Assembly (NCBI GenBank): GCA_013359225.1
Contig: JABWCG010000003.1
Location: forward strand, 48,783-112,782
Direction of reading: 5' to 3'
Origin: Candidatus Buchananbacteria bacterium
Lineage (GTDB): Bacteria > Patescibacteriota > Patescibacteriia > Buchananbacterales > UBA6539
DNA length: 64,000 nt
Under the pieces are notes generated by a model. That model was not told the DNA's origin. It ran no database searches and worked only from the letters and a program-made list of their open reading frames with translations. Positions within the stretch are counted from its first letter, which is position 1, and every line of letters begins with the position of its first letter. Position numbers and translations under genes: made by a program. Of this stretch, positions 1 through 64,000 are shown piece after piece.

Positions 1-98
1 GCATAATCAAATATGGTGATACAGTAGTTGACGGCAGCGTCAAACGAGCAATCGCCGATTTAAAACAATCAATGGTACAAATCTATGCAAAAAAATAA
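1..98 (+). CDS. atpH: ATP synthase F1 delta subunit (OSCP), C-terminal fragment; 5' end lies outside the window
   Basis: Frame 3 reads ...[31 protein letters not shown] and ends at 96-98. It sits immediately upstream of atpA in the canonical atpH-atpA-atpG-atpD-atpC order, and the DGS-containing C-terminus is typical of delta/OSCP. Confidence 0.5.
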
Positions 99-1596
99 CA
101 GCGATTACATAATTGACAGTTTGCGCCGACAACTGACGGATTTCCAACCTGAGGTCAAAACCGAACGAGTCGGTACCGTGGTCGAAATCGGTGACGGCGT
201 AGCAAAGATGACCGGGCTTTCACAAGTAATGGCCATGGAGATGCTTGAATTCCCTCACGGGATTATGGGCGTCACCCTCAACCTAGAAGAGGATTTGGTT
301 GGTGCCGTGATATTTGGTGAATTTAATGAAATTAAAGAAGGGGATACTGTCAAAGGCACCGGTACCGTTTTGTCAGTCCCAGTTGGCGAACAGTTAATCG
401 GCCGAGTTGTTGATTCGCTTGGCGTACCTCGCGACGGCAAAGGACCGATTAACACCACAAAGCGCTACCCTATTGAAAAAATTGCGCCACGCGTTATTGA
501 ACGACAGCCGGTAAACACTCCGCTGCAAACCGGCATTAAAGCCATCGACTCAATGATCCCAATTGGCCGCGGCCAACGTGAATTGATTATTGGTGACCGC
601 CAAACCGGTAAAACGGCTGTTGCCATTGATACTATCATCAACCAAAAAGGTAAAGACGTAATTTGTATCTACGTCGCTATTTCTCAAAAACAATCAAATG
701 TCGCCCGCGTTATCGCGAAACTTGAAGAACACGGCGCTATGGACTACACCACCATCGTTGTAGCCTCTGCTTCTGATCCGGCTTCAATGGCGTTTATCGC
801 ACCATACAGCGGCTGCGCGATCGGCGAATACTTCACCGATAACGGCAAAGATGTTTTGGTAATCTATGACGACTTAACCAAACAAGCTGCAGCCTATCGA
901 CAGGTATCACTCCTACTTCGCCGCCCACCCGGACGCGAGGCTTTTCCAGGAGACATTTTCTATCTACATTCCCGACTACTTGAACGCGCCTGCCGACTCA
1001 GCGATGAAAAAGGCGGCGGTTCTCTAACCGCTTTGCCAATCATTGAAACGCAAGCCGGAGATATTTCAGCCTACATCCCAACCAACGTCATTTCTATTAC
1101 TGACGGCCAAATCTTTTTAGAGTCTGATCTGTTCTATCAAGGTATCAGACCGGCTGTCAACGTTGGCTTATCCGTCTCACGTGTCGGTTCGGCCGCGCAA
1201 ACCAAGGCAATGAAAAAAGTTGCCGGCAAGTTGCGCTTAAGCCTCGCTCAGTATCGTGACTTGGCCGCTTTCGCGCAATTTGGTTCCGATCTTGATAAAG
1301 CCACCCAAGAACAAATCAACCGAGGAGCACGCATCACTGAAATCTTGAAACAGTACCAGTACGAGCCAATGTCTAACGAACACCAGGTTGCTATTTTGTA
1401 TGCTGCAATCAACGGCTACGTTGACGACATTACTGTTGAAAAGATGCGGGAATTTGAGGCTCATTTGCATCGCTACCTCGACATTCATGGCAAAGATGTT
1501 TTAAGCGCCGTTGCCAAAACGGGCGAACTCAATGAAGCAAACGAAGCCAAATTGAAATCATTAATTCAAGAGAGTAAAAAAGTATTTACTGTTTAA
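85..1596 (+). CDS. atpA: ATP synthase F1 alpha subunit
   Basis: 503 aa. Walker A GDRQTGKT, plus a conserved alpha-subunit stretch ([41 protein letters not shown]). Confidence 0.95.
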
Positions 1597-1599
1597 CCA

Positions 1600-2517
1600 A
1601 TGGCACTGCTAACCAGAAAAATTAAACGTCAGATTCAATCCGTTAAAAACACTCAAAAGATTACCAAGGCAATGGAGTTGGTATCGGGTGCGAAGATGCG
1701 CAAAGCTGTTAATGCGGTATTAACCTCCCGGCCATATTCCAACTTAGCCTGGCAAACTGTTGCCACGCTTTCCAACACCGTTGATCGTGAACTGCATGCT
1801 TTGTTGTTTGATCGGCAGACTGCAAAAAAAATTGGCGTGGTTTTAATCAGCGCTAACCGCGGTCTCTGTGGCGTTTTTAACCAGCAAATTGCCCGTGAAG
1901 CACTTCGGTTTGTTCAACAGGAGCAGCAGACACCCGACGTTGAAAAAATTGAATTTATCACACTCGGTCATAAAGGCGCCCAAATCATTGCCAAATCAGG
2001 CAACGTCATTGCATCAGATTTCACTAAGCCCGACGTGGTCACCGATATTAGTGAGATTTCTTCCGTTGCCAAAATGATCGTCCAACAGTACATCGACGGT
2101 GACTACGACAAAGTTGTACTAGTCTATACCGATTTTATTAATTCCCTCAAACAACGCCCGGAAATAAAACAATTATTACCAATTAAACAAAACGACAATT
2201 CTGGTCTAGGTAAAGTTGGTCAAGACGAGGAGCCGGCGTCCGCCAAAAAAGATGTCACTGAATATTTGTTTGAACCGTCAGCCGATTTTGTCTTGTCTCA
2301 TTTTCTGCCACGATTGATTGAGGTTCAAATCTACCAAGCAATTTTAGAATCAAACGCGTCAGAGCATAGTGCTCGAATGGTTGCTATGAAAAATGCTTCG
2401 GACGCGGCCAGCGATTTAATTAACGAATTAACATTAAGTTTTAACAAAGCTCGCCAAGCGGGAATCACTCAGGAAATCAGTGAAATCTCGGTTAGTAAGG
2501 CGGCATTAGAAGGATAA
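1600..2517 (+). CDS. atpG: ATP synthase F1 gamma subunit
   Basis: 305 aa. N-terminus MALLTRKIKRQIQSVKNTQKITKAMELVSGAKMRKA and C-terminal ...ITQEISEI are typical of gamma. Positioned between atpA and atpD. Confidence 0.9.
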   Translation: MALLTRKIKRQIQSVKNTQKITKAMELVSGAKMRKAVNAVLTSRPYSNLAWQTVATLSNTVDRELHALLFDRQTAKKIGVVLISANRGLCGVFNQQIAREALRFVQQEQQTPDVEKIEFITLGHKGAQIIAKSGNVIASDFTKPDVVTDISEISSVAKMIVQQYIDGDYDKVVLVYTDFINSLKQRPEIKQLLPIKQNDNSGLGKVGQDEEPASAKKDVTEYLFEPSADFVLSHFLPRLIEVQIYQAILESNASEHSARMVAMKNASDAASDLINELTLSFNKARQAGITQEISEISVSKAALEG

Positions 2518-3891
<1,374 letters not shown>

Positions 3892-3894
3892 CTT

Positions 3895-4326
3895 ATGGCT
3901 AAACTGCAAATCGAAATCATTACTCCCGAAAAAATAATTTATTCGGGGTCTGCCGATCAAATCACTCTGCCAACTGCTGCCGGACAGATTACGGTTTTGC
4001 CGTTGCATCAGCCTTTAATTAGCGCATTGACCGCCGGAGAAATTATCATTAAAGAAAATAATAATGAAATTTTCATGGCCGTTTCCACCGGCTTAATCCA
4101 GGTTCATCCCGATCAGGTGCGCATCTTAACTGACACCGCTGAACGCGTCGAAGATATTGACGAAGCGCGCGCTCAAGAAGCGCACCAACGCGCTCAAGAA
4201 CTGATGGCCGAGAAAAAAGACACCGTTGATTACACTCAGCTTTCCGCCAAAATCGAAAAAGAACTAGCCCGCCTACGCGTAGCTAAACGCCGACGGCATA
4301 TTAATCAACCTCATATTGAAAATTAA
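3895..4326 (+). CDS. atpC: ATP synthase F1 epsilon subunit
   Basis: 143 aa. N-terminal beta-sandwich (LQIEIITPEK..., VLPLHQPLIS) and a C-terminal helical hairpin. Terminal gene of the atp block. Confidence 0.9.
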   Translation: MAKLQIEIITPEKIIYSGSADQITLPTAAGQITVLPLHQPLISALTAGEIIIKENNNEIFMAVSTGLIQVHPDQVRILTDTAERVEDIDEARAQEAHQRAQELMAEKKDTVDYTQLSAKIEKELARLRVAKRRRHINQPHIEN

Positions 4327-4330
4327 TTTT

Positions 4331-4750
4331 ATGTCTAAACATTCTTGCGCTTCTTTAGTCTTGCGATGTATTGATTTTCGCATTCCACCAAAAAATTTAT
4401 CTGAATTGCTAAACACAGCCGGTCTCTGTCACGATGGTGATTATGACTTAGTATCTGTTGCCGGGGCCGGCAAAGATTTGCTATCAGCAAATGAAGCTGA
4501 AAAAGAATTCATCTTAAAACAAATCAGAATTTCCAAAAAGCTTCATGAAATAAAAAATATTTATATCTTGATGCACGATAACTGCGGCGCCTATGGTATT
4601 GCCGATGCTGTTCAAGAAGAAAAAACACAATCTGAACATCTCCAAATCATCCGCGAACAACTAATCAAAGAATTTCCCGACATCAAAATCAAAGGGTTAA
4701 TTGTTACTGGCGTTCCCTCTGGATCGCTTGGTCTTAAAACTATTCTCTAG
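4331..4750 (+). CDS. Small beta-carbonic-anhydrase-like protein (CxDxR ... HxxCG zinc-ligand motifs), tightly coupled to atpC
   Basis: The ORF track starts at 4316, overlapping atpC; the ATG at 4331 is more plausible. Motifs RCIDFR and HDNCGAYG match the beta-CA zinc ligands (Cys-x-Asp-x-Arg, His-x-x-Cys-Gly). It is short (139 aa), so function is uncertain. Confidence 0.4.
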   Translation: MSKHSCASLVLRCIDFRIPPKNLSELLNTAGLCHDGDYDLVSVAGAGKDLLSANEAEKEFILKQIRISKKLHEIKNIYILMHDNCGAYGIADAVQEEKTQSEHLQIIREQLIKEFPDIKIKGLIVTGVPSGSLGLKTIL

Positions 4751-4764
4751 TCCAAAATCTTATT

Positions 4765-4797
4765 CAAAAATCCCGCTAGTTAGCGGGGTTTTGGTAT
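4765..4797. terminator. Bidirectional rho-independent terminator between the atp block and a convergent minus-strand gene
   Basis: Hairpin cccgctagttagcggg (4772-4787) is flanked by an A-run upstream and gttttggtatt downstream. Confidence 0.6.
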
Positions 4798-4850
4798 TAA
4801 AAAATAAGCAGTTTTACGAGATGCTTAAGCTCGGTAACGCAGAAGGCGCG

Positions 4851-5147
4851 CTATTCAATGCGTCCTTCGTCGGCGCGGCTGGTGTGCTTGGGGTTGAGGC
4901 ACGATTCTTCGTGCACCACGCCACACACGGCGCGACGTTCTTCAGGAGTTGCGCGCACCCACCAGTTGCCACCACGCCACAAGGCGTAGGTGAAAAGTCC
5001 GAGGGGGATGGTGAGCATCCCCGGTATGTGTTCGTTAGGGTTAACCCCTTGAATGAATATGACGTACAGGTCGTACGCCAGAAACATCACGAACAGAAGG
5101 CCTAGAATCACCACCTCAACGAAAAAATGCGGTTTTTCGATCTTCAC
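4851..5147 (-). CDS. Small 2-TM membrane protein in a GC-rich patch; possible PLD-nuclease N-terminal (PLDc_N)-like domain
   Basis: 98 aa with two hydrophobic helices (VVILGLLFVMFLAYDLYVIF; MLTIPLGLFTYALWRGG) and a charged C-terminal tail. The segment is clearly GC-richer than its flanks. The overlapping plus-strand ORF 4701-5105 runs through the terminator and the upstream gene, so I rejected it. Confidence 0.35.
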   Translation of the reverse strand: MKIEKPHFFVEVVILGLLFVMFLAYDLYVIFIQGVNPNEHIPGMLTIPLGLFTYALWRGGNWWVRATPEERRAVCGVVHEESCLNPKHTSRADEGRIE

Positions 5148-5289
5148 GACAACACTCCTTAACTTTTAGTGTGCTTTGATTTATTTCTTGAGCAGGCATA
5201 CATATCCTACTAAGAAATTATATAATACCATATATTTAATAAATAGTCAATAGTTACAAGAAAAAATAGCTATAATTAGTAATAAAATT

Positions 5290-5326
5290 AAGTGATGTCG
5301 CCGAAAAAATATTTTTTTGCTATAAT
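5290..5326 (+). promoter_or_regulatory. Putative extended -10 promoter (TGcTATAAT) for the cyclophilin gene
   Basis: tttttgcTATAATcat lies about 40 nt upstream of the ATG at 5365, within a very AT-rich intergenic region. Confidence 0.35.
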
Positions 5327-5364
5327 CATAACCATCACTAAAAAATAACCAAAATCAATACTTT

Positions 5365-6021
5365 ATGAAAAAATATTTGCTGCTGTTAGCCCTTCTAGCC
5401 TTATCAGCCGGTTGCCAAAAAACTAATACCGCCGCCGATAGCTACAGCCAAACCAACACCAACGCGCCTAAAACTCAAAACATAATTAATAATAATGACA
5501 CCACTTCAATGACTGATACTACGACCGTCGACTTGGAAAATGTTTCCCAGGCCGTCATTAAAACTAATCTAGGGGATATCACGGTTGAATTCTATAAAAC
5601 TGATTCGCCCAATACCGTCAAAAACTTCGTTAAATTAGCAACCTCAGGTTATTACGACGGTGTTAAATTCCATCGCGTAATTAAGGACTTTATGATCCAA
5701 GCCGGTGATCCACTAAGCAAAGACGACTCTATGAAATTACGCTGGGGGACTGGCGGTCCAGGTTACTATTTTGATGATGAAATTAACACCCATAAGCTGG
5801 TTAAAGGTTCACTGGCCATGGCTAACGCCGGACCAAATACCAACGGTAGTCAGTTTTTTATTGTCACCGCTGACGCCACTCCATGGCTCGATGGTAAACA
5901 TACTAACTTTGGCCGAGTTACTAGTGGGCTCGACGTTGTGGAAAAAATTGGTAATGTCGAAACTGGTGCTGCTGATCGCCCGGTTGAAGCCGTTATTATT
6001 GAATCAATTGAAATTAAATAA
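5365..6021 (+). CDS. Peptidyl-prolyl cis-trans isomerase, cyclophilin type; predicted lipoprotein
   Basis: Signal peptide with lipobox LSAGC. Cyclophilin blocks FHRVIKDFMIQAGDP, GSLAMANAGPNTNGSQFFIV and HTNFGRV are present. Confidence 0.9.
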   Translation: MKKYLLLLALLALSAGCQKTNTAADSYSQTNTNAPKTQNIINNNDTTSMTDTTTVDLENVSQAVIKTNLGDITVEFYKTDSPNTVKNFVKLATSGYYDGVKFHRVIKDFMIQAGDPLSKDDSMKLRWGTGGPGYYFDDEINTHKLVKGSLAMANAGPNTNGSQFFIVTADATPWLDGKHTNFGRVTSGLDVVEKIGNVETGAADRPVEAVIIESIEIK

Positions 6022-6035
6022 ACTCCCGCCAGGCC

Positions 6036-6064
6036 TTGACTTTAATGACAATAGGTAGTAGAGT
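6036..6064 (+). promoter_or_regulatory. Putative sigma-70 promoter for the cold-shock gene: TTGACT, 17 nt spacer, TAGAGT; followed by a roughly 120 nt 5' leader
   Basis: Hexamers read at 6036-6041 and 6059-6064. A long 5' UTR is typical of csp genes. Confidence 0.4.
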
Positions 6065-6188
6065 GTAAAAAGTTGTTAATGGTATTAAATAACATTAAAA
6101 TCGTTAACAAATGGCATAGTTTAAGAGTAGAAATAAAGTCGAATTTCTGCCACAAGCTATAGCACTAATCAACTTTATTTCTACAATC

Positions 6189-6383
6189 ATGCAAGGAACA
6201 ATCAAAAAATTGACTGACAAGCATTTTGGTTTTATCAGTCAAGACGGCGGAAAAGATTTATTCTTCCACGCCAATGAGCTTGATGGCGTTAGTTTCAGTG
6301 ATCTACGAGAAGGCGACACCGTTACTTTCGAAGTAACTGAAGGTCCAAAAGGTCCAGCCGCTACTCAAGTCAAAAGAGCCTAA
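6189..6383 (+). CDS. cspA: Cold-shock protein (CspA family, single cold-shock domain)
   Basis: 64 aa. KWFNDKKGFGFI-like start (LTDKHFGFISQDGGKDLFFH) and RNP motifs. Confidence 0.9.
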   Translation: MQGTIKKLTDKHFGFISQDGGKDLFFHANELDGVSFSDLREGDTVTFEVTEGPKGPAATQVKRA

Positions 6384-6404
6384 CCATTCAATTCAACTTG
6401 AAAC

Positions 6405-6432
6405 AAAAAATCGCCCGAAAGGCGATTTTTTG
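6405..6432 (+). terminator. Rho-independent terminator after csp
   Basis: aaaaaatcgcccgaaaggcgattttttga: GC stem of 6 bp with a cgaaa loop and a T6 tail. Confidence 0.7.
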
Positions 6433-6445
6433 ATATAGTAAATTT

Positions 6446-7210
6446 ATGAGCTTAAAAACGACTGCCATTATTGCTGCTAAAAAAGCTGGCAAGGAATTGC
6501 TAAAACTTTCTGATGAAAAAATAAAATACCGGCTGAAAAAGAAACATGATATTTTAGCCGAAGCTGATTTAAAATCAGAAAAAATTATTATTAATGAAAT
6601 CCGAAAGCATTACCCGGCCCACAGCATTCTTTCCGAAGAGATGGGTCAAGATTTGAATACTTCAAACTACCTCTGGGTGATTGACCCAGTTGATGGAACG
6701 ATTAATTTTTCCCGGCAGCTTAATGACTACTGCATTTCCATTGCCGTTGCTAAAAAAAATGAGCTGATCCTAGGGTTAATTTATAACCCAGTGACACAAG
6801 AAATGTTTATCGCTGAAAAAAATAAAGGCGCTTTCTTAAATGGCAAAAAATTAAAAGTCTCAAACGAAAACAAAACAATCAACATGCTATTGGCAACTGA
6901 CAATTCTTCCAACCCGCAAATTAGAAAAAATAATTATCGCATCCTGCAAAAAGTCTGTACTGATTTTCGACATATCAGAATTTTTGGTAGTGGCGCGCTC
7001 CATCTAGCCAAAGTCGCCTCTGGCAAAATTGACGCTTACTATAAAACAAAATTTAATTATTGGGATTATGCAGCCGGAGTTTTACTGGTTCAAGAAGCAG
7101 GTGGCAAAGCAACCGATTTAAATGGTAATAATATTACTACCAAATCAAAAAGCATTATCGCCTCCAACGGCAAAATCCATCAACAAATTATTAGGATATT
7201 AAAAAAATAA
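6446..7210 (+). CDS. Inositol monophosphatase family protein (SuhB/IMPase-like)
   Basis: 254 aa. Motifs EEMG, WVIDPVDGTINF and a C-terminal WDYAAG. Confidence 0.85.
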   Translation: MSLKTTAIIAAKKAGKELLKLSDEKIKYRLKKKHDILAEADLKSEKIIINEIRKHYPAHSILSEEMGQDLNTSNYLWVIDPVDGTINFSRQLNDYCISIAVAKKNELILGLIYNPVTQEMFIAEKNKGAFLNGKKLKVSNENKTINMLLATDNSSNPQIRKNNYRILQKVCTDFRHIRIFGSGALHLAKVASGKIDAYYKTKFNYWDYAAGVLLVQEAGGKATDLNGNNITTKSKSIIASNGKIHQQIIRILKK

Positions 7211-7213
7211 TTC

Positions 7214-7846
7214 ATGCTAATAGTCAAAATTTTAGTAATCACCACTTTTATCACCTTTATTTTATTAGCCAGCATTGATGCCTCAATATTTGATAGCCGT
7301 TGGTACGAAAAACAGTTCACTAAAAATAATATTTACCAAACCTTAGACGCCAAGCGGGTTACTGACCAAACCGAGAATTTGTTTAGTTATCTTAAAAATG
7401 AAAATTCACTTGATTCACAGTATTACACCAATCGCGAAGTTACTCATCTGACCGATATTAAAAACATCATTAACATTCTACAAATTACAACCTTTATCAG
7501 TTTAGCCGGACTGGTCAGCGGCCTTTTACTAATTTACCAACGCGAAAAAAAAGCTGCTTTAATTAAAATCTTATCCATCGCGGCAGTGACGGCAATCGTC
7601 TTTTATACTTCGCTTGGCCTCCTTATTACTTACAATTTTGACCAATTTTTTTCAATCCTCCATCAGTTATCTTTTAGAAATGATTTTTGGTTACTTGATC
7701 CAACTACCGAGAACCTGATTAATATCTTTCCACCAAACCTATTTGCGGCACTCGGTTCAACGATTATTGCAAAAGCAATTTTGGCATCACTTATCACTTT
7801 GATTCTCGCTCGACTTTGGCTCCTGAAATCAAATAAAAAAGGTTGA
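7214..7846 (+). CDS. Integral membrane protein, DUF1461/TIGR01906-like
   Basis: 210 aa, multi-pass. The conserved block FRNDFWLLDPTTENLINIFPP resembles the TIGR01906 family. Confidence 0.4.
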   Translation: MLIVKILVITTFITFILLASIDASIFDSRWYEKQFTKNNIYQTLDAKRVTDQTENLFSYLKNENSLDSQYYTNREVTHLTDIKNIINILQITTFISLAGLVSGLLLIYQREKKAALIKILSIAAVTAIVFYTSLGLLITYNFDQFFSILHQLSFRNDFWLLDPTTENLINIFPPNLFAALGSTIIAKAILASLITLILARLWLLKSNKKG

Positions 7847-7857
7847 GTAACTCTTCG

Positions 7858-8580
7858 TTAATCAACCTCAATCACTTTCCTCCAGGTCGAATCTGCCTCG
7901 ACCCTTTTTTCAAATTGTCTAGCATACCGTTCATGGTAGCAAATGTGATATGCCACAATCGTAGTCAGTATCCGCCAAATGGTAAACAGGCGGGTAATGA
8001 CACGGCCAAAGACCGCATAAAACCCAACCACCGTCACGATTGCCAAGCCCCAGCCAAACACGCTGCCAAGCCAATGGCTTGAACCAAGTATGTTTGGCAA
8101 AAGTACTGCTGTGACAAACTGAGCGGCGATAAAGTACGCCACTAACACCAGCAACGCCCCCAGACCAAGAAAGCCAAAGTGCAAGAGCAGCTTTTCTACT
8201 CTCGGAATCCAACCCATGCGCTTTTCAAGCTGCCAATGGCCACCTTCGTGCGCCAACACTCGTGTTACTTCATCGTCAAAGTGTTGTTTGGCCTCTTCGT
8301 AGGTTGGCGGCCGATGCTTATCCTGCGAAAACAGGAAAATCTCAAGCACGTCAATCGTGATGCTCATTGTCTGAGCATTGAACTGTCCCAGAGTACCGTC
8401 AACCGGTCCCATGGTAAACTCGACTTCAGGCTCATGCTCCGGCGCTACGATGTTATGTTCCGCGTTCACTCGGCGAATCAGTTCGCAAAAAAGCGATTTG
8501 TCAAACCGAAATCGGGGAACAAACATCGACGAAATCATCAGCCGAAACAAGCGCTGCAAATCCTTAACCGACGGGGTCAT
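7858..8580 (-). CDS. HExxH zinc metallopeptidase-like protein with three C-terminal TM helices; last gene of the GC-rich island
   Basis: 240 aa. LAHEGGHW carries the zincin HExxH motif. It is followed by hydrophobic helices (LGLGALLVLVAYFIAAQFVTAVLL; WGLAIVTVVGFYAVF; ILTTIVAYHICY). GC-rich. Confidence 0.55.
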   Translation of the reverse strand: MTPSVKDLQRLFRLMISSMFVPRFRFDKSLFCELIRRVNAEHNIVAPEHEPEVEFTMGPVDGTLGQFNAQTMSITIDVLEIFLFSQDKHRPPTYEEAKQHFDDEVTRVLAHEGGHWQLEKRMGWIPRVEKLLLHFGFLGLGALLVLVAYFIAAQFVTAVLLPNILGSSHWLGSVFGWGLAIVTVVGFYAVFGRVITRLFTIWRILTTIVAYHICYHERYARQFEKRVEADSTWRKVIEVD

Positions 8581-8618
8581 TCGCTACTCCTTTTTCGGTA
8601 GTTACCTAAATCGCCGTC

Positions 8619-9542
8619 TCAATAAGACACAAGCGATTCATCCAAGATTTCATGATATCGCCACGAAACAGCGCGCAGGTCAGGACGTTGTTGTCCTAAA
8701 ACAACAGTATGGAGTTTTGCTCCTAGCTTGGCGAGCGATGACACCACCCATTCAACATCAAAACCCTCAGTACCGTCCGTCACCAAAAGGATTTTAATGT
8801 CATCAAGCCCAAGCTCTTTCAGCAGTTCGAAGCAAGCACGAAATGCTAGATCAATATGTGTCCCACCGTTGTGGTAAACAATTGATCCAAGCGCTCGTTG
8901 CAGTTCTTCCAGCTTCGCCCGGCCGCTTGCCTGATGTGGACAATCAGCCTGATCGGAAAAGGTAATCAGCGCATAATCAGCGTCGTGATCAATACACTTA
9001 CCAACCAAGCGCTCGCTTAAGCGCCGCGCCCAGCGACTTCGGTTATACTCTTTCATGCTGCCGGAGCAATCCAGCACCTCAATCACTGCCTTGCCGGCTG
9101 GTTCTTCAACCACGGTTTCTGCCAGATGCTCCACCACGCTTAATTGCCCGGTGGCTGCCTTGGCAAAAAAAGTCTCATCTTCTAGAGCATGTTCGCTTCG
9201 AAGAATGCGGGGGATTTCACTAAATCCCATCATCGGCCGAACATTGATATCATCAGCCGGAATTTCCGACGGCTGCAACTCCACATGAGTTTTGCCACCG
9301 TGAGAAAATTCAATCTCCGACACGATACGCTCAATCAACTTGTTAGGATCCTGCGGCCTCACTGCTTCACGCGATTCGGCAGCCTGCTTGTCGGCGCCAT
9401 TGCCTGGCTCATCACCCGACTCAGCAGGCGGCTGCGGACCCTGATCGTCCGACCGAAATGATTGCCGTAAATGCTTCATCAGCTGCCAGGCGATATACGC
9501 CGCGCCAGCCAACAATCCTCCACCAATCACAAAAGGTAGCAT
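8619..9542 (-). CDS. von Willebrand factor A (vWA) domain protein with N-terminal TM anchor, ViaA-like
   Basis: 307 aa. N-terminal helix MLPFVIGGGLLAGAAYIAWQL, then an acidic linker. MIDAS motif D-x-S-x-S (VLDCSGSM), plus T (ITFSD) and D (LVTDGTEG). Strong SD sequence (aagggaggtga) before the ATG. Confidence 0.75.
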   Translation of the reverse strand: MLPFVIGGGLLAGAAYIAWQLMKHLRQSFRSDDQGPQPPAESGDEPGNGADKQAAESREAVRPQDPNKLIERIVSEIEFSHGGKTHVELQPSEIPADDINVRPMMGFSEIPRILRSEHALEDETFFAKAATGQLSVVEHLAETVVEEPAGKAVIEVLDCSGSMKEYNRSRWARRLSERLVGKCIDHDADYALITFSDQADCPHQASGRAKLEELQRALGSIVYHNGGTHIDLAFRACFELLKELGLDDIKILLVTDGTEGFDVEWVVSSLAKLGAKLHTVVLGQQRPDLRAVSWRYHEILDESLVSY

Positions 9543-9659
9543 CGGGCTTCACCTCCCTTGGTTTTTATAGCTCAAAAGCTTTCACCCTAATTGACAAAGA
9601 TCCTTTGAACATTCAATCAACAGGATTGACTGCTCAAACATCTTAATCAAAAAATAGGC

Positions 9660-9693
9660 GATGAGTGGTTTGATATTGTCCAAACCACTCATC
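9660..9693 (-). terminator. Strong hairpin with T-run (minus-strand orientation) between the ATPase and vWA genes; terminator or attenuator
   Basis: gatgagtggtttg-atattgtc-caaaccactcatc: 13-bp perfect stem. On the minus strand it is followed by gcctattttttga. Confidence 0.5.
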
Positions 9694-9717
9694 GAACACG
9701 AATCCTTCCTCTCGTAC

Positions 9718-10959
9718 TTAGCTGTGCAACCCGGCCTCAGCCAATGCCCGCTGGCGTAACTGCTCAATCATCTCTGAAACCTTCGTCGCTGCACGCTCCT
9801 TGAATTCGGCGACGTCGTCATTCTCCGGAACAACGTCACCCAGTGACTGCTGCAGCACTTTCAGATCACCAACGGCGAGTTTGACATCGCCGTGCAGGTC
9901 AACCCGATCGGCTTGCTCCATAATGGAGTTGATCGCTACCTTTTGAGCATGATCAAGTTGTTGCATTTTTTCGGCGTGGATTTCCTCTATTTTGCCTTCA
10001 GCAATCTCACGCCACAGATCGTGCTCTTCCGGCGTGGAGCCAAGCGCATCAGCAACGTTGAGTAAATCGCTTGGTTCAACGTACAGCCGACCGTCAAGCA
10101 CTGCCGACACTTCCAGCATCTGTGAAGCAATCGCGATTCGCCGGTCGGACACTTCCGGCAAAATCACCTTCCAGTCGTTAGACTTGATCGCTTCGCGACG
10201 ACGCTCGCGATATTCTCGCGCCGCCTGGGCATACTTGATCATAATCAATTCGTCACGAATAAGCGTTGGCGGCGCCACCACTAGCTCGGACAGATTGTGA
10301 ATCAGGTCCAGAGGGATTCGGTCTTTGACATCAACCCCCTGGCAATTCTGAAAACTACGAACCATCCGAAAAAGTTCGTCATCGGTCTCCAGATACTTAA
10401 CCTCGGTGATGAAGAGCAGTCGGTCCAACACGGCCCAGGCGTATGAATTCTTCTTGAGAAATTCGCCCGGGTGCTTGTTGGTGTCGCAAAAGACCGTCAC
10501 CAATGGCATATCAACAATCTGCGTACCGCGGCGTAACCGTCGCTCGTTTAGCGACGACAACAGCGACCGCAAGAGCGGCATGCTGCCGTCCAAAAACTCA
10601 CCCAGACGCGCCAAATCCGCCTCGGGCAACATCCCTTCGGTGCGGTGTTCAAGGATTCCGTCTTCCTTCATTTTGCGGATGTCATACGGACCAAAAACGG
10701 CATCGTCACCCATGAACATCGCTAGCTCAATGTGGAACTTTTCCGCGTCATAAATGCCTTCGTAGACCCGATCGCACACGGCCGTTTTAGCCGTACCCGG
10801 ATCGCCGAATACCAACAAGTGCTGACGTTGCACCATCGCCCAACGTAACAGGCGCAACAAGCCTTCACGGTGGATGAACCCACCGTTAAACTGCTCAAAG
10901 TACCGGTTGTACTGTGCCGCAGCAATCTTCAATTCATCAGGGGTCAAGCGTTTTCCCAT
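9718..10959 (-). CDS. AAA+ ATPase of the MoxR/RavA family (RavA-like)
   Basis: 413 aa. Walker A LLVFGDPGTAKT. The RavA-like block EFLDGSMPLLRSLLSSLNERRLRRG resembles E. coli RavA ([23 protein letters not shown]), but the Walker B reads DG, not DE. Long helical C-terminal region. Confidence 0.8.
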   Translation of the reverse strand: MGKRLTPDELKIAAAQYNRYFEQFNGGFIHREGLLRLLRWAMVQRQHLLVFGDPGTAKTAVCDRVYEGIYDAEKFHIELAMFMGDDAVFGPYDIRKMKEDGILEHRTEGMLPEADLARLGEFLDGSMPLLRSLLSSLNERRLRRGTQIVDMPLVTVFCDTNKHPGEFLKKNSYAWAVLDRLLFITEVKYLETDDELFRMVRSFQNCQGVDVKDRIPLDLIHNLSELVVAPPTLIRDELIMIKYAQAAREYRERRREAIKSNDWKVILPEVSDRRIAIASQMLEVSAVLDGRLYVEPSDLLNVADALGSTPEEHDLWREIAEGKIEEIHAEKMQQLDHAQKVAINSIMEQADRVDLHGDVKLAVGDLKVLQQSLGDVVPENDDVAEFKERAATKVSEMIEQLRQRALAEAGLHS

Positions 10960-10973
10960 CGGTACGTTTCTCC

Positions 10974-11699
10974 TTACCGGTTATAGATCAGATACGCCAA
11001 CCAAGCGATGCCGGTGGCAATGAATATCAGCGCTCCCAAAATGCACATGACGAAACGTCTCGTCCATGCTTCAAGTTTGGGATCAGTGTGGCCCTTCATT
11101 AGGTAGCCGGTCAAAGCGTCAATTAAGCGCCGACCAAGCCAGATGATTAGCCGTAGGGCGCAAAATATCAACACCCCAACGACAAAAAAACAAACCAACA
11201 TCAGGATCATTGCTACCGGGTATGAAAACCGCGGTGTTACATATGATCCAGACAGCACTTTGATTCTAGTAGTACCATCCGGCGCTTTCACCACCGAATA
11301 TACCAATGGCTCACGCCACTCAATCAGGGGATAGGAGACAATAAACCGGATCGGCGCTCCCCGAACCAACGGCTCTGGTAGCCTGACCGAAACACTTGTT
11401 TGCCACCACCACGGCCCCACCGCCCAGTTGTCGTCAACCAAGCCGACAAGTTTGTGACGGTAAACCATATGGTTGAAATACACCTCTTCCCAGTCAACAT
11501 AGTGAGCCGCGACTGCCGCGGGGTATTCCAAACTACGGTATGGACCAACATATGACTGGTCAAAAACCTGCCGGATCAAATGCAATTCCTGCACCTGATC
11601 GCTGTCGCTTACGCTCGAAACCAAGACCTTGCCAGTCTGGTCTTGCGCACTGGCAATGCCAAAGACTGCCAAACAAAAAATCATCGCTAAGTGCTTCAT
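10974..11699 (-). CDS. Exported protein with signal peptide and two C-terminal TM helices; first gene of the GC-rich island
   Basis: 241 aa. Signal peptide MKHLAMIFCLAVFGIASA, then a roughly 150 aa Trp-rich ectodomain (GPWWWQ), then two hydrophobic helices. No family recognised. Confidence 0.4.
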   Translation of the reverse strand: MKHLAMIFCLAVFGIASAQDQTGKVLVSSVSDSDQVQELHLIRQVFDQSYVGPYRSLEYPAAVAAHYVDWEEVYFNHMVYRHKLVGLVDDNWAVGPWWWQTSVSVRLPEPLVRGAPIRFIVSYPLIEWREPLVYSVVKAPDGTTRIKVLSGSYVTPRFSYPVAMILMLVCFFVVGVLIFCALRLIIWLGRRLIDALTGYLMKGHTDPKLEAWTRRFVMCILGALIFIATGIAWLAYLIYNR

Positions 11700-11836
11700 C
11701 GTAGACTCTCCCTCATGTTTGAGTTTGGATTCGTATAGTCAACAAACCTCGTTGCTTTTAGACGCGTCAAAAACACGTTAAAAGACCTTATAATATATAA
11801 AAAAAATAGCATTTTGTCAAGGTGACACTATCTCAT

Positions 11837-11886
11837 TTGACACTATCTTATACATCAGGTAATATATCCCCATAGGGGGGATATAT
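11837..11886 (+). promoter_or_regulatory. Copper operon promoter (TTGACA, 17 nt spacer, TAATAT) overlapping a CsoR-type operator palindrome atatatcccc-ata-ggggggatatat
   Basis: -35 at 11837-11842 and -10 at 11860-11865. The inverted repeat at 11862-11886 is an AT-flanked C4/G4 palindrome like known CsoR operators. A direct repeat tgacactatct occurs twice upstream (11823-11849). Confidence 0.5.
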
Positions 11887-11889
11887 ACT

Positions 11890-12198
11890 ATGAACAAAAA
11901 TTCCATCCAATCAACAGCCGCCAAACTCTTACTCACTATTATGGTGTCATTCATCATTAGTGCTTTCTTTTTAGCAGCACTAACAATAACGCCCGTCACT
12001 TATTCAGGGCACGACCAGTGCTTTAATAGTCAATGCGGACCGATTCAACACTTATTCCACGATTTCGTTATGTTGCCAGCGTTACTTACTAAAAACCTAA
12101 TGCTAATTATCATTTGCTTTATCATTTTATTCACCCCAATAGCAGTGGCGACAACACCAAAAAGCCCACCGCCAAGATTTACTTTAATAAACAACTAA
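11890..12198 (+). CDS. Small 2-TM membrane protein with a Cys/His-rich loop (HDQCFNSQCGPIQHLFHDF); first gene of the copper operon
   Basis: 102 aa, immediately downstream of the CsoR operator. Putative metal-binding loop between two helices. Confidence 0.4.
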   Translation: MNKNSIQSTAAKLLLTIMVSFIISAFFLAALTITPVTYSGHDQCFNSQCGPIQHLFHDFVMLPALLTKNLMLIIICFIILFTPIAVATTPKSPPPRFTLINN

Positions 12199-12203
12199 AC
12201 AAT

Positions 12204-12476
12204 ATGGATAAACGACATAAAACAACAACCAAAGATCGCGCTTTGCATCGAGTCCGAATTATTCAAGGCCATCTGACATCAATTGAAAAAATGCTAGAAG
12301 AAAATCGCTACTGTGTTGACATTGTTCATCAATCACGAGCGATTCAAAAAGCCCTAAAACAACTTGATATCCTTATTATTGAAAACCATCTCAAGGGTTG
12401 CGTCATTAATCAGATCAAAGGCGGTCAAGAACAAAAAACCACCAGTGAATTACTCAGACTCTTTGAGTACAAATAA
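12204..12476 (+). CDS. csoR: CsoR/RcnR-family copper-sensing transcriptional repressor
   Basis: Start chosen at MDKRHK; the ORF track's 12114 start overlaps the previous gene. The block RVRIIQGHLTSIEKMLEENRYCVDIVHQSRAIQKALKQLDILIIENHLKGCV carries the Cys...His...Cys ligand pattern of CsoR (DUF156). Confidence 0.8.
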   Translation: MDKRHKTTTKDRALHRVRIIQGHLTSIEKMLEENRYCVDIVHQSRAIQKALKQLDILIIENHLKGCVINQIKGGQEQKTTSELLRLFEYK

Positions 12477-12489
12477 ATAACTACAATCT

Positions 12490-13932
12490 ATGTCCCAACA
12501 TCATACTGAAGAAAACTTCAAACAGCACACATTTTACGTTGCCGGCATGCACTGTGCCAGCTGTGAAGTTTTAATTGAAAAAAAACTCCTCAAACAACCG
12601 GGCGTGGTATTCGCCAACGCCTCGTTAAAAGATGCTCAGGTTATCGTCAAAACTAATCCGGACACCCGCCTTAATCTAGCCGACCTCAACCGTGACATTG
12701 AACCGCTAGGCTACCAGCTTAAAACTTCACCGGTTGCCAAAGAAGTAACCAGCCTGTTTTATAAAAATAATTCAGGCAGCCTAACGTTAAACAAAAAAAG
12801 GTTTCACCAGCTCCTTAAAAGCGTGCTACTGGCATTATCATTTTTGGCAGTCTTTTTTGTTATTGAGCGTTTCCAGTTTGGCCGATTTGTTTCTGTCGAT
12901 GCCACATCAACCTACTCTGCCTTCTTCCTGCTCGGCTTGGTCGCCGGCGTCTCCAGCTGTGCGGCACTGATCGGGGGACTGCTTTTGTCCCTTATCAAAC
13001 ACTGGAACGAGGTCTACATTGACGCCGAAAAAACATCGCAAAAAGCAACACCACACCTATTGTTTCACACCGGCCGAATGGCGTCGTTCTTTGTGCTTGG
13101 AGGCGTATTAGGAATAATCGGCGACGCCATCACTTGGAATAACACCACCACCTATGCGCTGCTGACTATTGCCGTTTCGTTACTGATGATTATCTTGGCG
13201 TTTCAAATGCTTGGCGCTTCTTGGGCAACCAAACTAGCGCCGCGATTACCAAAATTTATCACGCGCGTTGCCACCAATGAACAATCGTTTCAGGGAAAAT
13301 TCATGCCGTTTGTCACTGGTGCGCTGACATTCTTTCTGCCGTGTGGTTTTACCCTCATCGCGCAGGGAGTGGCGCTCGCCACTGGCAGTTTTATGTCCGG
13401 AGCATTAATAATGACATTTTTTGCCTTTGGTACTCTGCCAATGCTAACAGCAATCAGTCTTACCGGGCTTACCTTCACCAGCCGACCCCATCTAACCGCC
13501 AAGTTCTCATACGTAGCCGGGGTTATTATTATCTTTTTTGCGCTCTACAACATCAACGGTCAATTTAACGTTCTGGGGCTACCGAGCTTAAGCGACATAA
13601 CTGTTTTGTCGAGTAAAAATGCCACCAACGATATGGCTGGTACGCCATACGCTGGCAGTGAAGAACAAATTATCTCGCTTGTTGCCAAAGGCTTTAGCTA
13701 CACACCAACCAGCCCGACATCACTCAAGGCAGGCATACCAACTAAACTCGTAGTGGATAATCAAGGAATTCAAGGCTGTGGCACCTACATGGCCTCCCGC
13801 GGGCTGATCAATGGTTTTGTCGCTCTAGAAAAAGGCGAAAATATTATTGACGTTGGTTCGCCAAAGCCCGGAACATACAAAATTACCTGCTCAATGGGCA
13901 TGGTGCCGCCGGTAACAATCACTATTAAATAA
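12490..13932 (+). CDS. HMA-domain membrane protein: N-terminal GMHCASC copper-binding domain, CcdA/DsbD-like polytopic core, C-terminal cupredoxin-like domain
   Basis: 480 aa. FYVAGMHCASCEVLIEKKL is the HMA domain. The TM core has Cys motifs (GVSSCAALIGG, FFLPCGFT). The C-terminal soluble domain ends with a Cys/Met-containing beta-strand, TYKITCSMGMVPPVTITIK. Confidence 0.6.
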   Translation: MSQHHTEENFKQHTFYVAGMHCASCEVLIEKKLLKQPGVVFANASLKDAQVIVKTNPDTRLNLADLNRDIEPLGYQLKTSPVAKEVTSLFYKNNSGSLTLNKKRFHQLLKSVLLALSFLAVFFVIERFQFGRFVSVDATSTYSAFFLLGLVAGVSSCAALIGGLLLSLIKHWNEVYIDAEKTSQKATPHLLFHTGRMASFFVLGGVLGIIGDAITWNNTTTYALLTIAVSLLMIILAFQMLGASWATKLAPRLPKFITRVATNEQSFQGKFMPFVTGALTFFLPCGFTLIAQGVALATGSFMSGALIMTFFAFGTLPMLTAISLTGLTFTSRPHLTAKFSYVAGVIIIFFALYNINGQFNVLGLPSLSDITVLSSKNATNDMAGTPYAGSEEQIISLVAKGFSYTPTSPTSLKAGIPTKLVVDNQGIQGCGTYMASRGLINGFVALEKGENIIDVGSPKPGTYKITCSMGMVPPVTITIK

Positions 13933-13936
13933 TCAC

Positions 13937-14158
13937 ATGGATAAAAAACTACTCATTAAAGGGATGCATTGTGACGCCTGCCTTAATTTGATCAAAATGG
14001 AGCTGGCTGATGCCGGATTAGAAAACAACATTAAAGAAATAAAATTACTCGACGGCCAGCAGCGAGGTTTTGTAACGCTGACTAATCCTTCTGAAGCAAA
14101 AATTATTCAGGCAATCACAGCTATCAATGCACTTGGACCATACCAGGTTGAAATTTAA
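13937..14158 (+). CDS. copZ: Copper chaperone CopZ (single HMA domain)
   Basis: 73 aa with GMHCDAC. Confidence 0.85.
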   Translation: MDKKLLIKGMHCDACLNLIKMELADAGLENNIKEIKLLDGQQRGFVTLTNPSEAKIIQAITAINALGPYQVEI

Positions 14159-14168
14159 CTGATCTAAT

Positions 14169-16553
14169 ATGATAACTAAAAAAATATTTCCGATTGTCGG
14201 AATGCATTGCGCTTCCTGCAAAATACTAATCGAAAAAATGGTCAAAAAATTAGATGGCGTCTCTGACGTTCAGGTTAACTATGCCACCGAAAAAATGACC
14301 GTAACCTACGACGAAAAAAAAATCGGCTCAGCCGACCTTTCGTCCGCCGTCAGCAAAGCCGGAAGCTATAGGCTAATTACCAATCAAGCCGGTGAAACTG
14401 TTTTAGCGTCACCGCCAGAAGCCAAAAAAATCACTCGTCACCATCACCAAGCATCGTCTACGGCCGGACACCACGATCACGCCTCAGCGCTAAAGAAAGA
14501 AGCCTACCTTAAACTTAAGAAAAAAGTCATCATGGTTGGCATTGGTTCAGTGCCATTCTTCTTAATGATGATTAATACTGTTTTGGCGTCGTTTGGCTTA
14601 ATGATGGTCGGCGAACAATTCGGGTTCATTAAAATTGAAGCATTAAACTATAGGCTTAACCTATTTTTCTTGCTGCAATTTTTGATCGCCACGCCTATTA
14701 TTTTCATCGGCGGCCAGCAATTCTTCCAAAGCGCTTGGCAGGCCTTAAAAGCCAAAGCGGCTAATATGGATACCTTAATTGCGCTTGGTACCTTCACGGC
14801 CTGGCTCTTCTCAACGTTGGTTACGTTTACGCCTCAATTTTTTGGATCGCTTAAAACTGACGTCTTTTTTGAAGCGGCGGTTTTTATTACCTTCTTTATT
14901 CTGATTGGACGACTCCTTGAAGCCAGGGCCAAAGGTCAAGCTAACGACGCTATTAAAAAACTGTTTGCCCTTCAGGCTAAAGAAGCAACTGTCATACGTC
15001 ACAATCAGGAAATTAAAATCTCCATTGATCAAGTAGTTACTGGCGACATTATCATCGTAAAGCCCGGAGAAAAAATTCCGGTTGATGGCACCATCGTTAA
15101 CGGTGCCAGCACGATTGATGAATCAATGGTCACTGGCGAATCGTTACCGGTTGAAAAAACGGTCGGCGACCAAGTCATTGGTTCAACCATCAACAAAACC
15201 GGAGCTTTTACTTTTGAGGCAAAAAAAGTCGGGTCCGAAACCCTGCTGGCGCAAATCATTAAAATGGTTGAAGAAGCTCAGGGCACGACCGCGCCAATTC
15301 AAAAGTTAGCCGACGCCATTTCAGGTATCTTTGTGCCAATTGTAGTTGTGATTGCCGTTATTGCCTTTTTATTTTGGCTATTTATTGCCCCGACGATTGG
15401 CTTAATTGGCACTGATGTGTCAGTGCTGCAGTTAGCTGTCTACATTGCAACAACCATATTGATTATTGCCTGCCCATGTGCGCTGGGGCTTGCGACCCCA
15501 ACTGCCGTTATGGTTGGCACCGGTCAAGCAGCGAGGCGCGGCATCTTAATCAAGGATGCCGCCGCTCTTGAGGGGGCTCAACAAATCAAAACCATTGTAT
15601 TTGATAAAACTGGAACTCTAACTAAAGGCATTCCCGAGGTAACTGATTTTGTCTTAACCGGCACCATTGATGAAAAAACCGTCCTGTCGTATGCCTATGC
15701 CCTGGAAAAAAATTCTGAACACCCTTTGTCTGACGCCATTACCAAATTTGCAACAAAATTCAAAAACAATGATACGGCCACAGCTTTTAAAGCCATTGAA
15801 GGTCGAGGTGTTGAAGGCGTTGTTAACAACCAAAACATAACGATTGGCAACCAACGACTGCTAAACGAAAAACATATTACCATTGATCAAACAACCCTCA
15901 ACCGGGTTGAGCAACTCAGCCGTCAAGGTAAATCAATCGCTTATATGGTAATTGCTGATTCATTAGTTGCCTTTTTCGGCCTCGCTGACGTTATTAAAGA
16001 TGAATCCGTTCAAGCCATCAAAAATCTCCAGGCCATGGGCATTACAGTTATTATGTTAAGCGGCGACAATCAAAAAACCGCTGACGCTATTGCCCAAAAA
16101 CTCGGCATCAACCAAGTTATTGCCGAGGTAATGCCTCAAGACAAAGCACAAATTATCAAGGAGCTGCAAAGTAAGTTAACCAACAAAGGGTACGTTGCCA
16201 TGGTGGGGGACGGCATTAACGATGCACCAGCCCTGGCTCAGGCTAATATCGGCATTGCTATGGGGACCGGCACCGACGTGGCAATTGAAACTGGTGATAT
16301 TGTTCTGGTTAAGGGTACGCTCGACAAAGTGGTAGAGGCAATAAAAATGTCACGCTCGACACTAAAGATCATCAAACAAAACCTATTTTGGGCGTTTGGG
16401 TATAATATTGTGGCCATCCCAGTAGCCGCCGGCATACTCTATCCATTTCTTGGAATTTTACTTTCGCCAATCATTGCCAGTGCCGCCATGGCATTTAGTT
16501 CAATTTCCGTCGTACTAAACAGTATCCGTTTAAAGGCAATTAAACTTAAATAG
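14169..16553 (+). CDS. copA: Copper-translocating P1B-type ATPase
   Basis: 794 aa. N-terminal HMA (GMHCASC), His-rich linker, CPC motif ([10 protein letters not shown]), DKTGTLT, and GDGINDAP. Confidence 0.95.
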
Positions 16554-16565
16554 CAATCTAACTAA

Positions 16566-16598
16566 AAAATAAATGCAAATGACTTGCATTTATTTTTT
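16566..16598 (+). terminator. Rho-independent terminator after copA
   Basis: aaatgcaaatgacttgcattt hairpin followed by a T6 run. Confidence 0.7.
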
Positions 16599-16619
16599 AG
16601 TTGTGGTACCATTATTAAT

Positions 16620-16997
16620 ATGCAAAATATCCTGAAAAAATCTGGGTTAAAAAATACAGCGTGCCGCAAACATATTATTGGTGTTTTAATTAAAACCCAC
16701 GAACCAATTTCCGCCGAAACACTATATCAAAAATTAAAAAAACAGTATGATCTGGTGACTATCTACCGCAATTTAGCAGCGTTCGAACAAAAGGGGATTG
16801 TTTTCAAAGAGCATATCAATAAAATTGACCGTTACTATATTGACAATGCTCAACATCACCACATCACGTGTACTAGCTGCGGAAAAACTGAGTGTGTTCC
16901 GTGCACCCACAACAATTTTAAAATTAAAAATTTTATTAATATTAAACATCAGCTGGTGCTAAGCGGCATCTGCCAAGGATGTACTAATCATTATTAA
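16620..16997 (+). CDS. Fur-family metalloregulator (likely Zur, given the adjacent ZIP transporter)
   Basis: Start taken at MQNILKK; the ORF track's 16584 start overlaps the copA terminator. Winged helix (ILKKSGLKNTACRKHIIGVL, IYRNLAAFEQKGIV) plus HHHITCTSCG...C...C metal sites. Confidence 0.8.
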   Translation: MQNILKKSGLKNTACRKHIIGVLIKTHEPISAETLYQKLKKQYDLVTIYRNLAAFEQKGIVFKEHINKIDRYYIDNAQHHHITCTSCGKTECVPCTHNNFKIKNFINIKHQLVLSGICQGCTNHY

Positions 16998-17000
16998 TAT

Positions 17001-17771
17001 ATGTTTCTAGTCATCATCGCTGCCACAGTCATCATTAGCCTTATTGCGTTAGGCAGCATTCTTGTTATCTTTCGTAAAGAAAACCAGCCTGCGGGCTTTC
17101 GTTCTTTAATCAGTCTCGCTGCCGGATCATTGCTAGCGGTTTCGTTTCTTGATTTATTACCAGAAGCCATTGAGGAAAGCGAGGGTATTTTCGAACCACA
17201 CTTAATCTCTGCTTTGGTGCTAGTCAGTATTCTAATATTTTTCATTTTTGAAAGAATTTTACACTGGCACCATTGTCCGGATCCAATCCATCCGGAGCAT
17301 AATCACCGCCATCATCAAAGGGGTTTAGTGTACCTCAACCTTATCGGTGACGCAATTCATAATTTTATTGACGGCTTTTTAGTCGCCGGCGCCTTCCTGC
17401 TTGATTTTCAAGTTGGCTTGTCTGTAACGGCGGCGGTTATTCTACACGAAATTCCTCAAGAGATTTCTGATTTCGGAGTTTTGCTCTATGCTGGACTCAG
17501 CCGCACCAAAGCTATTATCTACAACCTGACTGTTGCTTTAACTGCCATCCTCGGCGCTACAGTTTTTTATTTCTTGGGCGAATCATTTGAAATCATTATC
17601 CCGCTTATGGCCGCAGTTGCTGCTGGAAATTTTATCTATCTTGCAACAGCCGATTTGATTCCAGAACTACACCACGAAACCAACCGAGGCAAGATTGTTA
17701 CTCATTCCGCGTGGTTACTATTTGGTGTCGCGATGATTTATATTGTTGGTATTTTATTTCCCCACAGCTAA
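17001..17771 (+). CDS. zupT: ZIP-family zinc transporter (ZupT-like)
   Basis: 256 aa. Signature HEIPQEISDFGVL, His-rich loop (HCPDPIHPEHNHRHH). Separated from the Fur gene by 4 nt. Confidence 0.85.
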   Translation: MFLVIIAATVIISLIALGSILVIFRKENQPAGFRSLISLAAGSLLAVSFLDLLPEAIEESEGIFEPHLISALVLVSILIFFIFERILHWHHCPDPIHPEHNHRHHQRGLVYLNLIGDAIHNFIDGFLVAGAFLLDFQVGLSVTAAVILHEIPQEISDFGVLLYAGLSRTKAIIYNLTVALTAILGATVFYFLGESFEIIIPLMAAVAAGNFIYLATADLIPELHHETNRGKIVTHSAWLLFGVAMIYIVGILFPHS

Positions 17772-17858
17772 AATTCTAAAGATGGCTCAAGAAACTGCTT
17801 ATACCTTGTATGCTAGTTTTAACAACGCCAATCACCTCCATATCTAGCCATTAAATAA

Positions 17859-17889
17859 AAAGAGGTTGTGCATATACAACCTCTGTTCC
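17859..17889 (-). terminator. Minus-strand terminator downstream of the GC-rich gene 17902-18804
   Basis: agaggttgtgcatatacaacctct hairpin, preceded on the plus strand by aaataaaaag (a T-run on the minus strand). Confidence 0.5.
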
Positions 17890-17901
17890 AATGAACAAGC
17901 C

Positions 17902-18804
17902 TCACTGCAAAGGACCGACCACGGCGTCGGTTGAGCCGTGCAAACGGATATTCTCCTCGCGTGAAAGCCAAAATCCTCCCAAATAACGATACTTCATCGC
18001 CGTAACGTCAAAAGCAAAAAAGGCGCGTAACACCATCAGCCAGTCTTTGCCATTGCACAAAAACGGACACCTCATCGGTTCAATGAAATTCTGGCAATAC
18101 ATCAGGCCTTGGCGGTTCAACGTTTCGTGAATCTGGCTGCGGCTGGATGAACCGCGGTAGCGGCCCTTGCGCCAAATCATCACATCGCGACACGACATGC
18201 CTTGTCTCGGTTTGAGGACAAATCCCTGTTTCCATGGCAGTTGATCCGCTGTTTGCACCGGCGACCACAGCCCGACAGCCTGACCCCAGCAACGCAGATT
18301 ACGATTGGCGCATGGCGTAATCGAACGCGATGCAAACGTTGCAAGTGCCTGACTATTTTGAGCTGAACGGACCAACAGTAAATCCTGGCAAGAACCAAGT
18401 TCCAACAAACTCAATGGCTGGCCAAGCCAAACATGATCGTCTGACGCTTTGTCCAAAACCAACGACCGAACTCGCGGCCATGATGCCAAAACATCCTGTA
18501 GCTTAGTTGCGAAATCCTGGTTAACTCGGCAAGCCACGCCCAAACCGTCAGGTGCATCATCAACGCCAAAAATACTTACCCGACGAGTACTCTCGTCAAC
18601 ATGACCCAAATCAACCTTCACCAGCATACTGTGCGTGTTAAAAGCCTGGCTAACAAAAGTTTCTTCGGGCGTAAAATGGCGTTCCCATTTCGTTACCCAA
18701 TCATGACAGGCTGAAACTGCCCACGCGGGCAATTCAAAAATGCGCGGCAAGCTGGCAACCTGCCAACTTCCAATTGCAAGACACTGACAATCCAGATTAG
18801 ACAC
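17902..18804 (-). CDS. Hypothetical protein in a GC-rich singleton; weak resemblance to an ATP-grasp fold (GFVLKPRQGMSCRDVMIW)
   Basis: 300 aa, about 55% GC by eye against AT-rich flanks. It has its own flanking hairpins. No family confidently recognised. Confidence 0.35.
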   Translation of the reverse strand: MSNLDCQCLAIGSWQVASLPRIFELPAWAVSACHDWVTKWERHFTPEETFVSQAFNTHSMLVKVDLGHVDESTRRVSIFGVDDAPDGLGVACRVNQDFATKLQDVLASWPRVRSLVLDKASDDHVWLGQPLSLLELGSCQDLLLVRSAQNSQALATFASRSITPCANRNLRCWGQAVGLWSPVQTADQLPWKQGFVLKPRQGMSCRDVMIWRKGRYRGSSSRSQIHETLNRQGLMYCQNFIEPMRCPFLCNGKDWLMVLRAFFAFDVTAMKYRYLGGFWLSREENIRLHGSTDAVVGPLQ

Positions 18805-19051
18805 GGCACACTCCTTTGCTGCCTTTACGATTACTTTTCAAGGTTCATGACCAATAAACAAAAAATCTCTCCTGCGAGAGATTGTCATTAGTATTACTGA
18901 TTTCTTTCAACTACACAATCAACCCCTCGCGATTGGCGAGATCCTGGTCCTGATTCTGATTATCCTGCTTGCGGATTGTTGAAGTATAATTGTTCATGAA
19001 ACAATCATACCAGAAACAAAAAATATGTCAATGGCGTTATCGGCCGGCAAC

Positions 19052-19561
19052 TTACGGTTGGAGTAATATTCTGGCAACATTATATTGGACTTCCCCCAAA
19101 TATTCACAATCAACATCCAGCGTATGGGGCGCTGTCGTATTATATAATGTCACAATTTTATACTCATACCCCCAAAACCGGATTGCCTTACCATCAATTT
19201 TGATCTCCGTCGGCTCGCTTGATCGGTTATCCAACATCACTTTGGTACCATTCTTATATGTCACAGTATTAGGGTCAAGCATGCAATTATCCAATTGAAT
19301 TCGTCTTCCTATATAACTATCTCGTACTTCTTCATAACCTACCGGCTGCGAATTTTTTACTACTTCCGGTCCAAATCCAGCACCACCCTCATCTTTTGCC
19401 ACTTCGCTTTTCTGCAGATGGGTTTGTGATCCAAAAACCAAATTGTCCTGCCTGCTTTGAATCAACGAAACAATAAAATAAGTTGCCACCAAAACGACCA
19501 ATCCACCAATTGCTAACCAACTATAGAGGCTCTTTAATTCTTTATTCATATGCCTATACAT
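19052..19561 (-). CDS. Hypothetical membrane-anchored protein (N-terminal TM, extracytoplasmic domain)
   Basis: 169 aa. The hydrophobic helix LAIGGLVVLVATYFIVSL follows MNKELKS. Downstream of the sigma/anti-sigma pair. Confidence 0.4.
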   Translation of the reverse strand: MYRHMNKELKSLYSWLAIGGLVVLVATYFIVSLIQSRQDNLVFGSQTHLQKSEVAKDEGGAGFGPEVVKNSQPVGYEEVRDSYIGRRIQLDNCMLDPNTVTYKNGTKVMLDNRSSEPTEIKIDGKAIRFWGYEYKIVTLYNTTAPHTLDVDCEYLGEVQYNVARILLQP

Positions 19562-19570
19562 TATTAATAA

Positions 19571-20851
19571 TTAAAGAGTAAGTTCGTTTTCAACCTCAAT
19601 GTCAATTAAATCAGATTCAACCTCGGCATTTGTTTCAGCCTCCGACCGGGATCGTTCACGATCAGTATCTTTGTCCTCGGCGTCTCCACGGTCAGAGTCG
19701 TCAGCGTCAGGCGCTTTAATTTCGGTTTTAGTTCGAGTGTTAATCCGATTAGCAGCGTCAATCAGAGCGTCGATGTGAACGGGAAATTTTTCTTCTATTA
19801 CGGCTTTATCCTGAGATTTTTTGGCATCATCATTCTGATCATTTTTTCTATTACTATCGTTTTTCGAAGCATTAATTTTACCCTGCCAATCAATATCAAG
19901 CTGCTTGGCGCCATGCACGATGATTTGGGCTTCCTGCGCTAACCGAAGCGCTTCCTGAAATGTAATGAAAGCTTGATTATACTGTTTCAAATCCAGCTCA
20001 GCCTTCCCTTCGTTATATACCGACAAGGCGCTGTTAAGCTGGGCGCTAAGACGCGCGGCCACCGGCTCACTTAGAAAAGAATTTTTATCAACTATCTTTT
20101 TAACCTCAGCAATTTTATTTTCTGCGGCTTTCATCTTGTTTTTGGCGGCTATCTCAAAATCAGCCTCCGCCTTGGCGGAAATTTCTCCTTCGGCTTCAAC
20201 CCGACTTTCCGAGATCGCCTTAGTATCATCCAAAACGTCTAAAATAATTTCCGCCGCTCCATCATCTTTTTCGGATAAAGCAAGCAATATCTGGGCATGC
20301 CCGCGCAACACCGCCTCAAGCCGGGAATTCGCCGAGAAAGATTTCTCAGAGTCCTGGAATTTCTCGGCTAGCTGAGATGCCGTTTTTGTTTGAATGCTGA
20401 TATCATTTTTAACCGTTTCACTAATTGTTACGTCAAGACGATTTTTTACTTTTAATTTTTCCGCCTCTTCAAGCCGTCGGGCGACCTTATCGATTTCCCA
20501 TTCTACCTTTGATTCATCGGAAAAGTTGACCGCCGAACGAATTTTTTCATTTACCGAAATTTTTACCGGATACAATAAATCTCCCGGAACTGAATTCTCA
20601 GCCGCCAAAGAGGTGCCGCCGCTAACGGCAATAAATAAAGCAATTATCAAAGCTATTGGCATAAATTTTGTCTCCCTTAAGTTATTAATCAGCCCCCTTA
20701 AGGATATCAGACGGCCAGTCGGTTGGTTTCTTACGCCTGGCGTAGTCCGGACAAAATCTAACAATGCGGAGCGCATCGCCAATTTTTCAGCAACCGAAAG
20801 TTTTTCGGCTTGCTGCAGTTTTGCAATTTTTCTTATCTTTCTAATTATCAT
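19571..20851 (-). CDS. Putative anti-sigma factor, DUF5667-like (short cytoplasmic N-terminus, one TM, coiled-coil ectodomain, acidic C-terminal tail)
   Basis: 426 aa. Its start overlaps the stop of the ECF sigma gene. TM helix FMPIALIIALFIAVSGG. Long Ala/Glu/Lys-rich helical region. Architecture typical of CPR DUF5667 proteins. Confidence 0.55.
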   Translation of the reverse strand: MIIRKIRKIAKLQQAEKLSVAEKLAMRSALLDFVRTTPGVRNQPTGRLISLRGLINNLRETKFMPIALIIALFIAVSGGTSLAAENSVPGDLLYPVKISVNEKIRSAVNFSDESKVEWEIDKVARRLEEAEKLKVKNRLDVTISETVKNDISIQTKTASQLAEKFQDSEKSFSANSRLEAVLRGHAQILLALSEKDDGAAEIILDVLDDTKAISESRVEAEGEISAKAEADFEIAAKNKMKAAENKIAEVKKIVDKNSFLSEPVAARLSAQLNSALSVYNEGKAELDLKQYNQAFITFQEALRLAQEAQIIVHGAKQLDIDWQGKINASKNDSNRKNDQNDDAKKSQDKAVIEEKFPVHIDALIDAANRINTRTKTEIKAPDADDSDRGDAEDKDTDRERSRSEAETNAEVESDLIDIEVENELTL

Positions 20852-21344
20852 ACATGCCTTTTAATATTTTGATCGCTCGATGGATTCGCACTGAAACGAC
20901 GTTTGGTGAAAGGTTTAAAATTTTCGCAATCTCTTTGACCTGGAGCCCTTGAAGATATTTTAGTTCAAGTGGTTCAGACAACTCCTCATTTTTCTCCCTT
21001 AACTTCTGCAGTACGGCGCTGACATCAATCGCGTCATCAATATGTTCAGATTTACTGTCTTTAAAAACCGAATCTCCGGACACTTCTTGGATTTCTTCAA
21101 GCGAAGCTTCCTTTTTCCGACGCACATAATCAATAACCAGGTTGCGGGCAATCCGATACAGCACCGCTTTCGGGTAGGTTATATCCTGACCTTCCGCCAC
21201 CATACCCCAAAGCCGGCAAAACGACTCCTGAGACAATTCTTTGGCCAGTTCGCGCTCATAGATGCGAAAGTAACAAAATCTAAAGATAGCATCTGCATGC
21301 TTGTCATAAAAATCAACAAATTGTTTTTCGGTTGTTAGATGCAT
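20841..21344 (-). CDS. ECF-type RNA polymerase sigma-70 family factor
   Basis: 167 aa. Region 2 (FRFCYFRIYERELAKELSQESFCRLW, YRIARNLVIDYVRRKK) and region 4 helix-turn-helix (LKYLQGLQVKEIAKILNLSPNVVSVRIHRAIKILK). Confidence 0.85.
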   Translation of the reverse strand: MHLTTEKQFVDFYDKHADAIFRFCYFRIYERELAKELSQESFCRLWGMVAEGQDITYPKAVLYRIARNLVIDYVRRKKEASLEEIQEVSGDSVFKDSKSEHIDDAIDVSAVLQKLREKNEELSEPLELKYLQGLQVKEIAKILNLSPNVVSVRIHRAIKILKGMYDN

Positions 21345-21432
21345 GTGCAGGGCTTACATATAGTGACGTAAAGCAAGACTAAATCTTTCAAGAAGTATAT
21401 AAAATTATCCCTGAAATAGCTAATTTAGTCAA

Positions 21433-21463
21433 ACTAAAAAGCGCCCAAACTTTGGGCGCTTTG
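21433..21463 (-). terminator. Minus-strand terminator after the DsbB-like gene
   Basis: aaagcgcccaaactttgggcgcttt hairpin, flanked by A5 on the plus strand. Confidence 0.6.
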
Positions 21464-21477
21464 CCAACAATAAAAAG

Positions 21478-22011
21478 TTATTTGGAGAATTTACGAATCA
21501 ACATTAATAACAAGATGTAGCTAAAACCGGTTAGGGCCATCATCGGAATGGTTATATAGCCATAATTCATGACAAACGTTTTTGAACAACTCACTGAATA
21601 CCCAATTGCCGAACATGGCGCAAGCTCAATAACCGAAATCTGCCCTAAATATTGGTAGACTGCAATCATCGCACCAATCAACGACAGCATAATACTTTGA
21701 TCCACAACGGCTTCGTTCTTTTTCCACAACGCTAACCCAAGTGTAATAACTTGCGGATACATTACAATACGCTGATACCAACATAAGGTGCAAGGTTCAT
21801 AGCCGGCGATTTCTGAATAAAAAAGGCTGCCTAACGTTGACACCAGCGCCGTCAAAAAAGCCAACGGCAGACCCCAGCGGATGGCATAGCGAATTGCCAA
21901 ATTATCTTTCTTGGCAAAATATTTCATCGCCCAGGCAATCAAAATAACCGCAATGTCGATCTGAACCAATATCACCAAAATTGAAAGAATATTATTAGCG
22001 GTAGAAACCAT
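21478..22011 (-). CDS. Disulfide bond formation protein B family (DsbB/BdbC-like)
   Basis: 177 aa, four TM helices. The CTLCWYQR motif (CxxC pair) and a second Cys pair (APCSAIGYSVSC) match the DsbB family. Confidence 0.8.
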   Translation of the reverse strand: MVSTANNILSILVILVQIDIAVILIAWAMKYFAKKDNLAIRYAIRWGLPLAFLTALVSTLGSLFYSEIAGYEPCTLCWYQRIVMYPQVITLGLALWKKNEAVVDQSIMLSLIGAMIAVYQYLGQISVIELAPCSAIGYSVSCSKTFVMNYGYITIPMMALTGFSYILLLMLIRKFSK

Positions 22012-22098
22012 AAAATAAACTTAATAATAATGCTTATAGTATAGCGTTTAACAAAGCCAAATTCAAGACAACGCCGGCGTCATAATGGTATAATCAAA

Positions 22099-22935
22099 AT
22101 GCCACTAGGTATGAAACAAACCGTCATATCAACACTAATTACTTGCACACTAATCGTTGGTTGTACCAAACCGGCTGAGTTTTCAGTACCAGCTAATCAG
22201 AACCCGACCGAGGCCACTTCTACTTCCCAAGCCGAAATTGATTTTGAAACTATTGAAGTACGATTACCGATTCTTATTTACCATCATATTAGGGAATATC
22301 GCGACACCGATTCCGCAAACGACAAAACTTTTATTGTCAGCCCCGGCCGCTTACGCGAACAATTCCAATATCTCAAAGATAACAATTTTACCACAATCAC
22401 TTTTAAAAATCTGACTGATTATTTTAGCGGGCAGTTTAGTTTGCCGGAAAAACCCGTTATCATCAGTTTTGACGACGGCGTTATTAGCCAGTATGAAAAC
22501 GCTTTTCCTTTATTAAAAGAATTTAATTTTAATGCCACCTTTTTTATTTTTGCTAATCCGGTCGGTAAAAGTAAGAACTATATGTCCTGGGAACAATTAG
22601 CTGAACTTCGTGACCAAGGAATGGAAATTGGTTCACATGGCTGGTATCACCAGTACCTAACGCGCATCAACGCCGATGAATTAAACCGCGAACTGATTCA
22701 AAGCAAACAAACTCTTGAAACTAATTTAAAAATCAAAGTTGACGCTATTGCTTACCCCTTTGGTGATATTAATGAGGCAGTAACTGGTAAAATTAAAGAG
22801 GCTGGTTATCTGGCCGCTCGCGATATTGTTAACGGGGCTACTCACCAAAAAGCCGATTTGTTCAAACTCAAAGGCTATTTTATCACCAACGACTTCAATC
22901 GCTTTAAATCAATCGTTAATAAAGTAACTAATTAA
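22099..22935 (+). CDS. Polysaccharide deacetylase (NodB homology domain), predicted lipoprotein
   Basis: 278 aa. Lipobox LIVGC. NodB motifs ISFDDGV and GSHGWYH. Confidence 0.8.
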   Translation: MPLGMKQTVISTLITCTLIVGCTKPAEFSVPANQNPTEATSTSQAEIDFETIEVRLPILIYHHIREYRDTDSANDKTFIVSPGRLREQFQYLKDNNFTTITFKNLTDYFSGQFSLPEKPVIISFDDGVISQYENAFPLLKEFNFNATFFIFANPVGKSKNYMSWEQLAELRDQGMEIGSHGWYHQYLTRINADELNRELIQSKQTLETNLKIKVDAIAYPFGDINEAVTGKIKEAGYLAARDIVNGATHQKADLFKLKGYFITNDFNRFKSIVNKVTN

Positions 22936-22939
22936 AATC

Positions 22940-23470
22940 ATGGCCGAAAAAGAAATTGCCGTTTTTGGCGGAGGTTGCTTCTGGTGCACGGAAGCTATTT
23001 TTCAAAATCTCAAAGGTGTTACCAAAGTAGTCTCGGGTTACGCTGGAGGAAAAACTCCTAACCCAACTTACGAAAAATTACATTCGGCTAACACTGGGCA
23101 CGCTGAAGTGATTGAAATTGAATTTGATCCGAACATTATTAGCTATGAAAAATTATTGGAAGTCTTCTTCGCCACGCACAATCCAACCACTCCCAACCGC
23201 CAGGGTAACGATGTGGGCGAAGAGTATCGTTCAATCATTTTAACTACCACGCCAGAACAAGAGTCAACGGCTCTTAATTACATTAAAAAAATTAAATCCG
23301 AATTTAGCGGCCCAGTCATCACGGAAATTCAAACTCTTGATCAATTTTATCCGGCCGAAACATACCATCAGAATTATTACCAAACCAACGCCAATCAGCC
23401 GTACTGCCAAGTTGTGATTAGTCCTAAACTAAAAAAAATCAAAGAAAAATATCCCGAATTAATTAAATGA
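22940..23470 (+). CDS. msrA: Peptide methionine sulfoxide reductase MsrA
   Basis: 176 aa. GGGCFWCTEAIF active-site motif. Confidence 0.92.
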   Translation: MAEKEIAVFGGGCFWCTEAIFQNLKGVTKVVSGYAGGKTPNPTYEKLHSANTGHAEVIEIEFDPNIISYEKLLEVFFATHNPTTPNRQGNDVGEEYRSIILTTTPEQESTALNYIKKIKSEFSGPVITEIQTLDQFYPAETYHQNYYQTNANQPYCQVVISPKLKKIKEKYPELIK

Positions 23471-23471
23471 T

Positions 23472-23855
23472 ATGCCTAAAAAACAATTACCAACCCCGCC
23501 GAAAAAAGCCATTATCTACGAAGATGACAAGTTGTACGCCTGTTTAGCCAGCCGCCCGATCACTGTCGGACACGTTGTCGTGGTATGGAAAAAAGACGTT
23601 AATGATATCCATCTGCTTAACGATCGAGATTATAGTTATTTAATGGCGGCTGTCGATATTTTGCGTGATGCGATGTTAAAAGCGCTTAAAGTTAAAAAAA
23701 TCTACCTGATCTATATGGATGAGGTAAACCATGTTCACTGGCATTTAGTGCCCCGCTATAACGAAAAAGGTTATGACGTATTTTCACATAAACCAGCCGT
23801 CTTAAAAAATTTCTCGCTGACCGCCAAAATTAAAAAAGCAATCATCCTAAAATAA
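23472..23855 (+). CDS. HIT (histidine triad) family protein
   Basis: 127 aa. HVHWHLVPR histidine triad. Confidence 0.75.
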   Translation: MPKKQLPTPPKKAIIYEDDKLYACLASRPITVGHVVVVWKKDVNDIHLLNDRDYSYLMAAVDILRDAMLKALKVKKIYLIYMDEVNHVHWHLVPRYNEKGYDVFSHKPAVLKNFSLTAKIKKAIILK

Positions 23856-23861
23856 AAAGGG

Positions 23862-23895
23862 TTGAGTAAAACTTCACTCAACCCCCGAAGGATCG
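23862..23895 (-). terminator. Minus-strand terminator for the GC-rich gene 23916-24938
   Basis: gggttgagtaaaacttcactcaaccc hairpin, preceded on the plus strand by aaaataaaaa. Confidence 0.5.
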
Positions 23896-23915
23896 ACCAT
23901 GTGGCCGACAACATT

Positions 23916-24938
23916 TTAAGGAACAAGTCGCTCCAACTCGGCTGCCAGCAAACCGACCGACCGACCAAGTTCAGTCGGAATCAAAAACATGGCTTCTTGC
24001 TTCTGGCGAAGCCCGCTGTTGCCGCTGAATACGCTAAGCAGCGCTCGTTGCAGTTCTTCGTCATTGCGGCCAGACATAACATAGCCTTGTTCAATCGGCT
24101 CCCACATCTCTTGCCCGGTGATGACTTTCAGCCGTCCCAGCGCCAAACCGCTCGCGTAGGTCACGACTGGTTTGCGCAGAAAACCAGCCTGAATGCCGAT
24201 CGTGGAAAATGAGTCTACGATAACATCAGCGGCGGGAACGATGTCAGTTCCGGCCATAGTTTCTGGTAACACCAGTTGAATCTTGCCGCCCGACCAGGCC
24301 ACCAGCGGCTCGTACAACGCCACCGGATTTCGGTCGCCGGGGTGGAAGCTGTACACGATCTGGCAGTGCCAGTTGTGACGATGCACCAAATTGAGCACCG
24401 CTGAAACAAGCGCGATGTTAATCAGTAACTCTTTGGTGCCAACCACCAAAAGGACCCTGCCGTCATTAAGACCAAGCTGAGACCGGATTTCGGTCGCCGT
24501 AAATTTCGGAAACGCGAAACGCTCCCAAACCGGATTACCAGTCACTACAACGTTGACGCCAGGCAAGTGCTGTCTGGCTTTGGCCGCTTCATCCTCGTTC
24601 AGAACAAAAAAAACATCTGCTTGTCGCAGTTGGTCCTGCAGCCAGGTCCGGCGATGGCTGTTAAAGATGTCGGCGAAAAACCCAAACTTCTTGCCGGTTG
24701 CTTTCGCCAGATCAAAAGCGGTCAACTCCGGCGCGGCCAACTCTGGGGAAGACGACATCCCGCACAGCGTGATATCGCTACCTTCGACGGCTCCCTGCAA
24801 ATCGTTCAGGCTAGCAATCTGTTTACCGTAGCCCAAAAAGGTGTGTGTCTGCCAACCAACGGAACCTAAGTATTCCGCCAGTAGGCCAAGCGCTTCGGAG
24901 CCACCCATGTCGCGGGCGACCAGTGTGATACTTTTCAA
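23916..24938 (-). CDS. GT-B fold glycosyltransferase-like protein (MurG/GT28-like features) in a GC-rich singleton
   Basis: 340 aa. Two Rossmann-like halves. VVVTGNPVWERF resembles the MurG-family TGNPVR block. C-terminal TDIVPAADVIVDSFSTIGIQAGFLRKPVV resembles the GT-B donor-binding region. Family assignment is tentative. Confidence 0.35.
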   Translation of the reverse strand: MKSITLVARDMGGSEALGLLAEYLGSVGWQTHTFLGYGKQIASLNDLQGAVEGSDITLCGMSSSPELAAPELTAFDLAKATGKKFGFFADIFNSHRRTWLQDQLRQADVFFVLNEDEAAKARQHLPGVNVVVTGNPVWERFAFPKFTATEIRSQLGLNDGRVLLVVGTKELLINIALVSAVLNLVHRHNWHCQIVYSFHPGDRNPVALYEPLVAWSGGKIQLVLPETMAGTDIVPAADVIVDSFSTIGIQAGFLRKPVVTYASGLALGRLKVITGQEMWEPIEQGYVMSGRNDEELQRALLSVFSGNSGLRQKQEAMFLIPTELGRSVGLLAAELERLVP

Positions 24939-25033
24939 GGTTCATTTCTCCTTTGGTTCCAAGTTAGTTGTTCGTTTCCAAAATCTAAACCACAAAAGGA
25001 CTAATTAATATAACATAAATATCAAAAAAAGTC

Positions 25034-25070
25034 AATATAAAACAGCCCACGATCGCTCGTAGGCTGTTAT
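25034..25070. terminator. Bidirectional terminator hairpin between the GT-B-like gene and the SIMPL gene
   Basis: aacagcccacgatcgctcgtaggctgtt hairpin, flanked by A/T runs on both sides. Confidence 0.5.
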
Positions 25071-25093
25071 TTGTCTAGTAATTTAAGGTTGGT

Positions 25094-25852
25094 TTATTTA
25101 ACCCGATAGTTCACACCAACTTCAATAATAATTTCCTGCTGGCCGTTTGGTACTTGTCCAACCGCGCCACCAGCGCCCATGCCGCCTTTACCATCGTAGT
25201 AATACGGCTGACCGGTAATTGGCCCCTGGACAACATTATCCCACCAGCCAACAACCTTGCCAAGCTTAACATCAGCAGCCGTTGCTAAGGCACCAGCGCG
25301 ATTCTTGGCATCTTGGATAGCCATCAACCGAGCCTGTTGTTTAAGCACCTCAATATCCGACGCCTCAAAGGAAATGCCATCAACCTGATTCGCGCCAGCG
25401 GCGGTTGCCTTGGCGACCAAATCAGCAACTAAATTTGGCTGATCTTTTAAGTTGCGAACTTTAACAACCAACTGTTCGCTGGCAGTGTACCCTGATAAAA
25501 CCGACACGCCATCAATATAGTCATACTGCGGATACAATGAATAATTTTGAGTCTGAATATCAGCCTCCGGAATATTCAATTCTTTAACCGCTGTTAGAAC
25601 TTTATCAATGGAATTATTAACCTGGGTCAATGCACGTTCAGCGCTGATCGCTTTTTCAACCCGGACGCCTAAGTAGACTACGGCCGTATCCGGCTGATAG
25701 CTGACTTTACCCTGACCGGTTACCGTTACTGTCCATTGTGGCCAGTTAACAATCCGATCACGCAATAACGCCAGGCTGATAACACCTGTTAGTAAGATCA
25801 TCCCAACCAATAATAGCGCAAGTTTTTGTTTTGAATTATATTCGTTTGCCAT
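25094..25852 (-). CDS. SIMPL-domain (DUF541) periplasmic/secreted protein
   Basis: 252 aa. N-terminal TM/signal anchor. Sequence pattern typical of the SIMPL family (26-kDa periplasmic immunogenic protein-like); C-terminal region (…EIIIEVGVNYRV). Confidence 0.7.
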   Translation of the reverse strand: MANEYNSKQKLALLLVGMILLTGVISLALLRDRIVNWPQWTVTVTGQGKVSYQPDTAVVYLGVRVEKAISAERALTQVNNSIDKVLTAVKELNIPEADIQTQNYSLYPQYDYIDGVSVLSGYTASEQLVVKVRNLKDQPNLVADLVAKATAAGANQVDGISFEASDIEVLKQQARLMAIQDAKNRAGALATAADVKLGKVVGWWDNVVQGPITGQPYYYDGKGGMGAGGAVGQVPNGQQEIIIEVGVNYRVK

Positions 25853-26022
25853 ATATAAAAAGTTATATTATTATTTCGACCTTTTGGTCTATATGTATTA
25901 TAACGAAAAATCAGAAAAAAGGTTACAGGCCACCGACCCACAACTTATCCTCAACCACTCTTTTTTACTCATGGCCAGTTGTGATACAATATAACAAGCA
26001 CGTGAAAGGGGGTGAAATAGCA

Positions 26023-26283
26023 ATGAAAGTAGTACACATAGTCACTTTCCTTCTTCTGGTTATTGGAGGCTTAAATTGGCTGCTAGTCGGCTTAATCGGC
26101 TGGGATGTCGGGATGTTATTTGGTGGCCAAAGCGCTTTAATCTCCAGAATTATTTATATTCTAGTCGGTTTATCAGCCGTTGTTGAGATTGCCACTCATA
26201 AAAAAAATTGCAAAGTTTGCAACGAAAAAAAGGCAATGCCCGCTGACACTTCTGAAACTGTCCCTCCCATATCAAACGCCTAG
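26023..26283 (+). CDS. DUF378-domain small membrane protein
   Basis: Start taken at MKVVHIV, with SD sequence aagggggtg upstream. GGLNWLLVGLIGWD is the DUF378 signature. Two TM helices. Confidence 0.7.
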   Translation: MKVVHIVTFLLLVIGGLNWLLVGLIGWDVGMLFGGQSALISRIIYILVGLSAVVEIATHKKNCKVCNEKKAMPADTSETVPPISNA

Positions 26284-26373
26284 GCAAATTTACATTGCGT
26301 TTCAAGAAACCGCCCGGTAGGGGGTGGTTTTTTGTTTGACACTTTAAGACAAAAAGGGGATGATACACATAGT

Positions 26374-26847
26374 ATGAAAAAATTCGGGAAAATCATTTTA
26401 GCCATTCTCATTTGCCAGACTGCTGGCATTATTGGGTCATTTTTCACCACCCCAGCAATCCCTGGCTGGTATGCTAGTTTGCAAAAACCATTTTTCAATC
26501 CTCCGGGTTTTGTGTTCGGCCCAGTTTGGTTAACACTGTATACTATGATGGGAATTAGTCTGTATCTTGTCTGGGAACACCGCCAAAAACATCCACTAGC
26601 ACCAAACGCGATTATATTATTTTTAGTCCATCTGATTTTTAATGCCGCCTGGTCAGTTGTCTTCTTTGGCGCTCAACAAATCTTGCTGGCGCTTTTTATT
26701 ATTGTGCTTTTGGTCTGCATGATTAGTATCCTCACCTGGCAGTTTTGGCAAATCAAAAAACCAGCCGGCTATTTATTGATGCCATATCTAACTTGGGTGC
26801 TGTTTGCAACCATACTTAACTTTTCACTTTGGCTATTAAACAAGTAA
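26374..26847 (+). CDS. tspO: TspO/MBR family tryptophan-rich sensory protein
   Basis: Start taken at MKKFGKI. Five TM helices. Conserved YLLMPYLTWVLFATILNFSLWLLN C-terminus. Confidence 0.85.
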   Translation: MKKFGKIILAILICQTAGIIGSFFTTPAIPGWYASLQKPFFNPPGFVFGPVWLTLYTMMGISLYLVWEHRQKHPLAPNAIILFLVHLIFNAAWSVVFFGAQQILLALFIIVLLVCMISILTWQFWQIKKPAGYLLMPYLTWVLFATILNFSLWLLNK

Positions 26848-26850
26848 CTT

Positions 26851-28029
26851 ATGAAAAAAGGAGTTTTAATCTCACTCTTTATCATTATTTTTTTAGTTAC
26901 CGCGTTTTTGTTTCGCACCAAAATCACACGACTATTTTTTAGTCCTAGCGCCCCACAGGGGGAGCTAGGGATAAACGTTTTTAACCTAGCCGCTAACCGC
27001 ACACCAGACACCAATCAAACACCAAACGCCAAACCAGGCGCTGACCAAGCAGTTACCGATATTGAAATTATCGCCAAAAATCTTTTGATCCCCTGGGAAA
27101 TTGGATTTCTGCCAACCGGCGAAATGCTTGTCACCGAACGAGCCGGCAACTTATTAAAAATCGGCGCCAATAAAACAGTTATTAAAATCCAGGGAGTTGA
27201 ACACGTTGGTGAAGGTGGCTTGCAAGGGATGGCACTACACCCCGATTTTAAAAATAATAATTTTATTTATTTGTACCTCACCACCCGCACTAAAGACGGC
27301 CTAATCAACCGGGTAGAACGATACCGGCTAACCGGCGACACCCTGACTGATAAAAAAATAATCATAGATAATATTCCAGGCGCCCAATACCATGACGGCG
27401 GCCGAATTGAATTCGGACCAGACAGCAAACTATATGTCACTACCGGCGACGCTACCAAATCTGACAAAGCCCAGGACCCGAATTTTTTAGGCGGTAAAAT
27501 CTTACGTCTGAATGACGATGGTTCTATTCCGTCCGATAACCCAAATCCGACATCGCTGATTTATTCTCTGGGCCATCGCAATCCGCAAGGATTAGCTTGG
27601 GATGAATCAGGACAACTCTGGGCCACTGAACATGGCCGCAGCGGCGCACTGTCGGGCTTAGACGAATTAAATATTATTGAACCAAATCAAAATTACGGCT
27701 GGCCCACCATTCAAGGTGATCAAACCAAACCAGGACTAACCACGCCGGTGGTTCACTCCGGCTCCGACGTCACCTGGGCTCCCGGCGACGCAATTTACCT
27801 TAACGGTTCAATCTTTTTTACCGGTTTGCGCGGAGAAGCAATCTACCAATACCAAATTGAAACAAAAAAATTCTTCACTCATTTCTATCGCGACTTTGGC
27901 CGGCTGCGCGCCATTGTCATCGGACCAGATGGCTTCATTTATGTTTCCACTTCTAACACTGACGGCCGCGGAGAAAGCAAAACTGAAGACGATAAAATCA
28001 TCGCAATCAACCCTGAAATTTTTAACTAA
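26851..28029 (+). CDS. PQQ-dependent soluble sugar (aldose) dehydrogenase family, beta-propeller
   Basis: 392 aa. Blocks GLAWDESGQLWATEHG, GHRNPQG and NYGWP are typical of the YliI/Sdh family. N-terminal signal anchor. Confidence 0.8.
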   Translation: MKKGVLISLFIIIFLVTAFLFRTKITRLFFSPSAPQGELGINVFNLAANRTPDTNQTPNAKPGADQAVTDIEIIAKNLLIPWEIGFLPTGEMLVTERAGNLLKIGANKTVIKIQGVEHVGEGGLQGMALHPDFKNNNFIYLYLTTRTKDGLINRVERYRLTGDTLTDKKIIIDNIPGAQYHDGGRIEFGPDSKLYVTTGDATKSDKAQDPNFLGGKILRLNDDGSIPSDNPNPTSLIYSLGHRNPQGLAWDESGQLWATEHGRSGALSGLDELNIIEPNQNYGWPTIQGDQTKPGLTTPVVHSGSDVTWAPGDAIYLNGSIFFTGLRGEAIYQYQIETKKFFTHFYRDFGRLRAIVIGPDGFIYVSTSNTDGRGESKTEDDKIIAINPEIFN

Positions 28030-28731
28030 ATGACTACCGTCAAAAAAATAATGATTAGCTGGCTAATGGTTAGCCTAATTTTTGTTGTTGTTTATAACAT
28101 GTTCATCAGTTTTGAATACACTATGATTTATTTTATAGTAGTGATCGGAATTTTTGGCCCGCTCCTTTATATCTTTAAATCATTATTGACAGACAGGCTG
28201 CAAAACTGGCCCGCTGCGGCCGTCATTAAATTTTTAACATTGGGTTATGGCGCAGTTTTAACTGAAGAAATTTTTGCCGCCCTAGTCAATCACTTATCGG
28301 AAGGCTTTAATACCGTCTTATACCTTCAACGCATCTTACAATTTTGGGCTTTTAATATTTTTGCTTTCAGTGGCCTGATTATGGGCTGGTATGTTTTAAC
28401 TAAAAAAATCCAATATTCTAAAACTGAAATATTTTTTCTCACCGGAGTATTTGGCCTTTGGACCGAACGAATCTTTCCTGTGGCACTAACTAATCCGATT
28501 GCCTTTTTCTTCTGGACACCTTTGGTAATTTTCGTGTACGGCATTATTATCACGCCGGCCATGCTCAGTATAAACACCAAGGGAGAAATCATAAGCTTCC
28601 ATCCGATTTTAAAATACGCTTTAACCTATGCCATCATTATACTTTTTTCGTTACCCCCAGTGATAGTCCTGTGGCTCCTGCGCCTATATTACCCTTGGTT
28701 ATTCCCACCAGCTGAGTTTATCCCACTTTAA
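28030..28731 (+). CDS. Hypothetical polytopic membrane protein
   Basis: 233 aa, about 6 hydrophobic helices. Translationally coupled to the dehydrogenase gene. Confidence 0.4.
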   Translation: MTTVKKIMISWLMVSLIFVVVYNMFISFEYTMIYFIVVIGIFGPLLYIFKSLLTDRLQNWPAAAVIKFLTLGYGAVLTEEIFAALVNHLSEGFNTVLYLQRILQFWAFNIFAFSGLIMGWYVLTKKIQYSKTEIFFLTGVFGLWTERIFPVALTNPIAFFFWTPLVIFVYGIIITPAMLSINTKGEIISFHPILKYALTYAIIILFSLPPVIVLWLLRLYYPWLFPPAEFIPL

Positions 28732-28776
28732 CAACAATCATGAAATAAATCGCCATTAAAAAGCGTACTAATCTAT

Positions 28777-29352
28777 ATGGCTGAACTACCAGATTTTGCG
28801 AATAAAACCGACCAGGAGCTGGTCAATTTGACCCTTGAAAATCAGGATCATTTTTTACATATTGTTAATCGCTATCAGCAAAAATTACTCTCGTTTATTC
28901 TACGAATTTCGAATGTCGCGCCCGACGAAGCTCATGACCTCCTCCAAGAGGTCTTTATTAAAGTGTATAAAAATCTCAACGGTTATGACCCAAGCCTAAA
29001 ATTTTCTTCCTGGATTTATCGTATTACCAGAAATCATGTTATCAGTAATTACCGAAAAATCAAAAATAAACCCCAGGTACTAAGCTGGGAAGTTGATGAG
29101 GAAAGCCTCAGCAGTCTTACGGCCGAAATTAATATTGAGAAATCAACTGACCAGGCATTGCTACGAGAACAGTTGGCCGAATCACTGGAAAAACTCAAGC
29201 CAAAATACCGTGAAGTTCTCATCTTGCGGTATTTTGAAGAAAAAAGTTATGATGAAATTTCTGACATCATTAAAAAACCGCGCGGCACGGTCGGCACCCT
29301 GATTAATCGGGCGAAAACCCAACTACAAGCAATCTATCAACCAAAAATATGA
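28777..29352 (+). CDS. ECF-type RNA polymerase sigma factor
   Basis: 191 aa. Region 2 (DEAHDLLQEVFIKVYKNLNGYDP, WIYRITRNHVISNYRK) and region 4 (LILRYFEEKSYDEISDIIKKPRGTVGTLINRAKTQL). Confidence 0.85.
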   Translation: MAELPDFANKTDQELVNLTLENQDHFLHIVNRYQQKLLSFILRISNVAPDEAHDLLQEVFIKVYKNLNGYDPSLKFSSWIYRITRNHVISNYRKIKNKPQVLSWEVDEESLSSLTAEINIEKSTDQALLREQLAESLEKLKPKYREVLILRYFEEKSYDEISDIIKKPRGTVGTLINRAKTQLQAIYQPKI

Positions 29353-30074
29353 ACCAAGATTTAGGAAAAAATATTTTAGAAAAAATTAAAGAAAGCCACA
29401 TTAAACCGACTCCGCGGTGGGAATTTTTACTCAAAGATTATGTGATGTGGATCATTTTTATCATTGCTATTTTAGTTGGTAGCTTAGCCACTTCAGTTAC
29501 CATCTTCATGCTCCGCCACGAGAATTGGGATTACTATCAAGCTCAGCCAAGCGCCATAACCACCATTCTAATTAATCTGCCATACTTTTGGTTACTTATC
29601 CTGTTAGCATTTCTCGGACTGGCCTGGTACAACATCAAACACACTAATAAAGGCTACCGATATAATACGCTGGCAGTGCTTGGCATTAGCGTTATTGCCA
29701 GTATTCTGATTGGTAGCGTGTCATACAGCGTTGGTCTTGGTGAAGACTTAGAAGACATTTTCTATAAACGATTTCCTTTTTACCACCACTTTATGGAAAA
29801 TCGCGCCAGACAGCTGTTTAGTCCCGCCGGTCCAATTTTGGGCGGTGTAGTGGTTAATGTTAATAGTAGTCAAGTTGAAATTCAGGACTTCAATGGCCGG
29901 TTATGGATTATCAGCACTTCAACTACCCAATTTGACATTGGTGACCGAATTATCCTGGTCGGAAAAAAATTCGAAGGCGACACGTTTGAAATTGAAATTT
30001 TAAAACCTTGGTTCAAACAACATAATCGTTTAATTGAATTTCATCTGCAAGCACCGCCGCCAAGGACGCGGTAG
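29349..30074 (+). CDS. Putative cognate anti-sigma factor / membrane protein
   Basis: 241 aa. Overlaps the sigma gene stop by 4 nt. Cytoplasmic N-terminus followed by several TM helices. Confidence 0.4.
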   Translation: MNQDLGKNILEKIKESHIKPTPRWEFLLKDYVMWIIFIIAILVGSLATSVTIFMLRHENWDYYQAQPSAITTILINLPYFWLLILLAFLGLAWYNIKHTNKGYRYNTLAVLGISVIASILIGSVSYSVGLGEDLEDIFYKRFPFYHHFMENRARQLFSPAGPILGGVVVNVNSSQVEIQDFNGRLWIISTSTTQFDIGDRIILVGKKFEGDTFEIEILKPWFKQHNRLIEFHLQAPPPRTR

Positions 30075-30198
30075 TGATGAAATAAAATTTAATACTGGGC
30101 GTATTACCTGATGTGCGAGGCAATTTGGCCAGCCGAGAACAGCATCGATGCGCGGTCACGTCAAATTCCAATGATCTAATTCATAACCTCAATCATCT

Positions 30199-30624
30199 AT
30201 GCCCAAAACCCACTACCTTATAGCGGCCATGCTCGGTTTGATTATTACTACAGCCGTTGTAGGTATTACAACTTTCGCCCAGACTACCACAACTACTGAT
30301 TCACGGCCAAACTTCATTGAACACCGTCAGGAATTCAAACAAATGATTATTGACGGCGACTATGAAACCTGGTCGGAAATGATGAAGGAACGAGTTACTG
30401 AGCTTAGAACCCAAGCCGACAAACTGGAAAGTAGCATCAATCAAGAAACTTTCAACAAATTAACTGAAGCCCACCAGTTAATGCAGGAAGAAAAGTTTGA
30501 TGAAGCTAAAGCAATCTTTGACGAACTCGGCATGCCTGGACCATTTGGCCCACACGGCATGAGGGGGATGAAAGGAATGCATAATAACCAGCGGCCGAGC
30601 TTACCGACTGAAGCTCAAAACTAA
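30199..30624 (+). CDS. Hypothetical secreted / membrane-anchored helical protein
   Basis: 141 aa. N-terminal hydrophobic anchor, Thr-rich linker, helical charged domain. Confidence 0.4.
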   Translation: MPKTHYLIAAMLGLIITTAVVGITTFAQTTTTTDSRPNFIEHRQEFKQMIIDGDYETWSEMMKERVTELRTQADKLESSINQETFNKLTEAHQLMQEEKFDEAKAIFDELGMPGPFGPHGMRGMKGMHNNQRPSLPTEAQN

Positions 30625-30635
30625 GAATTAAATTA

Positions 30636-30665
30636 CAAAAAATCGCCTAAAAGGCGATTTTTTGT
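30636..30665. terminator. Rho-independent terminator
   Basis: aaaaaatcgcctaaaaggcgattttttg. Confidence 0.7.
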
Positions 30666-30679
30666 TATACTGGCAGTAT

Positions 30680-31120
30680 ATGAAAATTAAACTATTAATT
30701 GCCAGCATCCTGTCCGGTTTTTTCATTACCGGCTGTCTAACAAATACAGATATCAACCCGCCGACCGGAAACAATAATCAAAATCAACCGGCAGTTTTTG
30801 ATTTTGACAGCTGCGTGGCGGCCGGAAACCCCATTCTTAAAAGTAAGCCAGCCCAGTGTCGCCATAACGGCATTACCTACGTTGAAAATCTGCCAACGAC
30901 ACCATCAACTGACCGAATTAAATGCCAAGATGCTCAACGAGAAGCTGAAGTGTGTGCTGAAATCTACCAACCAGTATGCGCCAAAGTTAATGTTCAGTGC
31001 ATTAAAGCGCCGTGTCCACCAATTGACCAAACGTTCTCAAGTGCTTGCCACGCCTGCCGAAATTCATTAGTTGAAAGCTATGTGGAAGGCGAGTGCCCAT
31101 CACCAAGCAACGTTGATTAA
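30680..31120 (+). CDS. Cys-rich lipoprotein with a Kazal-type protease-inhibitor-like domain
   Basis: Start taken at MKIKLL. Lipobox FITGC. The C-terminal CAEIYQPVCAKVNVQCIKAPCPPIDQTFSSACHACRNSLVESYVEGEC fits the Kazal pattern C-x(n)-P-V-C-x(n)-C-x(n)-C-x-x-C. Confidence 0.5.
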   Translation: MKIKLLIASILSGFFITGCLTNTDINPPTGNNNQNQPAVFDFDSCVAAGNPILKSKPAQCRHNGITYVENLPTTPSTDRIKCQDAQREAEVCAEIYQPVCAKVNVQCIKAPCPPIDQTFSSACHACRNSLVESYVEGECPSPSNVD

Positions 31121-31122
31121 TT

Positions 31123-32121
31123 ATGAAAATATTTGCCATCGAAAGTTCGTGTGACGAAACCGCCGCCGCCGTTGTTGAAACGAAAGGCGGTCGCTTTAAT
31201 ATTTTGGCAAACACGATTGTTTCACAAATTGATATTCACCGCCAGTACGGCGGCGTAGTGCCAGAAGTTGCCGCCCGTCACCATATTCAAAACATCATAC
31301 CGGTACTTGAACAAACCCTTGATCAGGCCAAGCTCACACCGAATAAACTTGATCGCTTGGCGGTAACAGTCGGGCCCGGCTTAATTACGTCGCTTATAGT
31401 CGGCATTGAAACCGCCAAGACTCTTTCGTACGTCTGGAAAAAACCAATTGTACCGGTTAACCACATGAAGGCTCATTTGTACGCCAACTGGAGCCACAAT
31501 CAAAAAATTAATTTTCCGGCCATCACCCTAATTGTTTCCGGCGGACATACTGAAATTATTTTACAAACCAGCCCAACTCACCTGAAAAAAATCGGCGCCA
31601 CTATCGACGACGCGGCCGGCGAGGCATTCGACAAGGTCGCACAGCTATTGGGGCTAGGGTATCCGGGCGGACCAGCGATTTCCAAACTTGCCAAAACCGG
31701 AAGCCGAAACGCTTATCCATTCCCACGACCAATGTTAAAAGAAAATAATTTCAACTTCAGCTTCTCAGGACTTAAAACAGCGGTGCTATATACAACTCAA
31801 AAAATAAAAAAAATCACCCCTGCCGTTACCGCCGACATCGCCGCTTCATTTGAACAGGCCGCAGTTGATATTTTGGTTGAAAAAACAATTCGCGCCGCCC
31901 AAACCCACCACGCCAAAACAATTATGCTATCAGGTGGCGTTGCGGCTAATGGACTGTTGCGGCAAACGCTTGCAACAAAAGCTAAAAATCTAAAGATAAA
32001 ATTTTTAACGCCCGACATTCATCTTTGCACGGACAATGCCGCCATGATTGCTATTGCCGCCGCCTTTGACAAACCTTCGCCGTGGCATACACTAAAAGTA
32101 AACCCTAACCTTGATATTTAA
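31123..32121 (+). CDS. tsaD: tRNA N6-adenosine threonylcarbamoyltransferase TsaD (Kae1/Gcp)
   Basis: 332 aa. MKIFAIESSCDETAAAVV start and conserved His/ASKHSE-fold blocks. Confidence 0.92.
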   Translation: MKIFAIESSCDETAAAVVETKGGRFNILANTIVSQIDIHRQYGGVVPEVAARHHIQNIIPVLEQTLDQAKLTPNKLDRLAVTVGPGLITSLIVGIETAKTLSYVWKKPIVPVNHMKAHLYANWSHNQKINFPAITLIVSGGHTEIILQTSPTHLKKIGATIDDAAGEAFDKVAQLLGLGYPGGPAISKLAKTGSRNAYPFPRPMLKENNFNFSFSGLKTAVLYTTQKIKKITPAVTADIAASFEQAAVDILVEKTIRAAQTHHAKTIMLSGGVAANGLLRQTLATKAKNLKIKFLTPDIHLCTDNAAMIAIAAAFDKPSPWHTLKVNPNLDI

Positions 32122-32124
32122 ACG

Positions 32125-32565
32125 ATGATAAAGAAAATATTTACCACCAAGTCCGAACACCAAACCCACACCCTTGGCATTAAACTGGCTAAAACCTTGC
32201 AAGGCGGGGACGTATTAGCATTAACCGGCAATCTTGGTGCCGGTAAAACTGTTTTAACCAAGGGTATCGCCAAAGGATTAGGCATTACGTCCATTGTTAA
32301 CAGTCCGACTTTTATTTTGATGCGCGTCTATCCAATAAAAAACAAAACAATTAAACAGCTAGTACACATTGATTGCTACCGTTTACAAAGTGAGGAACAA
32401 CTAAGAGAGATTGGTGCTACAGAATATTTTAACCGACCCGACACTGTCACCGTGATTGAATGGGCGGAAAAAATTAAACAACATCTCCCTAAACAAATTA
32501 TAAAAATTACGGTAGAATTACTACACGAGGACCAAAGAAAAATAACCATCACCACCCATGGTTGA
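32125..32565 (+). CDS. tsaE: tRNA threonylcarbamoyladenosine biosynthesis protein TsaE (YjeE ATPase)
   Basis: 146 aa. P-loop GNLGAGKT, SPTF motif. Confidence 0.85.
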   Translation: MIKKIFTTKSEHQTHTLGIKLAKTLQGGDVLALTGNLGAGKTVLTKGIAKGLGITSIVNSPTFILMRVYPIKNKTIKQLVHIDCYRLQSEEQLREIGATEYFNRPDTVTVIEWAEKIKQHLPKQIIKITVELLHEDQRKITITTHG

Positions 32566-33679
32566 ATATTGGCGCAACCCCGCCGAACAACTTACCACCC
32601 CTGAACGTCCGCTGCCGGATCGTTTTTATAAATTAATGGAACATATTAATAAAACACGAAAACCGCGGCTAATGGAAATCAGTCAAAGCCGAGTCAGTCC
32701 CAATGAAGCTGCCAGTGACCGTAATACCGTTCGTGAAAAAAAAGCTCGTCAGTTTGGTGACGAAACCGAGTATGCCAATTTTTTTGAAACCGCGCTGCCG
32801 GAAGTCAATAATTACGACTGGTTTGGCGAAAATGTCGTTATCCTAGACCGCGGCCATGGTGATGCCGCCGACTATAACGACTTAGCCGTTGGTACTGATT
32901 TAACTTTAGAGATGGAATCACCAGACGGACATGATCCGATTGCTTTGCGAATTGACGTCACAAAAACTAAAAATTTAGACGGACTTGAACGAAAAACTCA
33001 AAACACTCTGCATGAAATTGAAAATGGCCGATTTAGCCGAACTTATTTTCAATCCTACTACCAAGAAGGCCCACTACAAAAAATTAATACCGCGCCAAGC
33101 ATTGTTTTGCACCTTACCGAAAATCAACTAGATGAATTAGGAAGCGAGCTTTATACTGCCAGACTTGATAACGACCCCGAAAAAAGAAAAAAGGCAATTA
33201 CCGGCCTGGAGGGAAGCCCACTTCAACTAAACTTAATTGACCAAGCACGAGGCCAGCTGGAAAACCAAGCGCTGTATGCCTTGGCATTATTTCTGGAAGA
33301 AGTAAACAATCGCTGGCAGCGATTTAATTTGAATAACGATCAAAAAGCCGAACTGGCTGACATATACGACCAGGTTAAGACTGCACATGCCCTCCAACAC
33401 ACTGGCCAAGAAGTAACTCGGCTTATTGAACAGGTCACAAAAAATAAAACATTGCAGCGGTTACCTCGCTATCACGAGACAATTCGCTTATTAAACGGCA
33501 TTAGCCCCTGGCTAAACCATTTTGAAAATTTAGAACAACAAAAAATCGGCCAGCTGTCTGATAACACCAAGCAGCAGGCCGAGGCTAATGCGAGTTTGAG
33601 CGAGGCTCATCGCCTGCTCGTTGGTCGGCCGAGCCAGATTCATTCTGCTCTGCCGCAGCGGTTTGGTGTGGCGGCTTAA
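32558..33679 (+). CDS. Hypothetical cytoplasmic protein (no recognised domain), coupled to tsaE
   Basis: 373 aa. No TM helices and no motif I can assign. Its start overlaps the tsaE stop. Confidence 0.5.
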   Translation: MVEYWRNPAEQLTTPERPLPDRFYKLMEHINKTRKPRLMEISQSRVSPNEAASDRNTVREKKARQFGDETEYANFFETALPEVNNYDWFGENVVILDRGHGDAADYNDLAVGTDLTLEMESPDGHDPIALRIDVTKTKNLDGLERKTQNTLHEIENGRFSRTYFQSYYQEGPLQKINTAPSIVLHLTENQLDELGSELYTARLDNDPEKRKKAITGLEGSPLQLNLIDQARGQLENQALYALALFLEEVNNRWQRFNLNNDQKAELADIYDQVKTAHALQHTGQEVTRLIEQVTKNKTLQRLPRYHETIRLLNGISPWLNHFENLEQQKIGQLSDNTKQQAEANASLSEAHRLLVGRPSQIHSALPQRFGVAA

Positions 33680-33865
33680 ATCCGCCGAGAAAACCACCGC
33701 TTTGTTGAATGCGGTCAAGCACGTCACCCGTCTTCTCATGAATGATTTGCGAAACCGGATCCGTCGAAATGACCGGACCTTTCTTCTCTTGCGTCGTGCA
33801 CAAATCTCTACCCTCCTTAACGTAGTTTGCGCCAAGAAACACCTTACTCGCAGCGAGCCCATACT

Positions 33866-33905
33866 AACAAAAAAACCGCCTCTTGTCAATAAAGGGCGGA
33901 TTTTT
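33866..33905. terminator. Bidirectional terminator between convergent genes
   Basis: aaaaaaaccgcc...ggcggattttt: short GC stem with A/T runs on both sides. Confidence 0.5.
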
Positions 33906-33915
33906 AAACTAATTT

Positions 33916-35658
33916 TTAAAGCTCGTCGTCACTGATATCCTTAGCCACACGAAACACTTCATCGGCCGTGGTGATACCGTCAGCCGCTTTCAATAAACCG
34001 TCTTGAATCATCGTGATCATACCGTGCTTAACGGCAATTGAACGCATATCATACTCAGACACATGGCCAGTTAAAATCAAATTTTCTACTTCTTTATTCA
34101 TTGTCATGACTTCAAAGATACCAACCCGACCCTTATACCCAAGGCCCTGACACTCCTCACAGCCGCCGCCTTTATAAAACTTTAACCGCTTAAGCTCTGC
34201 TTCTGGTACTCGAAAACCAGACTCTTCAGGAATTTTTGATAAAATTGCCATCACCCGCGACATGGTTTTATTATCAAGCTCGGCTGGTTTTTTACAGTAC
34301 TGGCAAATTTTTCGTACCAAACGTTGACCAATCATCGCATTAATCGCCGGGGCCAACAAAAATGGTTTAACCTGCATTGACAGCAAACGGGGAATGGTTC
34401 CGGCAGCGTCGTTTGTGTGCAATGTGGTAATCACCAAATGACCAGTCAACGCGGCATTAATTGCAATCTCAGCTGTTTCAAGATCACGAACTTCACCAAC
34501 CATAACGATATCCGGATCCTGTCGCAAAATAGAGCGCAGGCCGTTGGCGAAAGTGTAGTTCTTACTATGATCAACCTGACTTTGATTAACGCCGTCAAGT
34601 TTGTATTCAACCGGGTCTTCAATGGTGATAATTTTAGTTCCCGGATCATTTAGCTTATTTAGCACTGCATACAAAGTAGTAGTTTTTCCTGAACCGGTCG
34701 GACCAGTCGTGACAATCATGCCATTTGGTTTTTCAATTTCGCCCCGCAACGCCTCAAAAGCGCGGCCGCGCAAACCTAAATCTTCAAACGCCATGCCGGC
34801 CGCCGACGACATCAATAAACGCATCACAACGCTTTCACCATACGCCGTTGGCAAAGTTGACACACGAACGTCAATCTTTTCTTTAGTCATAAAAATGGTA
34901 AAACGTCCGTCCTGAGGGCGGTCTTCAATATTAATCTTTAATCGCGAAACTAATTTAATGCGACTGACAACCTGCGGCCAAACTTTATGTTCAAGCTCAG
35001 CAACATCATGCAACAAACCGTCGATACGAAATCGAACCTTGACTCCTTTTTCTTCAGCCTCAATGTGAATATCCGAAGATCTAGCCTTAATAGCGGCCGC
35101 CATAATTAACGTTACCATGTCGGTAATTGAAACTTCGCTTAATTCCTTGTTTAAATCCTGAAATGTTCTAATCTCTTTTTCATACTTACGAATATCGTCT
35201 TCAGCAATTTCAACGCCACTGACAAACTTACGAACTTTGGGAATTGATTGGTACAAACGAAACGCAAAATCAAAACTGTTTTGTGAAATTAAATAAATTT
35301 TTACGTCCGCATGATTTTCTTTGGCCAATACTTTGGTTAGCTCCGTCAACCGAGGGTCTTCGGGATTAACCGCCCCAATCCTAATATCATTTGAACCCCG
35401 AAAAAAACAAATAGCTTTTAGTTCCTGGGAATCTTTTTCTGAAAATAAAATCAAAGTTTCCGGACTAATTGGAAAACCCTTTAAATCGATATATTGAAAG
35501 CCCATCATCGCAGCCCTGGTTTGCGCTTCACGCTCTTTTTCCTTGGCGCCGATATTCTTCATTTTCTCGCTGAATTTTTCCGACACCTCTTCACTGGCAA
35601 TCTGCGGCCGACTGACTGATGAAACGTTTTTGATTGGATTATTCTTATCACTCATCAT
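33916..35658 (-). CDS. pilB: Type IV pilus assembly ATPase PilB (GspE family)
   Basis: 580 aa. N-terminal GSPII_E_N domain, Walker A GPTGSGKTTT, Asp and His boxes, and a C-terminal tetracysteine motif (CEEC...). Confidence 0.9.
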   Translation of the reverse strand: MMSDKNNPIKNVSSVSRPQIASEEVSEKFSEKMKNIGAKEKEREAQTRAAMMGFQYIDLKGFPISPETLILFSEKDSQELKAICFFRGSNDIRIGAVNPEDPRLTELTKVLAKENHADVKIYLISQNSFDFAFRLYQSIPKVRKFVSGVEIAEDDIRKYEKEIRTFQDLNKELSEVSITDMVTLIMAAAIKARSSDIHIEAEEKGVKVRFRIDGLLHDVAELEHKVWPQVVSRIKLVSRLKINIEDRPQDGRFTIFMTKEKIDVRVSTLPTAYGESVVMRLLMSSAAGMAFEDLGLRGRAFEALRGEIEKPNGMIVTTGPTGSGKTTTLYAVLNKLNDPGTKIITIEDPVEYKLDGVNQSQVDHSKNYTFANGLRSILRQDPDIVMVGEVRDLETAEIAINAALTGHLVITTLHTNDAAGTIPRLLSMQVKPFLLAPAINAMIGQRLVRKICQYCKKPAELDNKTMSRVMAILSKIPEESGFRVPEAELKRLKFYKGGGCEECQGLGYKGRVGIFEVMTMNKEVENLILTGHVSEYDMRSIAVKHGMITMIQDGLLKAADGITTADEVFRVAKDISDDEL

Positions 35659-35738
35659 ACGTGTTTATTATAACAAACTAAGCCTAAAAACAAAAACGCC
35701 CCCGAAAAATTGGGGGCGTTAAATATGTACGAAAGACG

Positions 35739-36683
35739 TTATCGACGCAAAGCTTGCCAGCCGCTTATCAACCGGCTCGCTAAAAGATTTTTCTTGCTTG
35801 AGATAATCTCAAAAATTATTGCCCAAGTGGCCCAGGAAAAAACAGTCAAAGCAATTTGCAAGACGACAAACACCACAAACAAAAAAGTAGTCAATAAAAT
35901 CAATCCAAATAACCAGCCGCTATATAACCTGAAGATATAGAAAAAGGCAAAAAATCCCAGAATACCAATAATCGTATTGACTACCCAAGTGACCAAAAAC
36001 AGAATAATTGAAATTTCCATCGTCATCAGCCAATTAGTTTTGAACAGTTTCCAAGCAAATGACAACGACTCGCCAAAACTCTTATCTTTCAAAACCACGG
36101 CGCAGATGGCATAACGAGAAATAAATGAACTCATTAAAACCAAAATCATTCCCGCATTAAACACCACAATAAACACATATAACGACAGGACAAAGCGCTG
36201 CAGTGCCATAACACCAATAATACTGATGGTTAACCAGACAACTATCTTTAAAACCACGTTCAAGCCCAAAATAGGCCAAAATTTACTCACCCCTAGTCCG
36301 AAACTTTCACCCCATGTTAACGGGTGCTTGCGGGTAATCGCAATGCTTTGTCCAATCACTGCTGTCTGTGAGATTACTACCAGCCACGTGATGAATACGG
36401 TCATGCCCAAAACAATCAAGCCGGCCAATACCGCCATGACGACAAACGCTGGCGATTGGACAAATAAAGCAGTCAAACCACGAAGTCCGCCGCCGCTAAA
36501 TAATCCGCCGGCCGCAGCATTTTGCCAAAATGAAAGCCAGCCTGAATTAGCATAGCTTGAAAAGAAAACTTCTGCTTCACCAGAAGTGCCTAATAAAGCG
36601 GCCATCAAGCCAAAAAACCAAATCGCCGGATATTTGAAGGCGACCTTGGCTGCTTGCTTAAATATTTCGCGGTAGTGATACAT
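35739..36683 (-). CDS. Hypothetical polytopic membrane protein
   Basis: 314 aa, about 7 TM helices. No confident family assignment. Confidence 0.5.
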   Translation of the reverse strand: MYHYREIFKQAAKVAFKYPAIWFFGLMAALLGTSGEAEVFFSSYANSGWLSFWQNAAAGGLFSGGGLRGLTALFVQSPAFVVMAVLAGLIVLGMTVFITWLVVISQTAVIGQSIAITRKHPLTWGESFGLGVSKFWPILGLNVVLKIVVWLTISIIGVMALQRFVLSLYVFIVVFNAGMILVLMSSFISRYAICAVVLKDKSFGESLSFAWKLFKTNWLMTMEISIILFLVTWVVNTIIGILGFFAFFYIFRLYSGWLFGLILLTTFLFVVFVVLQIALTVFSWATWAIIFEIISSKKNLLASRLISGWQALRR

Positions 36684-36713
36684 ACGTCGTTTTGTTTAAT
36701 TGATCAATTTATT

Positions 36714-38537
36714 TTATTTTTTCTCCACAAAGATGGCTTCGAACTCTTCTTTTTCAAGTGTTTCTCGTTCCATTAATAACCGGACAATTTCTTCCATTTT
36801 ATCGCGATGCTTTCTGACAATTTCCAAGGCTGTTTTCATGGCGTTATCAATCAGTTTACTGATTTCCTGATCAATTGTTTCAGCGACTTTTTCGCTGTAA
36901 TCGCGCTGTTCCGTAATTTCCTTGCCCAAAAAGATTAATTCTTCTCGCTTGCCAAAAGTCCGGGGACCAAGCACTTCACTCATGCCATACTGCATAATCA
37001 GTTGCCGAGCAATTCTAGTTGCTTCACGTAAATCATTTGATGCACCGGTAGTCACTTCGCCAAATATCTCTTTTTCTGTCACGTGTCCGGCTAACAATAC
37101 AGCCAATTCATCAATAAACTCTGAGCGGGGTTTTAAGTATTTATCTTTCTGCGGCATCTTAAGAGTATAGCCAGCGGCCCGGCCGCGAGAGATAATCGAC
37201 ACTTTCTGAACCGGATCGGCATTTGGCAAAATATGCGCAACCAACGCATGACCGGCTTCATGATACGCGGTAATTTTTTTCTCTTCAGCTGAAAGATAAT
37301 GGCTCTTACGTTCAGGCCCCAAAATAACCTTCTCAATACTTTCCAAAATATCAAGCATCTCAATTTTTTTCTTATTTTTTCGAGCCGCAAAAATCGCCGC
37401 CTCATTAAGCAAATTATTAAGATCCGCTCCGGTGAAGCCAGGAGTTCGTTCGGCAATCCGGCGCAAGTCAACATCTTCGCCCAACGGTTTTTTCCGGGAA
37501 TGAACTTTCAAAATTGCTTCACGATCATCAATGCTCGGAGCGTCCAACACCACCCGTCGATCAAAACGACCCGGGCGCAGCAATGCCGCATCCAAAATGT
37601 CCGGCCGGTTAGTAGCGGCAATCACGATCACGTTGGTTGTGACATCAAAGCCGTCCATTTCCACTAAAATCTGATTAAGGGTCTGTTCCCGTTCGTCATT
37701 TGAACCGCCCAGACCGGCGCCACGCTGACGACCAACCGCATCAAGCTCATCAATAAAGACAATACACGGCGAATTGCGTTTGGCTTTGCGGAATAAATCA
37801 CGAACGCGCGAAGCGCCAACACCAACAAACATTTCAACGAATTCTGAACCAGAAATGCTAAAAAATGGCACATCGGCCTCGCCGGCGATCGCGCGAGCCA
37901 ATAACGTTTTTCCAGTTCCCGGAGGCCCTACCAACAACACACCTTTAGGAATACGGGCACCAAGGCTGATAAACTTTCGAGGCGTCTTTAAGAATTCAAC
38001 AATTTCAGTCAACTCTTCTTTAACCTCTTTGGCACCGGCAACATCACGAAATGTTACGCGGTTACGCTTATCTTGGGGATTAACTTCGCGAGCCCGAGAC
38101 TGTCCAAAAGTCATGGCTTTTGAGTTTGCTCCCTGAACTTGGCGCATCATCAGATAAATAAACCCGATTACCAACAGGAATGGCAAAATCAACGGCAACA
38201 AACTCACTAACCAATATTCCCAGCCGCTTTCTTTCTTGACTGAAATGTTAATGGCTTTCAATTTTTCAGGATCAGCCTGATAATTATTCAACAAATCACC
38301 GAGCGACTCTGTTGGTTCTTTTTGCACTTCAGCCAAAGAACCATCAGCCAACGTCACGGCAATTTTATCATTTGTCACTTCAATGCTCTTTACCTCTCCC
38401 TGGTTTATTTTTTCAACCATGCCAATAATCCCCAGAGGCTGTTTTTCCGCCTGCGGGGTGATATAGAAACTAAACATCGCCAAGATGACCAAGAATACAA
38501 TAAAAGTGACCGCTAAATTTTTTGCAAGATTTTTCAT
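36714..38537 (-). CDS. ftsH: ATP-dependent zinc metalloprotease FtsH
   Basis: 607 aa. Two N-terminal TM helices, AAA Walker A GPPGTGKT, second region of homology, HEAGHAL zinc site. Confidence 0.95.
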
Positions 38538-38640
38538 AGTTAAGTCTTAAAGTAAAAAGTGGGCAAAGTTAATAACATTATACCCACTTTTTACCTTATT
38601 TTCAAGATTTATTTCTCTCAATAATACGCGAAAGAATCAC

Positions 38641-39840
38641 TTAATTAGCCGCCGGGTCTAAGGGTTTATCAGCCTTTGGCTGGGCCGCTGGCTTAACTTC
38701 GCCGGCCGGAGCCTGAGTTAACGCCTTAATACTTAAACCAAGACGATGATCTTTTGGTTCAATCGACAAAATTTTGAATTCACGCTCTTCACCAGGTTTG
38801 GCAATTTCGGTGGTATCGGTCACTGGCTTATGAGACAGCTCGGAAATATGCGCTAAACCATGAATATCCGGATCAAGCTCCACAAACAAGCCAAACGGAT
38901 TCACTTTTAAGACCTTGCCTTTAACAATCTGCCCAACCTGATACTTGCTGCCAACGTTAGTCCAGGGGTCGGCCTTAAGTTTTTTCATCGACAAAAAGAT
39001 TTTTGACCCTTCAACATTGATAATTTCGGCTTTAATCTTATCGCCGACTTTCACAAAGTCAGTCGGGTCGTCAATGCGCTGCCAAGCCAGTTCGGAAATG
39101 TGAACCAGCCCTTCAAGCTTATTATCGCCGAATTCAACAAAGACACCAAAATCAGTTACCGCCGTCACCTTGCCGTCAATCACGTCGCCAACTTTGTAGC
39201 TGGAAATCACATCCTTTTGTTTTTCTTCCCAACCGGCTTTCTCGGAAACGATTAACTTGTCTTCGCCTTCGTTGACATCAATAATCTTCACTTCAAAGTC
39301 TTTGCCGACATAGCTTTTTAGACGGTCAAGAATTTTATTCTTGTCGCCGCCAGGAACGCGGGGGTAATGTTCGGGCATTAATTGTGAAACGGGCAAAAAT
39401 CCAGGAATTTTTCCAACCTTAACCATCAAACCGCCCTTGTTAGCGTCCACAATAGTCGCCTTAACGATTTCACCGGCATCGCGCAACCCAGACAAGTTGT
39501 CCCAAGCCTTTTGATGTCCGGCAAAACGAAGCGAAAGCTCCATTTCACCGTTTTCGTTTTCCAACTCAATAACGGTGGCTTCAACTTCATCACCAACTTT
39601 TAAATTAGAATATTCGCTTGACTCATCATAAAACTCCCGGCCGCGAACGATACCGGTTGTTAGCCCATCAATATCCAAACGAATTTCTGAGCGCGAGATG
39701 TCAATGACCACCCCTTTAATAATATCGCCGATTTTTGGGATTTTAATAAAATCCCCCTCAGCTAACATCTTTCTAAACTGAGAGGATTGGTCTTTGACAG
39801 TTAGTTCTTCACTAATACCTTTTTTACTCTGTTCTGTCAT
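38641..39840 (-). CDS. rpsA: 30S ribosomal protein S1 (four S1 domains)
   Basis: 399 aa with repeated S1 OB-fold repeats (GDIIKGVV..., GEIVKATIV..., GDVIDGKVT..., GQIVKGKVL...). Confidence 0.8.
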   Translation of the reverse strand: MTEQSKKGISEELTVKDQSSQFRKMLAEGDFIKIPKIGDIIKGVVIDISRSEIRLDIDGLTTGIVRGREFYDESSEYSNLKVGDEVEATVIELENENGEMELSLRFAGHQKAWDNLSGLRDAGEIVKATIVDANKGGLMVKVGKIPGFLPVSQLMPEHYPRVPGGDKNKILDRLKSYVGKDFEVKIIDVNEGEDKLIVSEKAGWEEKQKDVISSYKVGDVIDGKVTAVTDFGVFVEFGDNKLEGLVHISELAWQRIDDPTDFVKVGDKIKAEIINVEGSKIFLSMKKLKADPWTNVGSKYQVGQIVKGKVLKVNPFGLFVELDPDIHGLAHISELSHKPVTDTTEIAKPGEEREFKILSIEPKDHRLGLSIKALTQAPAGEVKPAAQPKADKPLDPAAN

Positions 39841-40018
39841 AAAATTTTATTTAACCTTTGCCCAATAGCTGGCCAAAAGCCCCTTGTTGTCACTTAGCCA
39901 AGGATATATTAATTAATGTTAGCGTGACTAACCAAGCATATACCATATAAGGCAGTTTTGTCAAGACCTTAAAAGGTATGGTAAAATAGAGCTATAATTA
40001 TCAAAAATAAGCCAAAAA

Positions 40019-40549
40019 ATGTCCACTATCGATTCAAAATATTTAAAAAAAATCGTTGCCGGGGGTAAAAGCTATGTTCCCAGCAAAATTACCAAAGAGT
40101 TAAAGCAGGCCGGATTCAAAAGTTCGCTTTATGGCAAAGTCACCCAGGAACAGGCTGCCCGGGTTGTACGACATTTGCAGTCAAAAGGACTTTTATCAAA
40201 AAGTAAAAATGCTACCCAGCTCTACCAGGAAGCGACTAAAACCCAAACCGCCGACCAAGAGGCAATTCGGTTAGCCAAGGCCCAAAAACATATTCAAGCC
40301 AACATCAGAATTGATCTTGACCAAGAAATCGCCGCCGAAGAACGGGGGCAACAGTCTATCAATTATGACCCGCGCAGCGTCTTGGGACAAAATCTGGCTC
40401 AGCGCATTCAGCAAGAACAGCAGAATCGAGAAGAAAAAATCCAGGATGAACGCAAAAAACAAGATCAGCTAAAGGGGAAGAATCAGACTAAAAATTCCAG
40501 GCCACAGCCGATTGATTTGGCTAATCTGCCTGACATGGATATCGGCTAA
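40019..40549 (+). CDS. Hypothetical charged, low-complexity protein (Gln/Lys/Glu-rich)
   Basis: 176 aa. No TM. Composition is biased toward Q/K/E/A. Confidence 0.4.
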   Translation: MSTIDSKYLKKIVAGGKSYVPSKITKELKQAGFKSSLYGKVTQEQAARVVRHLQSKGLLSKSKNATQLYQEATKTQTADQEAIRLAKAQKHIQANIRIDLDQEIAAEERGQQSINYDPRSVLGQNLAQRIQQEQQNREEKIQDERKKQDQLKGKNQTKNSRPQPIDLANLPDMDIG

Positions 40550-40610
40550 AATATTGCCAAAAAAATATCTAATTTTAGCCAAAAAAAAATAGAATATTTT
40601 CTTGCCAATT

Positions 40611-40639
40611 TTCTATAATTTTGCTAAAATATAGGTGAC
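40611..40639 (+). promoter_or_regulatory. Putative sigma-70 promoter: TTGCCA, 17 nt spacer, TAAAAT
   Basis: Hexamers at 40611-40616 and 40634-40639, upstream of the MBL-fold gene. Confidence 0.35.
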
Positions 40640-40680
40640 AATTATGCGTCATTTTTTTAATTCTAAACCTACTTTTTTCT

Positions 40681-41328
40681 ATGTTTATTAACTGGCACGG
40701 ACAATCATGCTTCAAGCTAGTAGGGGATAAAACCACAGTGATAACCGACCCCTTTGATAATTCAATCGGCTTACGAGCCCCCCGGCTAGCTGGCGATATT
40801 GTAACCATCAGCCATGACCATGGCGACCACAATAACGTCGAGGGTGTTAAAGGCTTAAACCAAACAGAACCCTTTATTATCAAAGGACCTGGCGAATATG
40901 AGTATAAAAATGTTTTTGTCTATGGCATTGCATCATTTCACGACAACGAACGAGGTGCCAAGCGGGGGACTAACATTATCTACCGCATTGAGATTGACGG
41001 TATCACCATTACTCACCTGGGAGACCTTGGACATTTGCTGGAAAATGAACAGCTTGAAAAAATTGAGGGAACCGATATCCTACTTATCCCCGTTGGCGGA
41101 GACTACACGATTGACGGCAAACAGGCAACCAAGATTATCAGCGAACTTGAACCACGGATTGTGATTCCGATGCACTACCGCCTGCCTGGATTGAAAGTTA
41201 AAATTGATGGACTCGATACCTTCTGCAAGGAAATTGGCGTGTGTCCCAAAGAAGAATTGCCAAAGTTTAAAATTACTAAAAAAGATCTACCACAAGAAGA
41301 CCTGCAAGTCGTTTTGCTCCAGCCTTAA
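40681..41328 (+). CDS. MBL-fold metallo-hydrolase (UPF0173-like)
   Basis: 215 aa. HxHxDH motif ISHDHGDHNN. Beta-lactamase-fold hydrolase pattern. Confidence 0.8.
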   Translation: MFINWHGQSCFKLVGDKTTVITDPFDNSIGLRAPRLAGDIVTISHDHGDHNNVEGVKGLNQTEPFIIKGPGEYEYKNVFVYGIASFHDNERGAKRGTNIIYRIEIDGITITHLGDLGHLLENEQLEKIEGTDILLIPVGGDYTIDGKQATKIISELEPRIVIPMHYRLPGLKVKIDGLDTFCKEIGVCPKEELPKFKITKKDLPQEDLQVVLLQP

Positions 41329-41338
41329 ATAAACGTGT

Positions 41339-41773
41339 ATGGCGAACACCGAACAACCAGAAGACAGACCAAAATCAAAGTTTGACATTGAACGACTCTC
41401 TGAAACAACTAGAAAAAAAATATTTGGCATTTCAATTTTTGTTTTAACACTAACAATTGTCATTGCCTGGATTCCCAGTTTACAGTCAACACTAAACCAA
41501 ATTAGGTCCGGACCGAAAAAACCAATACTTGGAGAAGAAAATTTTGAAAAAATCCAAAACGACCTTAATACCATGATCAACCAAACCAAAGCTGATTACG
41601 AAGAAATTCAAAAAAAAATTGACCAACTAAATCAGCTTGCCGCTTCAAGCTCCGCGACGACCGTGGCCACTAGCACAAAACCTCTGGCCACATCAACCGC
41701 AACGTCCAGCCGCGAACTTAGTCCGGATGAAATGAAACTCTTAAAAGAAAAAATTTTAGAACAAATAGATTAA
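41339..41773 (+). CDS. Hypothetical membrane-anchored coiled-coil protein
   Basis: 144 aa. One TM helix (IFGISIFVLTLTIVIAWIP), then a helical and Ser/Thr-rich tail. Confidence 0.4.
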   Translation: MANTEQPEDRPKSKFDIERLSETTRKKIFGISIFVLTLTIVIAWIPSLQSTLNQIRSGPKKPILGEENFEKIQNDLNTMINQTKADYEEIQKKIDQLNQLAASSSATTVATSTKPLATSTATSSRELSPDEMKLLKEKILEQID

Positions 41774-41793
41774 CCAAACCTTTGTAACTACGT

Positions 41794-44313
41794 ATGCCCT
41801 CAAAAAAGAAACTTCCTATCAAACCAAAGCCGACTCTACACGACGACGCCGACACAAAAAACGATAACGGCGTTGGCCGGCTTGAAGCACGGCCGATTGT
41901 TGAAGAAATGCAGCAATCATACCTCGACTATGCGATGTCGGTGATTGTTGCCCGCGCCCTGCCTGATGTTCGTGATGGCTTAAAGCCGGTTCACCGCCGC
42001 ATTCTCTATGCAATGTGGAGCATTGGTCTACGACCAAGTGCTAAATTCCGCAAATCCGCTACGGTCGTCGGAGAAGTGCTTGGTAAATACCATCCGCACG
42101 GCGACGCTGCGGTCTATGACTCAATGGTGCGTATGGCGCAAGATTTTTCGTTACGCTATCCGCTCGTCAACGGTCAAGGTAACTTCGGCTCAATGGACGG
42201 CGATGGCGCAGCGGCCATGCGTTACACTGAGGCAAAGTTAGCCAAAGTTTCCGAAGAACTACTGGTTGATATTGAAAAAGATACTGTTAACTTCAGCCCT
42301 AATTACGACGGCTCACAAAAAGAACCAAACGTCCTGCCTGCCAAACTGCCAAACCTCTTAATCAACGGCACTATGGGTATCGCTGTTGGTATGGCCACCA
42401 GTATCGCCCCTCATAACTTGGGCGAAATTGTTGACGGCACTGTTCATCTGATCGAAAATCCCGATGCCACCGTTGATGATTTAATGAAATTCATTAAGGG
42501 TCCGGATTTTCCGACCGGCGGTATCATTTTTGATGTCAACGAACTCAGACAAATGTACGCCACCGGCAAAGGCGGGGTAGTGGTTCGGGCAAAGACTGAA
42601 ATTATTGAAGGCAAAGGCGAGACATTTAAGATTATTGTTTCGGAAGTGCCGTACCAAATTAACAAGGCAACCTTATTGGAAAAAATTGCCACGCTTGTCA
42701 AAGATAAAAAAATTGAGGGCATTAAAGATTTACGTGATGAATCAAACAAAGAAGGGGTTCGAATTGTCATTGAACTTAAAAAAGAATCATACCCGAAAAA
42801 AGTTTTAAATACTCTGTTTAAACTGACTGAGCTGCAAACAACTTTTCACTCAAACATGTTGGCCTTAGTCGACGGCATTCAACCCCGCGTTCTGACCTTA
42901 AAAATGATTTTGGAGGAATACCTAAAACATCGTCAGGAAGTGATTCGCCGCCGGACCGAATATGACCTCGCGAAAGCCAAAGATCGAGCCCATATTCTTG
43001 AGGGTTTAAAATTAGCCCTGGTAAAAATTGACGCTATTATCAAAACCATCAAAGAATCTAAAGATAAAGACGTTGCGAAAATTAACTTGATCAAAAAATT
43101 CAAGCTCTCCGATCGACAAGCAGTCGCTATTTTAGAAATGCGCTTGCAGCAATTAGCCAACCTTGAACGATTAAAAGTTGAACAAGAATTAAAAGAAAAG
43201 CTCGCTTTAATTAAAGAGCTAGAATCAATTTTGAAATCCGCAAAAAGAATTCTTGATATCATCAAAACCGAATTATTAGACATTAAGCAAAAATATAATA
43301 ACGACCGCCGAACCCAAATTGTCGCCCACGGTATCAAGAGCTTCTCAACCGAAGATTTGATCCCCAACGAAGATACAATTGTTACCTTGACCAAGGACGG
43401 TTACATCAAGCGCTTGCCGCCTGACACTTTCCGCACTCAAAGCCGCGGCGGTAAAGGCGTAACCGGATTAACCACCAAAGAAGAAGATATCGTTGAACAG
43501 TTCTTCGTGACTACCACTCACTCAGATATTTTATTCTTTACCACTCAAGGCAGAGTTTTCCAACTCAAAGCCTACGACATTCCCAAGGGTTCACGAACAG
43601 CCAAGGGCCAGGCGATTGTTAATTTTCTGCAACTGGCTCCCAACGAAAAAGTTTCAGCCGCCTTACCGCTCAGCGAACTAGGTGACTACAAATTCTTAAT
43701 GATGGTGACTAAAAAAGGAAACATCAAGAAAGTCGATATTAGTGACTTTGATAATATCCGCCGTTCCGGATTAATCGCCATTAAACTAAAGAAAGACGAC
43801 GAACTTGAATGGGTTAAGCCGTCCAGCGGCAAAGATGAAATTATTTTAGTCAGCGCCCAAGGCCAGGCGATTCGTTTCCGCGAATCACAGGTTCGGCCAA
43901 TGGGACGGGGGGCATCCGGCGTCCGGGGCATCCGGCTCAAGGGGTCTGACGTTGTGGTTAGTATGGACGTGGTTGACCCATCATTAAGCAAAGTCGGACA
44001 ACTGCTTACGATTATGGCCAACGGCTACGGCAAACGAAGCAGTCTGACTAACTATAAGACCCAAAGCCGCGGCGGTTCTGGTATTAAAACCGCTAAAATC
44101 ACGGCAAAAACCGGCGTCATAGTTTCCGCCACCATTGTTAACTCCAAAGCGGTTGAAGGCGACATTATCATTATTTCCGCCCGAGGCCAGGTTATCAGAC
44201 TACCTATGAAATCGGTTAATGTCTTGGGTCGCGCCACACAGGGGGTACGATTAATGAAGTTTAAAGACGACAAAGATCATGTTGCTTCAACAACCTTTGT
44301 CGAAATTGATTAA
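41794..44313 (+). CDS. gyrA: DNA gyrase subunit A
   Basis: 839 aa. [24 protein letters not shown] (active-site Tyr region and QRDR-like stretch), plus a C-terminal beta-pinwheel with GyrA-box-like repeats. Confidence 0.95.
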
Positions 44314-44343
44314 AAATAATTTTTAAAGTACAATAATAATACT

Positions 44344-44547
44344 ATGCCAGTACCAGCCAAACGACGTTCAAGGTCTAAGGGCCGCAAGGGCCGAAGCCAT
44401 CTTGCACTAAAGTCAAAAAATTTGATTAAGTGTTCCAAGTGTGGCAAGCCTGCCATGCCGCACCGGGTTTGCCCGAATTGTGGCACATACCAGGGCCGAG
44501 AAATCGTCAAACCAAAAACTAAGAAGAAAAAGAAAGAAGCTAAATAA
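44344..44547 (+). CDS. rpmF: 50S ribosomal protein L32
   Basis: 67 aa. MPVPAKRRSRSKGRKGRSH... with a CxxC...CxxC zinc ribbon. Confidence 0.88.
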   Translation: MPVPAKRRSRSKGRKGRSHLALKSKNLIKCSKCGKPAMPHRVCPNCGTYQGREIVKPKTKKKKKEAK

Positions 44548-44566
44548 TATTTAATTTATTTTAGCT

Positions 44567-45016
44567 ATGTCTAATCGCCACCTGGCACGGACCATTGCTT
44601 TGCAAACCCTTTATCAGTGGGATTTCAATAATTATCAATCCGATCAGATTGACGAAACTATCAGGCGCAATCTTAAAGAATTTGCGCCTCAGTTTAATGA
44701 TAACGGTTTTATTGAAAACCTGGTTAAAGGCGTGGTTAAAAACCAAAAAGAAATCGACGGTTTAATCACCAAATATGCTCCAGAGTGGCCCTTGGAGCAG
44801 ATTACCATGGTAGACCGCAACGTTTTACGAATTGGTATCCAAGAAATGAAATATGATGATGACATTCCGGAAAAAGTAGCGATCAACGAGGCCATCGAAC
44901 TGGCAAAAACATTTGGTGGGGAATCAAGCGGCAAATTCGTCAACGGCGTATTAGGCACCATTTATAAAGAAATTCTCAAAGATCAGCCTCAGCCAAAGGA
45001 GGAACCTAAATCATAA
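44567..45016 (+). CDS. nusB: Transcription antitermination factor NusB
   Basis: 149 aa. [14 protein letters not shown] and an all-helical NusB pattern. Confidence 0.85.
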
Positions 45017-45086
45017 GCCAGGTGGTGGGAAATTGTGATACTAAGTTTTTAGCGTCTCAATTTGCCAAACATCTTCGTTAAAACTC

Positions 45087-45779
45087 ATGAAAGACCTATC
45101 ACGGCTAGAAAAAGACCTCAAAATCAAATTTCACAATCTTGATTTATTCACCCAGGCCTTTGTTCACCGCTCATACATTAATGAAAATCCAAACTTTCAT
45201 TTGGGACACAATGAACGTTTGGAATTTTTAGGCGATGCTGTCTTGGAGCTGGCCATCACCGAGCATCTATACCAAAATTACCCAAATCCGGAAGGAGAAC
45301 TGACCAACTGGCGAGCGAGTCTGGTAAATAGCCAAATGCTTTCAAAACTCGCCCAACAGCTCAATTTAGAAAAATACTTATACCTCAGCAAGGGTGAAGC
45401 CAAAGACACTAACAGTAAAGCTCGTAATTACATTTTGGCTAACTGCGTTGAAGCGCTAATTGGCGCAATCTACCTTGATTCCGGATATGCGGAAGCAAAA
45501 AAATTCGTGGATAAATTTTTCTTGCCAGAATTGCCGGCAATTTTGGAAAATAAGCTGTACCTGGACCCTAAAAGTAAATTCCAGGAAATCGCCCAGGAAA
45601 AAATGGGCATTACTCCTAGCTACAAAGTCTTAAAAGAAACCGGACCCGACCATAACAAGAAATTCCAGGTTGGAGTTTATTTGGGTGATGAACTAATAAC
45701 TACCAGCGTCGGCAGCAGCAAACAGGAAGCTCAGGTTAAGGCAGCGGCCAAGGGCTTAAAGAAAAAAAACTGGTCTTAA
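45087..45779 (+). CDS. rnc: Ribonuclease III
   Basis: 230 aa. RNase III signature NERLEFLGDAVLELAI, C-terminal dsRBD. Confidence 0.92.
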   Translation: MKDLSRLEKDLKIKFHNLDLFTQAFVHRSYINENPNFHLGHNERLEFLGDAVLELAITEHLYQNYPNPEGELTNWRASLVNSQMLSKLAQQLNLEKYLYLSKGEAKDTNSKARNYILANCVEALIGAIYLDSGYAEAKKFVDKFFLPELPAILENKLYLDPKSKFQEIAQEKMGITPSYKVLKETGPDHNKKFQVGVYLGDELITTSVGSSKQEAQVKAAAKGLKKKNWS

Positions 45780-45805
45780 ATTTTTCAATTATTAATTTTT
45801 AAAAT

Positions 45806-46849
45806 ATGAAAATAGACGATTTATTCAAAATCGCCGTTGAAAAAGGTGCCTCCGACCTGCACATTGTCGTTGGTATGCCCCCGATTTTGCGAATTGACGG
45901 CAACCTAACACCGATCAAAGGTGAAAACAAAATCACCAATAAAATCGCACAGGATTTAATCTTTCCAATGCTAACGGAAAAGCAAAAACAGATCTACGAT
46001 AAAGAAAAAGAGCTTGATCTGTCTTACGAAATCGAAAGCGGCCACCGGTTCCGCGTTAACCTTCATTGGGAAAAAGACAACTTTGGTTTGGTCGCCCGGG
46101 TTATTTCTTCCAAAATCCCCAGTATCCAGGATTTAAACATGCCGCCTATCACCACCAATCTGCTGAACATGAAGCAGGGATTAATTTTAGTCACCGGGCC
46201 AACTGGTTGCGGCAAATCAACGACCCTGGCAGCAATGGTTGAATACATTAATTCCACTCGCTCCTCACACATTGTTACCCTTGAAGATCCAATTGAGTTC
46301 TTGTTTAAATCAAACAAAAGCATCATCAAACAGCGCCAGCTTCACACCGACATGATTACTTTTGAGAGTGCCCTTGTCCATGTTTTGCGACAAGACCCAA
46401 ATGTCATCATGGTTGGTGAGATGCGCGACCTAAAAACAATTGCCGCAACTATCACCCTGGCAGAAACCGGCCACTTGGTCTTAGCAACTTTGCACACCCA
46501 CAATGCGGCACAAACCATTGACCGTATTATTGATATTTTTCCACCTCACCAGCAACAGCAAATTCGCTTGCAGGTTTCTATGACGTTAAATGCCATTATC
46601 TCTCAGCAGCTTATTCCAAAAGAAGGTGGTGGTCGCGTCGCCACGCGTGAGGTCTTGCTCAATATTCCGTCTATTTCCAACCTGATTCGAGAAAATAAAA
46701 TCGCTCAGATCAGAACGGTCTTACAAACCAGTGCCGAAGAGGGGATGATCACCATGGACCAAGATCTTATCAATCTGTTCAACGAAGGCTTAATTTCCAA
46801 AGAAACGGCTCAGGGACATATGCTAAACCCTGAAATGTTAAACGCCTAA
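45806..46849 (+). CDS. pilT: Type IV pilus retraction ATPase PilT
   Basis: 347 aa. ASDLHI, Walker A GPTGCGKSTT, Asp/His boxes, GMITMDQ C-terminal motif. Confidence 0.9.
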   Translation: MKIDDLFKIAVEKGASDLHIVVGMPPILRIDGNLTPIKGENKITNKIAQDLIFPMLTEKQKQIYDKEKELDLSYEIESGHRFRVNLHWEKDNFGLVARVISSKIPSIQDLNMPPITTNLLNMKQGLILVTGPTGCGKSTTLAAMVEYINSTRSSHIVTLEDPIEFLFKSNKSIIKQRQLHTDMITFESALVHVLRQDPNVIMVGEMRDLKTIAATITLAETGHLVLATLHTHNAAQTIDRIIDIFPPHQQQQIRLQVSMTLNAIISQQLIPKEGGGRVATREVLLNIPSISNLIRENKIAQIRTVLQTSAEEGMITMDQDLINLFNEGLISKETAQGHMLNPEMLNA

Positions 46850-46852
46850 AAT

Positions 46853-46893
46853 TAAAAGCCGCCTGTATAGCTTATACTCCAGGCGGTTTTTTA
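46853..46893. terminator. Bidirectional rho-independent terminator
   Basis: aaagccgcctg-tatagcttatactc-caggcggtttttt. Confidence 0.7.
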
Positions 46894-46900
46894 ATTAGTG

Positions 46901-47530
46901 CTACTTTTGAGGTTTGAAATAGCGATCAATTGCTAGTACTAAATCATCGGGGTGTTCAACCATTGTCTGATACACCTGGTCGGCAAAATACTCTTTAGGA
47001 TGAAAACCCCAGGTCACGGCTACAGCCGCAATGTTCGCCTTTGCCGCTTCACGTAAATCACCAACGGTATCAGTAACAAATAGACAATCCGGCCCAGTAA
47101 CGCCATATTCTGTCAGCACCATATTCATCTTCTCCACTTTACTGCGATGCACATCAGCGCCATATACTTTGTCAAACAAATGATGAATATTATGTAATTC
47201 CAGATACGAATGAATCGGGCTGGTGATTGAAGACGAAACCACGACCAAGGCATAGCGCTGGCCCAGTGCCGTTAATGCCTCAACCATCCCGGGAATAACT
47301 GGCAGGGTTAAAAGTTTTTTAGTGTATAAATTAAACCATTCGTCCTGATCAGTCACCTTGTTATTGCTGTCTTTATGGTGATCATCAACCGAATCATAGA
47401 TATTGCCCAAAAACATCTTGCGGTAATAATCGCGGTCAAATCCCAACTCAAGCTCCTCAACAATTGAATATGCTGCTTCAAAACTGTCAACTATTACCCC
47501 GTCAAAATCAAATAAAATAACCTTTTTCAT
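46901..47530 (-). CDS. HAD-superfamily hydrolase (phosphatase-like)
   Basis: 209 aa. Motif I FDFDGVIVDS, then conserved S/T, K and DD motifs. Confidence 0.8.
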   Translation of the reverse strand: MKKVILFDFDGVIVDSFEAAYSIVEELELGFDRDYYRKMFLGNIYDSVDDHHKDSNNKVTDQDEWFNLYTKKLLTLPVIPGMVEALTALGQRYALVVVSSSITSPIHSYLELHNIHHLFDKVYGADVHRSKVEKMNMVLTEYGVTGPDCLFVTDTVGDLREAAKANIAAVAVTWGFHPKEYFADQVYQTMVEHPDDLVLAIDRYFKPQK

Positions 47531-47692
47531 AGGTAATCATTATAACAATTTTAAATCGTCTGGCAAACTGCTTAAATTCCCAAGCAGTATATTTGGGGTT
47601 GATTTTTTTAAAGAATCATGATATGTTATTTGAGTTACAAATTATTCAGACACACCAGTGTAGCTTAACAAGGTGGCCCCGCCTTTTTCCCT

Positions 47693-47766
47693 GCGCCCGT
47701 AGCTCAATCGGATAGAGCGTTTGGCTTCGGACCAAAAGGTTAAAGGTTCGAGTCCTTTCGGGCGCG
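47693..47766 (+). tRNA. tRNA-Arg (anticodon TCG)
   Basis: Manually folded 74-nt cloverleaf. Acceptor gcgcccg/cgggcgc, D-arm gctc..gagc, anticodon stem tttgg/ccaaa with loop cTTCGga, T-arm aaagg-ttcgagt-ccttt. CCA is not encoded. Confidence 0.85.
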
Positions 47767-47821
47767 TGGAAAGAGGCTGGGCTCAGCCTGGGGTTAAAGA
47801 TAAACCCAGCTAACTTGGTAG

Positions 47822-47897
47822 GGGCGCATAGCTCAGTTGGTAGAGCAACTCCCTCTTAAGGAGATGGTCGAGGGTTCGAATCCCCCTGCGCCCACCA
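47822..47897 (+). tRNA. tRNA-Lys (anticodon CTT), CCA encoded
   Basis: Acceptor gggcgca/tgcgccc, D-arm gctcagttggtagagc, anticodon loop ctCTTaa, T-loop ttcgaat. One A-C mismatch in the T-stem. Confidence 0.8.
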
Positions 47898-47899
47898 AA

Positions 47900-47926
47900 T
47901 CAAATCGCCAGACCGGCGATTTTTTG
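47900..47926 (+). terminator. Rho-independent terminator after the tRNA pair
   Basis: aaatcgccagaccggcgattttttg. Confidence 0.7.
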
Positions 47927-47939
47927 ATATCATAAAAAC

Positions 47940-48494
47940 ATGGATACCAAAAAAAGTATATTAAAATTTATTTTTGTCGGTTATCTTTTTGCCCAAGTTA
48001 TTGAATTCCAGTTTAATATTCTAATCACCGGCAACATTGGCAATTGGATTTTTACGCTTTTATTCTACCCACTGTTGCTAACTCTAGCTTATTACTCAAC
48101 TAAGCTCATTAATAACATTCAAAACAAACAGCTAGGAAATTTCTTATATTTCCTTTTTTGGTCATGTTTCGGACTTTTTATTATGGAGTGGACGATTATT
48201 GGTAATTCACCCTGGAGCAACCCCGACGCTAACCAACTTGGTATGTTTTCCTTTTGGGCCGCGGTATTTATGATGCCTAAAATTTTTACCGATAAAAACG
48301 AACATCTCAAAAATTTAAAGAAAAATATTACTTACTATTTTGTAGCATACGCTCTAATCACAACTCCGCTAGGGCTGGTGCTGCCTCAAAATTTAAGACT
48401 GTTTGTACTAGTTTGGTTTGAAATTATCGGCTATACGGCCATGCATCTTTTTTATTTTTCTTACCTTAAAAATTATTCCATATCCACTAAATAA
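47940..48494 (+). CDS. Hypothetical polytopic membrane protein
   Basis: 184 aa, 5-6 hydrophobic helices. Confidence 0.4.
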   Translation: MDTKKSILKFIFVGYLFAQVIEFQFNILITGNIGNWIFTLLFYPLLLTLAYYSTKLINNIQNKQLGNFLYFLFWSCFGLFIMEWTIIGNSPWSNPDANQLGMFSFWAAVFMMPKIFTDKNEHLKNLKKNITYYFVAYALITTPLGLVLPQNLRLFVLVWFEIIGYTAMHLFYFSYLKNYSISTK

Positions 48495-48499
48495 ACAAC

Positions 48500-49003
48500 A
48501 TGTCACTTACTAAAAAATTAATCACACTTGGCGTCATTATCGCTTTAGTGTTGCTACTAGGGCTGGTTCTAATGTGGGCCGCAAACGAAAAAATACTGTC
48601 GTGTAAAAACGACGCATGTACCCAAGACATCAGGTTTGTCTGCCACAATAACGGCGAAACAAAAATGGTTCCTGGGGCATGTACCTGTGGTAAAGATTAC
48701 AGCTACTACCTCGACCATGGCTGGTACAATTGTGGCGATAAAACGACATACCCTAAAACAGCGTTACGCGAAGAACAAATAAAACTGGCCATTGAGCGCG
48801 CTAGGTATTGTAATGTCAAAGAAGACTGCGTCATCATCAATTCAAAATGTCCATTCGGTTGTTCAATCGCGATAAACAAAGACCAGGCCGAAACGATAAC
48901 CGGCTTAATCGAAAACTTTGATTCTGATTGTGTATATGATTGTCTCGCTGCTAAAGATTTTGATTGTGTCAATAATCAATGCGTCGTCATCCAACCATAT
49001 TAA
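48500..49003 (+). CDS. Hypothetical Cys-rich exported protein (N-terminal TM anchor, about 16 Cys)
   Basis: 167 aa. Hydrophobic helix TLGVIIALVLLLGLVLMW, then a Cys-rich ectodomain. Confidence 0.4.
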   Translation: MSLTKKLITLGVIIALVLLLGLVLMWAANEKILSCKNDACTQDIRFVCHNNGETKMVPGACTCGKDYSYYLDHGWYNCGDKTTYPKTALREEQIKLAIERARYCNVKEDCVIINSKCPFGCSIAINKDQAETITGLIENFDSDCVYDCLAAKDFDCVNNQCVVIQPY

Positions 49004-49067
49004 AATTCTTTCCTTGTGTAATATTTTCTAGTATAATTGGTAAACAATAAATTAAAACAATCATAAA

Positions 49068-50282
49068 ATGAAAAAAGTTTTAGTACTACTAACGTTATTA
49101 TCATTGCTTTACCCGAGCTGGTCGCAGGCGGCACAAACCGAAAAATTAAATGAAGCCCTCAAGGGCCGAATTCTGCTCCAGGTAGAAAGCTACGGCCGCG
49201 CCTGGTACGTCGACCCTGTTACGCTGGAGCGCTACTACCTCAAAGACGGCTACACCGCATACACCATTATGCGTCAAATGAGCCTCGGTATCACTAACAA
49301 AGATCTGGCTAAAATTCCCACTAAACGGGGGCAAAAGGCCGATAGCAAGCTCGTTAATCGCCTCAAGGGCCGAATTCTGCTCCAGGTAGAAAAAAATGGT
49401 GAGGCGTGGTACGTCAACCCCGTTGATGGTCTGCGTTACTATCTCCAAAACGGCGAAGCCGCCTATGAACTAATGAGGGAATTTTCGCTTGGCATTAGCA
49501 ACGAAAACCTTGCCACTATTCCTATGAACACCAAACAGATTGTTCACGACACCTGTTTTAATGACGTTGCACATGTTAAATATGACGGTAAAACTTTTTC
49601 CGGCGAATATAATGCCGATCAAATTTTACCATTAGCCTCACTCAGCAAACTAATGACCGCTTTAGTGCTGCTTGATTTGGATCCCGACTGGAACAAAATC
49701 ATTACTATTACTGCTGATCAAATCAAATATCCAACACTATATGTTGGCAATGACACCACCAGCGAAATTGATCTGGCAGTCGGCGATACCATGACTATTA
49801 ACGATTTGTGGATTGCCATGCTAGTAGCCTCATCCAATCAGGCCGCCGCAACATTGGTTGACACCACCGGCCTAACCAGATCAGAATTCGTTTCTTTAAT
49901 GAATAAAAAAGCACAGGAACTCGGATTAACCAAAACTGTTTTTTATGATGTTGCCGGACTTGACTCTCATAATGTCACCACCGCCAAAGAAATGGCAAGA
50001 ATCGCTCATGAAGCTTTTTCAAAACCAGAAATTGTTACAGCAGGAGAAAATAAAAACTACACAATTAACGCAACGTCCGCAACCGGTCAGGCTAAACAAA
50101 TAAAAGTTCTCGACCGCAATTACAGCCTTGGTAAATTTAACCCTGAGGCGTCAAAAACCGGATTTTTAGTTGAAGCCCAGCGAACTGTAGCAATTAAAAA
50201 AGACGGCCAAATTATTGTCGTCATGCATGCTTTATCCATGTCTCAACGAAACAGCGCTATTGAAAAGTTGCTTGCGTTATAA
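49068..50282 (+). CDS. D-alanyl-D-alanine carboxypeptidase (serine peptidase S11, PBP5-like) with an N-terminal tandem-duplicated ~68-aa domain
   Basis: Signal peptide. SxxK (ASLSKLMTAL), SxN (ASSNQ) and KTG (SKTGF) motifs. N-terminal repeats LKGRILLQVE..G.AWYV.PV...RYYL..G.AY..MR..SLGI.N..LA.IP occur twice. Confidence 0.8.
   Translation: MKKVLVLLTLLSLLYPSWSQAAQTEKLNEALKGRILLQVESYGRAWYVDPVTLERYYLKDGYTAYTIMRQMSLGITNKDLAKIPTKRGQKADSKLVNRLKGRILLQVEKNGEAWYVNPVDGLRYYLQNGEAAYELMREFSLGISNENLATIPMNTKQIVHDTCFNDVAHVKYDGKTFSGEYNADQILPLASLSKLMTALVLLDLDPDWNKIITITADQIKYPTLYVGNDTTSEIDLAVGDTMTINDLWIAMLVASSNQAAATLVDTTGLTRSEFVSLMNKKAQELGLTKTVFYDVAGLDSHNVTTAKEMARIAHEAFSKPEIVTAGENKNYTINATSATGQAKQIKVLDRNYSLGKFNPEASKTGFLVEAQRTVAIKKDGQIIVVMHALSMSQRNSAIEKLLAL
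49158..49392 (+). repeat. Intragenic direct repeat: exact 31-bp copies at 49158-49188 and 49362-49392 (ctcaagggccgaattctgctccaggtagaaa), part of a 204-bp domain duplication
   Basis: Read directly in the sequence. The copies are in frame (204 nt apart) and encode LKGRILLQVE in both repeats. Confidence 0.6.
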
Positions 50283-50306
50283 AGTGGAGACCACTATACT
50301 TAAGAT

Positions 50307-50702
50307 ATGACGGAGATTAATAAAACATTTAAAATCTACGGCGACAATGAAGGAGTCCTCTATTTGGATTTTTTAGAAAATGTTCAGGACGTTGCTTCAA
50401 ACGTTTCGCAAGCCGAAGGCATTAATCAAAAATTAAATCAAATTTTTTCCGATCATCCGGAAAAAAAATTTAAGTTGTTGGTTGACCTGAGTTTAGTCAG
50501 TCAATCAGCCCACTATCCATCACCCCGCGCCCGAGCGATTTTTGCGGAAATGGCAGGTAAAGAGCAGCTTGAACGGATAGCGGTCGTTGCGCCGAATACT
50601 CTAAGCCGGGCCATTATGGGCTTTGTTATTCGAGCGGCTAATGCTAAAAAACCGATAAAATTTTTTAGTACCAGAGCCGACGCTTCAGCTTGGTTAAAAT
50701 AA
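50307..50702 (+). CDS. STAS/SpoIIAA-like domain protein (anti-sigma-factor antagonist-like fold)
   Basis: 131 aa. C-terminal IAVVAPNTLSRAIMGFVIRAAN...IKFFSTRADASAWL resembles the STAS-domain C-terminus. Confidence 0.4.
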   Translation: MTEINKTFKIYGDNEGVLYLDFLENVQDVASNVSQAEGINQKLNQIFSDHPEKKFKLLVDLSLVSQSAHYPSPRARAIFAEMAGKEQLERIAVVAPNTLSRAIMGFVIRAANAKKPIKFFSTRADASAWLK

Positions 50703-50740
50703 AACATACCCCGCATAATATACGGGGTATGTTTTTTATT
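50701..50740. terminator. Bidirectional rho-independent terminator
   Basis: aacataccccg-cataatata-cggggtatgtt followed by a T6 run. Confidence 0.7.
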
Positions 50741-50748
50741 TAAAAATT

Positions 50749-51027
50749 TTAACTCTTCAAGGCTTCCTTAAGATTCTTACCGGCTTTAAATTTTGGGACG
50801 GTAACTGAAGGAATATCAATTTTTTCGGAAGGGTTACGGGGATTAACGCCAACTCGTCCTTTGCGAGTTCTGGCAGAAAAAGCACCAAAGCCGGTCAACG
50901 TTACCTCCTGACCTTCTTTCAGTTTGCCAATAATAGTATCAAGCATAACATCAATCACATCTTCTGTTTCTTTTTTTGAAACACCGACTTTCTCTGAGAT
51001 TGCTTCAATTAACTCGGCTTTATTCAT
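50749..51027 (-). CDS. hup: DNA-binding protein HU
   Basis: Start taken at MNKAELIE, 8 nt after the SD sequence aaggag. HU signature GFGAFSARTRKGRVGVNPRNPSEKIDIP. Confidence 0.9.
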   Translation of the reverse strand: MNKAELIEAISEKVGVSKKETEDVIDVMLDTIIGKLKEGQEVTLTGFGAFSARTRKGRVGVNPRNPSEKIDIPSVTVPKFKAGKNLKEALKS

Positions 51028-51099
51028 TTTGATATTCTCCTTGTGTGCCACTCCCTGGATGCTAGGTGGCGTTAGTATTTTTTAGATAATAATAGTTTA

Positions 51100-51894
51100 C
51101 TATACCCTAATTGTTCTGTCTAGACGCTCAAACGAAATCGCTTGCCGGGTGCGTGGATCAACTTCAACCAATACGGCGCCGACAAAAACTTCTCCTTCTT
51201 CAGGGATATCAAGTTGCATCGGCAGCTGATGTAAAAATGAATTGATAATCGGCTCTTTCTTGTCGCCGATGATTGAATCCGTTGCGCCGACCATCCCGAC
51301 ATCTGAGACAAATGCCGTGCCTCCCGGCAAGATTCTGGCGTCAGCGGTCGGCACATGTGTATGTGTTCCCAAAACAGCCGAAACCCGACCATCAGCGTAC
51401 CAGCCCATTGCTCCTTTTTCCGAAGTTGCCTCAGCGTGAAAATCAAGAATAATCGCCGACAATGACTCAACTTTAACCTGCTGTAAAATTTCGTCTAGCT
51501 TACGAAACGGACAATCAAAATCACGCTTCATAAACACTCGGCCAATCAAATTTATAATCAGCACCTTGCGTGAACCAACTTCAATAACTCGATATCCAAC
51601 ACCACGAACGCCAGCCGGATAATTAGCCGGACGAATAATTACCGGCTTAGTCGCTGAAACTAAATTTACACCGTCAGGTTTGTCAAAAATGTGGTCGCCT
51701 GAAGTAAAGAAGTCAATACCAGCTTCTTGCAATTCCCGAATAATATTTTCAGTGACACCAATACCATGAGCAGCATTTTCAGCGTTAGCAATTACTAAAT
51801 CGGGGGAGTACTCTTCCTTGAGTTTTGGCAAAACCTCTTTGATCGCCCGACGACTAATCTTGCCGACGATGTCACCAAAAAATAATATCTTCAT
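51100..51894 (-). CDS. ymdB: YmdB-like metallophosphoesterase (2',3'-cyclic-nucleotide 2'-phosphodiesterase, TIGR00282)
   Basis: 264 aa. MKILFFGDIVG, ANAENAAHG, GTHTHV motifs. Immediately downstream of rny, as in Bacillus. Confidence 0.85.
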   Translation of the reverse strand: MKILFFGDIVGKISRRAIKEVLPKLKEEYSPDLVIANAENAAHGIGVTENIIRELQEAGIDFFTSGDHIFDKPDGVNLVSATKPVIIRPANYPAGVRGVGYRVIEVGSRKVLIINLIGRVFMKRDFDCPFRKLDEILQQVKVESLSAIILDFHAEATSEKGAMGWYADGRVSAVLGTHTHVPTADARILPGGTAFVSDVGMVGATDSIIGDKKEPIINSFLHQLPMQLDIPEEGEVFVGAVLVEVDPRTRQAISFERLDRTIRV

Positions 51895-51895
51895 A

Positions 51896-53422
51896 TTAGC
51901 GAGCGTATTCTACTACTCGTGTTTCACGAATTACCGTGACTTTAATTTCACCAGGGTAACGCAACTCCGCTTCAATCTTACGTGCCATTTCCTGAGCCAA
52001 CTTCATCGCTTTTAAGTCGTCAATTTCTTCCGGCACCACAAAGACTCTAATTTCGCGACCGGCCTGAATAGCATAAGACTTTTCAACCCCCGGAAAAGCG
52101 TTGGCAACCTTTTCCAACTCTTCCAAGCGTTGCAAATATTGTTCATAAGAGTCTTTACGCGCACCAGGTCTCGCACCAGACACAGCATCGGCCACCTGAA
52201 CGATAATACATTCAAGCGTTTCCGGATTAGCGTCGTGGTGGGCTTTGGCAATATAGGCAATTTCTTCTGGTACGCCAAATTTCTTCAAGATGTCGTAACC
52301 AATCTGTGGGTGAGTACCCTGAACTTCATGATCAACCGCTTTACCGATGTCATGCAACAAACCACCTTTTTTAGCAATCGTCACATCAGCGCCTAGCATT
52401 TCTGCCAGCAACGCCGACAAATGAGCGATTTCAATTGAATGGTGTAAAATATTTTGGCCGTAGCTGGTTCGATATTTTAAACGGCCGACAATCTGGACCA
52501 ATTTTGGATCAAGTCCGGTAATACCAAGCTCATACACTGCATTTTCTCCAGCTTGCTGAATTTCAATTGCCAGTTCTTTTTTGGCGCTATCAATTGCTTC
52601 TTCAATTTTTGCCGGATGAATACGTCCGTCGGAAATTAACTTTTCCAGTGCCTTTTTGGCGACATGGCGACGGATTGGTGAAAAGCCCGAAATAGTAATG
52701 GCCTGAGGGGTATCGTCAACAATAATTTCCGTGCCGGTTAAGCGTTCAATGGTACGGATGTTTCGGCCCTCACGACCAATAACCCGACCCTTCATTTCAT
52801 CGGACGGTAAATCAATCGTGGTCGTAGTTCCTTCAGCAGCGTGTGACACGGCACAACGCTGAATCGCCAAAGCCAACATTTCTTTAGCCTTGCGATCCAG
52901 TTCAATCGAAGCCTGATTTTGTAATTTTCTAATTCGCCCCAAAAGCTCTTCGCCCATTTCACGCTCGGTATTATCCAGAAGCACTTTTTTAGCCTCCTCT
53001 TTAGTGAGCCCGGCGACTTTTTCCAATTTTTTATATTGCTGTTCGCGAATCTCAGCGATTTCTGCTTTCACTTTCTCAATTCGTTCGGCCTTATCAAGCA
53101 GCTCCTGTTTCTTGTTTTCAATTTCCAATAGCTTTTGGTCAAACAACGTTTCGCGTCCCTCTAAGCGCTTTTGCGCCCGCGCCAACTCCTGCTGACGGCT
53201 ACGCTCTTCAGCCTTAGCTTCTTCAATAATTTTTAACGCTTTATCGTTTGCTTCAAGCAACAATTCTTTTTGTTTTGCCTTTGCTTCATTGATCAAAACC
53301 TCTACCTTGGTCTCAACCAAATCTTTGCGCTTGACGGCCCACATCTTTCGCATTTGATAACCTAAACCCGTACCTGCGACAGCGGCCATAAACAAGGCAA
53401 TCAGCCAATAAATAATTTGCAT
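51896..53422 (-). CDS. rny: Ribonuclease Y
   Basis: 508 aa. N-terminal TM anchor, coiled-coil, KH domain (GREGRNIRTIERLTGTEIIVDD), HD domain (HSIEIAHLSA...HDIGKA). Confidence 0.92.
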   Translation of the reverse strand: MQIIYWLIALFMAAVAGTGLGYQMRKMWAVKRKDLVETKVEVLINEAKAKQKELLLEANDKALKIIEEAKAEERSRQQELARAQKRLEGRETLFDQKLLEIENKKQELLDKAERIEKVKAEIAEIREQQYKKLEKVAGLTKEEAKKVLLDNTEREMGEELLGRIRKLQNQASIELDRKAKEMLALAIQRCAVSHAAEGTTTTIDLPSDEMKGRVIGREGRNIRTIERLTGTEIIVDDTPQAITISGFSPIRRHVAKKALEKLISDGRIHPAKIEEAIDSAKKELAIEIQQAGENAVYELGITGLDPKLVQIVGRLKYRTSYGQNILHHSIEIAHLSALLAEMLGADVTIAKKGGLLHDIGKAVDHEVQGTHPQIGYDILKKFGVPEEIAYIAKAHHDANPETLECIIVQVADAVSGARPGARKDSYEQYLQRLEELEKVANAFPGVEKSYAIQAGREIRVFVVPEEIDDLKAMKLAQEMARKIEAELRYPGEIKVTVIRETRVVEYAR

Positions 53423-53756
53423 AAAATCTCCACAGCGGAAGATAGAACGTTGTACCTAGTGAGACTTCAAGTTGTTTGAGAGAGGGTTTTAACCACTGGC
53501 TGTACCAGACTGGCTAGAACCTAATGCTAAAACAAAGCACATTAAGTGCTTAGCGAGTGCTAATTTCCATTGTTAGCAAGAGTAATGATGATGCTCACAA
53601 AATTCGTAAAATTAATGGAAATAATTAACAATTTCGCACCTTATCTCGTCGTAAATCAACTAAAACTTCTATCTTACCAGTTAATTATCATTCTGCTTGA
53701 AAGACTATCATATTTTTTGATTTTTGGCAAGAGTTAGACAAAAACTAAGAAAAAAG

Positions 53757-53785
53757 AGCTAATTGCTTAGCTCCGTGTACAAAGA
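53757..53785 (-). terminator. Minus-strand terminator directly after the GC-rich small gene
   Basis: gagctaattgcttagctc hairpin preceded by aaaaaa on the plus strand. Confidence 0.5.
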
Positions 53786-53794
53786 ACGTATCTG

Positions 53795-54214
53795 CTAGTC
53801 GCAGACAGTGGGTGTGGCGACAAAATCGCCGCAGCAGGGGAGAATCGCCAAAGCCCAACGCAAGGTTCGGCCATGGTAGACCACTTCACTGACGCCAAAC
53901 CGCGCCGATGCCGGGATTTCTCCCTTTTTCTGGCTCTTGTCAAAAGCTTGGCGAAGCGACCTGATCGCCCGACCCTTCTTTTTGTCAAAGCGATACTTCA
54001 GCCACAGCAGTTGTGCCGCGGCCAAGTACTTACGTTGGCTAGTTCCACCAACCGGCTCAGAAATCAGACGAAACTCAATTTCGCCAGCGAATGGTTTGCC
54101 GTTGCCGACAAAACGGTCAAATGAAGGACGTAATACGCCCTCAGCCTGCATCAAAACGGGGCTTGCTACCATGGTACACATCTCCTCATTGGTTGCATCG
54201 ACCACCCAAAACAA
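53795..54214 (-). CDS. Hypothetical small protein encoded in a GC-rich ~420-bp segment; coding status uncertain, alternative is a structured RNA
   Basis: 139-aa ORF (MFWVVDATNEE...). About 55% GC. ORFs are open in several frames, as expected for GC-rich DNA. It is bracketed by terminator hairpins on both sides. No family recognised. Confidence 0.3.
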   Translation of the reverse strand: MFWVVDATNEEMCTMVASPVLMQAEGVLRPSFDRFVGNGKPFAGEIEFRLISEPVGGTSQRKYLAAAQLLWLKYRFDKKKGRAIRSLRQAFDKSQKKGEIPASARFGVSEVVYHGRTLRWALAILPCCGDFVATPTVCD

Positions 54215-54227
54215 AGAACGAAAAAAG

Positions 54228-54262
54228 CTAACCTTTTGGGGGAAAGATTAGCTTTTTTCGAT
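54228..54262. terminator. Bidirectional terminator downstream of clpP
   Basis: aaaaaagctaacc-ttttgggggaaag-attagcttttttc. Confidence 0.55.
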
Positions 54263-54461
54263 CAAAAAACTCTTCAACGACGAAGAGCTTTCTAACCATG
54301 GTATCTTCCCCGAAATTGGGCTGGAGTTAGCACTCAAGACGTTCACCGAAGTAAACCGAGTTGCTGGTCGCTATCGGGCCAGATCCCTTAGCAAGCGACA
54401 CTCTTGATAAACCTCAATTGTAATGATATGGCTATCTTAGCAAACTGCCATGGTTTGTCAA

Positions 54462-55037
54462 CTATTTAATAATCTTATCAATCAGGCCGTATTTTTTAGC
54501 CTCTTCGGCCGTCATAAAATAGTCACGATCAGTATCTTCTTCAATTTTCTTAAGCGGCTGACCAGTATGTTTGGACAACAGCTGATTAAGGCGGTCTTTG
54601 ATCTTCAAAATATGTTCCGCTCTAATTTTTACATCTGTTGCCTGTCCTTCTGCGCCACCCATCACTTGATGTACCATCACTTCGGAATTGGGCAGAGCAA
54701 TTCTTTTGCCCGGCTCACCAGCAGCTAACAGTACCGCACCCATCGAAGCGGCCATACCAACACAGATTGTTGACACGTCCGCCTTCACATATTGCATAGT
54801 GTCATAAATTGCTAAACCGGCAGTGACCGACCCGCCCGGACTGTTGATGTATAACTTAATGTCTTTTTTAGTGTCCTCGCTGTCCAAAAAAAGTAGCTGG
54901 GCAATTACCGTATTTGCAACGGCATCGTCAATCGGGGAACCTAAAAAAATGATTCGCTCTTTTAACAACCGAGAATAAATATCGTACGCGCGTTCACCAA
55001 ATGTTGATTTTTCAACCACTGTAGGAATTAAATACAT
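54462..55037 (-). CDS. clpP: ATP-dependent Clp protease proteolytic subunit
   Basis: 191 aa. [12 protein letters not shown] (active-site Ser), MGAAS...H and D triad context. Confidence 0.95.
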
Positions 55038-55057
55038 ATTTTTGTAACTATTATTTA

Positions 55058-56020
55058 TTATTCAATCATCCAAGCGGTTTCATCAAGCTGTCTTAAACGG
55101 CCATAAAGTTTAAACCCTGCCGCCTTAATGTGTCCGCCGCCACCTAATATTGTAGCCAATTTTGAGACATCAATCAACTCATCATTAGTACGCAGACTGC
55201 CTTTGATAATGCCATCAGACTGCTGCTGCAAAATCAAAGCAGCCTTGACGCCGGTCAAATTGTTTAAAAAATTCGCAATGCCTTCATTTACTTCCGTCGC
55301 CAACCGTCCCTGCAAATCTTTCTCAACAACTGTGGCAATTACCACATCATATTCATAATTATAATACATTCGGCTCAAGATAGTGCCCCACACCTGCAGT
55401 GTTTTTAATTCTTTATTTTTCAAAATCGCGTCTGATACGTGCGACAATGAAGCACCAACTAATAAAAGATCTGATGCCACCTGCAAAGCCCGATCATTAG
55501 TATTGGGATTGGTAAAATTATAGGTGTCGCCAACAATCCCGGCCAACATAGCGCTAGCCATCCACGGCTTAATCTCAACGTGCAAGGTTTTAAAAAGCTC
55601 ATAGATAATCACGGACGTTGAACAAGCCTTAGTATCAATTAAATTAATGGCGCCAAACCTACTATTAGTAACATGATGATCAATATTAATAATCTTCTGA
55701 GTTGGTTGTACTACCTCCTGAATGCCGGCATAACTCAAATCACTTGAATCAACCACAACCACCACATCATGTTGACTACTAGTAATCTGCGCTGGATCAG
55801 TAACCAACTCTTTAAAATTGGTTAGCCATTCCAGGTTCGCCGGTGCGGCGTCACGACAAAATAAAGTATATGGTTTATTAATGCTATCAAGCCAACCGGC
55901 GATTGCCGACAGGCTACCAATCGCATCGGCATCAGGACGCTGATGGCAAACAACTAAAATCTGGCGAGCGCGATCAACTGCCTGATTAATTTGCTGAGCT
56001 AAAATACTATTATGCGACAT
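55058..56020 (-). CDS. nrnA: DHH-family phosphoesterase (NrnA-like bifunctional oligoribonuclease / pAp phosphatase)
   Basis: 320 aa. DHH motifs ([26 protein letters not shown]) and DHHA1 C-terminal GGGH. Confidence 0.85.
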
Positions 56021-56061
56021 ACAAGTTAAACAAAAACTGGCTACTTTAGTAGCCAGTCATT

Positions 56062-56403
56062 CTAACTTGTTTCTTTGATTCGGTCAAGCAGTTCTTCAAT
56101 TGCGAAAGCCTTTTGCTCGGTGTCGTCAATCGCGAATCTGATTTGCGGCAGCGGCTTCATTGAGAGTTTTTGATGAAGCAGATACTGCAGGTGGGGCGTA
56201 TTTTTTTTAAGCTTTTCTAAAACTTTTCCGGTGTACATCGTCGGCATCACTGAAACCCACACCTTGGCGTGGCGCAAATCCTTTGAAGTTTGGACTGAAA
56301 TAATAGTAGCCAGAGTATTTTTAGGAAACTCAATTTCAGTCAGAATCAATGAGTTGAGCTGCTGCCTGATTAATTCATTAATTTGAGCAATCCGATGAGA
56401 CAT
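56062..56403 (-). CDS. rbfA: Ribosome-binding factor A
   Basis: 113 aa. RIAQINELIRQQLNSLI, KH-like fold pattern. Downstream of infB. Confidence 0.85.
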   Translation of the reverse strand: MSHRIAQINELIRQQLNSLILTEIEFPKNTLATIISVQTSKDLRHAKVWVSVMPTMYTGKVLEKLKKNTPHLQYLLHQKLSMKPLPQIRFAIDDTEQKAFAIEELLDRIKETS

Positions 56404-56418
56404 TAAATCTAAATTCTC

Positions 56419-58413
56419 TTACTGAATTTTTTTGGTTCTGATTTCTTCAGTATACGCTTCTAAAATATCACCCTCAACAATAACCGGTTTGCCTTCGTAA
56501 CTGATGCCACATTCCTGGCCCTTAACCGCTTCCGTTACTTTTACTTTATTAACCTGAACCTGGGCAATAATCCCGGTAGCTTTTTTGAATTTATCTTCTT
56601 TAACATCAACTTTAGCCATGGGCGGAATTCGTCCATCAATCACTTGGCCGCCGATCACCATTTTTTTATCTTCTTTGCGAAATACCGCCAACACCTTGAG
56701 CCGACCTAAATCAGTGCGAATAACTTCCGGCGTCAACATTTGTTCCAGACGAGCCTTAACGTCTTCTAATAATTTATAAATAATTTCGTAATTTTTAATT
56801 TCAACTTTTTTGTCACGAGCCAATAAATCAGCGCTCTGGGTCGGCTTAACATGAAAACCAAGCACCAAACCTTCGGCTGACGCAGCACGCTGAACATCAT
56901 TTTCCGTAATATTGCCTAAACCTTTAGCAATAACATTAACTGCCACCTCCGGATGATCAAGCTTGGTTAATGAAGCAATAATCGCTTCCAATGAACCAAG
57001 CACATCAGACCGCAAAACAACATTAAGCGTTTTGACGTTTTTCTTTTCCTGGTCCGAAGTCTCGCGCGGGCGGCTATAATCGACTGCCTGCTGATTAAGC
57101 TGATACTTACTAACCTTTTTCTTCTTATCAACGTCGAGAGTAACCTGCAAAATATCACCAACGCTGGCTGATGCCTTAAGTCCGATAATTTTTACCGGCG
57201 TTGATGGGGGAGCGGTTTCAATATCTTGCCCCTTATAATCTTTCATTGACCGAACTTTGCCGTAAAAACTGCCCGAAATTTCAACTAAATCACCACGTTT
57301 CAAGGTGCCGTTTTGCACCAGCATGGTCGCGACCGGACCTTCGCCCTTATCAACGTGCGATTCAATAATCGTACCAACAGCCGGCTTGGCCGGGTTGGCA
57401 GTGATATGAACGCGTTCAGTTTCGGTTACCAATAAAATCATATCCAATAATTCATCAATGCCAGTGCCGGCCTTGGCAGAAATCGGAACTACAATAGTGT
57501 TGCCGCCCCATTCTTCAGGAACCAAATTCAACGAAGCCAAATCCTGTTTAACCCGTTCTGGATTAGCATCCGGTTTATCAATCTTGTTAATTACCACAAT
57601 CATCGGCAACTTGGCTGATTTGATAATTTTGATTGATTCTTTAGTCTGCGGCTGAATACTATCATCAGCGGCAATCACTAAAATGGCAATATCGGCGACT
57701 CGGGCGCCTCGTGAACGCATGGTGGTAAACGCTTCGTGACCAGGCGTATCAATAAACGTGATGGCATTGTCCTTTTTAATCACCTGATATGCCCCGATGT
57801 GCTGCGTAATGCCGCCAGATTCGCCTTCAATCACATTTGTCTTGCGGATTGCATCCAGCAGTTTGGTTTTGCCATGATCAACGTGGCCCATGACCACCAC
57901 CACCGGCGGGCGAGGAATCAAATTCTTATCACCATCTTTATCTTTAATTAACAGCTGTTCCAATTTCTGAGATGCTTCTTCTTCCGCCTGGCCACCGGAC
58001 TGGTCGGCTGTTACTTCATACCCAAGCTCGCTACTGACAATCGACGCCGTATCAAAATCAATCTCTTCATTCATTGAAGCTAACACGCCGTTTTTCATTA
58101 ACTCGGCCATTAATTTTGACAGCGGGTATTTCAAGCGCTCGGCCAAATCTTTAACCCTGATGGTCGGCGGAATCGCTACCTGTTTTGGAACAACGGTCTC
58201 TGTTTTTATTTCAGCGGCTTTTTTATCTTCTGCCGGACTGGTTAATTCCCGATATTTTGCTTTCAATTTTGGCCACTGTTCAACAATCCGTGCCGCCTGA
58301 CGATCATCAATTTTAATCGCCCGGCGACCAATATCAAAACCAACGACCGGCAAAATTTCCAGCAGTTCTTTAGTAGGTACTTTTAATTTTCGCGCTAACT
58401 CAGTAACGTTCAT
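56419..58413 (-). CDS. infB: Translation initiation factor IF-2
   Basis: 664 aa. G-domain VVVVMGHVDHGKTKLLD, DTPGHEAF, NKID; C-terminal beta-barrels. Confidence 0.95.
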   Translation of the reverse strand: MNVTELARKLKVPTKELLEILPVVGFDIGRRAIKIDDRQAARIVEQWPKLKAKYRELTSPAEDKKAAEIKTETVVPKQVAIPPTIRVKDLAERLKYPLSKLMAELMKNGVLASMNEEIDFDTASIVSSELGYEVTADQSGGQAEEEASQKLEQLLIKDKDGDKNLIPRPPVVVVMGHVDHGKTKLLDAIRKTNVIEGESGGITQHIGAYQVIKKDNAITFIDTPGHEAFTTMRSRGARVADIAILVIAADDSIQPQTKESIKIIKSAKLPMIVVINKIDKPDANPERVKQDLASLNLVPEEWGGNTIVVPISAKAGTGIDELLDMILLVTETERVHITANPAKPAVGTIIESHVDKGEGPVATMLVQNGTLKRGDLVEISGSFYGKVRSMKDYKGQDIETAPPSTPVKIIGLKASASVGDILQVTLDVDKKKKVSKYQLNQQAVDYSRPRETSDQEKKNVKTLNVVLRSDVLGSLEAIIASLTKLDHPEVAVNVIAKGLGNITENDVQRAASAEGLVLGFHVKPTQSADLLARDKKVEIKNYEIIYKLLEDVKARLEQMLTPEVIRTDLGRLKVLAVFRKEDKKMVIGGQVIDGRIPPMAKVDVKEDKFKKATGIIAQVQVNKVKVTEAVKGQECGISYEGKPVIVEGDILEAYTEEIRTKKIQ

Positions 58414-58428
58414 GTTAAAAAAATAAAG

Positions 58429-58503
<75 letters not shown>

Positions 58504-58549
58504 GAATTTGTTAAGCTAGGACAGTGGTTAGTGTAACAAAAAACCCCGT

Positions 58550-58583
58550 AAAAATCAACCCGGCCCGCAAGAGGCGGGCCGGC
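58550..58583 (-). terminator. Minus-strand terminator after the 3D-domain gene
   Basis: ccggcccgc-aaga-gcgggccgg: 9-bp GC stem followed (minus orientation) by ttgattttt. Confidence 0.6.
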
Positions 58584-58603
58584 AACAATAGTTTTAAAAT
58601 TTT

Positions 58604-59143
58604 TTATTCAACAACTTCAATTTCAGTATATTTGATGCCCCAGCGTACGGCTGACGCGCGATCCTTCATCCAGATGTCAGCGCGATAGTAATACCGGGCA
58701 TTCATTCGGTCTTGCACCGTAAAAATCCGGTCACCAAAGTATTCGGGAATCCGCACTTTGGTGCCAAACGGCAAAAAGTTGGCGGCAATCACGTTTTCTT
58801 CGCCATTCTCACACAAATTAAACCCATTGGCAGTAATACACGGACTGGCATCAGTCTGGTCAACGGTTGAAGAATAGGAAGTAATCGGTATTGTGTAGGT
58901 TTTAACTACCGTATACTCAGTTTCCTTAATCGGGCTGATTAAAACCACAGAGTTATTGGCTTCGGTTTCGCTGGTTTCCTCAATTACCTGGTCAACTGCC
59001 CGCACCACCAGGTCGGGAAGCATTACGCTGCCGTCTGGCTGGGCTGCCGCCACGCTGTAATGGGGGAACATGAACTCAAATACCAAGACCAACAAGACGA
59101 TAATCTCGGTTTTACTGCGTCTGATTGTTCGTAAAGTTTTCAT
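58604..59143 (-). CDS. 3D-domain protein (MltA-like / YuiC-like cell-wall-associated), N-terminal TM anchor
   Basis: Start taken at MKTLRTIRR; the ORF track extends to 59218. C-terminal GTKVRIPEYFGDRIFTVQDRMNARY...ADIWM carries the conserved Asp residues of the 3D domain. Confidence 0.55.
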   Translation of the reverse strand: MKTLRTIRRSKTEIIVLLVLVFEFMFPHYSVAAAQPDGSVMLPDLVVRAVDQVIEETSETEANNSVVLISPIKETEYTVVKTYTIPITSYSSTVDQTDASPCITANGFNLCENGEENVIAANFLPFGTKVRIPEYFGDRIFTVQDRMNARYYYRADIWMKDRASAVRWGIKYTEIEVVE

Positions 59144-59291
59144 AGGCTTTAAACAAATAAAAAATTCCCTATACCTTGGGAAGTGTATCACCTTAACACA
59201 AAGCCTAATTTTTGTCAAGTGTCTAACCTAAAATAAAAACCTCTCTCAAATTCATGAGAGAGGGTCACAAAAGAACGGTTTGGCCCGATAT

Positions 59292-61190
59292 TCAGGCCGA
59301 AATCGTCTTGCGACGAAGAACAAACGTGCCGAAACTGACCAGAACCACGACCAGCAGTAACAGCCCCAGGGCCGAAGTAGCCGGCACGGAAGCCATATCG
59401 CCGCCGTCCAACGGATCCGAGCCGAAGGTGTTCTCCTGACCGTCATTCATGCCGTCGTTATCGGTATCAGAGTCGTTGGCATCCAGGTCGGTGCCGGTAG
59501 GGTTGGAGTCCGGGTTGTACGGATTGTACGCCCCGTCGCCGTCATACCAGACTTCCTGGTGATCGTTTAGCCCATCGTCGTCTGAGTCAGCATCGTTGGG
59601 GTTGGTTCCCAGTGTCGCTTCTTCGGCGTCCGACAAACCGTCGTTGTCAGCGTCAGGCTCAATAACTGAGCCGGGAGGCGCCACAACGAATTCCGAGAAG
59701 TGCACCACCTGCACCGTCAACATGTTGTTGGCGAGGTCTCGCGAGATAACCGTCGCTTCCTCGGTAGTGCCGTCGGCGTTGACGGTAATTACCGACAGAG
59801 TGCTCTCGTCGAGGCCTTCGATTTCGGCGTCGGTGTACTTTACTACCAGCGTTCCGGGCGGGTCAAAGACGAGCCCGTCTTCGCCAAGATCGCGCCGGAT
59901 CAAGTTACCGGTCGGCGGCTGCTGGATTTCTTCAACTGGCGTGATTGGCGTTGTCATCGTGATCGTCGCCGTGCCTGCCTTTGGCATCAATGCCACTTCG
60001 GAGGTTTTCCCAGCAGCTTTTGCCGGAGACTTCTTTGCCGCCGACGAAATCTGCGTTCCCGTATCAAGCGTTAAGCTGGTACCGGCGCCGTCGGTGAGGT
60101 ACAGCGGATCAATCAACTGCCCACCTTCGGTCAGCGCCAAAACAGCCTCAATCGCCAACGTGGAAATATTCAGACCATTATGGTCGGTCTGGGTGTCGAT
60201 GTAGGCGAGACGCGTCCCGCCTTCCGAAGCCGACACCAGCGCCTGGTTGCCCGCAAGGGTCATCCCAACAGGCGTCCACGTGGTAGGGCTGCCGTCAAGA
60301 AGCTCGCTGGTTTTGACCAGTATCACCTCAAAATCCGACAGCGGAATCGTTCCGGCCGGGTCCAAATCCGAGTAGGCGCCGTTGATGTCTTCGGAATAAA
60401 AGATCAACGTGCCGTCCTGAGAAAACTGCGGACTCGTGACGTAGAATGCGCCGTTGGTAAACGGGATCACCTTGCCGCTAAAGCTGGTGATCGGCAGCGT
60501 TGCGCTGTTGAGGTCTTTGACCAGATATAGCCGGCGGGTGGTGTTAGTCAACGGCCACTCCACCAGCAGGTTGTCGCCGTCCGGAGACAGCACGGGGTTG
60601 ATGAACAACGCGAAGTTGCCCAACAACTTTTGAGCGGTCGCGATGATCGGCGTGCCATCGGCTTCAATCTGAATGCGGTACACGCCTTCGTTCACGATCT
60701 CGGGGACCGAAAAGTCCACCGTGACAAAACTCATCCAGTAGGTGCCGTTTGAGCCGATGGTGACACTGGGATTACGCACCCCAATGTCCGCGTCCGACAG
60801 ACCAAGGTCGGATGCTTTCAAGATGTGTTGCGTCACAGTGCCGTCGGCAACCGCGACTTTCGAGATGGTTGGCCGGGTGCCGGCCGAAGAAGTAAACAAC
60901 ACGTATTCGTCGTTCGGGCTCCACGCGAGTGGCGACCAAACGATGGAGTGTGTGCTGTCCATCAACTGCGCAGCCGTGGCAACGTTGGTCGGGTCAATGG
61001 TCCACACCGTGTTCGTATTGCCCATGTAGGCAAGCTTGTCCGCGGCATGGTTCCAGTGGGGGTAAAACGCTCCGCCAGTCGGTCGGTGCAGAAACGTTTC
61101 GTTCCCCATGTCGTAGGTGATGAAGTTTGTTGCGTTCGCAACAAAACTTCCGACCATCATAATGATGGCCATCAATACAGTCTTTTTCAT
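59292..61190 (-). CDS. Large GC-rich exported protein: TolB-like beta-propeller repeats, thrombospondin-type-3-like Asp-rich Ca-binding repeats, C-terminal hydrophobic helix with basic tail (sorting-signal-like)
   Basis: 632 aa. Signal peptide. Repeated SPDG/SQDGT propeller motifs. DADNDGLSDAEE, DSDDDGLNDHQE and DSDTDNDGMNDGQE are TSP3/DxDxDG repeats. The C-terminus is ...SVPATSALGLLLLVVVLVSFGTFVLRRKTISA. Confidence 0.6.
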   Translation of the reverse strand: MKKTVLMAIIMMVGSFVANATNFITYDMGNETFLHRPTGGAFYPHWNHAADKLAYMGNTNTVWTIDPTNVATAAQLMDSTHSIVWSPLAWSPNDEYVLFTSSAGTRPTISKVAVADGTVTQHILKASDLGLSDADIGVRNPSVTIGSNGTYWMSFVTVDFSVPEIVNEGVYRIQIEADGTPIIATAQKLLGNFALFINPVLSPDGDNLLVEWPLTNTTRRLYLVKDLNSATLPITSFSGKVIPFTNGAFYVTSPQFSQDGTLIFYSEDINGAYSDLDPAGTIPLSDFEVILVKTSELLDGSPTTWTPVGMTLAGNQALVSASEGGTRLAYIDTQTDHNGLNISTLAIEAVLALTEGGQLIDPLYLTDGAGTSLTLDTGTQISSAAKKSPAKAAGKTSEVALMPKAGTATITMTTPITPVEEIQQPPTGNLIRRDLGEDGLVFDPPGTLVVKYTDAEIEGLDESTLSVITVNADGTTEEATVISRDLANNMLTVQVVHFSEFVVAPPGSVIEPDADNDGLSDAEEATLGTNPNDADSDDDGLNDHQEVWYDGDGAYNPYNPDSNPTGTDLDANDSDTDNDGMNDGQENTFGSDPLDGGDMASVPATSALGLLLLVVVLVSFGTFVLRRKTISA

Positions 61191-61519
61191 CCCTGGACTC
61201 CTTGGTTACGGTTGTGGTTGGTTCGTCTACGCTACGTGCTCCTGCCAATTGTCAATGTGCTTGTCTTCCCTCCCTGTTTTTGTCTTGATAGCCAAAAAAT
61301 ACAATAACGACAAAAGCATTTGTACTCTACTACAAAATCAGTAAATTGTAAAGGGTAGTATAACAAAATTTTGACTAAAAATAAACAAAAAATCCATTTT
61401 TTAAAAAATTTTTAATTTACAAATTGGGCTCGGCGTGTTAATTAATAAAAGGCAAAAGCCTGCAATGTTCATTACAACCAAACCTCAGTATATAGCCACC
61501 CACCGAGGAGAAGCCCGCA

Positions 61520-62479
61520 ATGAAGCTTCGTCAGATTCGATTTGGACCGGTCCTCGGAGCTTCCGGGGTCCACAACTTCTTTGGGGAAGGCTACCCCTAC
61601 CACCGCTGGCTCAAGCTGGCGCTACCACTACATTTTCGGTTTGATGGCATGACGTTTGTCGCCAAAACGACAACCTTGCACAAAACCGAAGGCAATATGC
61701 CGATGCGTGATGACGGCGTCACACCGCAAGAGTTTCATCCGCGCTGCATTGTCGTCAAGCCGTACCACGGCGTAGCGCTTAACGCGGTTGGTTTGTCCGG
61801 ACCCGGTGCGGCTGATTTGTTTGAGCGGGGATTGTGGCAAGCACGGACCGAACCGTTCATGCTGTCATTTATGTCGACCAAGCCGACACCCGATGAACGG
61901 ATTGTCGAAGCAATTGATTTCTTCAAGCTGCTTGAAGAGTATCTCGATTACTTCAACGCGCCAATCGCGCTCCAAGCCAACTTCTCGTGTCCTAATGTCA
62001 AACTCGACCCGAACAAATTGATTGCTGAAGCGGCTAGCGTCTTGGACGAAGCCCGCCGAATCAAAGTGCTACTTGTTCCAAAGTTCAACGCGCTGATCCC
62101 CGTCGCGGCGGCGAAAAAAATCGCGGATCATCCAAACTGCGCGGGGCTATGTGTGTCTAACACGATTCCCTGGAAAGATTTGCCAGCAAGCTGGCAAATC
62201 AAATACTTCGGCGACGTTGTTTCGCCGCTGGTAGAATTTGGCGGCGGGGGATTATCCGGCGCGCCACTACTGCCGTTGGTTGTTGACTGGGTGCGTCAAG
62301 CGCGCACAGTCGGCATCACCAAACCAATTAACGCTGGCGGCGGCATTCTGCACCCAAACAACATTTGGGAACTGAAAGCGGCCGGCGCTGATTCCGTTTT
62401 TCTTGGATCAGTTACCATGCTTCGCCCGTGGCGAATGGCACAACTGATTCAAACCGCATACCAAGCCTTTGGCCGATAA
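61520..62479 (+). CDS. Dihydroorotate dehydrogenase family protein (class 1-like TIM barrel), GC-rich
   Basis: 319 aa. NFSCPN (active-site Cys context), GGGLSGAPLLPL, PINAGGGI. SD sequence gaggag upstream. About 55-60% GC. Confidence 0.6.
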   Translation: MKLRQIRFGPVLGASGVHNFFGEGYPYHRWLKLALPLHFRFDGMTFVAKTTTLHKTEGNMPMRDDGVTPQEFHPRCIVVKPYHGVALNAVGLSGPGAADLFERGLWQARTEPFMLSFMSTKPTPDERIVEAIDFFKLLEEYLDYFNAPIALQANFSCPNVKLDPNKLIAEAASVLDEARRIKVLLVPKFNALIPVAAAKKIADHPNCAGLCVSNTIPWKDLPASWQIKYFGDVVSPLVEFGGGGLSGAPLLPLVVDWVRQARTVGITKPINAGGGILHPNNIWELKAAGADSVFLGSVTMLRPWRMAQLIQTAYQAFGR

Positions 62480-63905
62480 ACCTGGAGAACCCTTCATCGT
62501 GAAACCCATTCGACTCAAAACGAAACATTTACACCTGGACTCCGGCGAAATTATCCCAGCGGTAGTGGTTTGTACACCAAATCAACCGCTGGAAATTCTC
62601 GCATACGAATCCGCGTGTGACCTTGATATGGGTGAGTACCACCACATTGCGCTGGCACGCTGTGATCCGCACGTTCATGCGCGACAAAACATTGTGCCGT
62701 CGCGCGAAGAGTTCGAGGCACTCAAAATCCACGAGGGTGAATTTGATGACGTCATCCCAAAAATTCACGCCGCAAATCTTCACTACGACGTGTATCGCGC
62801 TTCATTAGCCGCGCTCAAAGGCGGGGTCTGGCTGATTGGCTGCATGGGAAACACTCCCTGGGGACCAATCGGAGTCCAGCGCTGGCAACAAACGTTGGAC
62901 TTGTACCGGCGCCACGCCCTGGTTTACACTCACGTCTGGCCGCGCCTGGAGCCTGGTGTTCCGGCAATCGACGGACAAGAGGGTAAAGACTTCGGATCCA
63001 CTTTTGGCGGAGCTGGGCTGAGCGCCGATGAACGTGATGCGATGTTCGCACTGTGGGCGGGACAAGACGTTTCGTTTCATAACGACATGCCACGACCCGA
63101 CCAAACCATTGATGAGTTCTTTCGCCACGCTACAGCAGCGCTGGAAGCAAAGTTTCACCTATACTACAACGGTGAAACAGTGCTACAAAGCCAGCGTGAA
63201 ACCATCGCGTTGGCGCGCAAACACCACCTGCGTTCACTGCGGACGCGACACGTCCCGACCGGACCGGCGCTGGAAATGTTGTTAGCCGAACGCAAAGTTG
63301 GCGGACTCAAACTGCCCATTGAAGTTGGCCTTGATTACCTATATTGGAGCTGGCCAATGGTCGTTGGACATCGCACCGGCAAAATCAATTACCGCCGGCC
63401 GGCCTTTCCGTCGGAGCAAGATCAGCTACGACTGATTGCCGTGTTACGCGAAGTTGCTTTTGACCCGGAAATCCACCTGGGCAGTGATCACGCGCCCCAT
63501 TCGCCGGAAGCCAAACAGTACAAAAACGGGCTGCCAGGCAGTCCGGGAACCAGGCTGCTGGAACACAGCCATCAAATCCATGCTCACCTTGTCCACGAGC
63601 ACAATTTCACCTGGCATCAAATTGACCATCTGGCGGCGATTCATCCGACCAAATATCTCGAACGGTACTACGTCGGACATTTTGCCTATCCGATTGCCAC
63701 GATGGCGTCGGGCGCGATGTGTAATCTGGTCGTTTTTGATCCGGACTGTGGCTATTGCGCTGATGAACGCATTTTGCGCACGCAGCTACACGATCCGGAT
63801 TACCACAACGCACTTTGGCTGGAGCCGCTTCGGGGCAAAGTACTTTTCACTGTCGTTAATGGCCGCGTCTACGACGTTAGTGATGAAATCAAAGCCCTGA
63901 ACTAG
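62469..63905 (+). CDS. Dihydroorotase-like cyclic amidohydrolase, GC-rich
   Basis: 478 aa as tracked; the start codon appears to be TTG and overlaps the upstream stop. Metal-ligand motifs DPHVHAR (HxH) and GSDHAPH (dihydroorotase signature). Confidence 0.6.
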   Translation: MADKPGEPFIVKPIRLKTKHLHLDSGEIIPAVVVCTPNQPLEILAYESACDLDMGEYHHIALARCDPHVHARQNIVPSREEFEALKIHEGEFDDVIPKIHAANLHYDVYRASLAALKGGVWLIGCMGNTPWGPIGVQRWQQTLDLYRRHALVYTHVWPRLEPGVPAIDGQEGKDFGSTFGGAGLSADERDAMFALWAGQDVSFHNDMPRPDQTIDEFFRHATAALEAKFHLYYNGETVLQSQRETIALARKHHLRSLRTRHVPTGPALEMLLAERKVGGLKLPIEVGLDYLYWSWPMVVGHRTGKINYRRPAFPSEQDQLRLIAVLREVAFDPEIHLGSDHAPHSPEAKQYKNGLPGSPGTRLLEHSHQIHAHLVHEHNFTWHQIDHLAAIHPTKYLERYYVGHFAYPIATMASGAMCNLVVFDPDCGYCADERILRTQLHDPDYHNALWLEPLRGKVLFTVVNGRVYDVSDEIKALN

Positions 63906-63928
63906 CTGTTCATTATTGAAATTTAACC

Positions 63929-63960
63929 AAGCTCACGTATCGCTACGATGAGCTTTTTTC
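63929..63960 (+). terminator. Rho-independent terminator after the amidohydrolase gene
   Basis: aagctcacgtatcgctacgatgagctttttt. Confidence 0.6.
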
Positions 63961-63970
63961 TTTAAACAAA

Positions 63971-63998
63971 AAACCAGCGGTTGAGCGCTGATTTTTTG
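63971..63998 (+). terminator. Second tandem terminator
   Basis: aaaaaaccagcggttgagcgctgattttttgat. Confidence 0.6.
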
Positions 63999-64000
63999 AT

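Follow-up and report, generated by a model that had tools for sequence, protein, structure and literature searches.

The four minus-strand genes examined here, from the genome of Candidatus Buchananbacteria (Patescibacteria), a tiny groundwater bacterium, code for an exported protein (Exp), a MoxR ATPase, a membrane-anchored vWA protein and a predicted HExxH peptidase (Table 1). Judged by sequence comparison, the block matches no named system, and in the clade containing the window (the whole stretch of 64,000 nucleotides that was analyzed) Exp and the HExxH peptidase are co-inherited with the MoxR-vWA pair. As for its function, the tentative reading preferred here, held at somewhat less than an even chance, is that the block is one operon building a membrane-attached, envelope-coupled, ATP-gated protease module; it would then be a differently partnered form of the known ATP-gated MoxR-vWA switch.

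Table 1. Genes and predicted regulatory elements of the block, in window coordinates
Feature	Position	Strand	Size or sequence	Remark
HExxH gene	7858..8580	-	240 aa
vWA gene	8619..9542	-	307 aa
Conserved stem-loop	9588..9654	-	~63 nt	between terminator and vWA ribosome-binding site
Intrinsic-terminator-like hairpin and T-run	9649..9694	-		24 nt past MoxR stop codon
MoxR gene	9718..10959	-	413 aa
Exp gene	10974..11699	-	241 aa
Sigma-70-like promoter candidate	11792..11820	-	TTGACA-17-TATATT	11/12 matches; ~90 nt 5' of first gene

Genomic context and base composition

The genes lie where the preliminary description had placed them, and the flanks are those that it named, a housekeeping membrane gene and the copper operon: on the left Lit (lipoprotein intramolecular transacylase) and, before it, an inositol monophosphatase, and on the right CsoR with the copper genes. 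Regarding composition, the block has a GC content of 0.510, while equally long windows across the stretch average 0.439 (sd 0.028), which makes the block's shift about 2.5 sd, with flanking genes at 0.35-0.36 on the left and 0.42-0.47 on the right; tetranucleotide distance ranks the regions as GC does. The block's value is reached by 24 of the 602 sliding windows, each being either the block itself or the region at 57-64 kb, which deviates even more, and further GC-rich genes are found at 17902-18627 and 23916-24908. The GC contrast claimed earlier is real, yet the block is not the sole island, and the window, from a genome said to be AT-rich, is only moderately so (44% GC).

The cassette occurs once in the window. 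Its composition is deviant in this genome and several others, and in locus L001 it adjoins a transposase-like gene; lateral acquisition or movement of the cassette among Patescibacteria is plausible for these reasons, and the horizontal origin proposed in the preliminary description stands at that level, short of proof.

Conservation of the cassette

The order Exp-MoxR-vWA-HExxH is found in at least four distinct lineages (those of the window, of L003, of the L007 group and of the L012/13 group) in a sample of about ten, all metagenomic, and partial copies occur at contig ends in L001, L010, L017 and L019. Exp homologues stand directly 5' of MoxR in L001, L003, L007, L012 and L019, the HExxH gene is 3' of vWA in L003, L007, L010, L012 and L017, and vWA is paired with MoxR at every locus whose sequence allows the check. 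The flanks differ from genome to genome and the divergence of all four proteins follows one lineage order; the quartet, with order and orientation retained, is co-conserved across different contexts. MoxR and the TM-anchored vWA form a wider Patescibacterial core with other neighbors in other clades, where the partners are swapped for an A2M-like giant protein, a secreted FG-GAP protein or a TerD cluster.

In all loci the flanking genes are housekeeping genes and not defence islands. The cassette was absent from the viral contigs, phage records and plasmids searched, and PADLOC-DB 2.0 gave zero families for the four proteins at E values up to 1, so that a PADLOC-listed defence system is ruled out. 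On these grounds the conflict or defence label of the preliminary description is not upheld as an assignment; a conflict role is plausible.

The four proteins

Exp begins with a Sec-type signal peptide (MKHLAMIFCLAVFGIASA/QD) and a variable linker. The ectodomain that follows spans about 110 aa and is conserved and rich in Trp (WE..YF..YR..W..G.WWW...RG..F..YP); after it comes a C-terminal TM hairpin, with an invariant W-x-x-R-F in its loop of about 30 aa. Positive-inside counts place this loop, the sole cytoplasmic part of Exp, in the cytoplasm. No relative was found in Pfam, NCBIfam, PADLOC or PDB, nor was any detectable outside this operon, and profile searches gave no bpX, TPR or propeller match at E values up to 1. 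Exp is the quickest-evolving component, with 57% identity in the L007/L012 pair versus 87.5% for MoxR. In L022 a 75-aa version, consisting of the hairpin only, lies directly 5' of MoxR; the retention of hairpin and loop alone with MoxR-vWA points to the loop as the part that interacts.

MoxR comprises the bpMoxR, AAA_5 and AAA_lid_8 domains and a C-terminal helical tail, and is of the RavA-like class; its match to Pfam bpMoxR (PF20030) reaches 121.4 bits (E = 3.4e-35, cut-off 27). RavA is the only PDB structure detectably related to it (E = 3e-21, AAA+ and lid region), with an alignment limited to residues 10-289. The start giving 413 aa is supported by the conservation of the N-terminal 33 residues across orthologues; the NCBI annotation has a 380-aa form. 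Walker A is intact (GDPGTAKT, with G55, K58 and T59 conserved), whereas Walker B departs from the hhhhDE of standard AAA+ proteins: it reads ARLGE where RavA has VFLDE, with Asp replaced by Gly and Glu kept. The GE form occurs in P0001-14, 17, 22 and 24-27, wherever the motif is readable, and DE in the sister clade and in all outgroups; E121 and the neighboring D124 are invariant throughout the Patescibacterial clade. This replacement raises doubt about whether MoxR hydrolyzes ATP normally. The stretch FLDGSMPLLRSLL...NER, formerly taken for a sensor block, corresponds in the RavA alignment to the Walker B strand and the following helix; the conserved N161, D179-R180 and D272-R273-R274 are, by homology with RavA, candidates for sensor 1, arginine finger and sensor 2.

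An N-terminal TM helix (N-out, C-in), present in all 15 orthologues, anchors the vWA protein. A linker, charged and variable, leads to a conserved region ahead of the vWA domain, which reaches the C-terminus and lies on the cytoplasmic side according to positive-inside counts. Its MIDAS is complete (DxSxS...T...D), with D158, S160, S162, T228 and D256 invariant in the 15 orthologues; profile matches were to vWA models only, with no β-propeller.

The HExxH protein is probably a minimal M48-like membrane zinc metallopeptidase, remotely akin to M48. After a cytoplasmic N-terminal zincin domain with HEGGH (H111, E112, H115), the chain crosses the membrane twice as a hairpin, continues into the helix Y-H-E217-R-Y-A220-R and closes with a β-strand running back to the catalytic domain. 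Instead of the three TM helices reported earlier, the protein has these two and a C-terminal amphipathic helix, on which E217 is the putative third zinc ligand. As in M48 enzymes, membrane segments, here two TM helices, separate HExxH from ExxA, and H111, E112, H115, E217 and A220 are invariant in the 52 members of the family, which is rare (64 clusters among 1.84 billion). The family profile matches Ste24p (4il3) with E = 8e-5, aligned from HExxH through the hairpin to ExxA, and ZMPSTE24 with E = 0.004; the single protein scores 11.9 bits on Pfam M48, under the gathering threshold of 20.3, and 13 of the 52 members give subthreshold matches. No bpX, TPR or propeller match was obtained at E values up to 1. 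Positive-inside counts put the peptidase domain in the cytoplasm, with the active site beside the membrane.

Taken together, the domain calls made earlier hold for all four proteins (RavA-like MoxR, anchored vWA with full MIDAS, zincin-type HExxH protein, exported protein with a C-terminal TM hairpin), as do the Walker A, MIDAS and HEGGH motifs, and profile searches assign neither the HExxH nor the exported protein to housekeeping families.

Promoter and intergenic elements

The promoter candidate is no more than a match to the consensus, and the region shows no enrichment of such matches versus shuffled sequences; a Shine-Dalgarno GGGAG lies immediately 5' of the ATG of the first gene. The MoxR-vWA gap, 175 nt in the window, contains two further elements which, like the GE Walker B, go beyond the preliminary description. 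In the terminator-like hairpin, 15 pairs by scan, the 14-nt arms are 100% complementary (9659-9672 with 9681-9694). A hairpin of unrelated sequence occupies the same position in all nine of the loci with a gap of 130-190 nt, with a T-run after it in most of them, L010 excepted.

The stem-loop has an outer stem TTGATnAAGA / TCTTTGTCAA and an inner stem that covaries, with compensatory changes at 10 of 21 pairs; 89.9% of cells are paired versus 39-48% in slid controls, and none of 500 shuffles equalled the observed value. Its covariance model matches at this position only in 296 kb, with a sense-strand score that far exceeds the antisense one, and Rfam gave no match. The stem-loop is a candidate cis-regulatory RNA; together, hairpin and stem-loop most likely set the ratio of sensor and ATPase to adaptor and protease within the operon.

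Comparison with known systems

Kaur, Burroughs, Iyer and Aravind (2020, eLife; PMC7159879) suggested that MoxR-vWA acts in multi-component systems as a switch that sets a threshold. Like their MoxR-vWA-β-propeller ternary systems (Pfam bpMoxR, bpX5, bpX6), the block is a multi-gene MoxR-vWA module with a variable membrane-spanning extra component near the membrane; its ATPase scores best on the bpMoxR model, and its nearest non-Patescibacterial relatives, L028 and L029 (~32% identity), are true ternary members with bpX5 and bpX6. In contrast, the block's vWA has an N-terminal TM anchor in place of a β-propeller, its additional genes code for an M48-like peptidase and an unrelated exported protein, Gly stands where Walker B should have Asp, and the block is so far confined to Patescibacteria, a phylum unmentioned in that paper. 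Since no propeller is found on the vWA and no TPR, β-propeller or bpX component in the block, identity with the ternary systems is ruled out.

With RavA-ViaA of Escherichia coli, which acts at the inner membrane (PMC9489729), the block shares an operon of ATPase plus vWA. The names RavA and ViaA-like used in the preliminary description hold only at the subfamily level; the scores lie far under the equivalog cut-offs, with 81 bits for MoxR (NF010054, cut-off 681) and 12.3 bits for vWA (NF008230, E = 0.071, cut-off 500). MoxR has neither LARA nor the RavA C-terminal domain in Pfam and differs in Walker B, the vWA is shorter than ViaA and an integral membrane protein, and the block has two extra genes; the equivalog scores and the lack of LARA and RavA_C rule out RavA-ViaA. 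A Bat/aerotolerance-type MoxR-DUF58-vWA operon is likewise ruled out, as Pfam gave no AAA_3 or DUF58 match in the block.

As for the peptidase, the nearest comparisons are M48 and M56, with which the minigluzincins are also listed. It is far smaller than HtpX/Ste24, with 240 aa and two TM helices, and its motif ends in Arg (ExxAR), whereas that of Ste24p has Asp (HEYQAD). Unlike the M48-related M56 sensor-proteases BlaR1/MecR1, the block has its sensor on another polypeptide, from which the coupling would go via MoxR-vWA, and no repressor substrate is encoded near it. Finally, the Esr pathway of oral Actinobacteria (bioRxiv 2026, PMC13622651) was proposed to carry an external threat signal, picked up by a cell-surface protein, via MoxR-vWA to an intracellular output; its sensors are filamentous β-propeller proteins and its output a cascade of Ser/Thr kinase, phosphatase and FHA proteins, while the block's candidate output is a membrane metallopeptidase, with no kinase.

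Possible function

In the protease module, the Exp ectodomain would report a surface event, for instance damage to the envelope or contact with a phage or host; a surface-sensor role is suggested by Exp being the component that evolves fastest. Through the TM hairpin the signal would reach the loop in the cytoplasm, a partner peptide would be captured by the MIDAS of the tethered vWA, as in other MoxR-vWA pairs, and the MoxR ring would remodel the complex by ATP binding or hydrolysis, setting a threshold for release or activation of the peptidase. The latter might then cut a membrane-proximal target, either a component of the module itself, in BlaR1-style signaling, or other membrane proteins, in a growth-arrest or abortive response. 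In favor of the protease module are the homology, architecture and predicted topology of the proteins, their co-inheritance, and the precedents of the MoxR-vWA threshold switch and the Esr pathway. The operon offers no identifiable target, neither a transcription factor nor an obvious toxin, and this counts against the protease module, together with the small sample, the null PADLOC result, the absence from phages, plasmids and viral contigs, the housekeeping neighbors and the Walker B change. Moreover, to our knowledge all MoxR-vWA pairs of demonstrated function are maturation or assembly chaperones (CoxD/E, NorQ/D, CbbQ/O, BchI/D).

An alternative that is less probable but has to be taken seriously is that MoxR-vWA loads metal into or assembles the membrane zinc peptidase, Exp or both; the module would then serve normal envelope biogenesis and have no part in conflict. 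The known functions of CoxD/E, NorQ/D, CbbQ/O and RavA-ViaA are of this type, the would-be client is a predicted metalloenzyme, and housekeeping flanks everywhere, a single copy in the window, the null defence-library search and the copper-homeostasis genes, which adjoin the module here and lie at most 5 kb away in L025, fit as well. However, M48-type zinc peptidases are not known to need insertion chaperones, and a maturation factor with a housekeeping role is not usually patchy in distribution, rare, laterally mobile and compositionally foreign, as this cassette is; the swapping of MoxR-TM-vWA partners between clades and a surface component that evolves quickest also count against the chaperone. 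That RavA-ViaA works at the inner membrane (PMC9489729) is a further point in its favor.

Distinctly less probable again is a split, FtsH- or HtpX-like quality control of membrane proteins under envelope stress, with MoxR as the AAA+ part, the M48-like protein as protease, and vWA and Exp as adaptors or substrate selectors. The M48 (HtpX/Ste24) affinity, the cytoplasm-facing active site beside the membrane and the location, or possible recruitment, of all four proteins at the membrane would suit such a function, as would the Band_7 (stomatin/HflK-like) gene directly 5' of the module in L022; nevertheless, MoxR ATPases are not known to thread and unfold substrates, the Walker B variant speaks against a high-turnover motor, and bulk quality control would not be expected to have an exported partner of its own that evolves fast, or to move laterally.

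That four unrelated genes became adjacent by chance in a GC-rich patch is barely credible: although the gap with its terminator-like hairpin could separate two transcription units, chance adjacency is contradicted by the neighborhoods, since at least four distinct lineages repeat the order and orientation amid different flanks, conservation extends to the gap itself, hairpin and stem-loop included, and in L030 a distant member of the HExxH family also adjoins a MoxR-like gene, in opposite orientation.

Organization and conservation of the cassette

All four minus-strand reading frames proposed in the preliminary description were confirmed in place (table), as were its flanks: Lit (lipoprotein intramolecular transacylase, GC 0.35) lies on one side, and CsoR with the copper operon on the other. 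Through a protein record of 100% identity, the window is assigned to a Candidatus Buchananbacteria MAG (phylum Patescibacteria/CPR). The genes encode, in order, an exported protein (Exp), an AAA+ ATPase (MoxR, annotated by NCBI as a 380-aa form), a TM-anchored vWA protein and an HExxH protein; no paralogue of any of them was found elsewhere in the window.

Loci were collected with the ATPase and the peptidase, and these were then searched iteratively with all four proteins; the locus search with a 12-sequence MoxR alignment gave 6 genome loci and 9 metagenome loci. A TM-vWA gene follows MoxR in every locus whose sequence permits the check, and the neighborhood comparison upheld the quartet, with the full order Exp-MoxR-vWA-HExxH present in the window, L003, the L007 group (including L002, L008, L009 and L014, which are the same contig or near-identical copies) and the L012/L013 group. 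Other copies are cut by contig ends, leaving Exp-MoxR-vWA in L001 and L019, vWA-HExxH in L010, and MoxR-vWA with the start of HExxH in L017. The flanks vary by genome (IF-2/RbfA and ClpP; PurM and GroES/EL; SmpB and IF-3; Lit and the copper operon), and the pairwise identities of all four proteins track one lineage order, with Exp diverging fastest and MoxR slowest (between L007 and L012: Exp 57%, vWA 75%, HExxH 79%, MoxR 87.5%). Because the order recurs amid differing flanks and the identities follow one lineage order, the four genes are, as judged from their sequences, a co-inherited unit. P0083, a distant member of the peptidase family (E=1e-20), adjoins a MoxR-like gene divergently on a short contig, so that the link between MoxR and peptidase persists in another gene arrangement.

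As for the wider neighborhood, Patescibacterial MoxR-TM-vWA pairs that are further removed (36-47% identity) stand beside different genes (table); in L005 the pair adjoins a stress or conflict cluster of the tellurite-resistance type. L015 begins the same A2M-like arrangement as L004, and in L022 the module has a Band_7 gene upstream of it. The nearest ATPases outside the phylum (∼32% identity) belong to true β-propeller ternary systems with bpX5 and bpX6. Divergently upstream of Exp, the L007 and L012 lineages share a conserved gene for a 302-aa protein; it is absent from the window, its L007 copy has no Pfam match, and in that subclade it may be accessory to the module. Regarding taxonomy, the MAGs of L001, L003 and L004, which carry close homologues, are labeled "uncultured Gammaproteobacteria bacterium", and all other named locus organisms are Patescibacteria; these three labels may be placeholders or wrong.

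Features of the cassette, its relatives and their surroundings (positions are those of the window or of the named locus)
Locus	Position	Strand	Feature
Window	7858-8580	minus	HExxH protein (240 aa)
Window	7885-7913	plus	Terminator-like hairpin 3' of Lit
Window	8619-9542	minus	vWA protein (307 aa)
Window	9654-9588	minus	∼63-nt stem-loop
Window	9694-9659, T's to 9649	minus	Terminator-like hairpin
Window	9718-10959	minus	ATPase, MoxR (413 aa)
Window	10588-10602		ARLGE codons (A117-R-L-G-E121)
Window	10974-11699	minus	Exported protein, Exp (241 aa)
Window	11823-11890		Divergent intergenic region
Window	12114-16553		CsoR-type repressor, copper P-type ATPase
Window	17902-18627	minus	GC-rich gene (GC 0.52, 241 aa)
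Window	23916-24908	minus	GC-rich gene (GC 0.55, 330 aa)
Window	59292-63905		Most compositionally deviant part
L001	6102-7058		Integrase-core (rve-like) gene
L004	10346-15751		1801-aa membrane-anchored A2M (α2-macroglobulin)-like protein with inserted Hint/pretoxin-HINT domain, following MoxR-TM-vWA
L005	3845-7791		MoxR-TM-vWA directly downstream of TerD protein and vWA-TerF-like protein
L006			MoxR-TM-vWA; neighbor, T4SS-pilin-like protein
L007	5969-6877		302-aa protein
L009	271-1179		302-aa protein
L012	594-1502	minus	302-aa protein
L022	6763-6990		75-aa mini-Exp (TM hairpin and W-x-R-x-F loop only) preceding MoxR
L022	9610-10866		Secreted FG-GAP repeat protein in the peptidase's position
L025			MoxR-TM-vWA; neighbors, Por_Secre_tail protein and hydrolase
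L025	1-2337		CsoR-type repressor, copper P-type ATPase
L027	5362-5772		Y1_Tnp gene

The ATPase and the vWA protein

The ATPase matches the Pfam families bpMoxR (121 bits), AAA_5 and AAA_lid_8, and the only solved structures related to it are RavA chains of E. coli (E=3e-21, an alignment confined to the AAA+ and lid region). The likeness to RavA that had been noted holds at the subfamily level and does not extend to orthology, because the protein scores 81 bits against a RavA equivalog cut-off of 681 and Pfam and NCBIfam scans found no LARA domain in it. Walker A is intact, and the stretch first read as a sensor block is really the Walker B strand and the next helix; here ARLGE aligns with VFLDE of RavA, so the Walker B Asp is replaced by Gly and the catalytic Glu is retained. 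The change is no sequencing error: GE occurs throughout the orthologue clade (P0001-14, 17, 22, 24-27) wherever the motif is readable, and DE is retained in the sister Patescibacterial clade and in all more distant bpMoxR proteins. All members of the Patescibacterial MoxR clade share E121 and D124, and the conservation of N161, D179-R180 and D272-R273-R274 extends beyond this clade; D124, three residues past E121, might compensate for the lost Asp. Given the clade-wide GE and these invariant or conserved residues, MoxR is, on the evidence of its alignments, under selection as a nucleotide-binding module.

The vWA protein matches VWA_CoxE, VWA_2 and VWA in Pfam, and no β-propeller was found in it. 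The complete MIDAS reported earlier was borne out, D158, S160, S162, T228 and D256 being invariant in 15 orthologues, all of which also possess the hydrophobic N-terminal helix of the proposed membrane anchor; this helix is followed by a variable charged linker and then by a conserved pre-vWA region. Around the helix, there are no Lys/Arg residues before and two to seven after, and since they lie only on the C-terminal side, the vWA domain is predicted to be cytoplasmic, within reach of MoxR.

The exported protein and the peptidase

Exp consists of a signal peptide, a linker that differs by more than 100 residues in length among orthologues, a conserved Trp-rich domain and a C-terminal TM hairpin, in agreement with the original assignment of an exported protein with two C-terminal TM helices. 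The loop of the hairpin is positively charged, has ∼30 residues and contains an invariant W-x-x-R-F. No relatives were found in Pfam, NCBIfam, PADLOC or PDB; PDB profile searches and Pfam scans with six members returned noise only, and a word-index search returned the self-match only. A structure model made from the single sequence could not be used (pLDDT 52.7, ectodomain below 50).

As for the HExxH protein, a search of an index of 5.8 billion proteins turned up just eight homologues, and a profile search found 64 among 1.84 billion cluster representatives (clusters at 50% identity), nearly all of 200-275 aa, fragments aside. The proposal of a zincin-like HEGGH protein was sustained: 52 members share the pattern HExxH, hydrophobic hairpin, ExxA, with H111, E112, H115, E217 and A220 invariant, and their profile matches yeast Ste24p (E=8e-5) and human ZMPSTE24 (0.004), the Ste24p alignment spanning LAHExGHW, the membrane segment and HE..A. 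Subthreshold Pfam M48 matches occur in 13 members. In an AlphaFold model built on eight sequences (pLDDT 79, pTM 0.70), a small α/β domain is followed by the active-site helix, two 40-residue helices forming the hairpin, the helix of E217, and a last strand that returns into the sheet. Hydropathy and charge counts give two TM helices instead of the three first described, and place the catalytic domain in the cytoplasm. The best description of the protein is that of a minimal M48-like gluzincin beyond the present Pfam boundary.

The element between the MoxR and vWA genes

The gap between these genes is 130-190 nt long in the quartet clade and L022, and 0-25 nt in other Patescibacterial pairs, except for L006, whose vWA start is uncertain. 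Two features occupy the long gap in the window (9588-9694, minus strand), L001, L003, L007, L010, L012, L017, L019 and L022, namely a terminator-like hairpin and a ∼63-nt stem-loop. The hairpins are long, perfect or nearly so, and unrelated in sequence between loci; a T-run follows in most of them, not in L010. In the stem-loop, the outer stem is conserved and the inner one covaries, with compensatory changes at 10 of 21 pairs; 89.9% of the cells are paired, versus 39-48% with partners slid, and none of 500 shuffles reached the observed covariation. Over 296 kb (the window and the loci) the covariance model matches only the MoxR-vWA gap position, and only in the long-gap clade, scoring in the window 60 bits on the sense strand versus 18 on the antisense; Rfam contained nothing that matches it. 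A promoter or operator was considered and rejected, for the spacing of the -35-like and -10-like hexamers varies, and the G-U pairs and the asymmetry of strand scores favor RNA. The stem-loop is a candidate new cis-regulatory RNA, and the gap element may be an RNA-level device setting the expression of vWA and peptidase relative to the Exp/MoxR half.

Composition and mobility

The block has a GC of 0.510 against a mean of 0.439 (sd 0.028) in equal-length windows; 24 of 602 windows reach its value, all corresponding to the block itself or to the 57-64 kb region, which deviates more, and ranking regions by tetranucleotide distance gives the same order as GC. The contrast with the flanks that led to the notion of a GC-rich island is real, but the block is not the sole GC-rich patch. 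Module GC exceeds that of the flanks in the window, L001, L010, L019, L022 and L024, and equals it in L003, L006, L025 and L026. Horizontal acquisition, as first suggested, is plausible given the GC outliers here and in several genomes. The window copy has no flanking repeats beyond chance-level short ones, and no tRNA or integrase nearby. The module had no match in viral contigs, phage records and DNA, or plasmid proteins, so a phage or plasmid origin is not supported; the simplest reading is that Patescibacteria exchange the module laterally. In L001 and L027, a transposase-like gene immediately precedes the module.

Elsewhere in the window, the most deviant part (GC 0.54-0.57; GC3 up to 0.72) may be a second foreign island; its products are a protein of 632 aa that carries bacterial TSP3 and PD40 repeats, one that is DHO_dh-like, and one of 425 aa without Pfam match. 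Two isolated GC-rich genes lack Pfam matches; the product of the first equals Exp in length and has no similarity to it.

Class membership and possible function

No named system fits the block, as had been surmised; RavA-ViaA, β-propeller ternary, Bat-type and PADLOC systems were each set aside because a defining feature was tested and failed, and PADLOC gave no match for the block. The FtsH ternary system was rejected as a protease-containing analogue, its class being defined by FtsH-type AAA+ domains, not by a peptidase. In its working the block resembles the multi-component MoxR-vWA systems, which are also its nearest kin in evolution; to these it adds two uncharacterised partner families, a conserved Walker B variant and a candidate new cis-regulatory RNA, and it is not categorically new.

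From the parts and topology observed, we infer how information may flow. Through its hairpin, Exp would report an event at the surface to the loop in the cytoplasm; the MIDAS of the tethered vWA domain would bind a partner peptide; and the MoxR ring would remodel the complex in a nucleotide-dependent manner, gating the M48-like peptidase on the membrane's inner face. This gating model, the preferred one, follows the thresholding role proposed for MoxR-vWA pairs by Kaur et al. 2020 (PMC7159879), and the Actinobacterial pathway from surface sensor through MoxR-vWA to output, proposed in a 2026 preprint (PMC13622651). BlaR1, in which a sensor is coupled to a protease, is a functional analogue. 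The main rival to gating is that MoxR-vWA is a classical maturation or assembly chaperone for the metallopeptidase or for the surface protein; a split quality-control machine of the FtsH/HtpX kind comes second.

The conflict-system label of the preliminary description is unproven, because there were no defence-library matches and the flanks are housekeeping genes. A Patescibacteria-specific envelope surveillance system, with a fast-diversifying sensor, TM-vWA adaptor, MoxR threshold switch, M48-like protease effector and stoichiometry-setting RNA, is rather improbable. Here the surface sensor would signal by its TM hairpin to the membrane-tethered vWA adaptor and MoxR ring; the ring, with its Asp-to-Gly Walker B, would be an ATP-binding threshold switch and not a motor, unleashing the protease, for instance so that a phage infection is aborted or contact with a host cell is answered, and the dedicated intercistronic RNA element would set component stoichiometry. 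If true, ultra-small episymbiotic bacteria would have their first defined MoxR-vWA conflict system of the multi-component kind, and a fifth architectural class would join the VMAP, iSTAND, FtsH and β-propeller systems.

MoxR-vWA pairs are widespread, but what they do is understood for very few of them. The cassette is a compact, all-membrane-associated version with a surface protein as candidate input and a zinc protease as candidate output, which makes the idea of an ATP-gated switch directly testable in a four-protein system. It also defines two uncharacterised families (the minimal M48-like peptidase and the Trp-rich exported protein), and its natural, conserved Walker B variant bears on nucleotide use by MoxR rings. 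That tiny Patescibacterial genomes keep and exchange it suggests an important role at the cell surface, the site of their episymbiotic lifestyle and phage encounters. The cassette is a specialists' addition and a compact test bed; its host organisms are hard to culture.

Features at the cassette borders

The divergent intergenic region common to the cassette and the copper operon contains a tandem 14-nt repeat, TGACACTATCT[C/T]AT x2, and a GC-cored palindrome, TATATCCCC-ATA-GGGGGGATATA; the palindrome, which resembles a CsoR operator, sits right before the candidate promoter of the cassette. In two unrelated lineages, L025 and the window, genes for a CsoR-type repressor and a copper P-type ATPase are found within 5 kb of MoxR-vWA, which may be a coincidence. 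At the other border, the terminator-like hairpin of the convergent Lit gene falls within the HExxH coding sequence, at its 3' end, which makes the ends of the two transcription units overlap.

Follow-up and report, generated by a model that had tools for sequence, protein, structure and literature searches.

A probable membrane-anchored surface protein of Candidatus Buchananbacteria with a TolB-like propeller, TSP3 repeats and a conserved C-terminal tail

The 64-kb stretch of DNA analysed here (the window) carries on its minus strand, at 59292..61190 with the stop codon at 59292-59294, a coding sequence that begins with an ATG and specifies a protein of 632 aa. The ORF is real, its strand, coordinates and length are exactly as first quoted, and its product is identical over its whole length (100%) to the NCBI protein HUU49_04660 from a Candidatus Buchananbacteria MAG. 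All further features of this gene lie on the same strand. A Shine-Dalgarno sequence, AAGGAG, is found 7 nt before the ATG (61198..61203), and the AT-rich intergenic region upstream contains a promoter-like TTTACA-17-TAGAGT (61324..61352), a match from a consensus scan that is not functional evidence. A terminator-like stem-loop followed by TTTTTATTTT lies 29 nt past the stop codon (59240..59263).

Downstream, also on the minus strand (58604..59218), is a gene for a small conserved protein that has a TM segment at its N-terminus and a highly conserved domain of ~100 aa at its C-terminus. Its translation probably starts at the Met of MKTLRT, near 59143. This gene adjoins the surface-protein gene, or is one gene removed from it, in the window and in the related loci L001, L004 and L007/L008, with 52-63% identity between the small proteins; it and the surface protein may be linked in function or may simply be encoded side by side. 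Sequence searches recovered neither a Pfam family nor a PDB relative for it, and its single-sequence AF2 model (pLDDT 37.7) was unusable; a by-eye assignment to a 3D/DPBB-like cell-wall hydrolase domain was dropped when the Pfam and PDB sequence searches lent it no support. A link to the genes of the MoxR-VWA 'beta-propeller ternary system' (at 8-11 kb) was also rejected, as these lie 48 kb off and are not syntenic elsewhere.

The surface protein begins with a signal-peptide-like segment (aa 1-20, 61131..61190), MKKTVLMAIIMMVGSFVANA, in which an n/h/c layout of MKK, hydrophobic core and ANA can be read by eye; AF2 predicts a helix at residues 2-15, and the homologues have equivalent N-termini. 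The AF2 model of the whole protein (pLDDT 84.5, pTM 0.78) combines a propeller with a sandwich and places a TM helix at 607-631. The propeller occupies about aa 21-335 (60186..61130, the boundary being approximate), with strands at 23-332 and pLDDT mostly >90. Its top PDB matches in Foldseek are structures of TolB (1crz, 4pwz and 2w8b, E about 1e-10), which places it among the PD40/TolB-like folds (1crz: E 8.5e-11, probability 1.0). The Pfam PD40 model recovers the same relationship weakly, with E 1e-4 and 22.5 bits (gathering score 20.9). A precomputed annotation assigns PF26550 (Tricorn_2nd) to this protein and to its relatives.

The propeller is followed by a beta-strand, sandwich-like region (about aa 336-506, 59673..60185; AF2 strands at 339-504), which is specific to the family, with the conserved elements TP..P..E, YTDAE..GLDES, RD..NN.ITV and GFS (alignments A2, A4 and A6), and to which a Pfam scan assigned no family. 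Within it is an Ala/Lys/Thr-rich stretch (aa 384-405, 59976..60041) that had been taken for a linker; the stretch is indeed there, and it is a disordered loop between beta strands (pLDDT <50 at 387-400), with an 11-residue gap in the closest orthologue (P0002). Next comes a TSP3 region (aa 510-598, 59397..59663), which matches Pfam TSP3_bac (PF18884) in two stretches with 44.4 bits and E 1.5e-11 against a gathering threshold of 25. Of the three to four DxDxDGxxDxxE repeats originally counted, a regular expression finds three, DADNDGLSDAEE (aa 513-524, 59619-59654), DADSDDDGLNDHQE (aa 533-546, 59553-59594) and DSDTDNDGMNDGQE (aa 573-586, 59433-59474), and no fourth. Thrombospondin type 3 repeats bind Ca, and by analogy the Asp-rich loops of this protein are predicted to do the same. 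The C-terminus consists of a juxtamembrane VPATS (aa 602-606, 59373..59387), a predicted transmembrane helix, ALGLLLLVVVLVSFGTFVL (aa 607-625, 59316..59372; hydropathy 2.8-2.9), and a short basic, putatively cytoplasmic tail, RRKTISA (aa 626-632, 59295..59315), whose basic clusters are conserved in the family. The anatomy given in the preliminary description, including the signal peptide, the TolB-like propeller and the three-part layout of the tail, is thus largely borne out, and with it the proposed surface location is supported.

The protein shares the PD40-type propeller fold with TolB, the periplasmic beta-propeller protein of the Tol-Pal system (TIGR02800; PDB 1CRZ, 2W8B), with a TM-score of 0.47 (normalised by TolB chain length) and 14-15% identity over about 330 aligned columns. 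It is, however, no TolB orthologue by the NCBIfam equivalog model, which it matches over 95 residues with 22.9 bits, the cutoff being 343; it lacks the TolB N-terminal domain, adds the beta-sandwich, the TSP3 repeats and a membrane anchor, and comes from a CPR host. CPR bacteria are not known to possess an outer membrane or a Tol-Pal system. With the bacterial TSP3 surface proteins of PF18884, such as CglD (NF033765) and MtsD (NF047639) of Myxococcus, it shares extracellular DxDxDGxxDxxE repeats placed near a C-terminal sorting or anchoring element. In contrast to these it has only three repeats, lacks both the lipobox and the Cys-containing MYXO-CTERM signal, and stays below the equivalog cutoffs, with 18.2 bits for CglD (cutoff 400) and 9.5 bits for MtsD (cutoff 800).

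Profile searches with the N-terminal 508 residues (A2) were dominated by generic PD40/TolB proteins and yielded no further family members, a profile of the family-specific sandwich (A6) gave zero matches, and scans of genomic and of metagenomic contigs each recovered a single locus, from Parcubacteria ARS52 (loci L006 and L016 are identical). In the family as assembled, the juxtamembrane motif of the tail is an instance of a consensus [LVMI]-P-[ALV]-[ATS]-[SPG], and Pro603 belongs to a set of just 13 columns that are invariant, or nearly so, in the full-length alignment of 24 sequences (A4); the positions after the Pro are poorly conserved. An [LVMI]P at a modal distance of 24 residues ahead of the first basic residue that follows the helix is present in 29 of 32 family tails, as against 10 of 33 controls, TSP3 proteins from outside the family that also have a C-terminal TM. 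A Gly is frequent at +7 (17/36 tails) and a Leu at +8, and the Arg-rich cluster stands at a fixed spacing. In most members this cassette follows TSP3 repeats; in five (P0010, P0025, P0028, P0037 and P0139) it comes directly after the sandwich domain. Diderm bacteria carry the combination of TSP3 and tail on unrelated passengers, among them a Beta_helix protein and a PQQ-propeller protein of Hydrogenedentota, and at one diderm locus (L011) four adjacent genes encode such tails. To judge from these alignments, conservation of the Phi-P motif exceeds what anchoring alone would demand, and the occurrence of the tail on unrelated passengers and in four genes in a row is what one would expect if it were a sorting signal. 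On the other hand, giant TSP3 proteins recovered in the same search end in a C-terminal TM helix and a basic tail without the motif, which indicates that TSP3 surface proteins are commonly anchored by nothing more than a C-terminal TM.

The tail had initially been likened to the substrates of PEP-CTERM/exosortase or LPXTG/sortase systems, with the proviso that VPATS is neither a canonical PEP nor an LPXTG motif. The proviso holds and the assignment is not supported, for every score falls below its cutoff and the Thr is not conserved. The PEP-CTERM model (TIGR02595) gave 12.9 and 10.9 bits against 16, and at E<=1 it matched only 2 of the 36 family tails; the Pro-Glu-Pro expected ahead of the helix is replaced by V-P-A-T-S. 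IPTL-CTERM (TIGR04174) gave 16.3-17.0 bits against 20.5, with weak matches in 6 of 36 tails, and from its IPTL..WG signature the Gly at +7 is shared, the T-L and the W are not. The LPXTG_anchor model (TIGR01167) reached 10.5 bits against 15.9, and midcut_by_XrtH 20.5 against 45. Altogether 6 of the 36 tails touch any curated model at E<=1, 30 match no exosortase-type model, and the tail of the closest orthologue has zero matches to sorting-signal models. The sub-cutoff matches are nonetheless in register: those to IPTL_CTERM, PEP_CTERM and midcut_by_XrtH start exactly at V602-P603, which aligns with the VP of PEP_CTERM and the IP of IPTL_CTERM (model positions 1-2). In sortase substrates no feature is known to be better conserved than the Thr of the scissile bond; here a Thr occupies motif position 4 in 7 of the 36 tails, is not found in the closest orthologues, which read LPIGS, LPVVH, VPVVS and LPANS, and no conserved Thr-Gly scissile site is seen. 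As a sequence, then, the tail resembles known sorting signals and matches none of them. With PEP-CTERM and IPTL-CTERM it shares the tripartite extreme C-terminus, the V602-P603 register, the Arg-rich spacing and the varied passengers, whereas it lacks the E-P of the former and the T-L..W-G of the latter.

Two checks proposed at the outset, for a sorting enzyme and for other proteins sharing the tail, both came out negative in the 64-kb window, which is part of a 119.6-kb contig in a genome that has further contigs. Pfam annotation of 31 window ORFs, every multi-TM ORF among them, showed no sortase, exosortase, rhomboid or CPBP family member, and none was found in ~110 kb of related CPR loci. 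An exosortase-family gene (Exosortase_EpsH, PF09721) is absent from the window and from the Pfam annotation of every retrieved locus. A TLxTC sortase is lacking in the window and in the CPR-type loci L001-L008, L013 and L015; the sole match to the motif, TLITC in the ORF at 22099-22935, was rejected as a sortase, the product being a polysaccharide deacetylase by Pfam. Neither the window nor the ~110 kb of related CPR loci contains a second tail-bearing ORF, and in ~176 kb of CPR-type sequence the family member itself is the only tail-bearing gene.

The reading that we favour, and to which we would assign a probability of about 0.6, is that this gene encodes a type I, single-pass membrane-anchored, adhesin-like surface protein of a CPR bacterium of the Parcubacteria (Buchananbacteria). 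The protein would be exported by Sec via a cleavable N-terminal signal peptide, leaving the ectodomain outside. There the six-blade-type TolB/PD40-like propeller may form a ligand-binding head, below which the family-specific beta-sandwich and then the three TSP3 calcium-binding repeats would serve as a stalk. The helix at aa 607-625 is predicted to cross the cytoplasmic membrane, with RRK on the cytoplasmic side as suggested by the positive-inside rule. The [LVMI]-P just outside the helix is part of a cassette of TSP3, Phi-P, TM and basic residues that also occurs in homologues from other CPR and from diderm bacteria. On the simplest reading this cassette would remain uncleaved as a permanent anchor and the protein would act as a surface binding or adhesion module; a role as an adhesin toward a host cell is plausible. 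The sub-cutoff scores of the tail, the absence of candidate enzymes from the window, the motif-free anchors of other TSP3 proteins and the syntenic stability described below all support the anchor.

The anchor reading is weakened by the conservation of P603, the fixed spacing of the motif, the in-register alignment with PEP and IPTL, and the diderm passengers together with the L011 genes, and the same features speak for an alternative that we consider rather unlikely, namely that the tail is a genuine, uncurated sorting signal of PEP-CTERM/IPTL-CTERM type with the form Phi-P-x-x-[SGP] + TM + R-rich. Under this alternative a membrane enzyme acting after Sec, of the exosortase/archaeosortase or another type, would remove the helix, and the ectodomain would then either be set free or become attached anew to a polymer or lipid of the cell surface. 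The modularity of the cassette, which can follow TSP3 or the sandwich, fits such a signal, and in diderm bacteria an anchor in the inner membrane would strand an adhesin-like protein in the periplasm, suggesting that further sorting takes place there. Against it count the curated models, none of which reaches its cutoff and none of which matches 30 of the 36 tails even at E<=1, the poor conservation after the Pro, the lack of an exosortase-family gene in the window and retrieved loci, and the solitary tail-bearing gene in ~176 kb of CPR-type sequence. A literature search likewise found nothing tying exosortase, archaeosortase or PEP-CTERM to CPR/Patescibacteria. The more specific proposal that Phi-P-x-x-[SGP], about 20 hydrophobic residues and an Arg-rich end define a new exosortase-like class of signal, spread over Parcubacteria and diderm phyla such as Hydrogenedentota, appears unlikely to us; if correct, it would entail a surface-attachment pathway in CPR bacteria served by a dedicated processing enzyme.

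The composition of the gene raises the possibility of another origin. It had been described as GC-rich and hence acquired, and the first half of this statement is correct: with 57.2% GC and a GC3 of 0.717 it has the highest GC3 of the 52 window ORFs (mean 0.456, sd 0.074). Its GC3 is uniformly high along the gene and similar to that of the diderm homologues (0.75-0.78), and the adjoining pyrD-like and amidohydrolase-like genes are GC-rich too, all of which would suit a recent horizontal transfer from a GC-rich donor. However, orthologues adjoin infB at the same position in four CPR genomes (the window, L001, L002 and L007), in synteny with infB-rbfA-DHH-clpP-rny-ymdB, and across these loci identity is 62-74% for IF-2 but only 31-44% for the surface proteins, which places the gene in the common ancestor. 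The orthologues are also GC-richer than their flanks in all four genomes, and the excess recurs in every AT-rich locus, so that it is a trait of the family and calls for a different explanation. The inference of acquisition from GC content alone is accordingly too simple: the gene is a stable component of the lineage, and a recent acquisition from a GC-rich donor is improbable.

Finally, that VPATS is a degenerate LPXTG-type motif, cut after Thr605 by a sortase that links the protein to peptidoglycan as in Gram-positive bacteria, is highly improbable: the layout of motif, hydrophobic stretch and RRK, the fit of VPATS and some homologues (LPATS, VPATN, IPATT, MPTTS, VPLTS) to a loose [LIV]PxT[GAS], and the presence of sortase in more than half of CPR genomes, patchily outside Microgenomates (PMC6744442), are set against the low LPXTG_anchor score, a Thr and a Gly that are not conserved in the orthologues, the lack of a TLxTC-containing sortase-like ORF in the window and related loci, and the same tail in diderm bacteria with RND/OEP systems.

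As the evidence stands, we are dealing with an ordinary membrane-anchored surface protein that has a conserved and uncharacterised tail. The lifestyle of CPR bacteria is believed to involve attachment to other cells, and little is understood of their envelope or of how their surface proteins are anchored. A lineage-conserved protein encoded beside infB, with a propeller head and a stalk predicted to bind calcium, is a fair candidate for a molecule that mediates cell contact or binds ligands in such an organism. If its juxtamembrane motif were a processing signal, it would point to a sorting pathway, with its processing enzyme, common to CPR and diderm bacteria, and the motif would allow the surface proteomes of both to be catalogued from sequence.

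The ORF at window positions 59292-61190 on the minus strand encodes a 632-residue protein exactly as quoted in the preliminary description, and shares 100% identity with HUU49_04660, an NCBI protein from a Candidatus Buchananbacteria MAG (Parcubacteria, CPR). Going by promoter-like hexamers in the AT-rich region upstream, a Shine-Dalgarno sequence (AAGGAG) 7 nt before the ATG and a stem-loop with a T-run 29 nt past the stop codon, the gene appears to form a transcription unit of its own. An AlphaFold2 model of the protein, built from a 24-sequence family alignment, was confident (pLDDT 84.5, pTM 0.78) and comprises a signal-peptide-like N-terminal helix ending in ANA (residues 2-15), a beta-propeller (residues ~23-332), a sandwich region of beta-strands extending to residue 504, a partly ordered TSP3 region and a C-terminal helix (residues 607-631). 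TolB structures were the top matches of this model in a Foldseek comparison with the PDB (E 8.5e-11, probability 1.0); the previously proposed label of a TolB-like propeller is therefore right for the fold, but not for the family, as the NCBIfam TolB model scored 22.9 bits against a cutoff of 343. Matches to the NCBIfam models CglD and MtsD were likewise far sub-threshold, and the Pfam PD40 match was weak. The TSP3 repeats are real, being a bona fide Pfam match to TSP3_bac (E 1.5e-11), but they number three (residues 513-524, 533-546 and 573-586) rather than three to four, and the supposed Ala/Lys/Thr linker is a disordered Ala/Lys-rich stretch (pLDDT < 50 at residues 387-400) that interrupts the sandwich region.

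When 1.84 billion cluster representatives were searched exhaustively with phmmer, about 35 proteins were recovered that share either the propeller/sandwich module or the C-terminal region, or the two together. In four genomes, namely the window itself and the loci L001 (protein P0002), L002 (P0004) and L007 (P0013, from Patescibacteria GCA_028688055.1), the orthologue lies directly upstream of a small conserved gene and the infB-rbfA-DHH-clpP-rny-ymdB array. Given this shared synteny, and that IF-2 is 62-74% identical among these genomes whereas the surface proteins are only 31-44% identical, we conclude that the surface-protein gene is an old, fast-evolving resident of the lineage. The small neighbor, adjoining the surface-protein gene or one gene away in CPR genomes (window 58604-59218, minus strand; L001 10148-10834; L004 4514-5053; L007 7637-8167), combines a TM segment at its N-terminus with a very conserved domain of roughly 100 residues at its C-terminus, which has the pattern TAYSSTVDQTD..PC.TANGFN...AANFLPFGTK..IPE.FGD..FTV.DRMN.RY, for which we found no Pfam family and no PDB relative. 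Other members from Patescibacteria/Parcubacteria are P0043 (locus L013) and P0010 (Parcubacteria ARS52, locus L006), the latter without TSP3 repeats. Larger proteins containing the module (P0031 and P0044) are encoded on GC-rich contigs with RND/OEP efflux genes, which implies that their hosts are diderm bacteria, and the annotation of a P0094 cluster mate gives Candidatus Hydrogenedentota as its source.

No ORF in the window is richer in GC than the surface-protein gene (GC3 0.717 versus a mean of 0.456, sd 0.074), whose GC3 is uniformly high along its length; its GC content had been taken to suggest that it was acquired. The excess is repeated in every AT-rich locus with a family member, including the three other syntenic orthologues, and amounts to 6-13 GC points above the flanks in the window, L001, L002, L004, L005, L007, L013 and L015; in GC-rich diderm loci the GC content of the family gene matches its own genome. 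This pattern therefore gives no support to a recent acquisition by this genome, and simple recent transfer does not explain the excess. The gene may have come from a GC-rich lineage by ancient transfer, but this would not account for un-ameliorated synonymous sites in orthologues of such low identity. Also GC-rich (0.54) are a dihydroorotate-dehydrogenase-like gene (PF01180, E 1e-12) and an overlapping 478-residue ORF at 61520-63905 on the plus strand, the latter with no Pfam match and only a faint amidohydrolase resemblance (LGSDHAPH); in L001 and L007 a GC-rich amidohydrolase-family gene adjoins the surface-protein orthologue.

Elsewhere in the window, a GC-rich block (0.50-0.53) at 7858-11699 on the minus strand encodes a bpMoxR AAA+ ATPase (9718-10959; PF20030, E 3e-35), a VWA protein (8619-9542) and two flanking ORFs (7858-8580 and 10974-11699) that contain TM segments and match no Pfam family, a gene content matching that of the MoxR-vWA-beta-propeller ternary systems after which PF20030 is named. 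The plus-strand gene at 7214-7846 encodes a homologue of the lipoprotein intramolecular transacylase Lit (PF07314, E 2.5e-31), which suggests that lipoproteins of this CPR bacterium are modified to the lyso form. What looks from its domains like a copper-handling locus (12490-16553, plus strand) combines an unusual fusion of HMA, DsbD_2 (7 TM) and cupredoxin-like domains (12490-13932) with an adjoining 794-residue ORF (14169-16553), HMA-like at its N-terminus and with about 9 TM segments, which is probably a heavy-metal P-type ATPase. Genes for two ECF-type sigma factors (19571-21344, minus strand; 28777-30074, plus strand) are each followed by a membrane protein, respectively a DUF5667 protein (19571-20851) and a weakly Yip1-like protein (29349-30074), forming probable sigma/anti-sigma pairs.

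In an unbiased full-length MAFFT alignment of the family, Pro603 of the tail motif VPATS is nearly invariant, as one of only 13 invariant or nearly invariant columns. When tails were lined up at the first basic residue that follows the hydrophobic core, an anchor independent of the motif, [LVMI]-P (Phi-P) was found 19-32 residues upstream in 29 of 32 family tails, against 10 of 33 other TSP3 proteins that have a TM helix at the C-terminus (Fisher p 6e-7, not a true probability because the sequences are related). The modal spacing is 24 residues (14/31 occurrences), with Gly at +7 in 17 and Leu at +8 in 20 of 36 tails. In most members the tail is placed after the TSP3 repeats, and in P0010, P0025, P0028, P0037 and P0139 directly after the sandwich domain. 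The last ~120 residues of P0044, comprising TSP3 and tail, recur on a Beta_helix protein in the diderm locus L011 (62% identical across 175 aligned residues). On this GC-rich contig (L011 4881-17891) four genes in a row, coding for a 1569-residue TSP3 protein, P0044, an Exo_endo_phos+Ig protein and the Beta_helix protein, end in a TM helix and basic tail, two of these tails being nearly identical. The family member has a gene combining FHA and sigma-54-activator domains as its neighbor in L011 as well as in L014 (11972-13816).

Based on these observations we favor, at a probability of roughly 0.6, a surface protein anchored in the membrane in type I orientation. Export through Sec would place the propeller as the head, the sandwich, and the TSP3 repeats as a calcium-binding stalk outside the cell, with a single helix across the membrane and RRK on the inside; Phi-P would be a conserved juxtamembrane element of the anchoring cassette. 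The principal alternative, in which the cassette would be an exosortase-like sorting signal not yet curated and would have a putative cognate enzyme, we consider clearly less likely. The modularity of the tail is what sorting signals show, but also what a mobile anchoring cassette would show. The window tail does resemble exosortase-type signals and align in register with them, all its matches starting at V602-P603, but each is below cutoff (midcut_by_XrtH 20.5 bits versus 45, IPTL_CTERM 16.3 versus 20.5, PEP_CTERM 12.9 versus 16). The tail of the closest orthologue matches no sorting-signal model, and none reaches its cutoff in any of 36 family tails, where matches at E<=1 were limited to IPTL_CTERM (6), midcut_by_XrtH (6), PEP_CTERM (2) and LPXTG (2). 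Among the papers searched, none connects exosortase, archaeosortase or PEP-CTERM with CPR/Patescibacteria, and Pfam identified no sortase, exosortase, rhomboid or CPBP protein among 31 scanned window ORFs, a set that includes all multi-TM ones. The sole window match to a loose TLxTC-type pattern, TLITC in the ORF at 22099-22935, is in a polysaccharide deacetylase by Pfam, not a sortase. As for a tail shared with other proteins, the window has no second ORF of this kind and in about 110 kb of other CPR-type loci the family member is again the sole tail-bearing gene. There is a modest chance that the tail represents a novel C-terminal sorting-signal variant. Sortases are reported for over half of CPR genomes, with a patchy distribution outside Microgenomates (PMC6744442), but a sortase substrate is very unlikely here, as the required Thr is present in only 7 of 36 tails and missing in the nearest orthologues (LPIGS, LPVVH, VPVVS, LPANS). 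The sub-cutoff scores and the absent Thr therefore place the tail outside PEP-CTERM, IPTL-CTERM and LPXTG.

The surface-protein architecture of the preliminary description stands, and its interpretation is supported in part: neither membership of a known sorting-signal class nor recent acquisition finds support. From this architecture, and because beta-propeller surface proteins are reported to be abundant in CPR bacteria (PMC5220378), the protein may have a binding or adhesion role. Overall it is of a membrane-anchored propeller/TSP3 type that is solid but unsurprising; the features worth following up are the family's conserved tail cassette with its Phi-P motif and its persistently elevated GC3.
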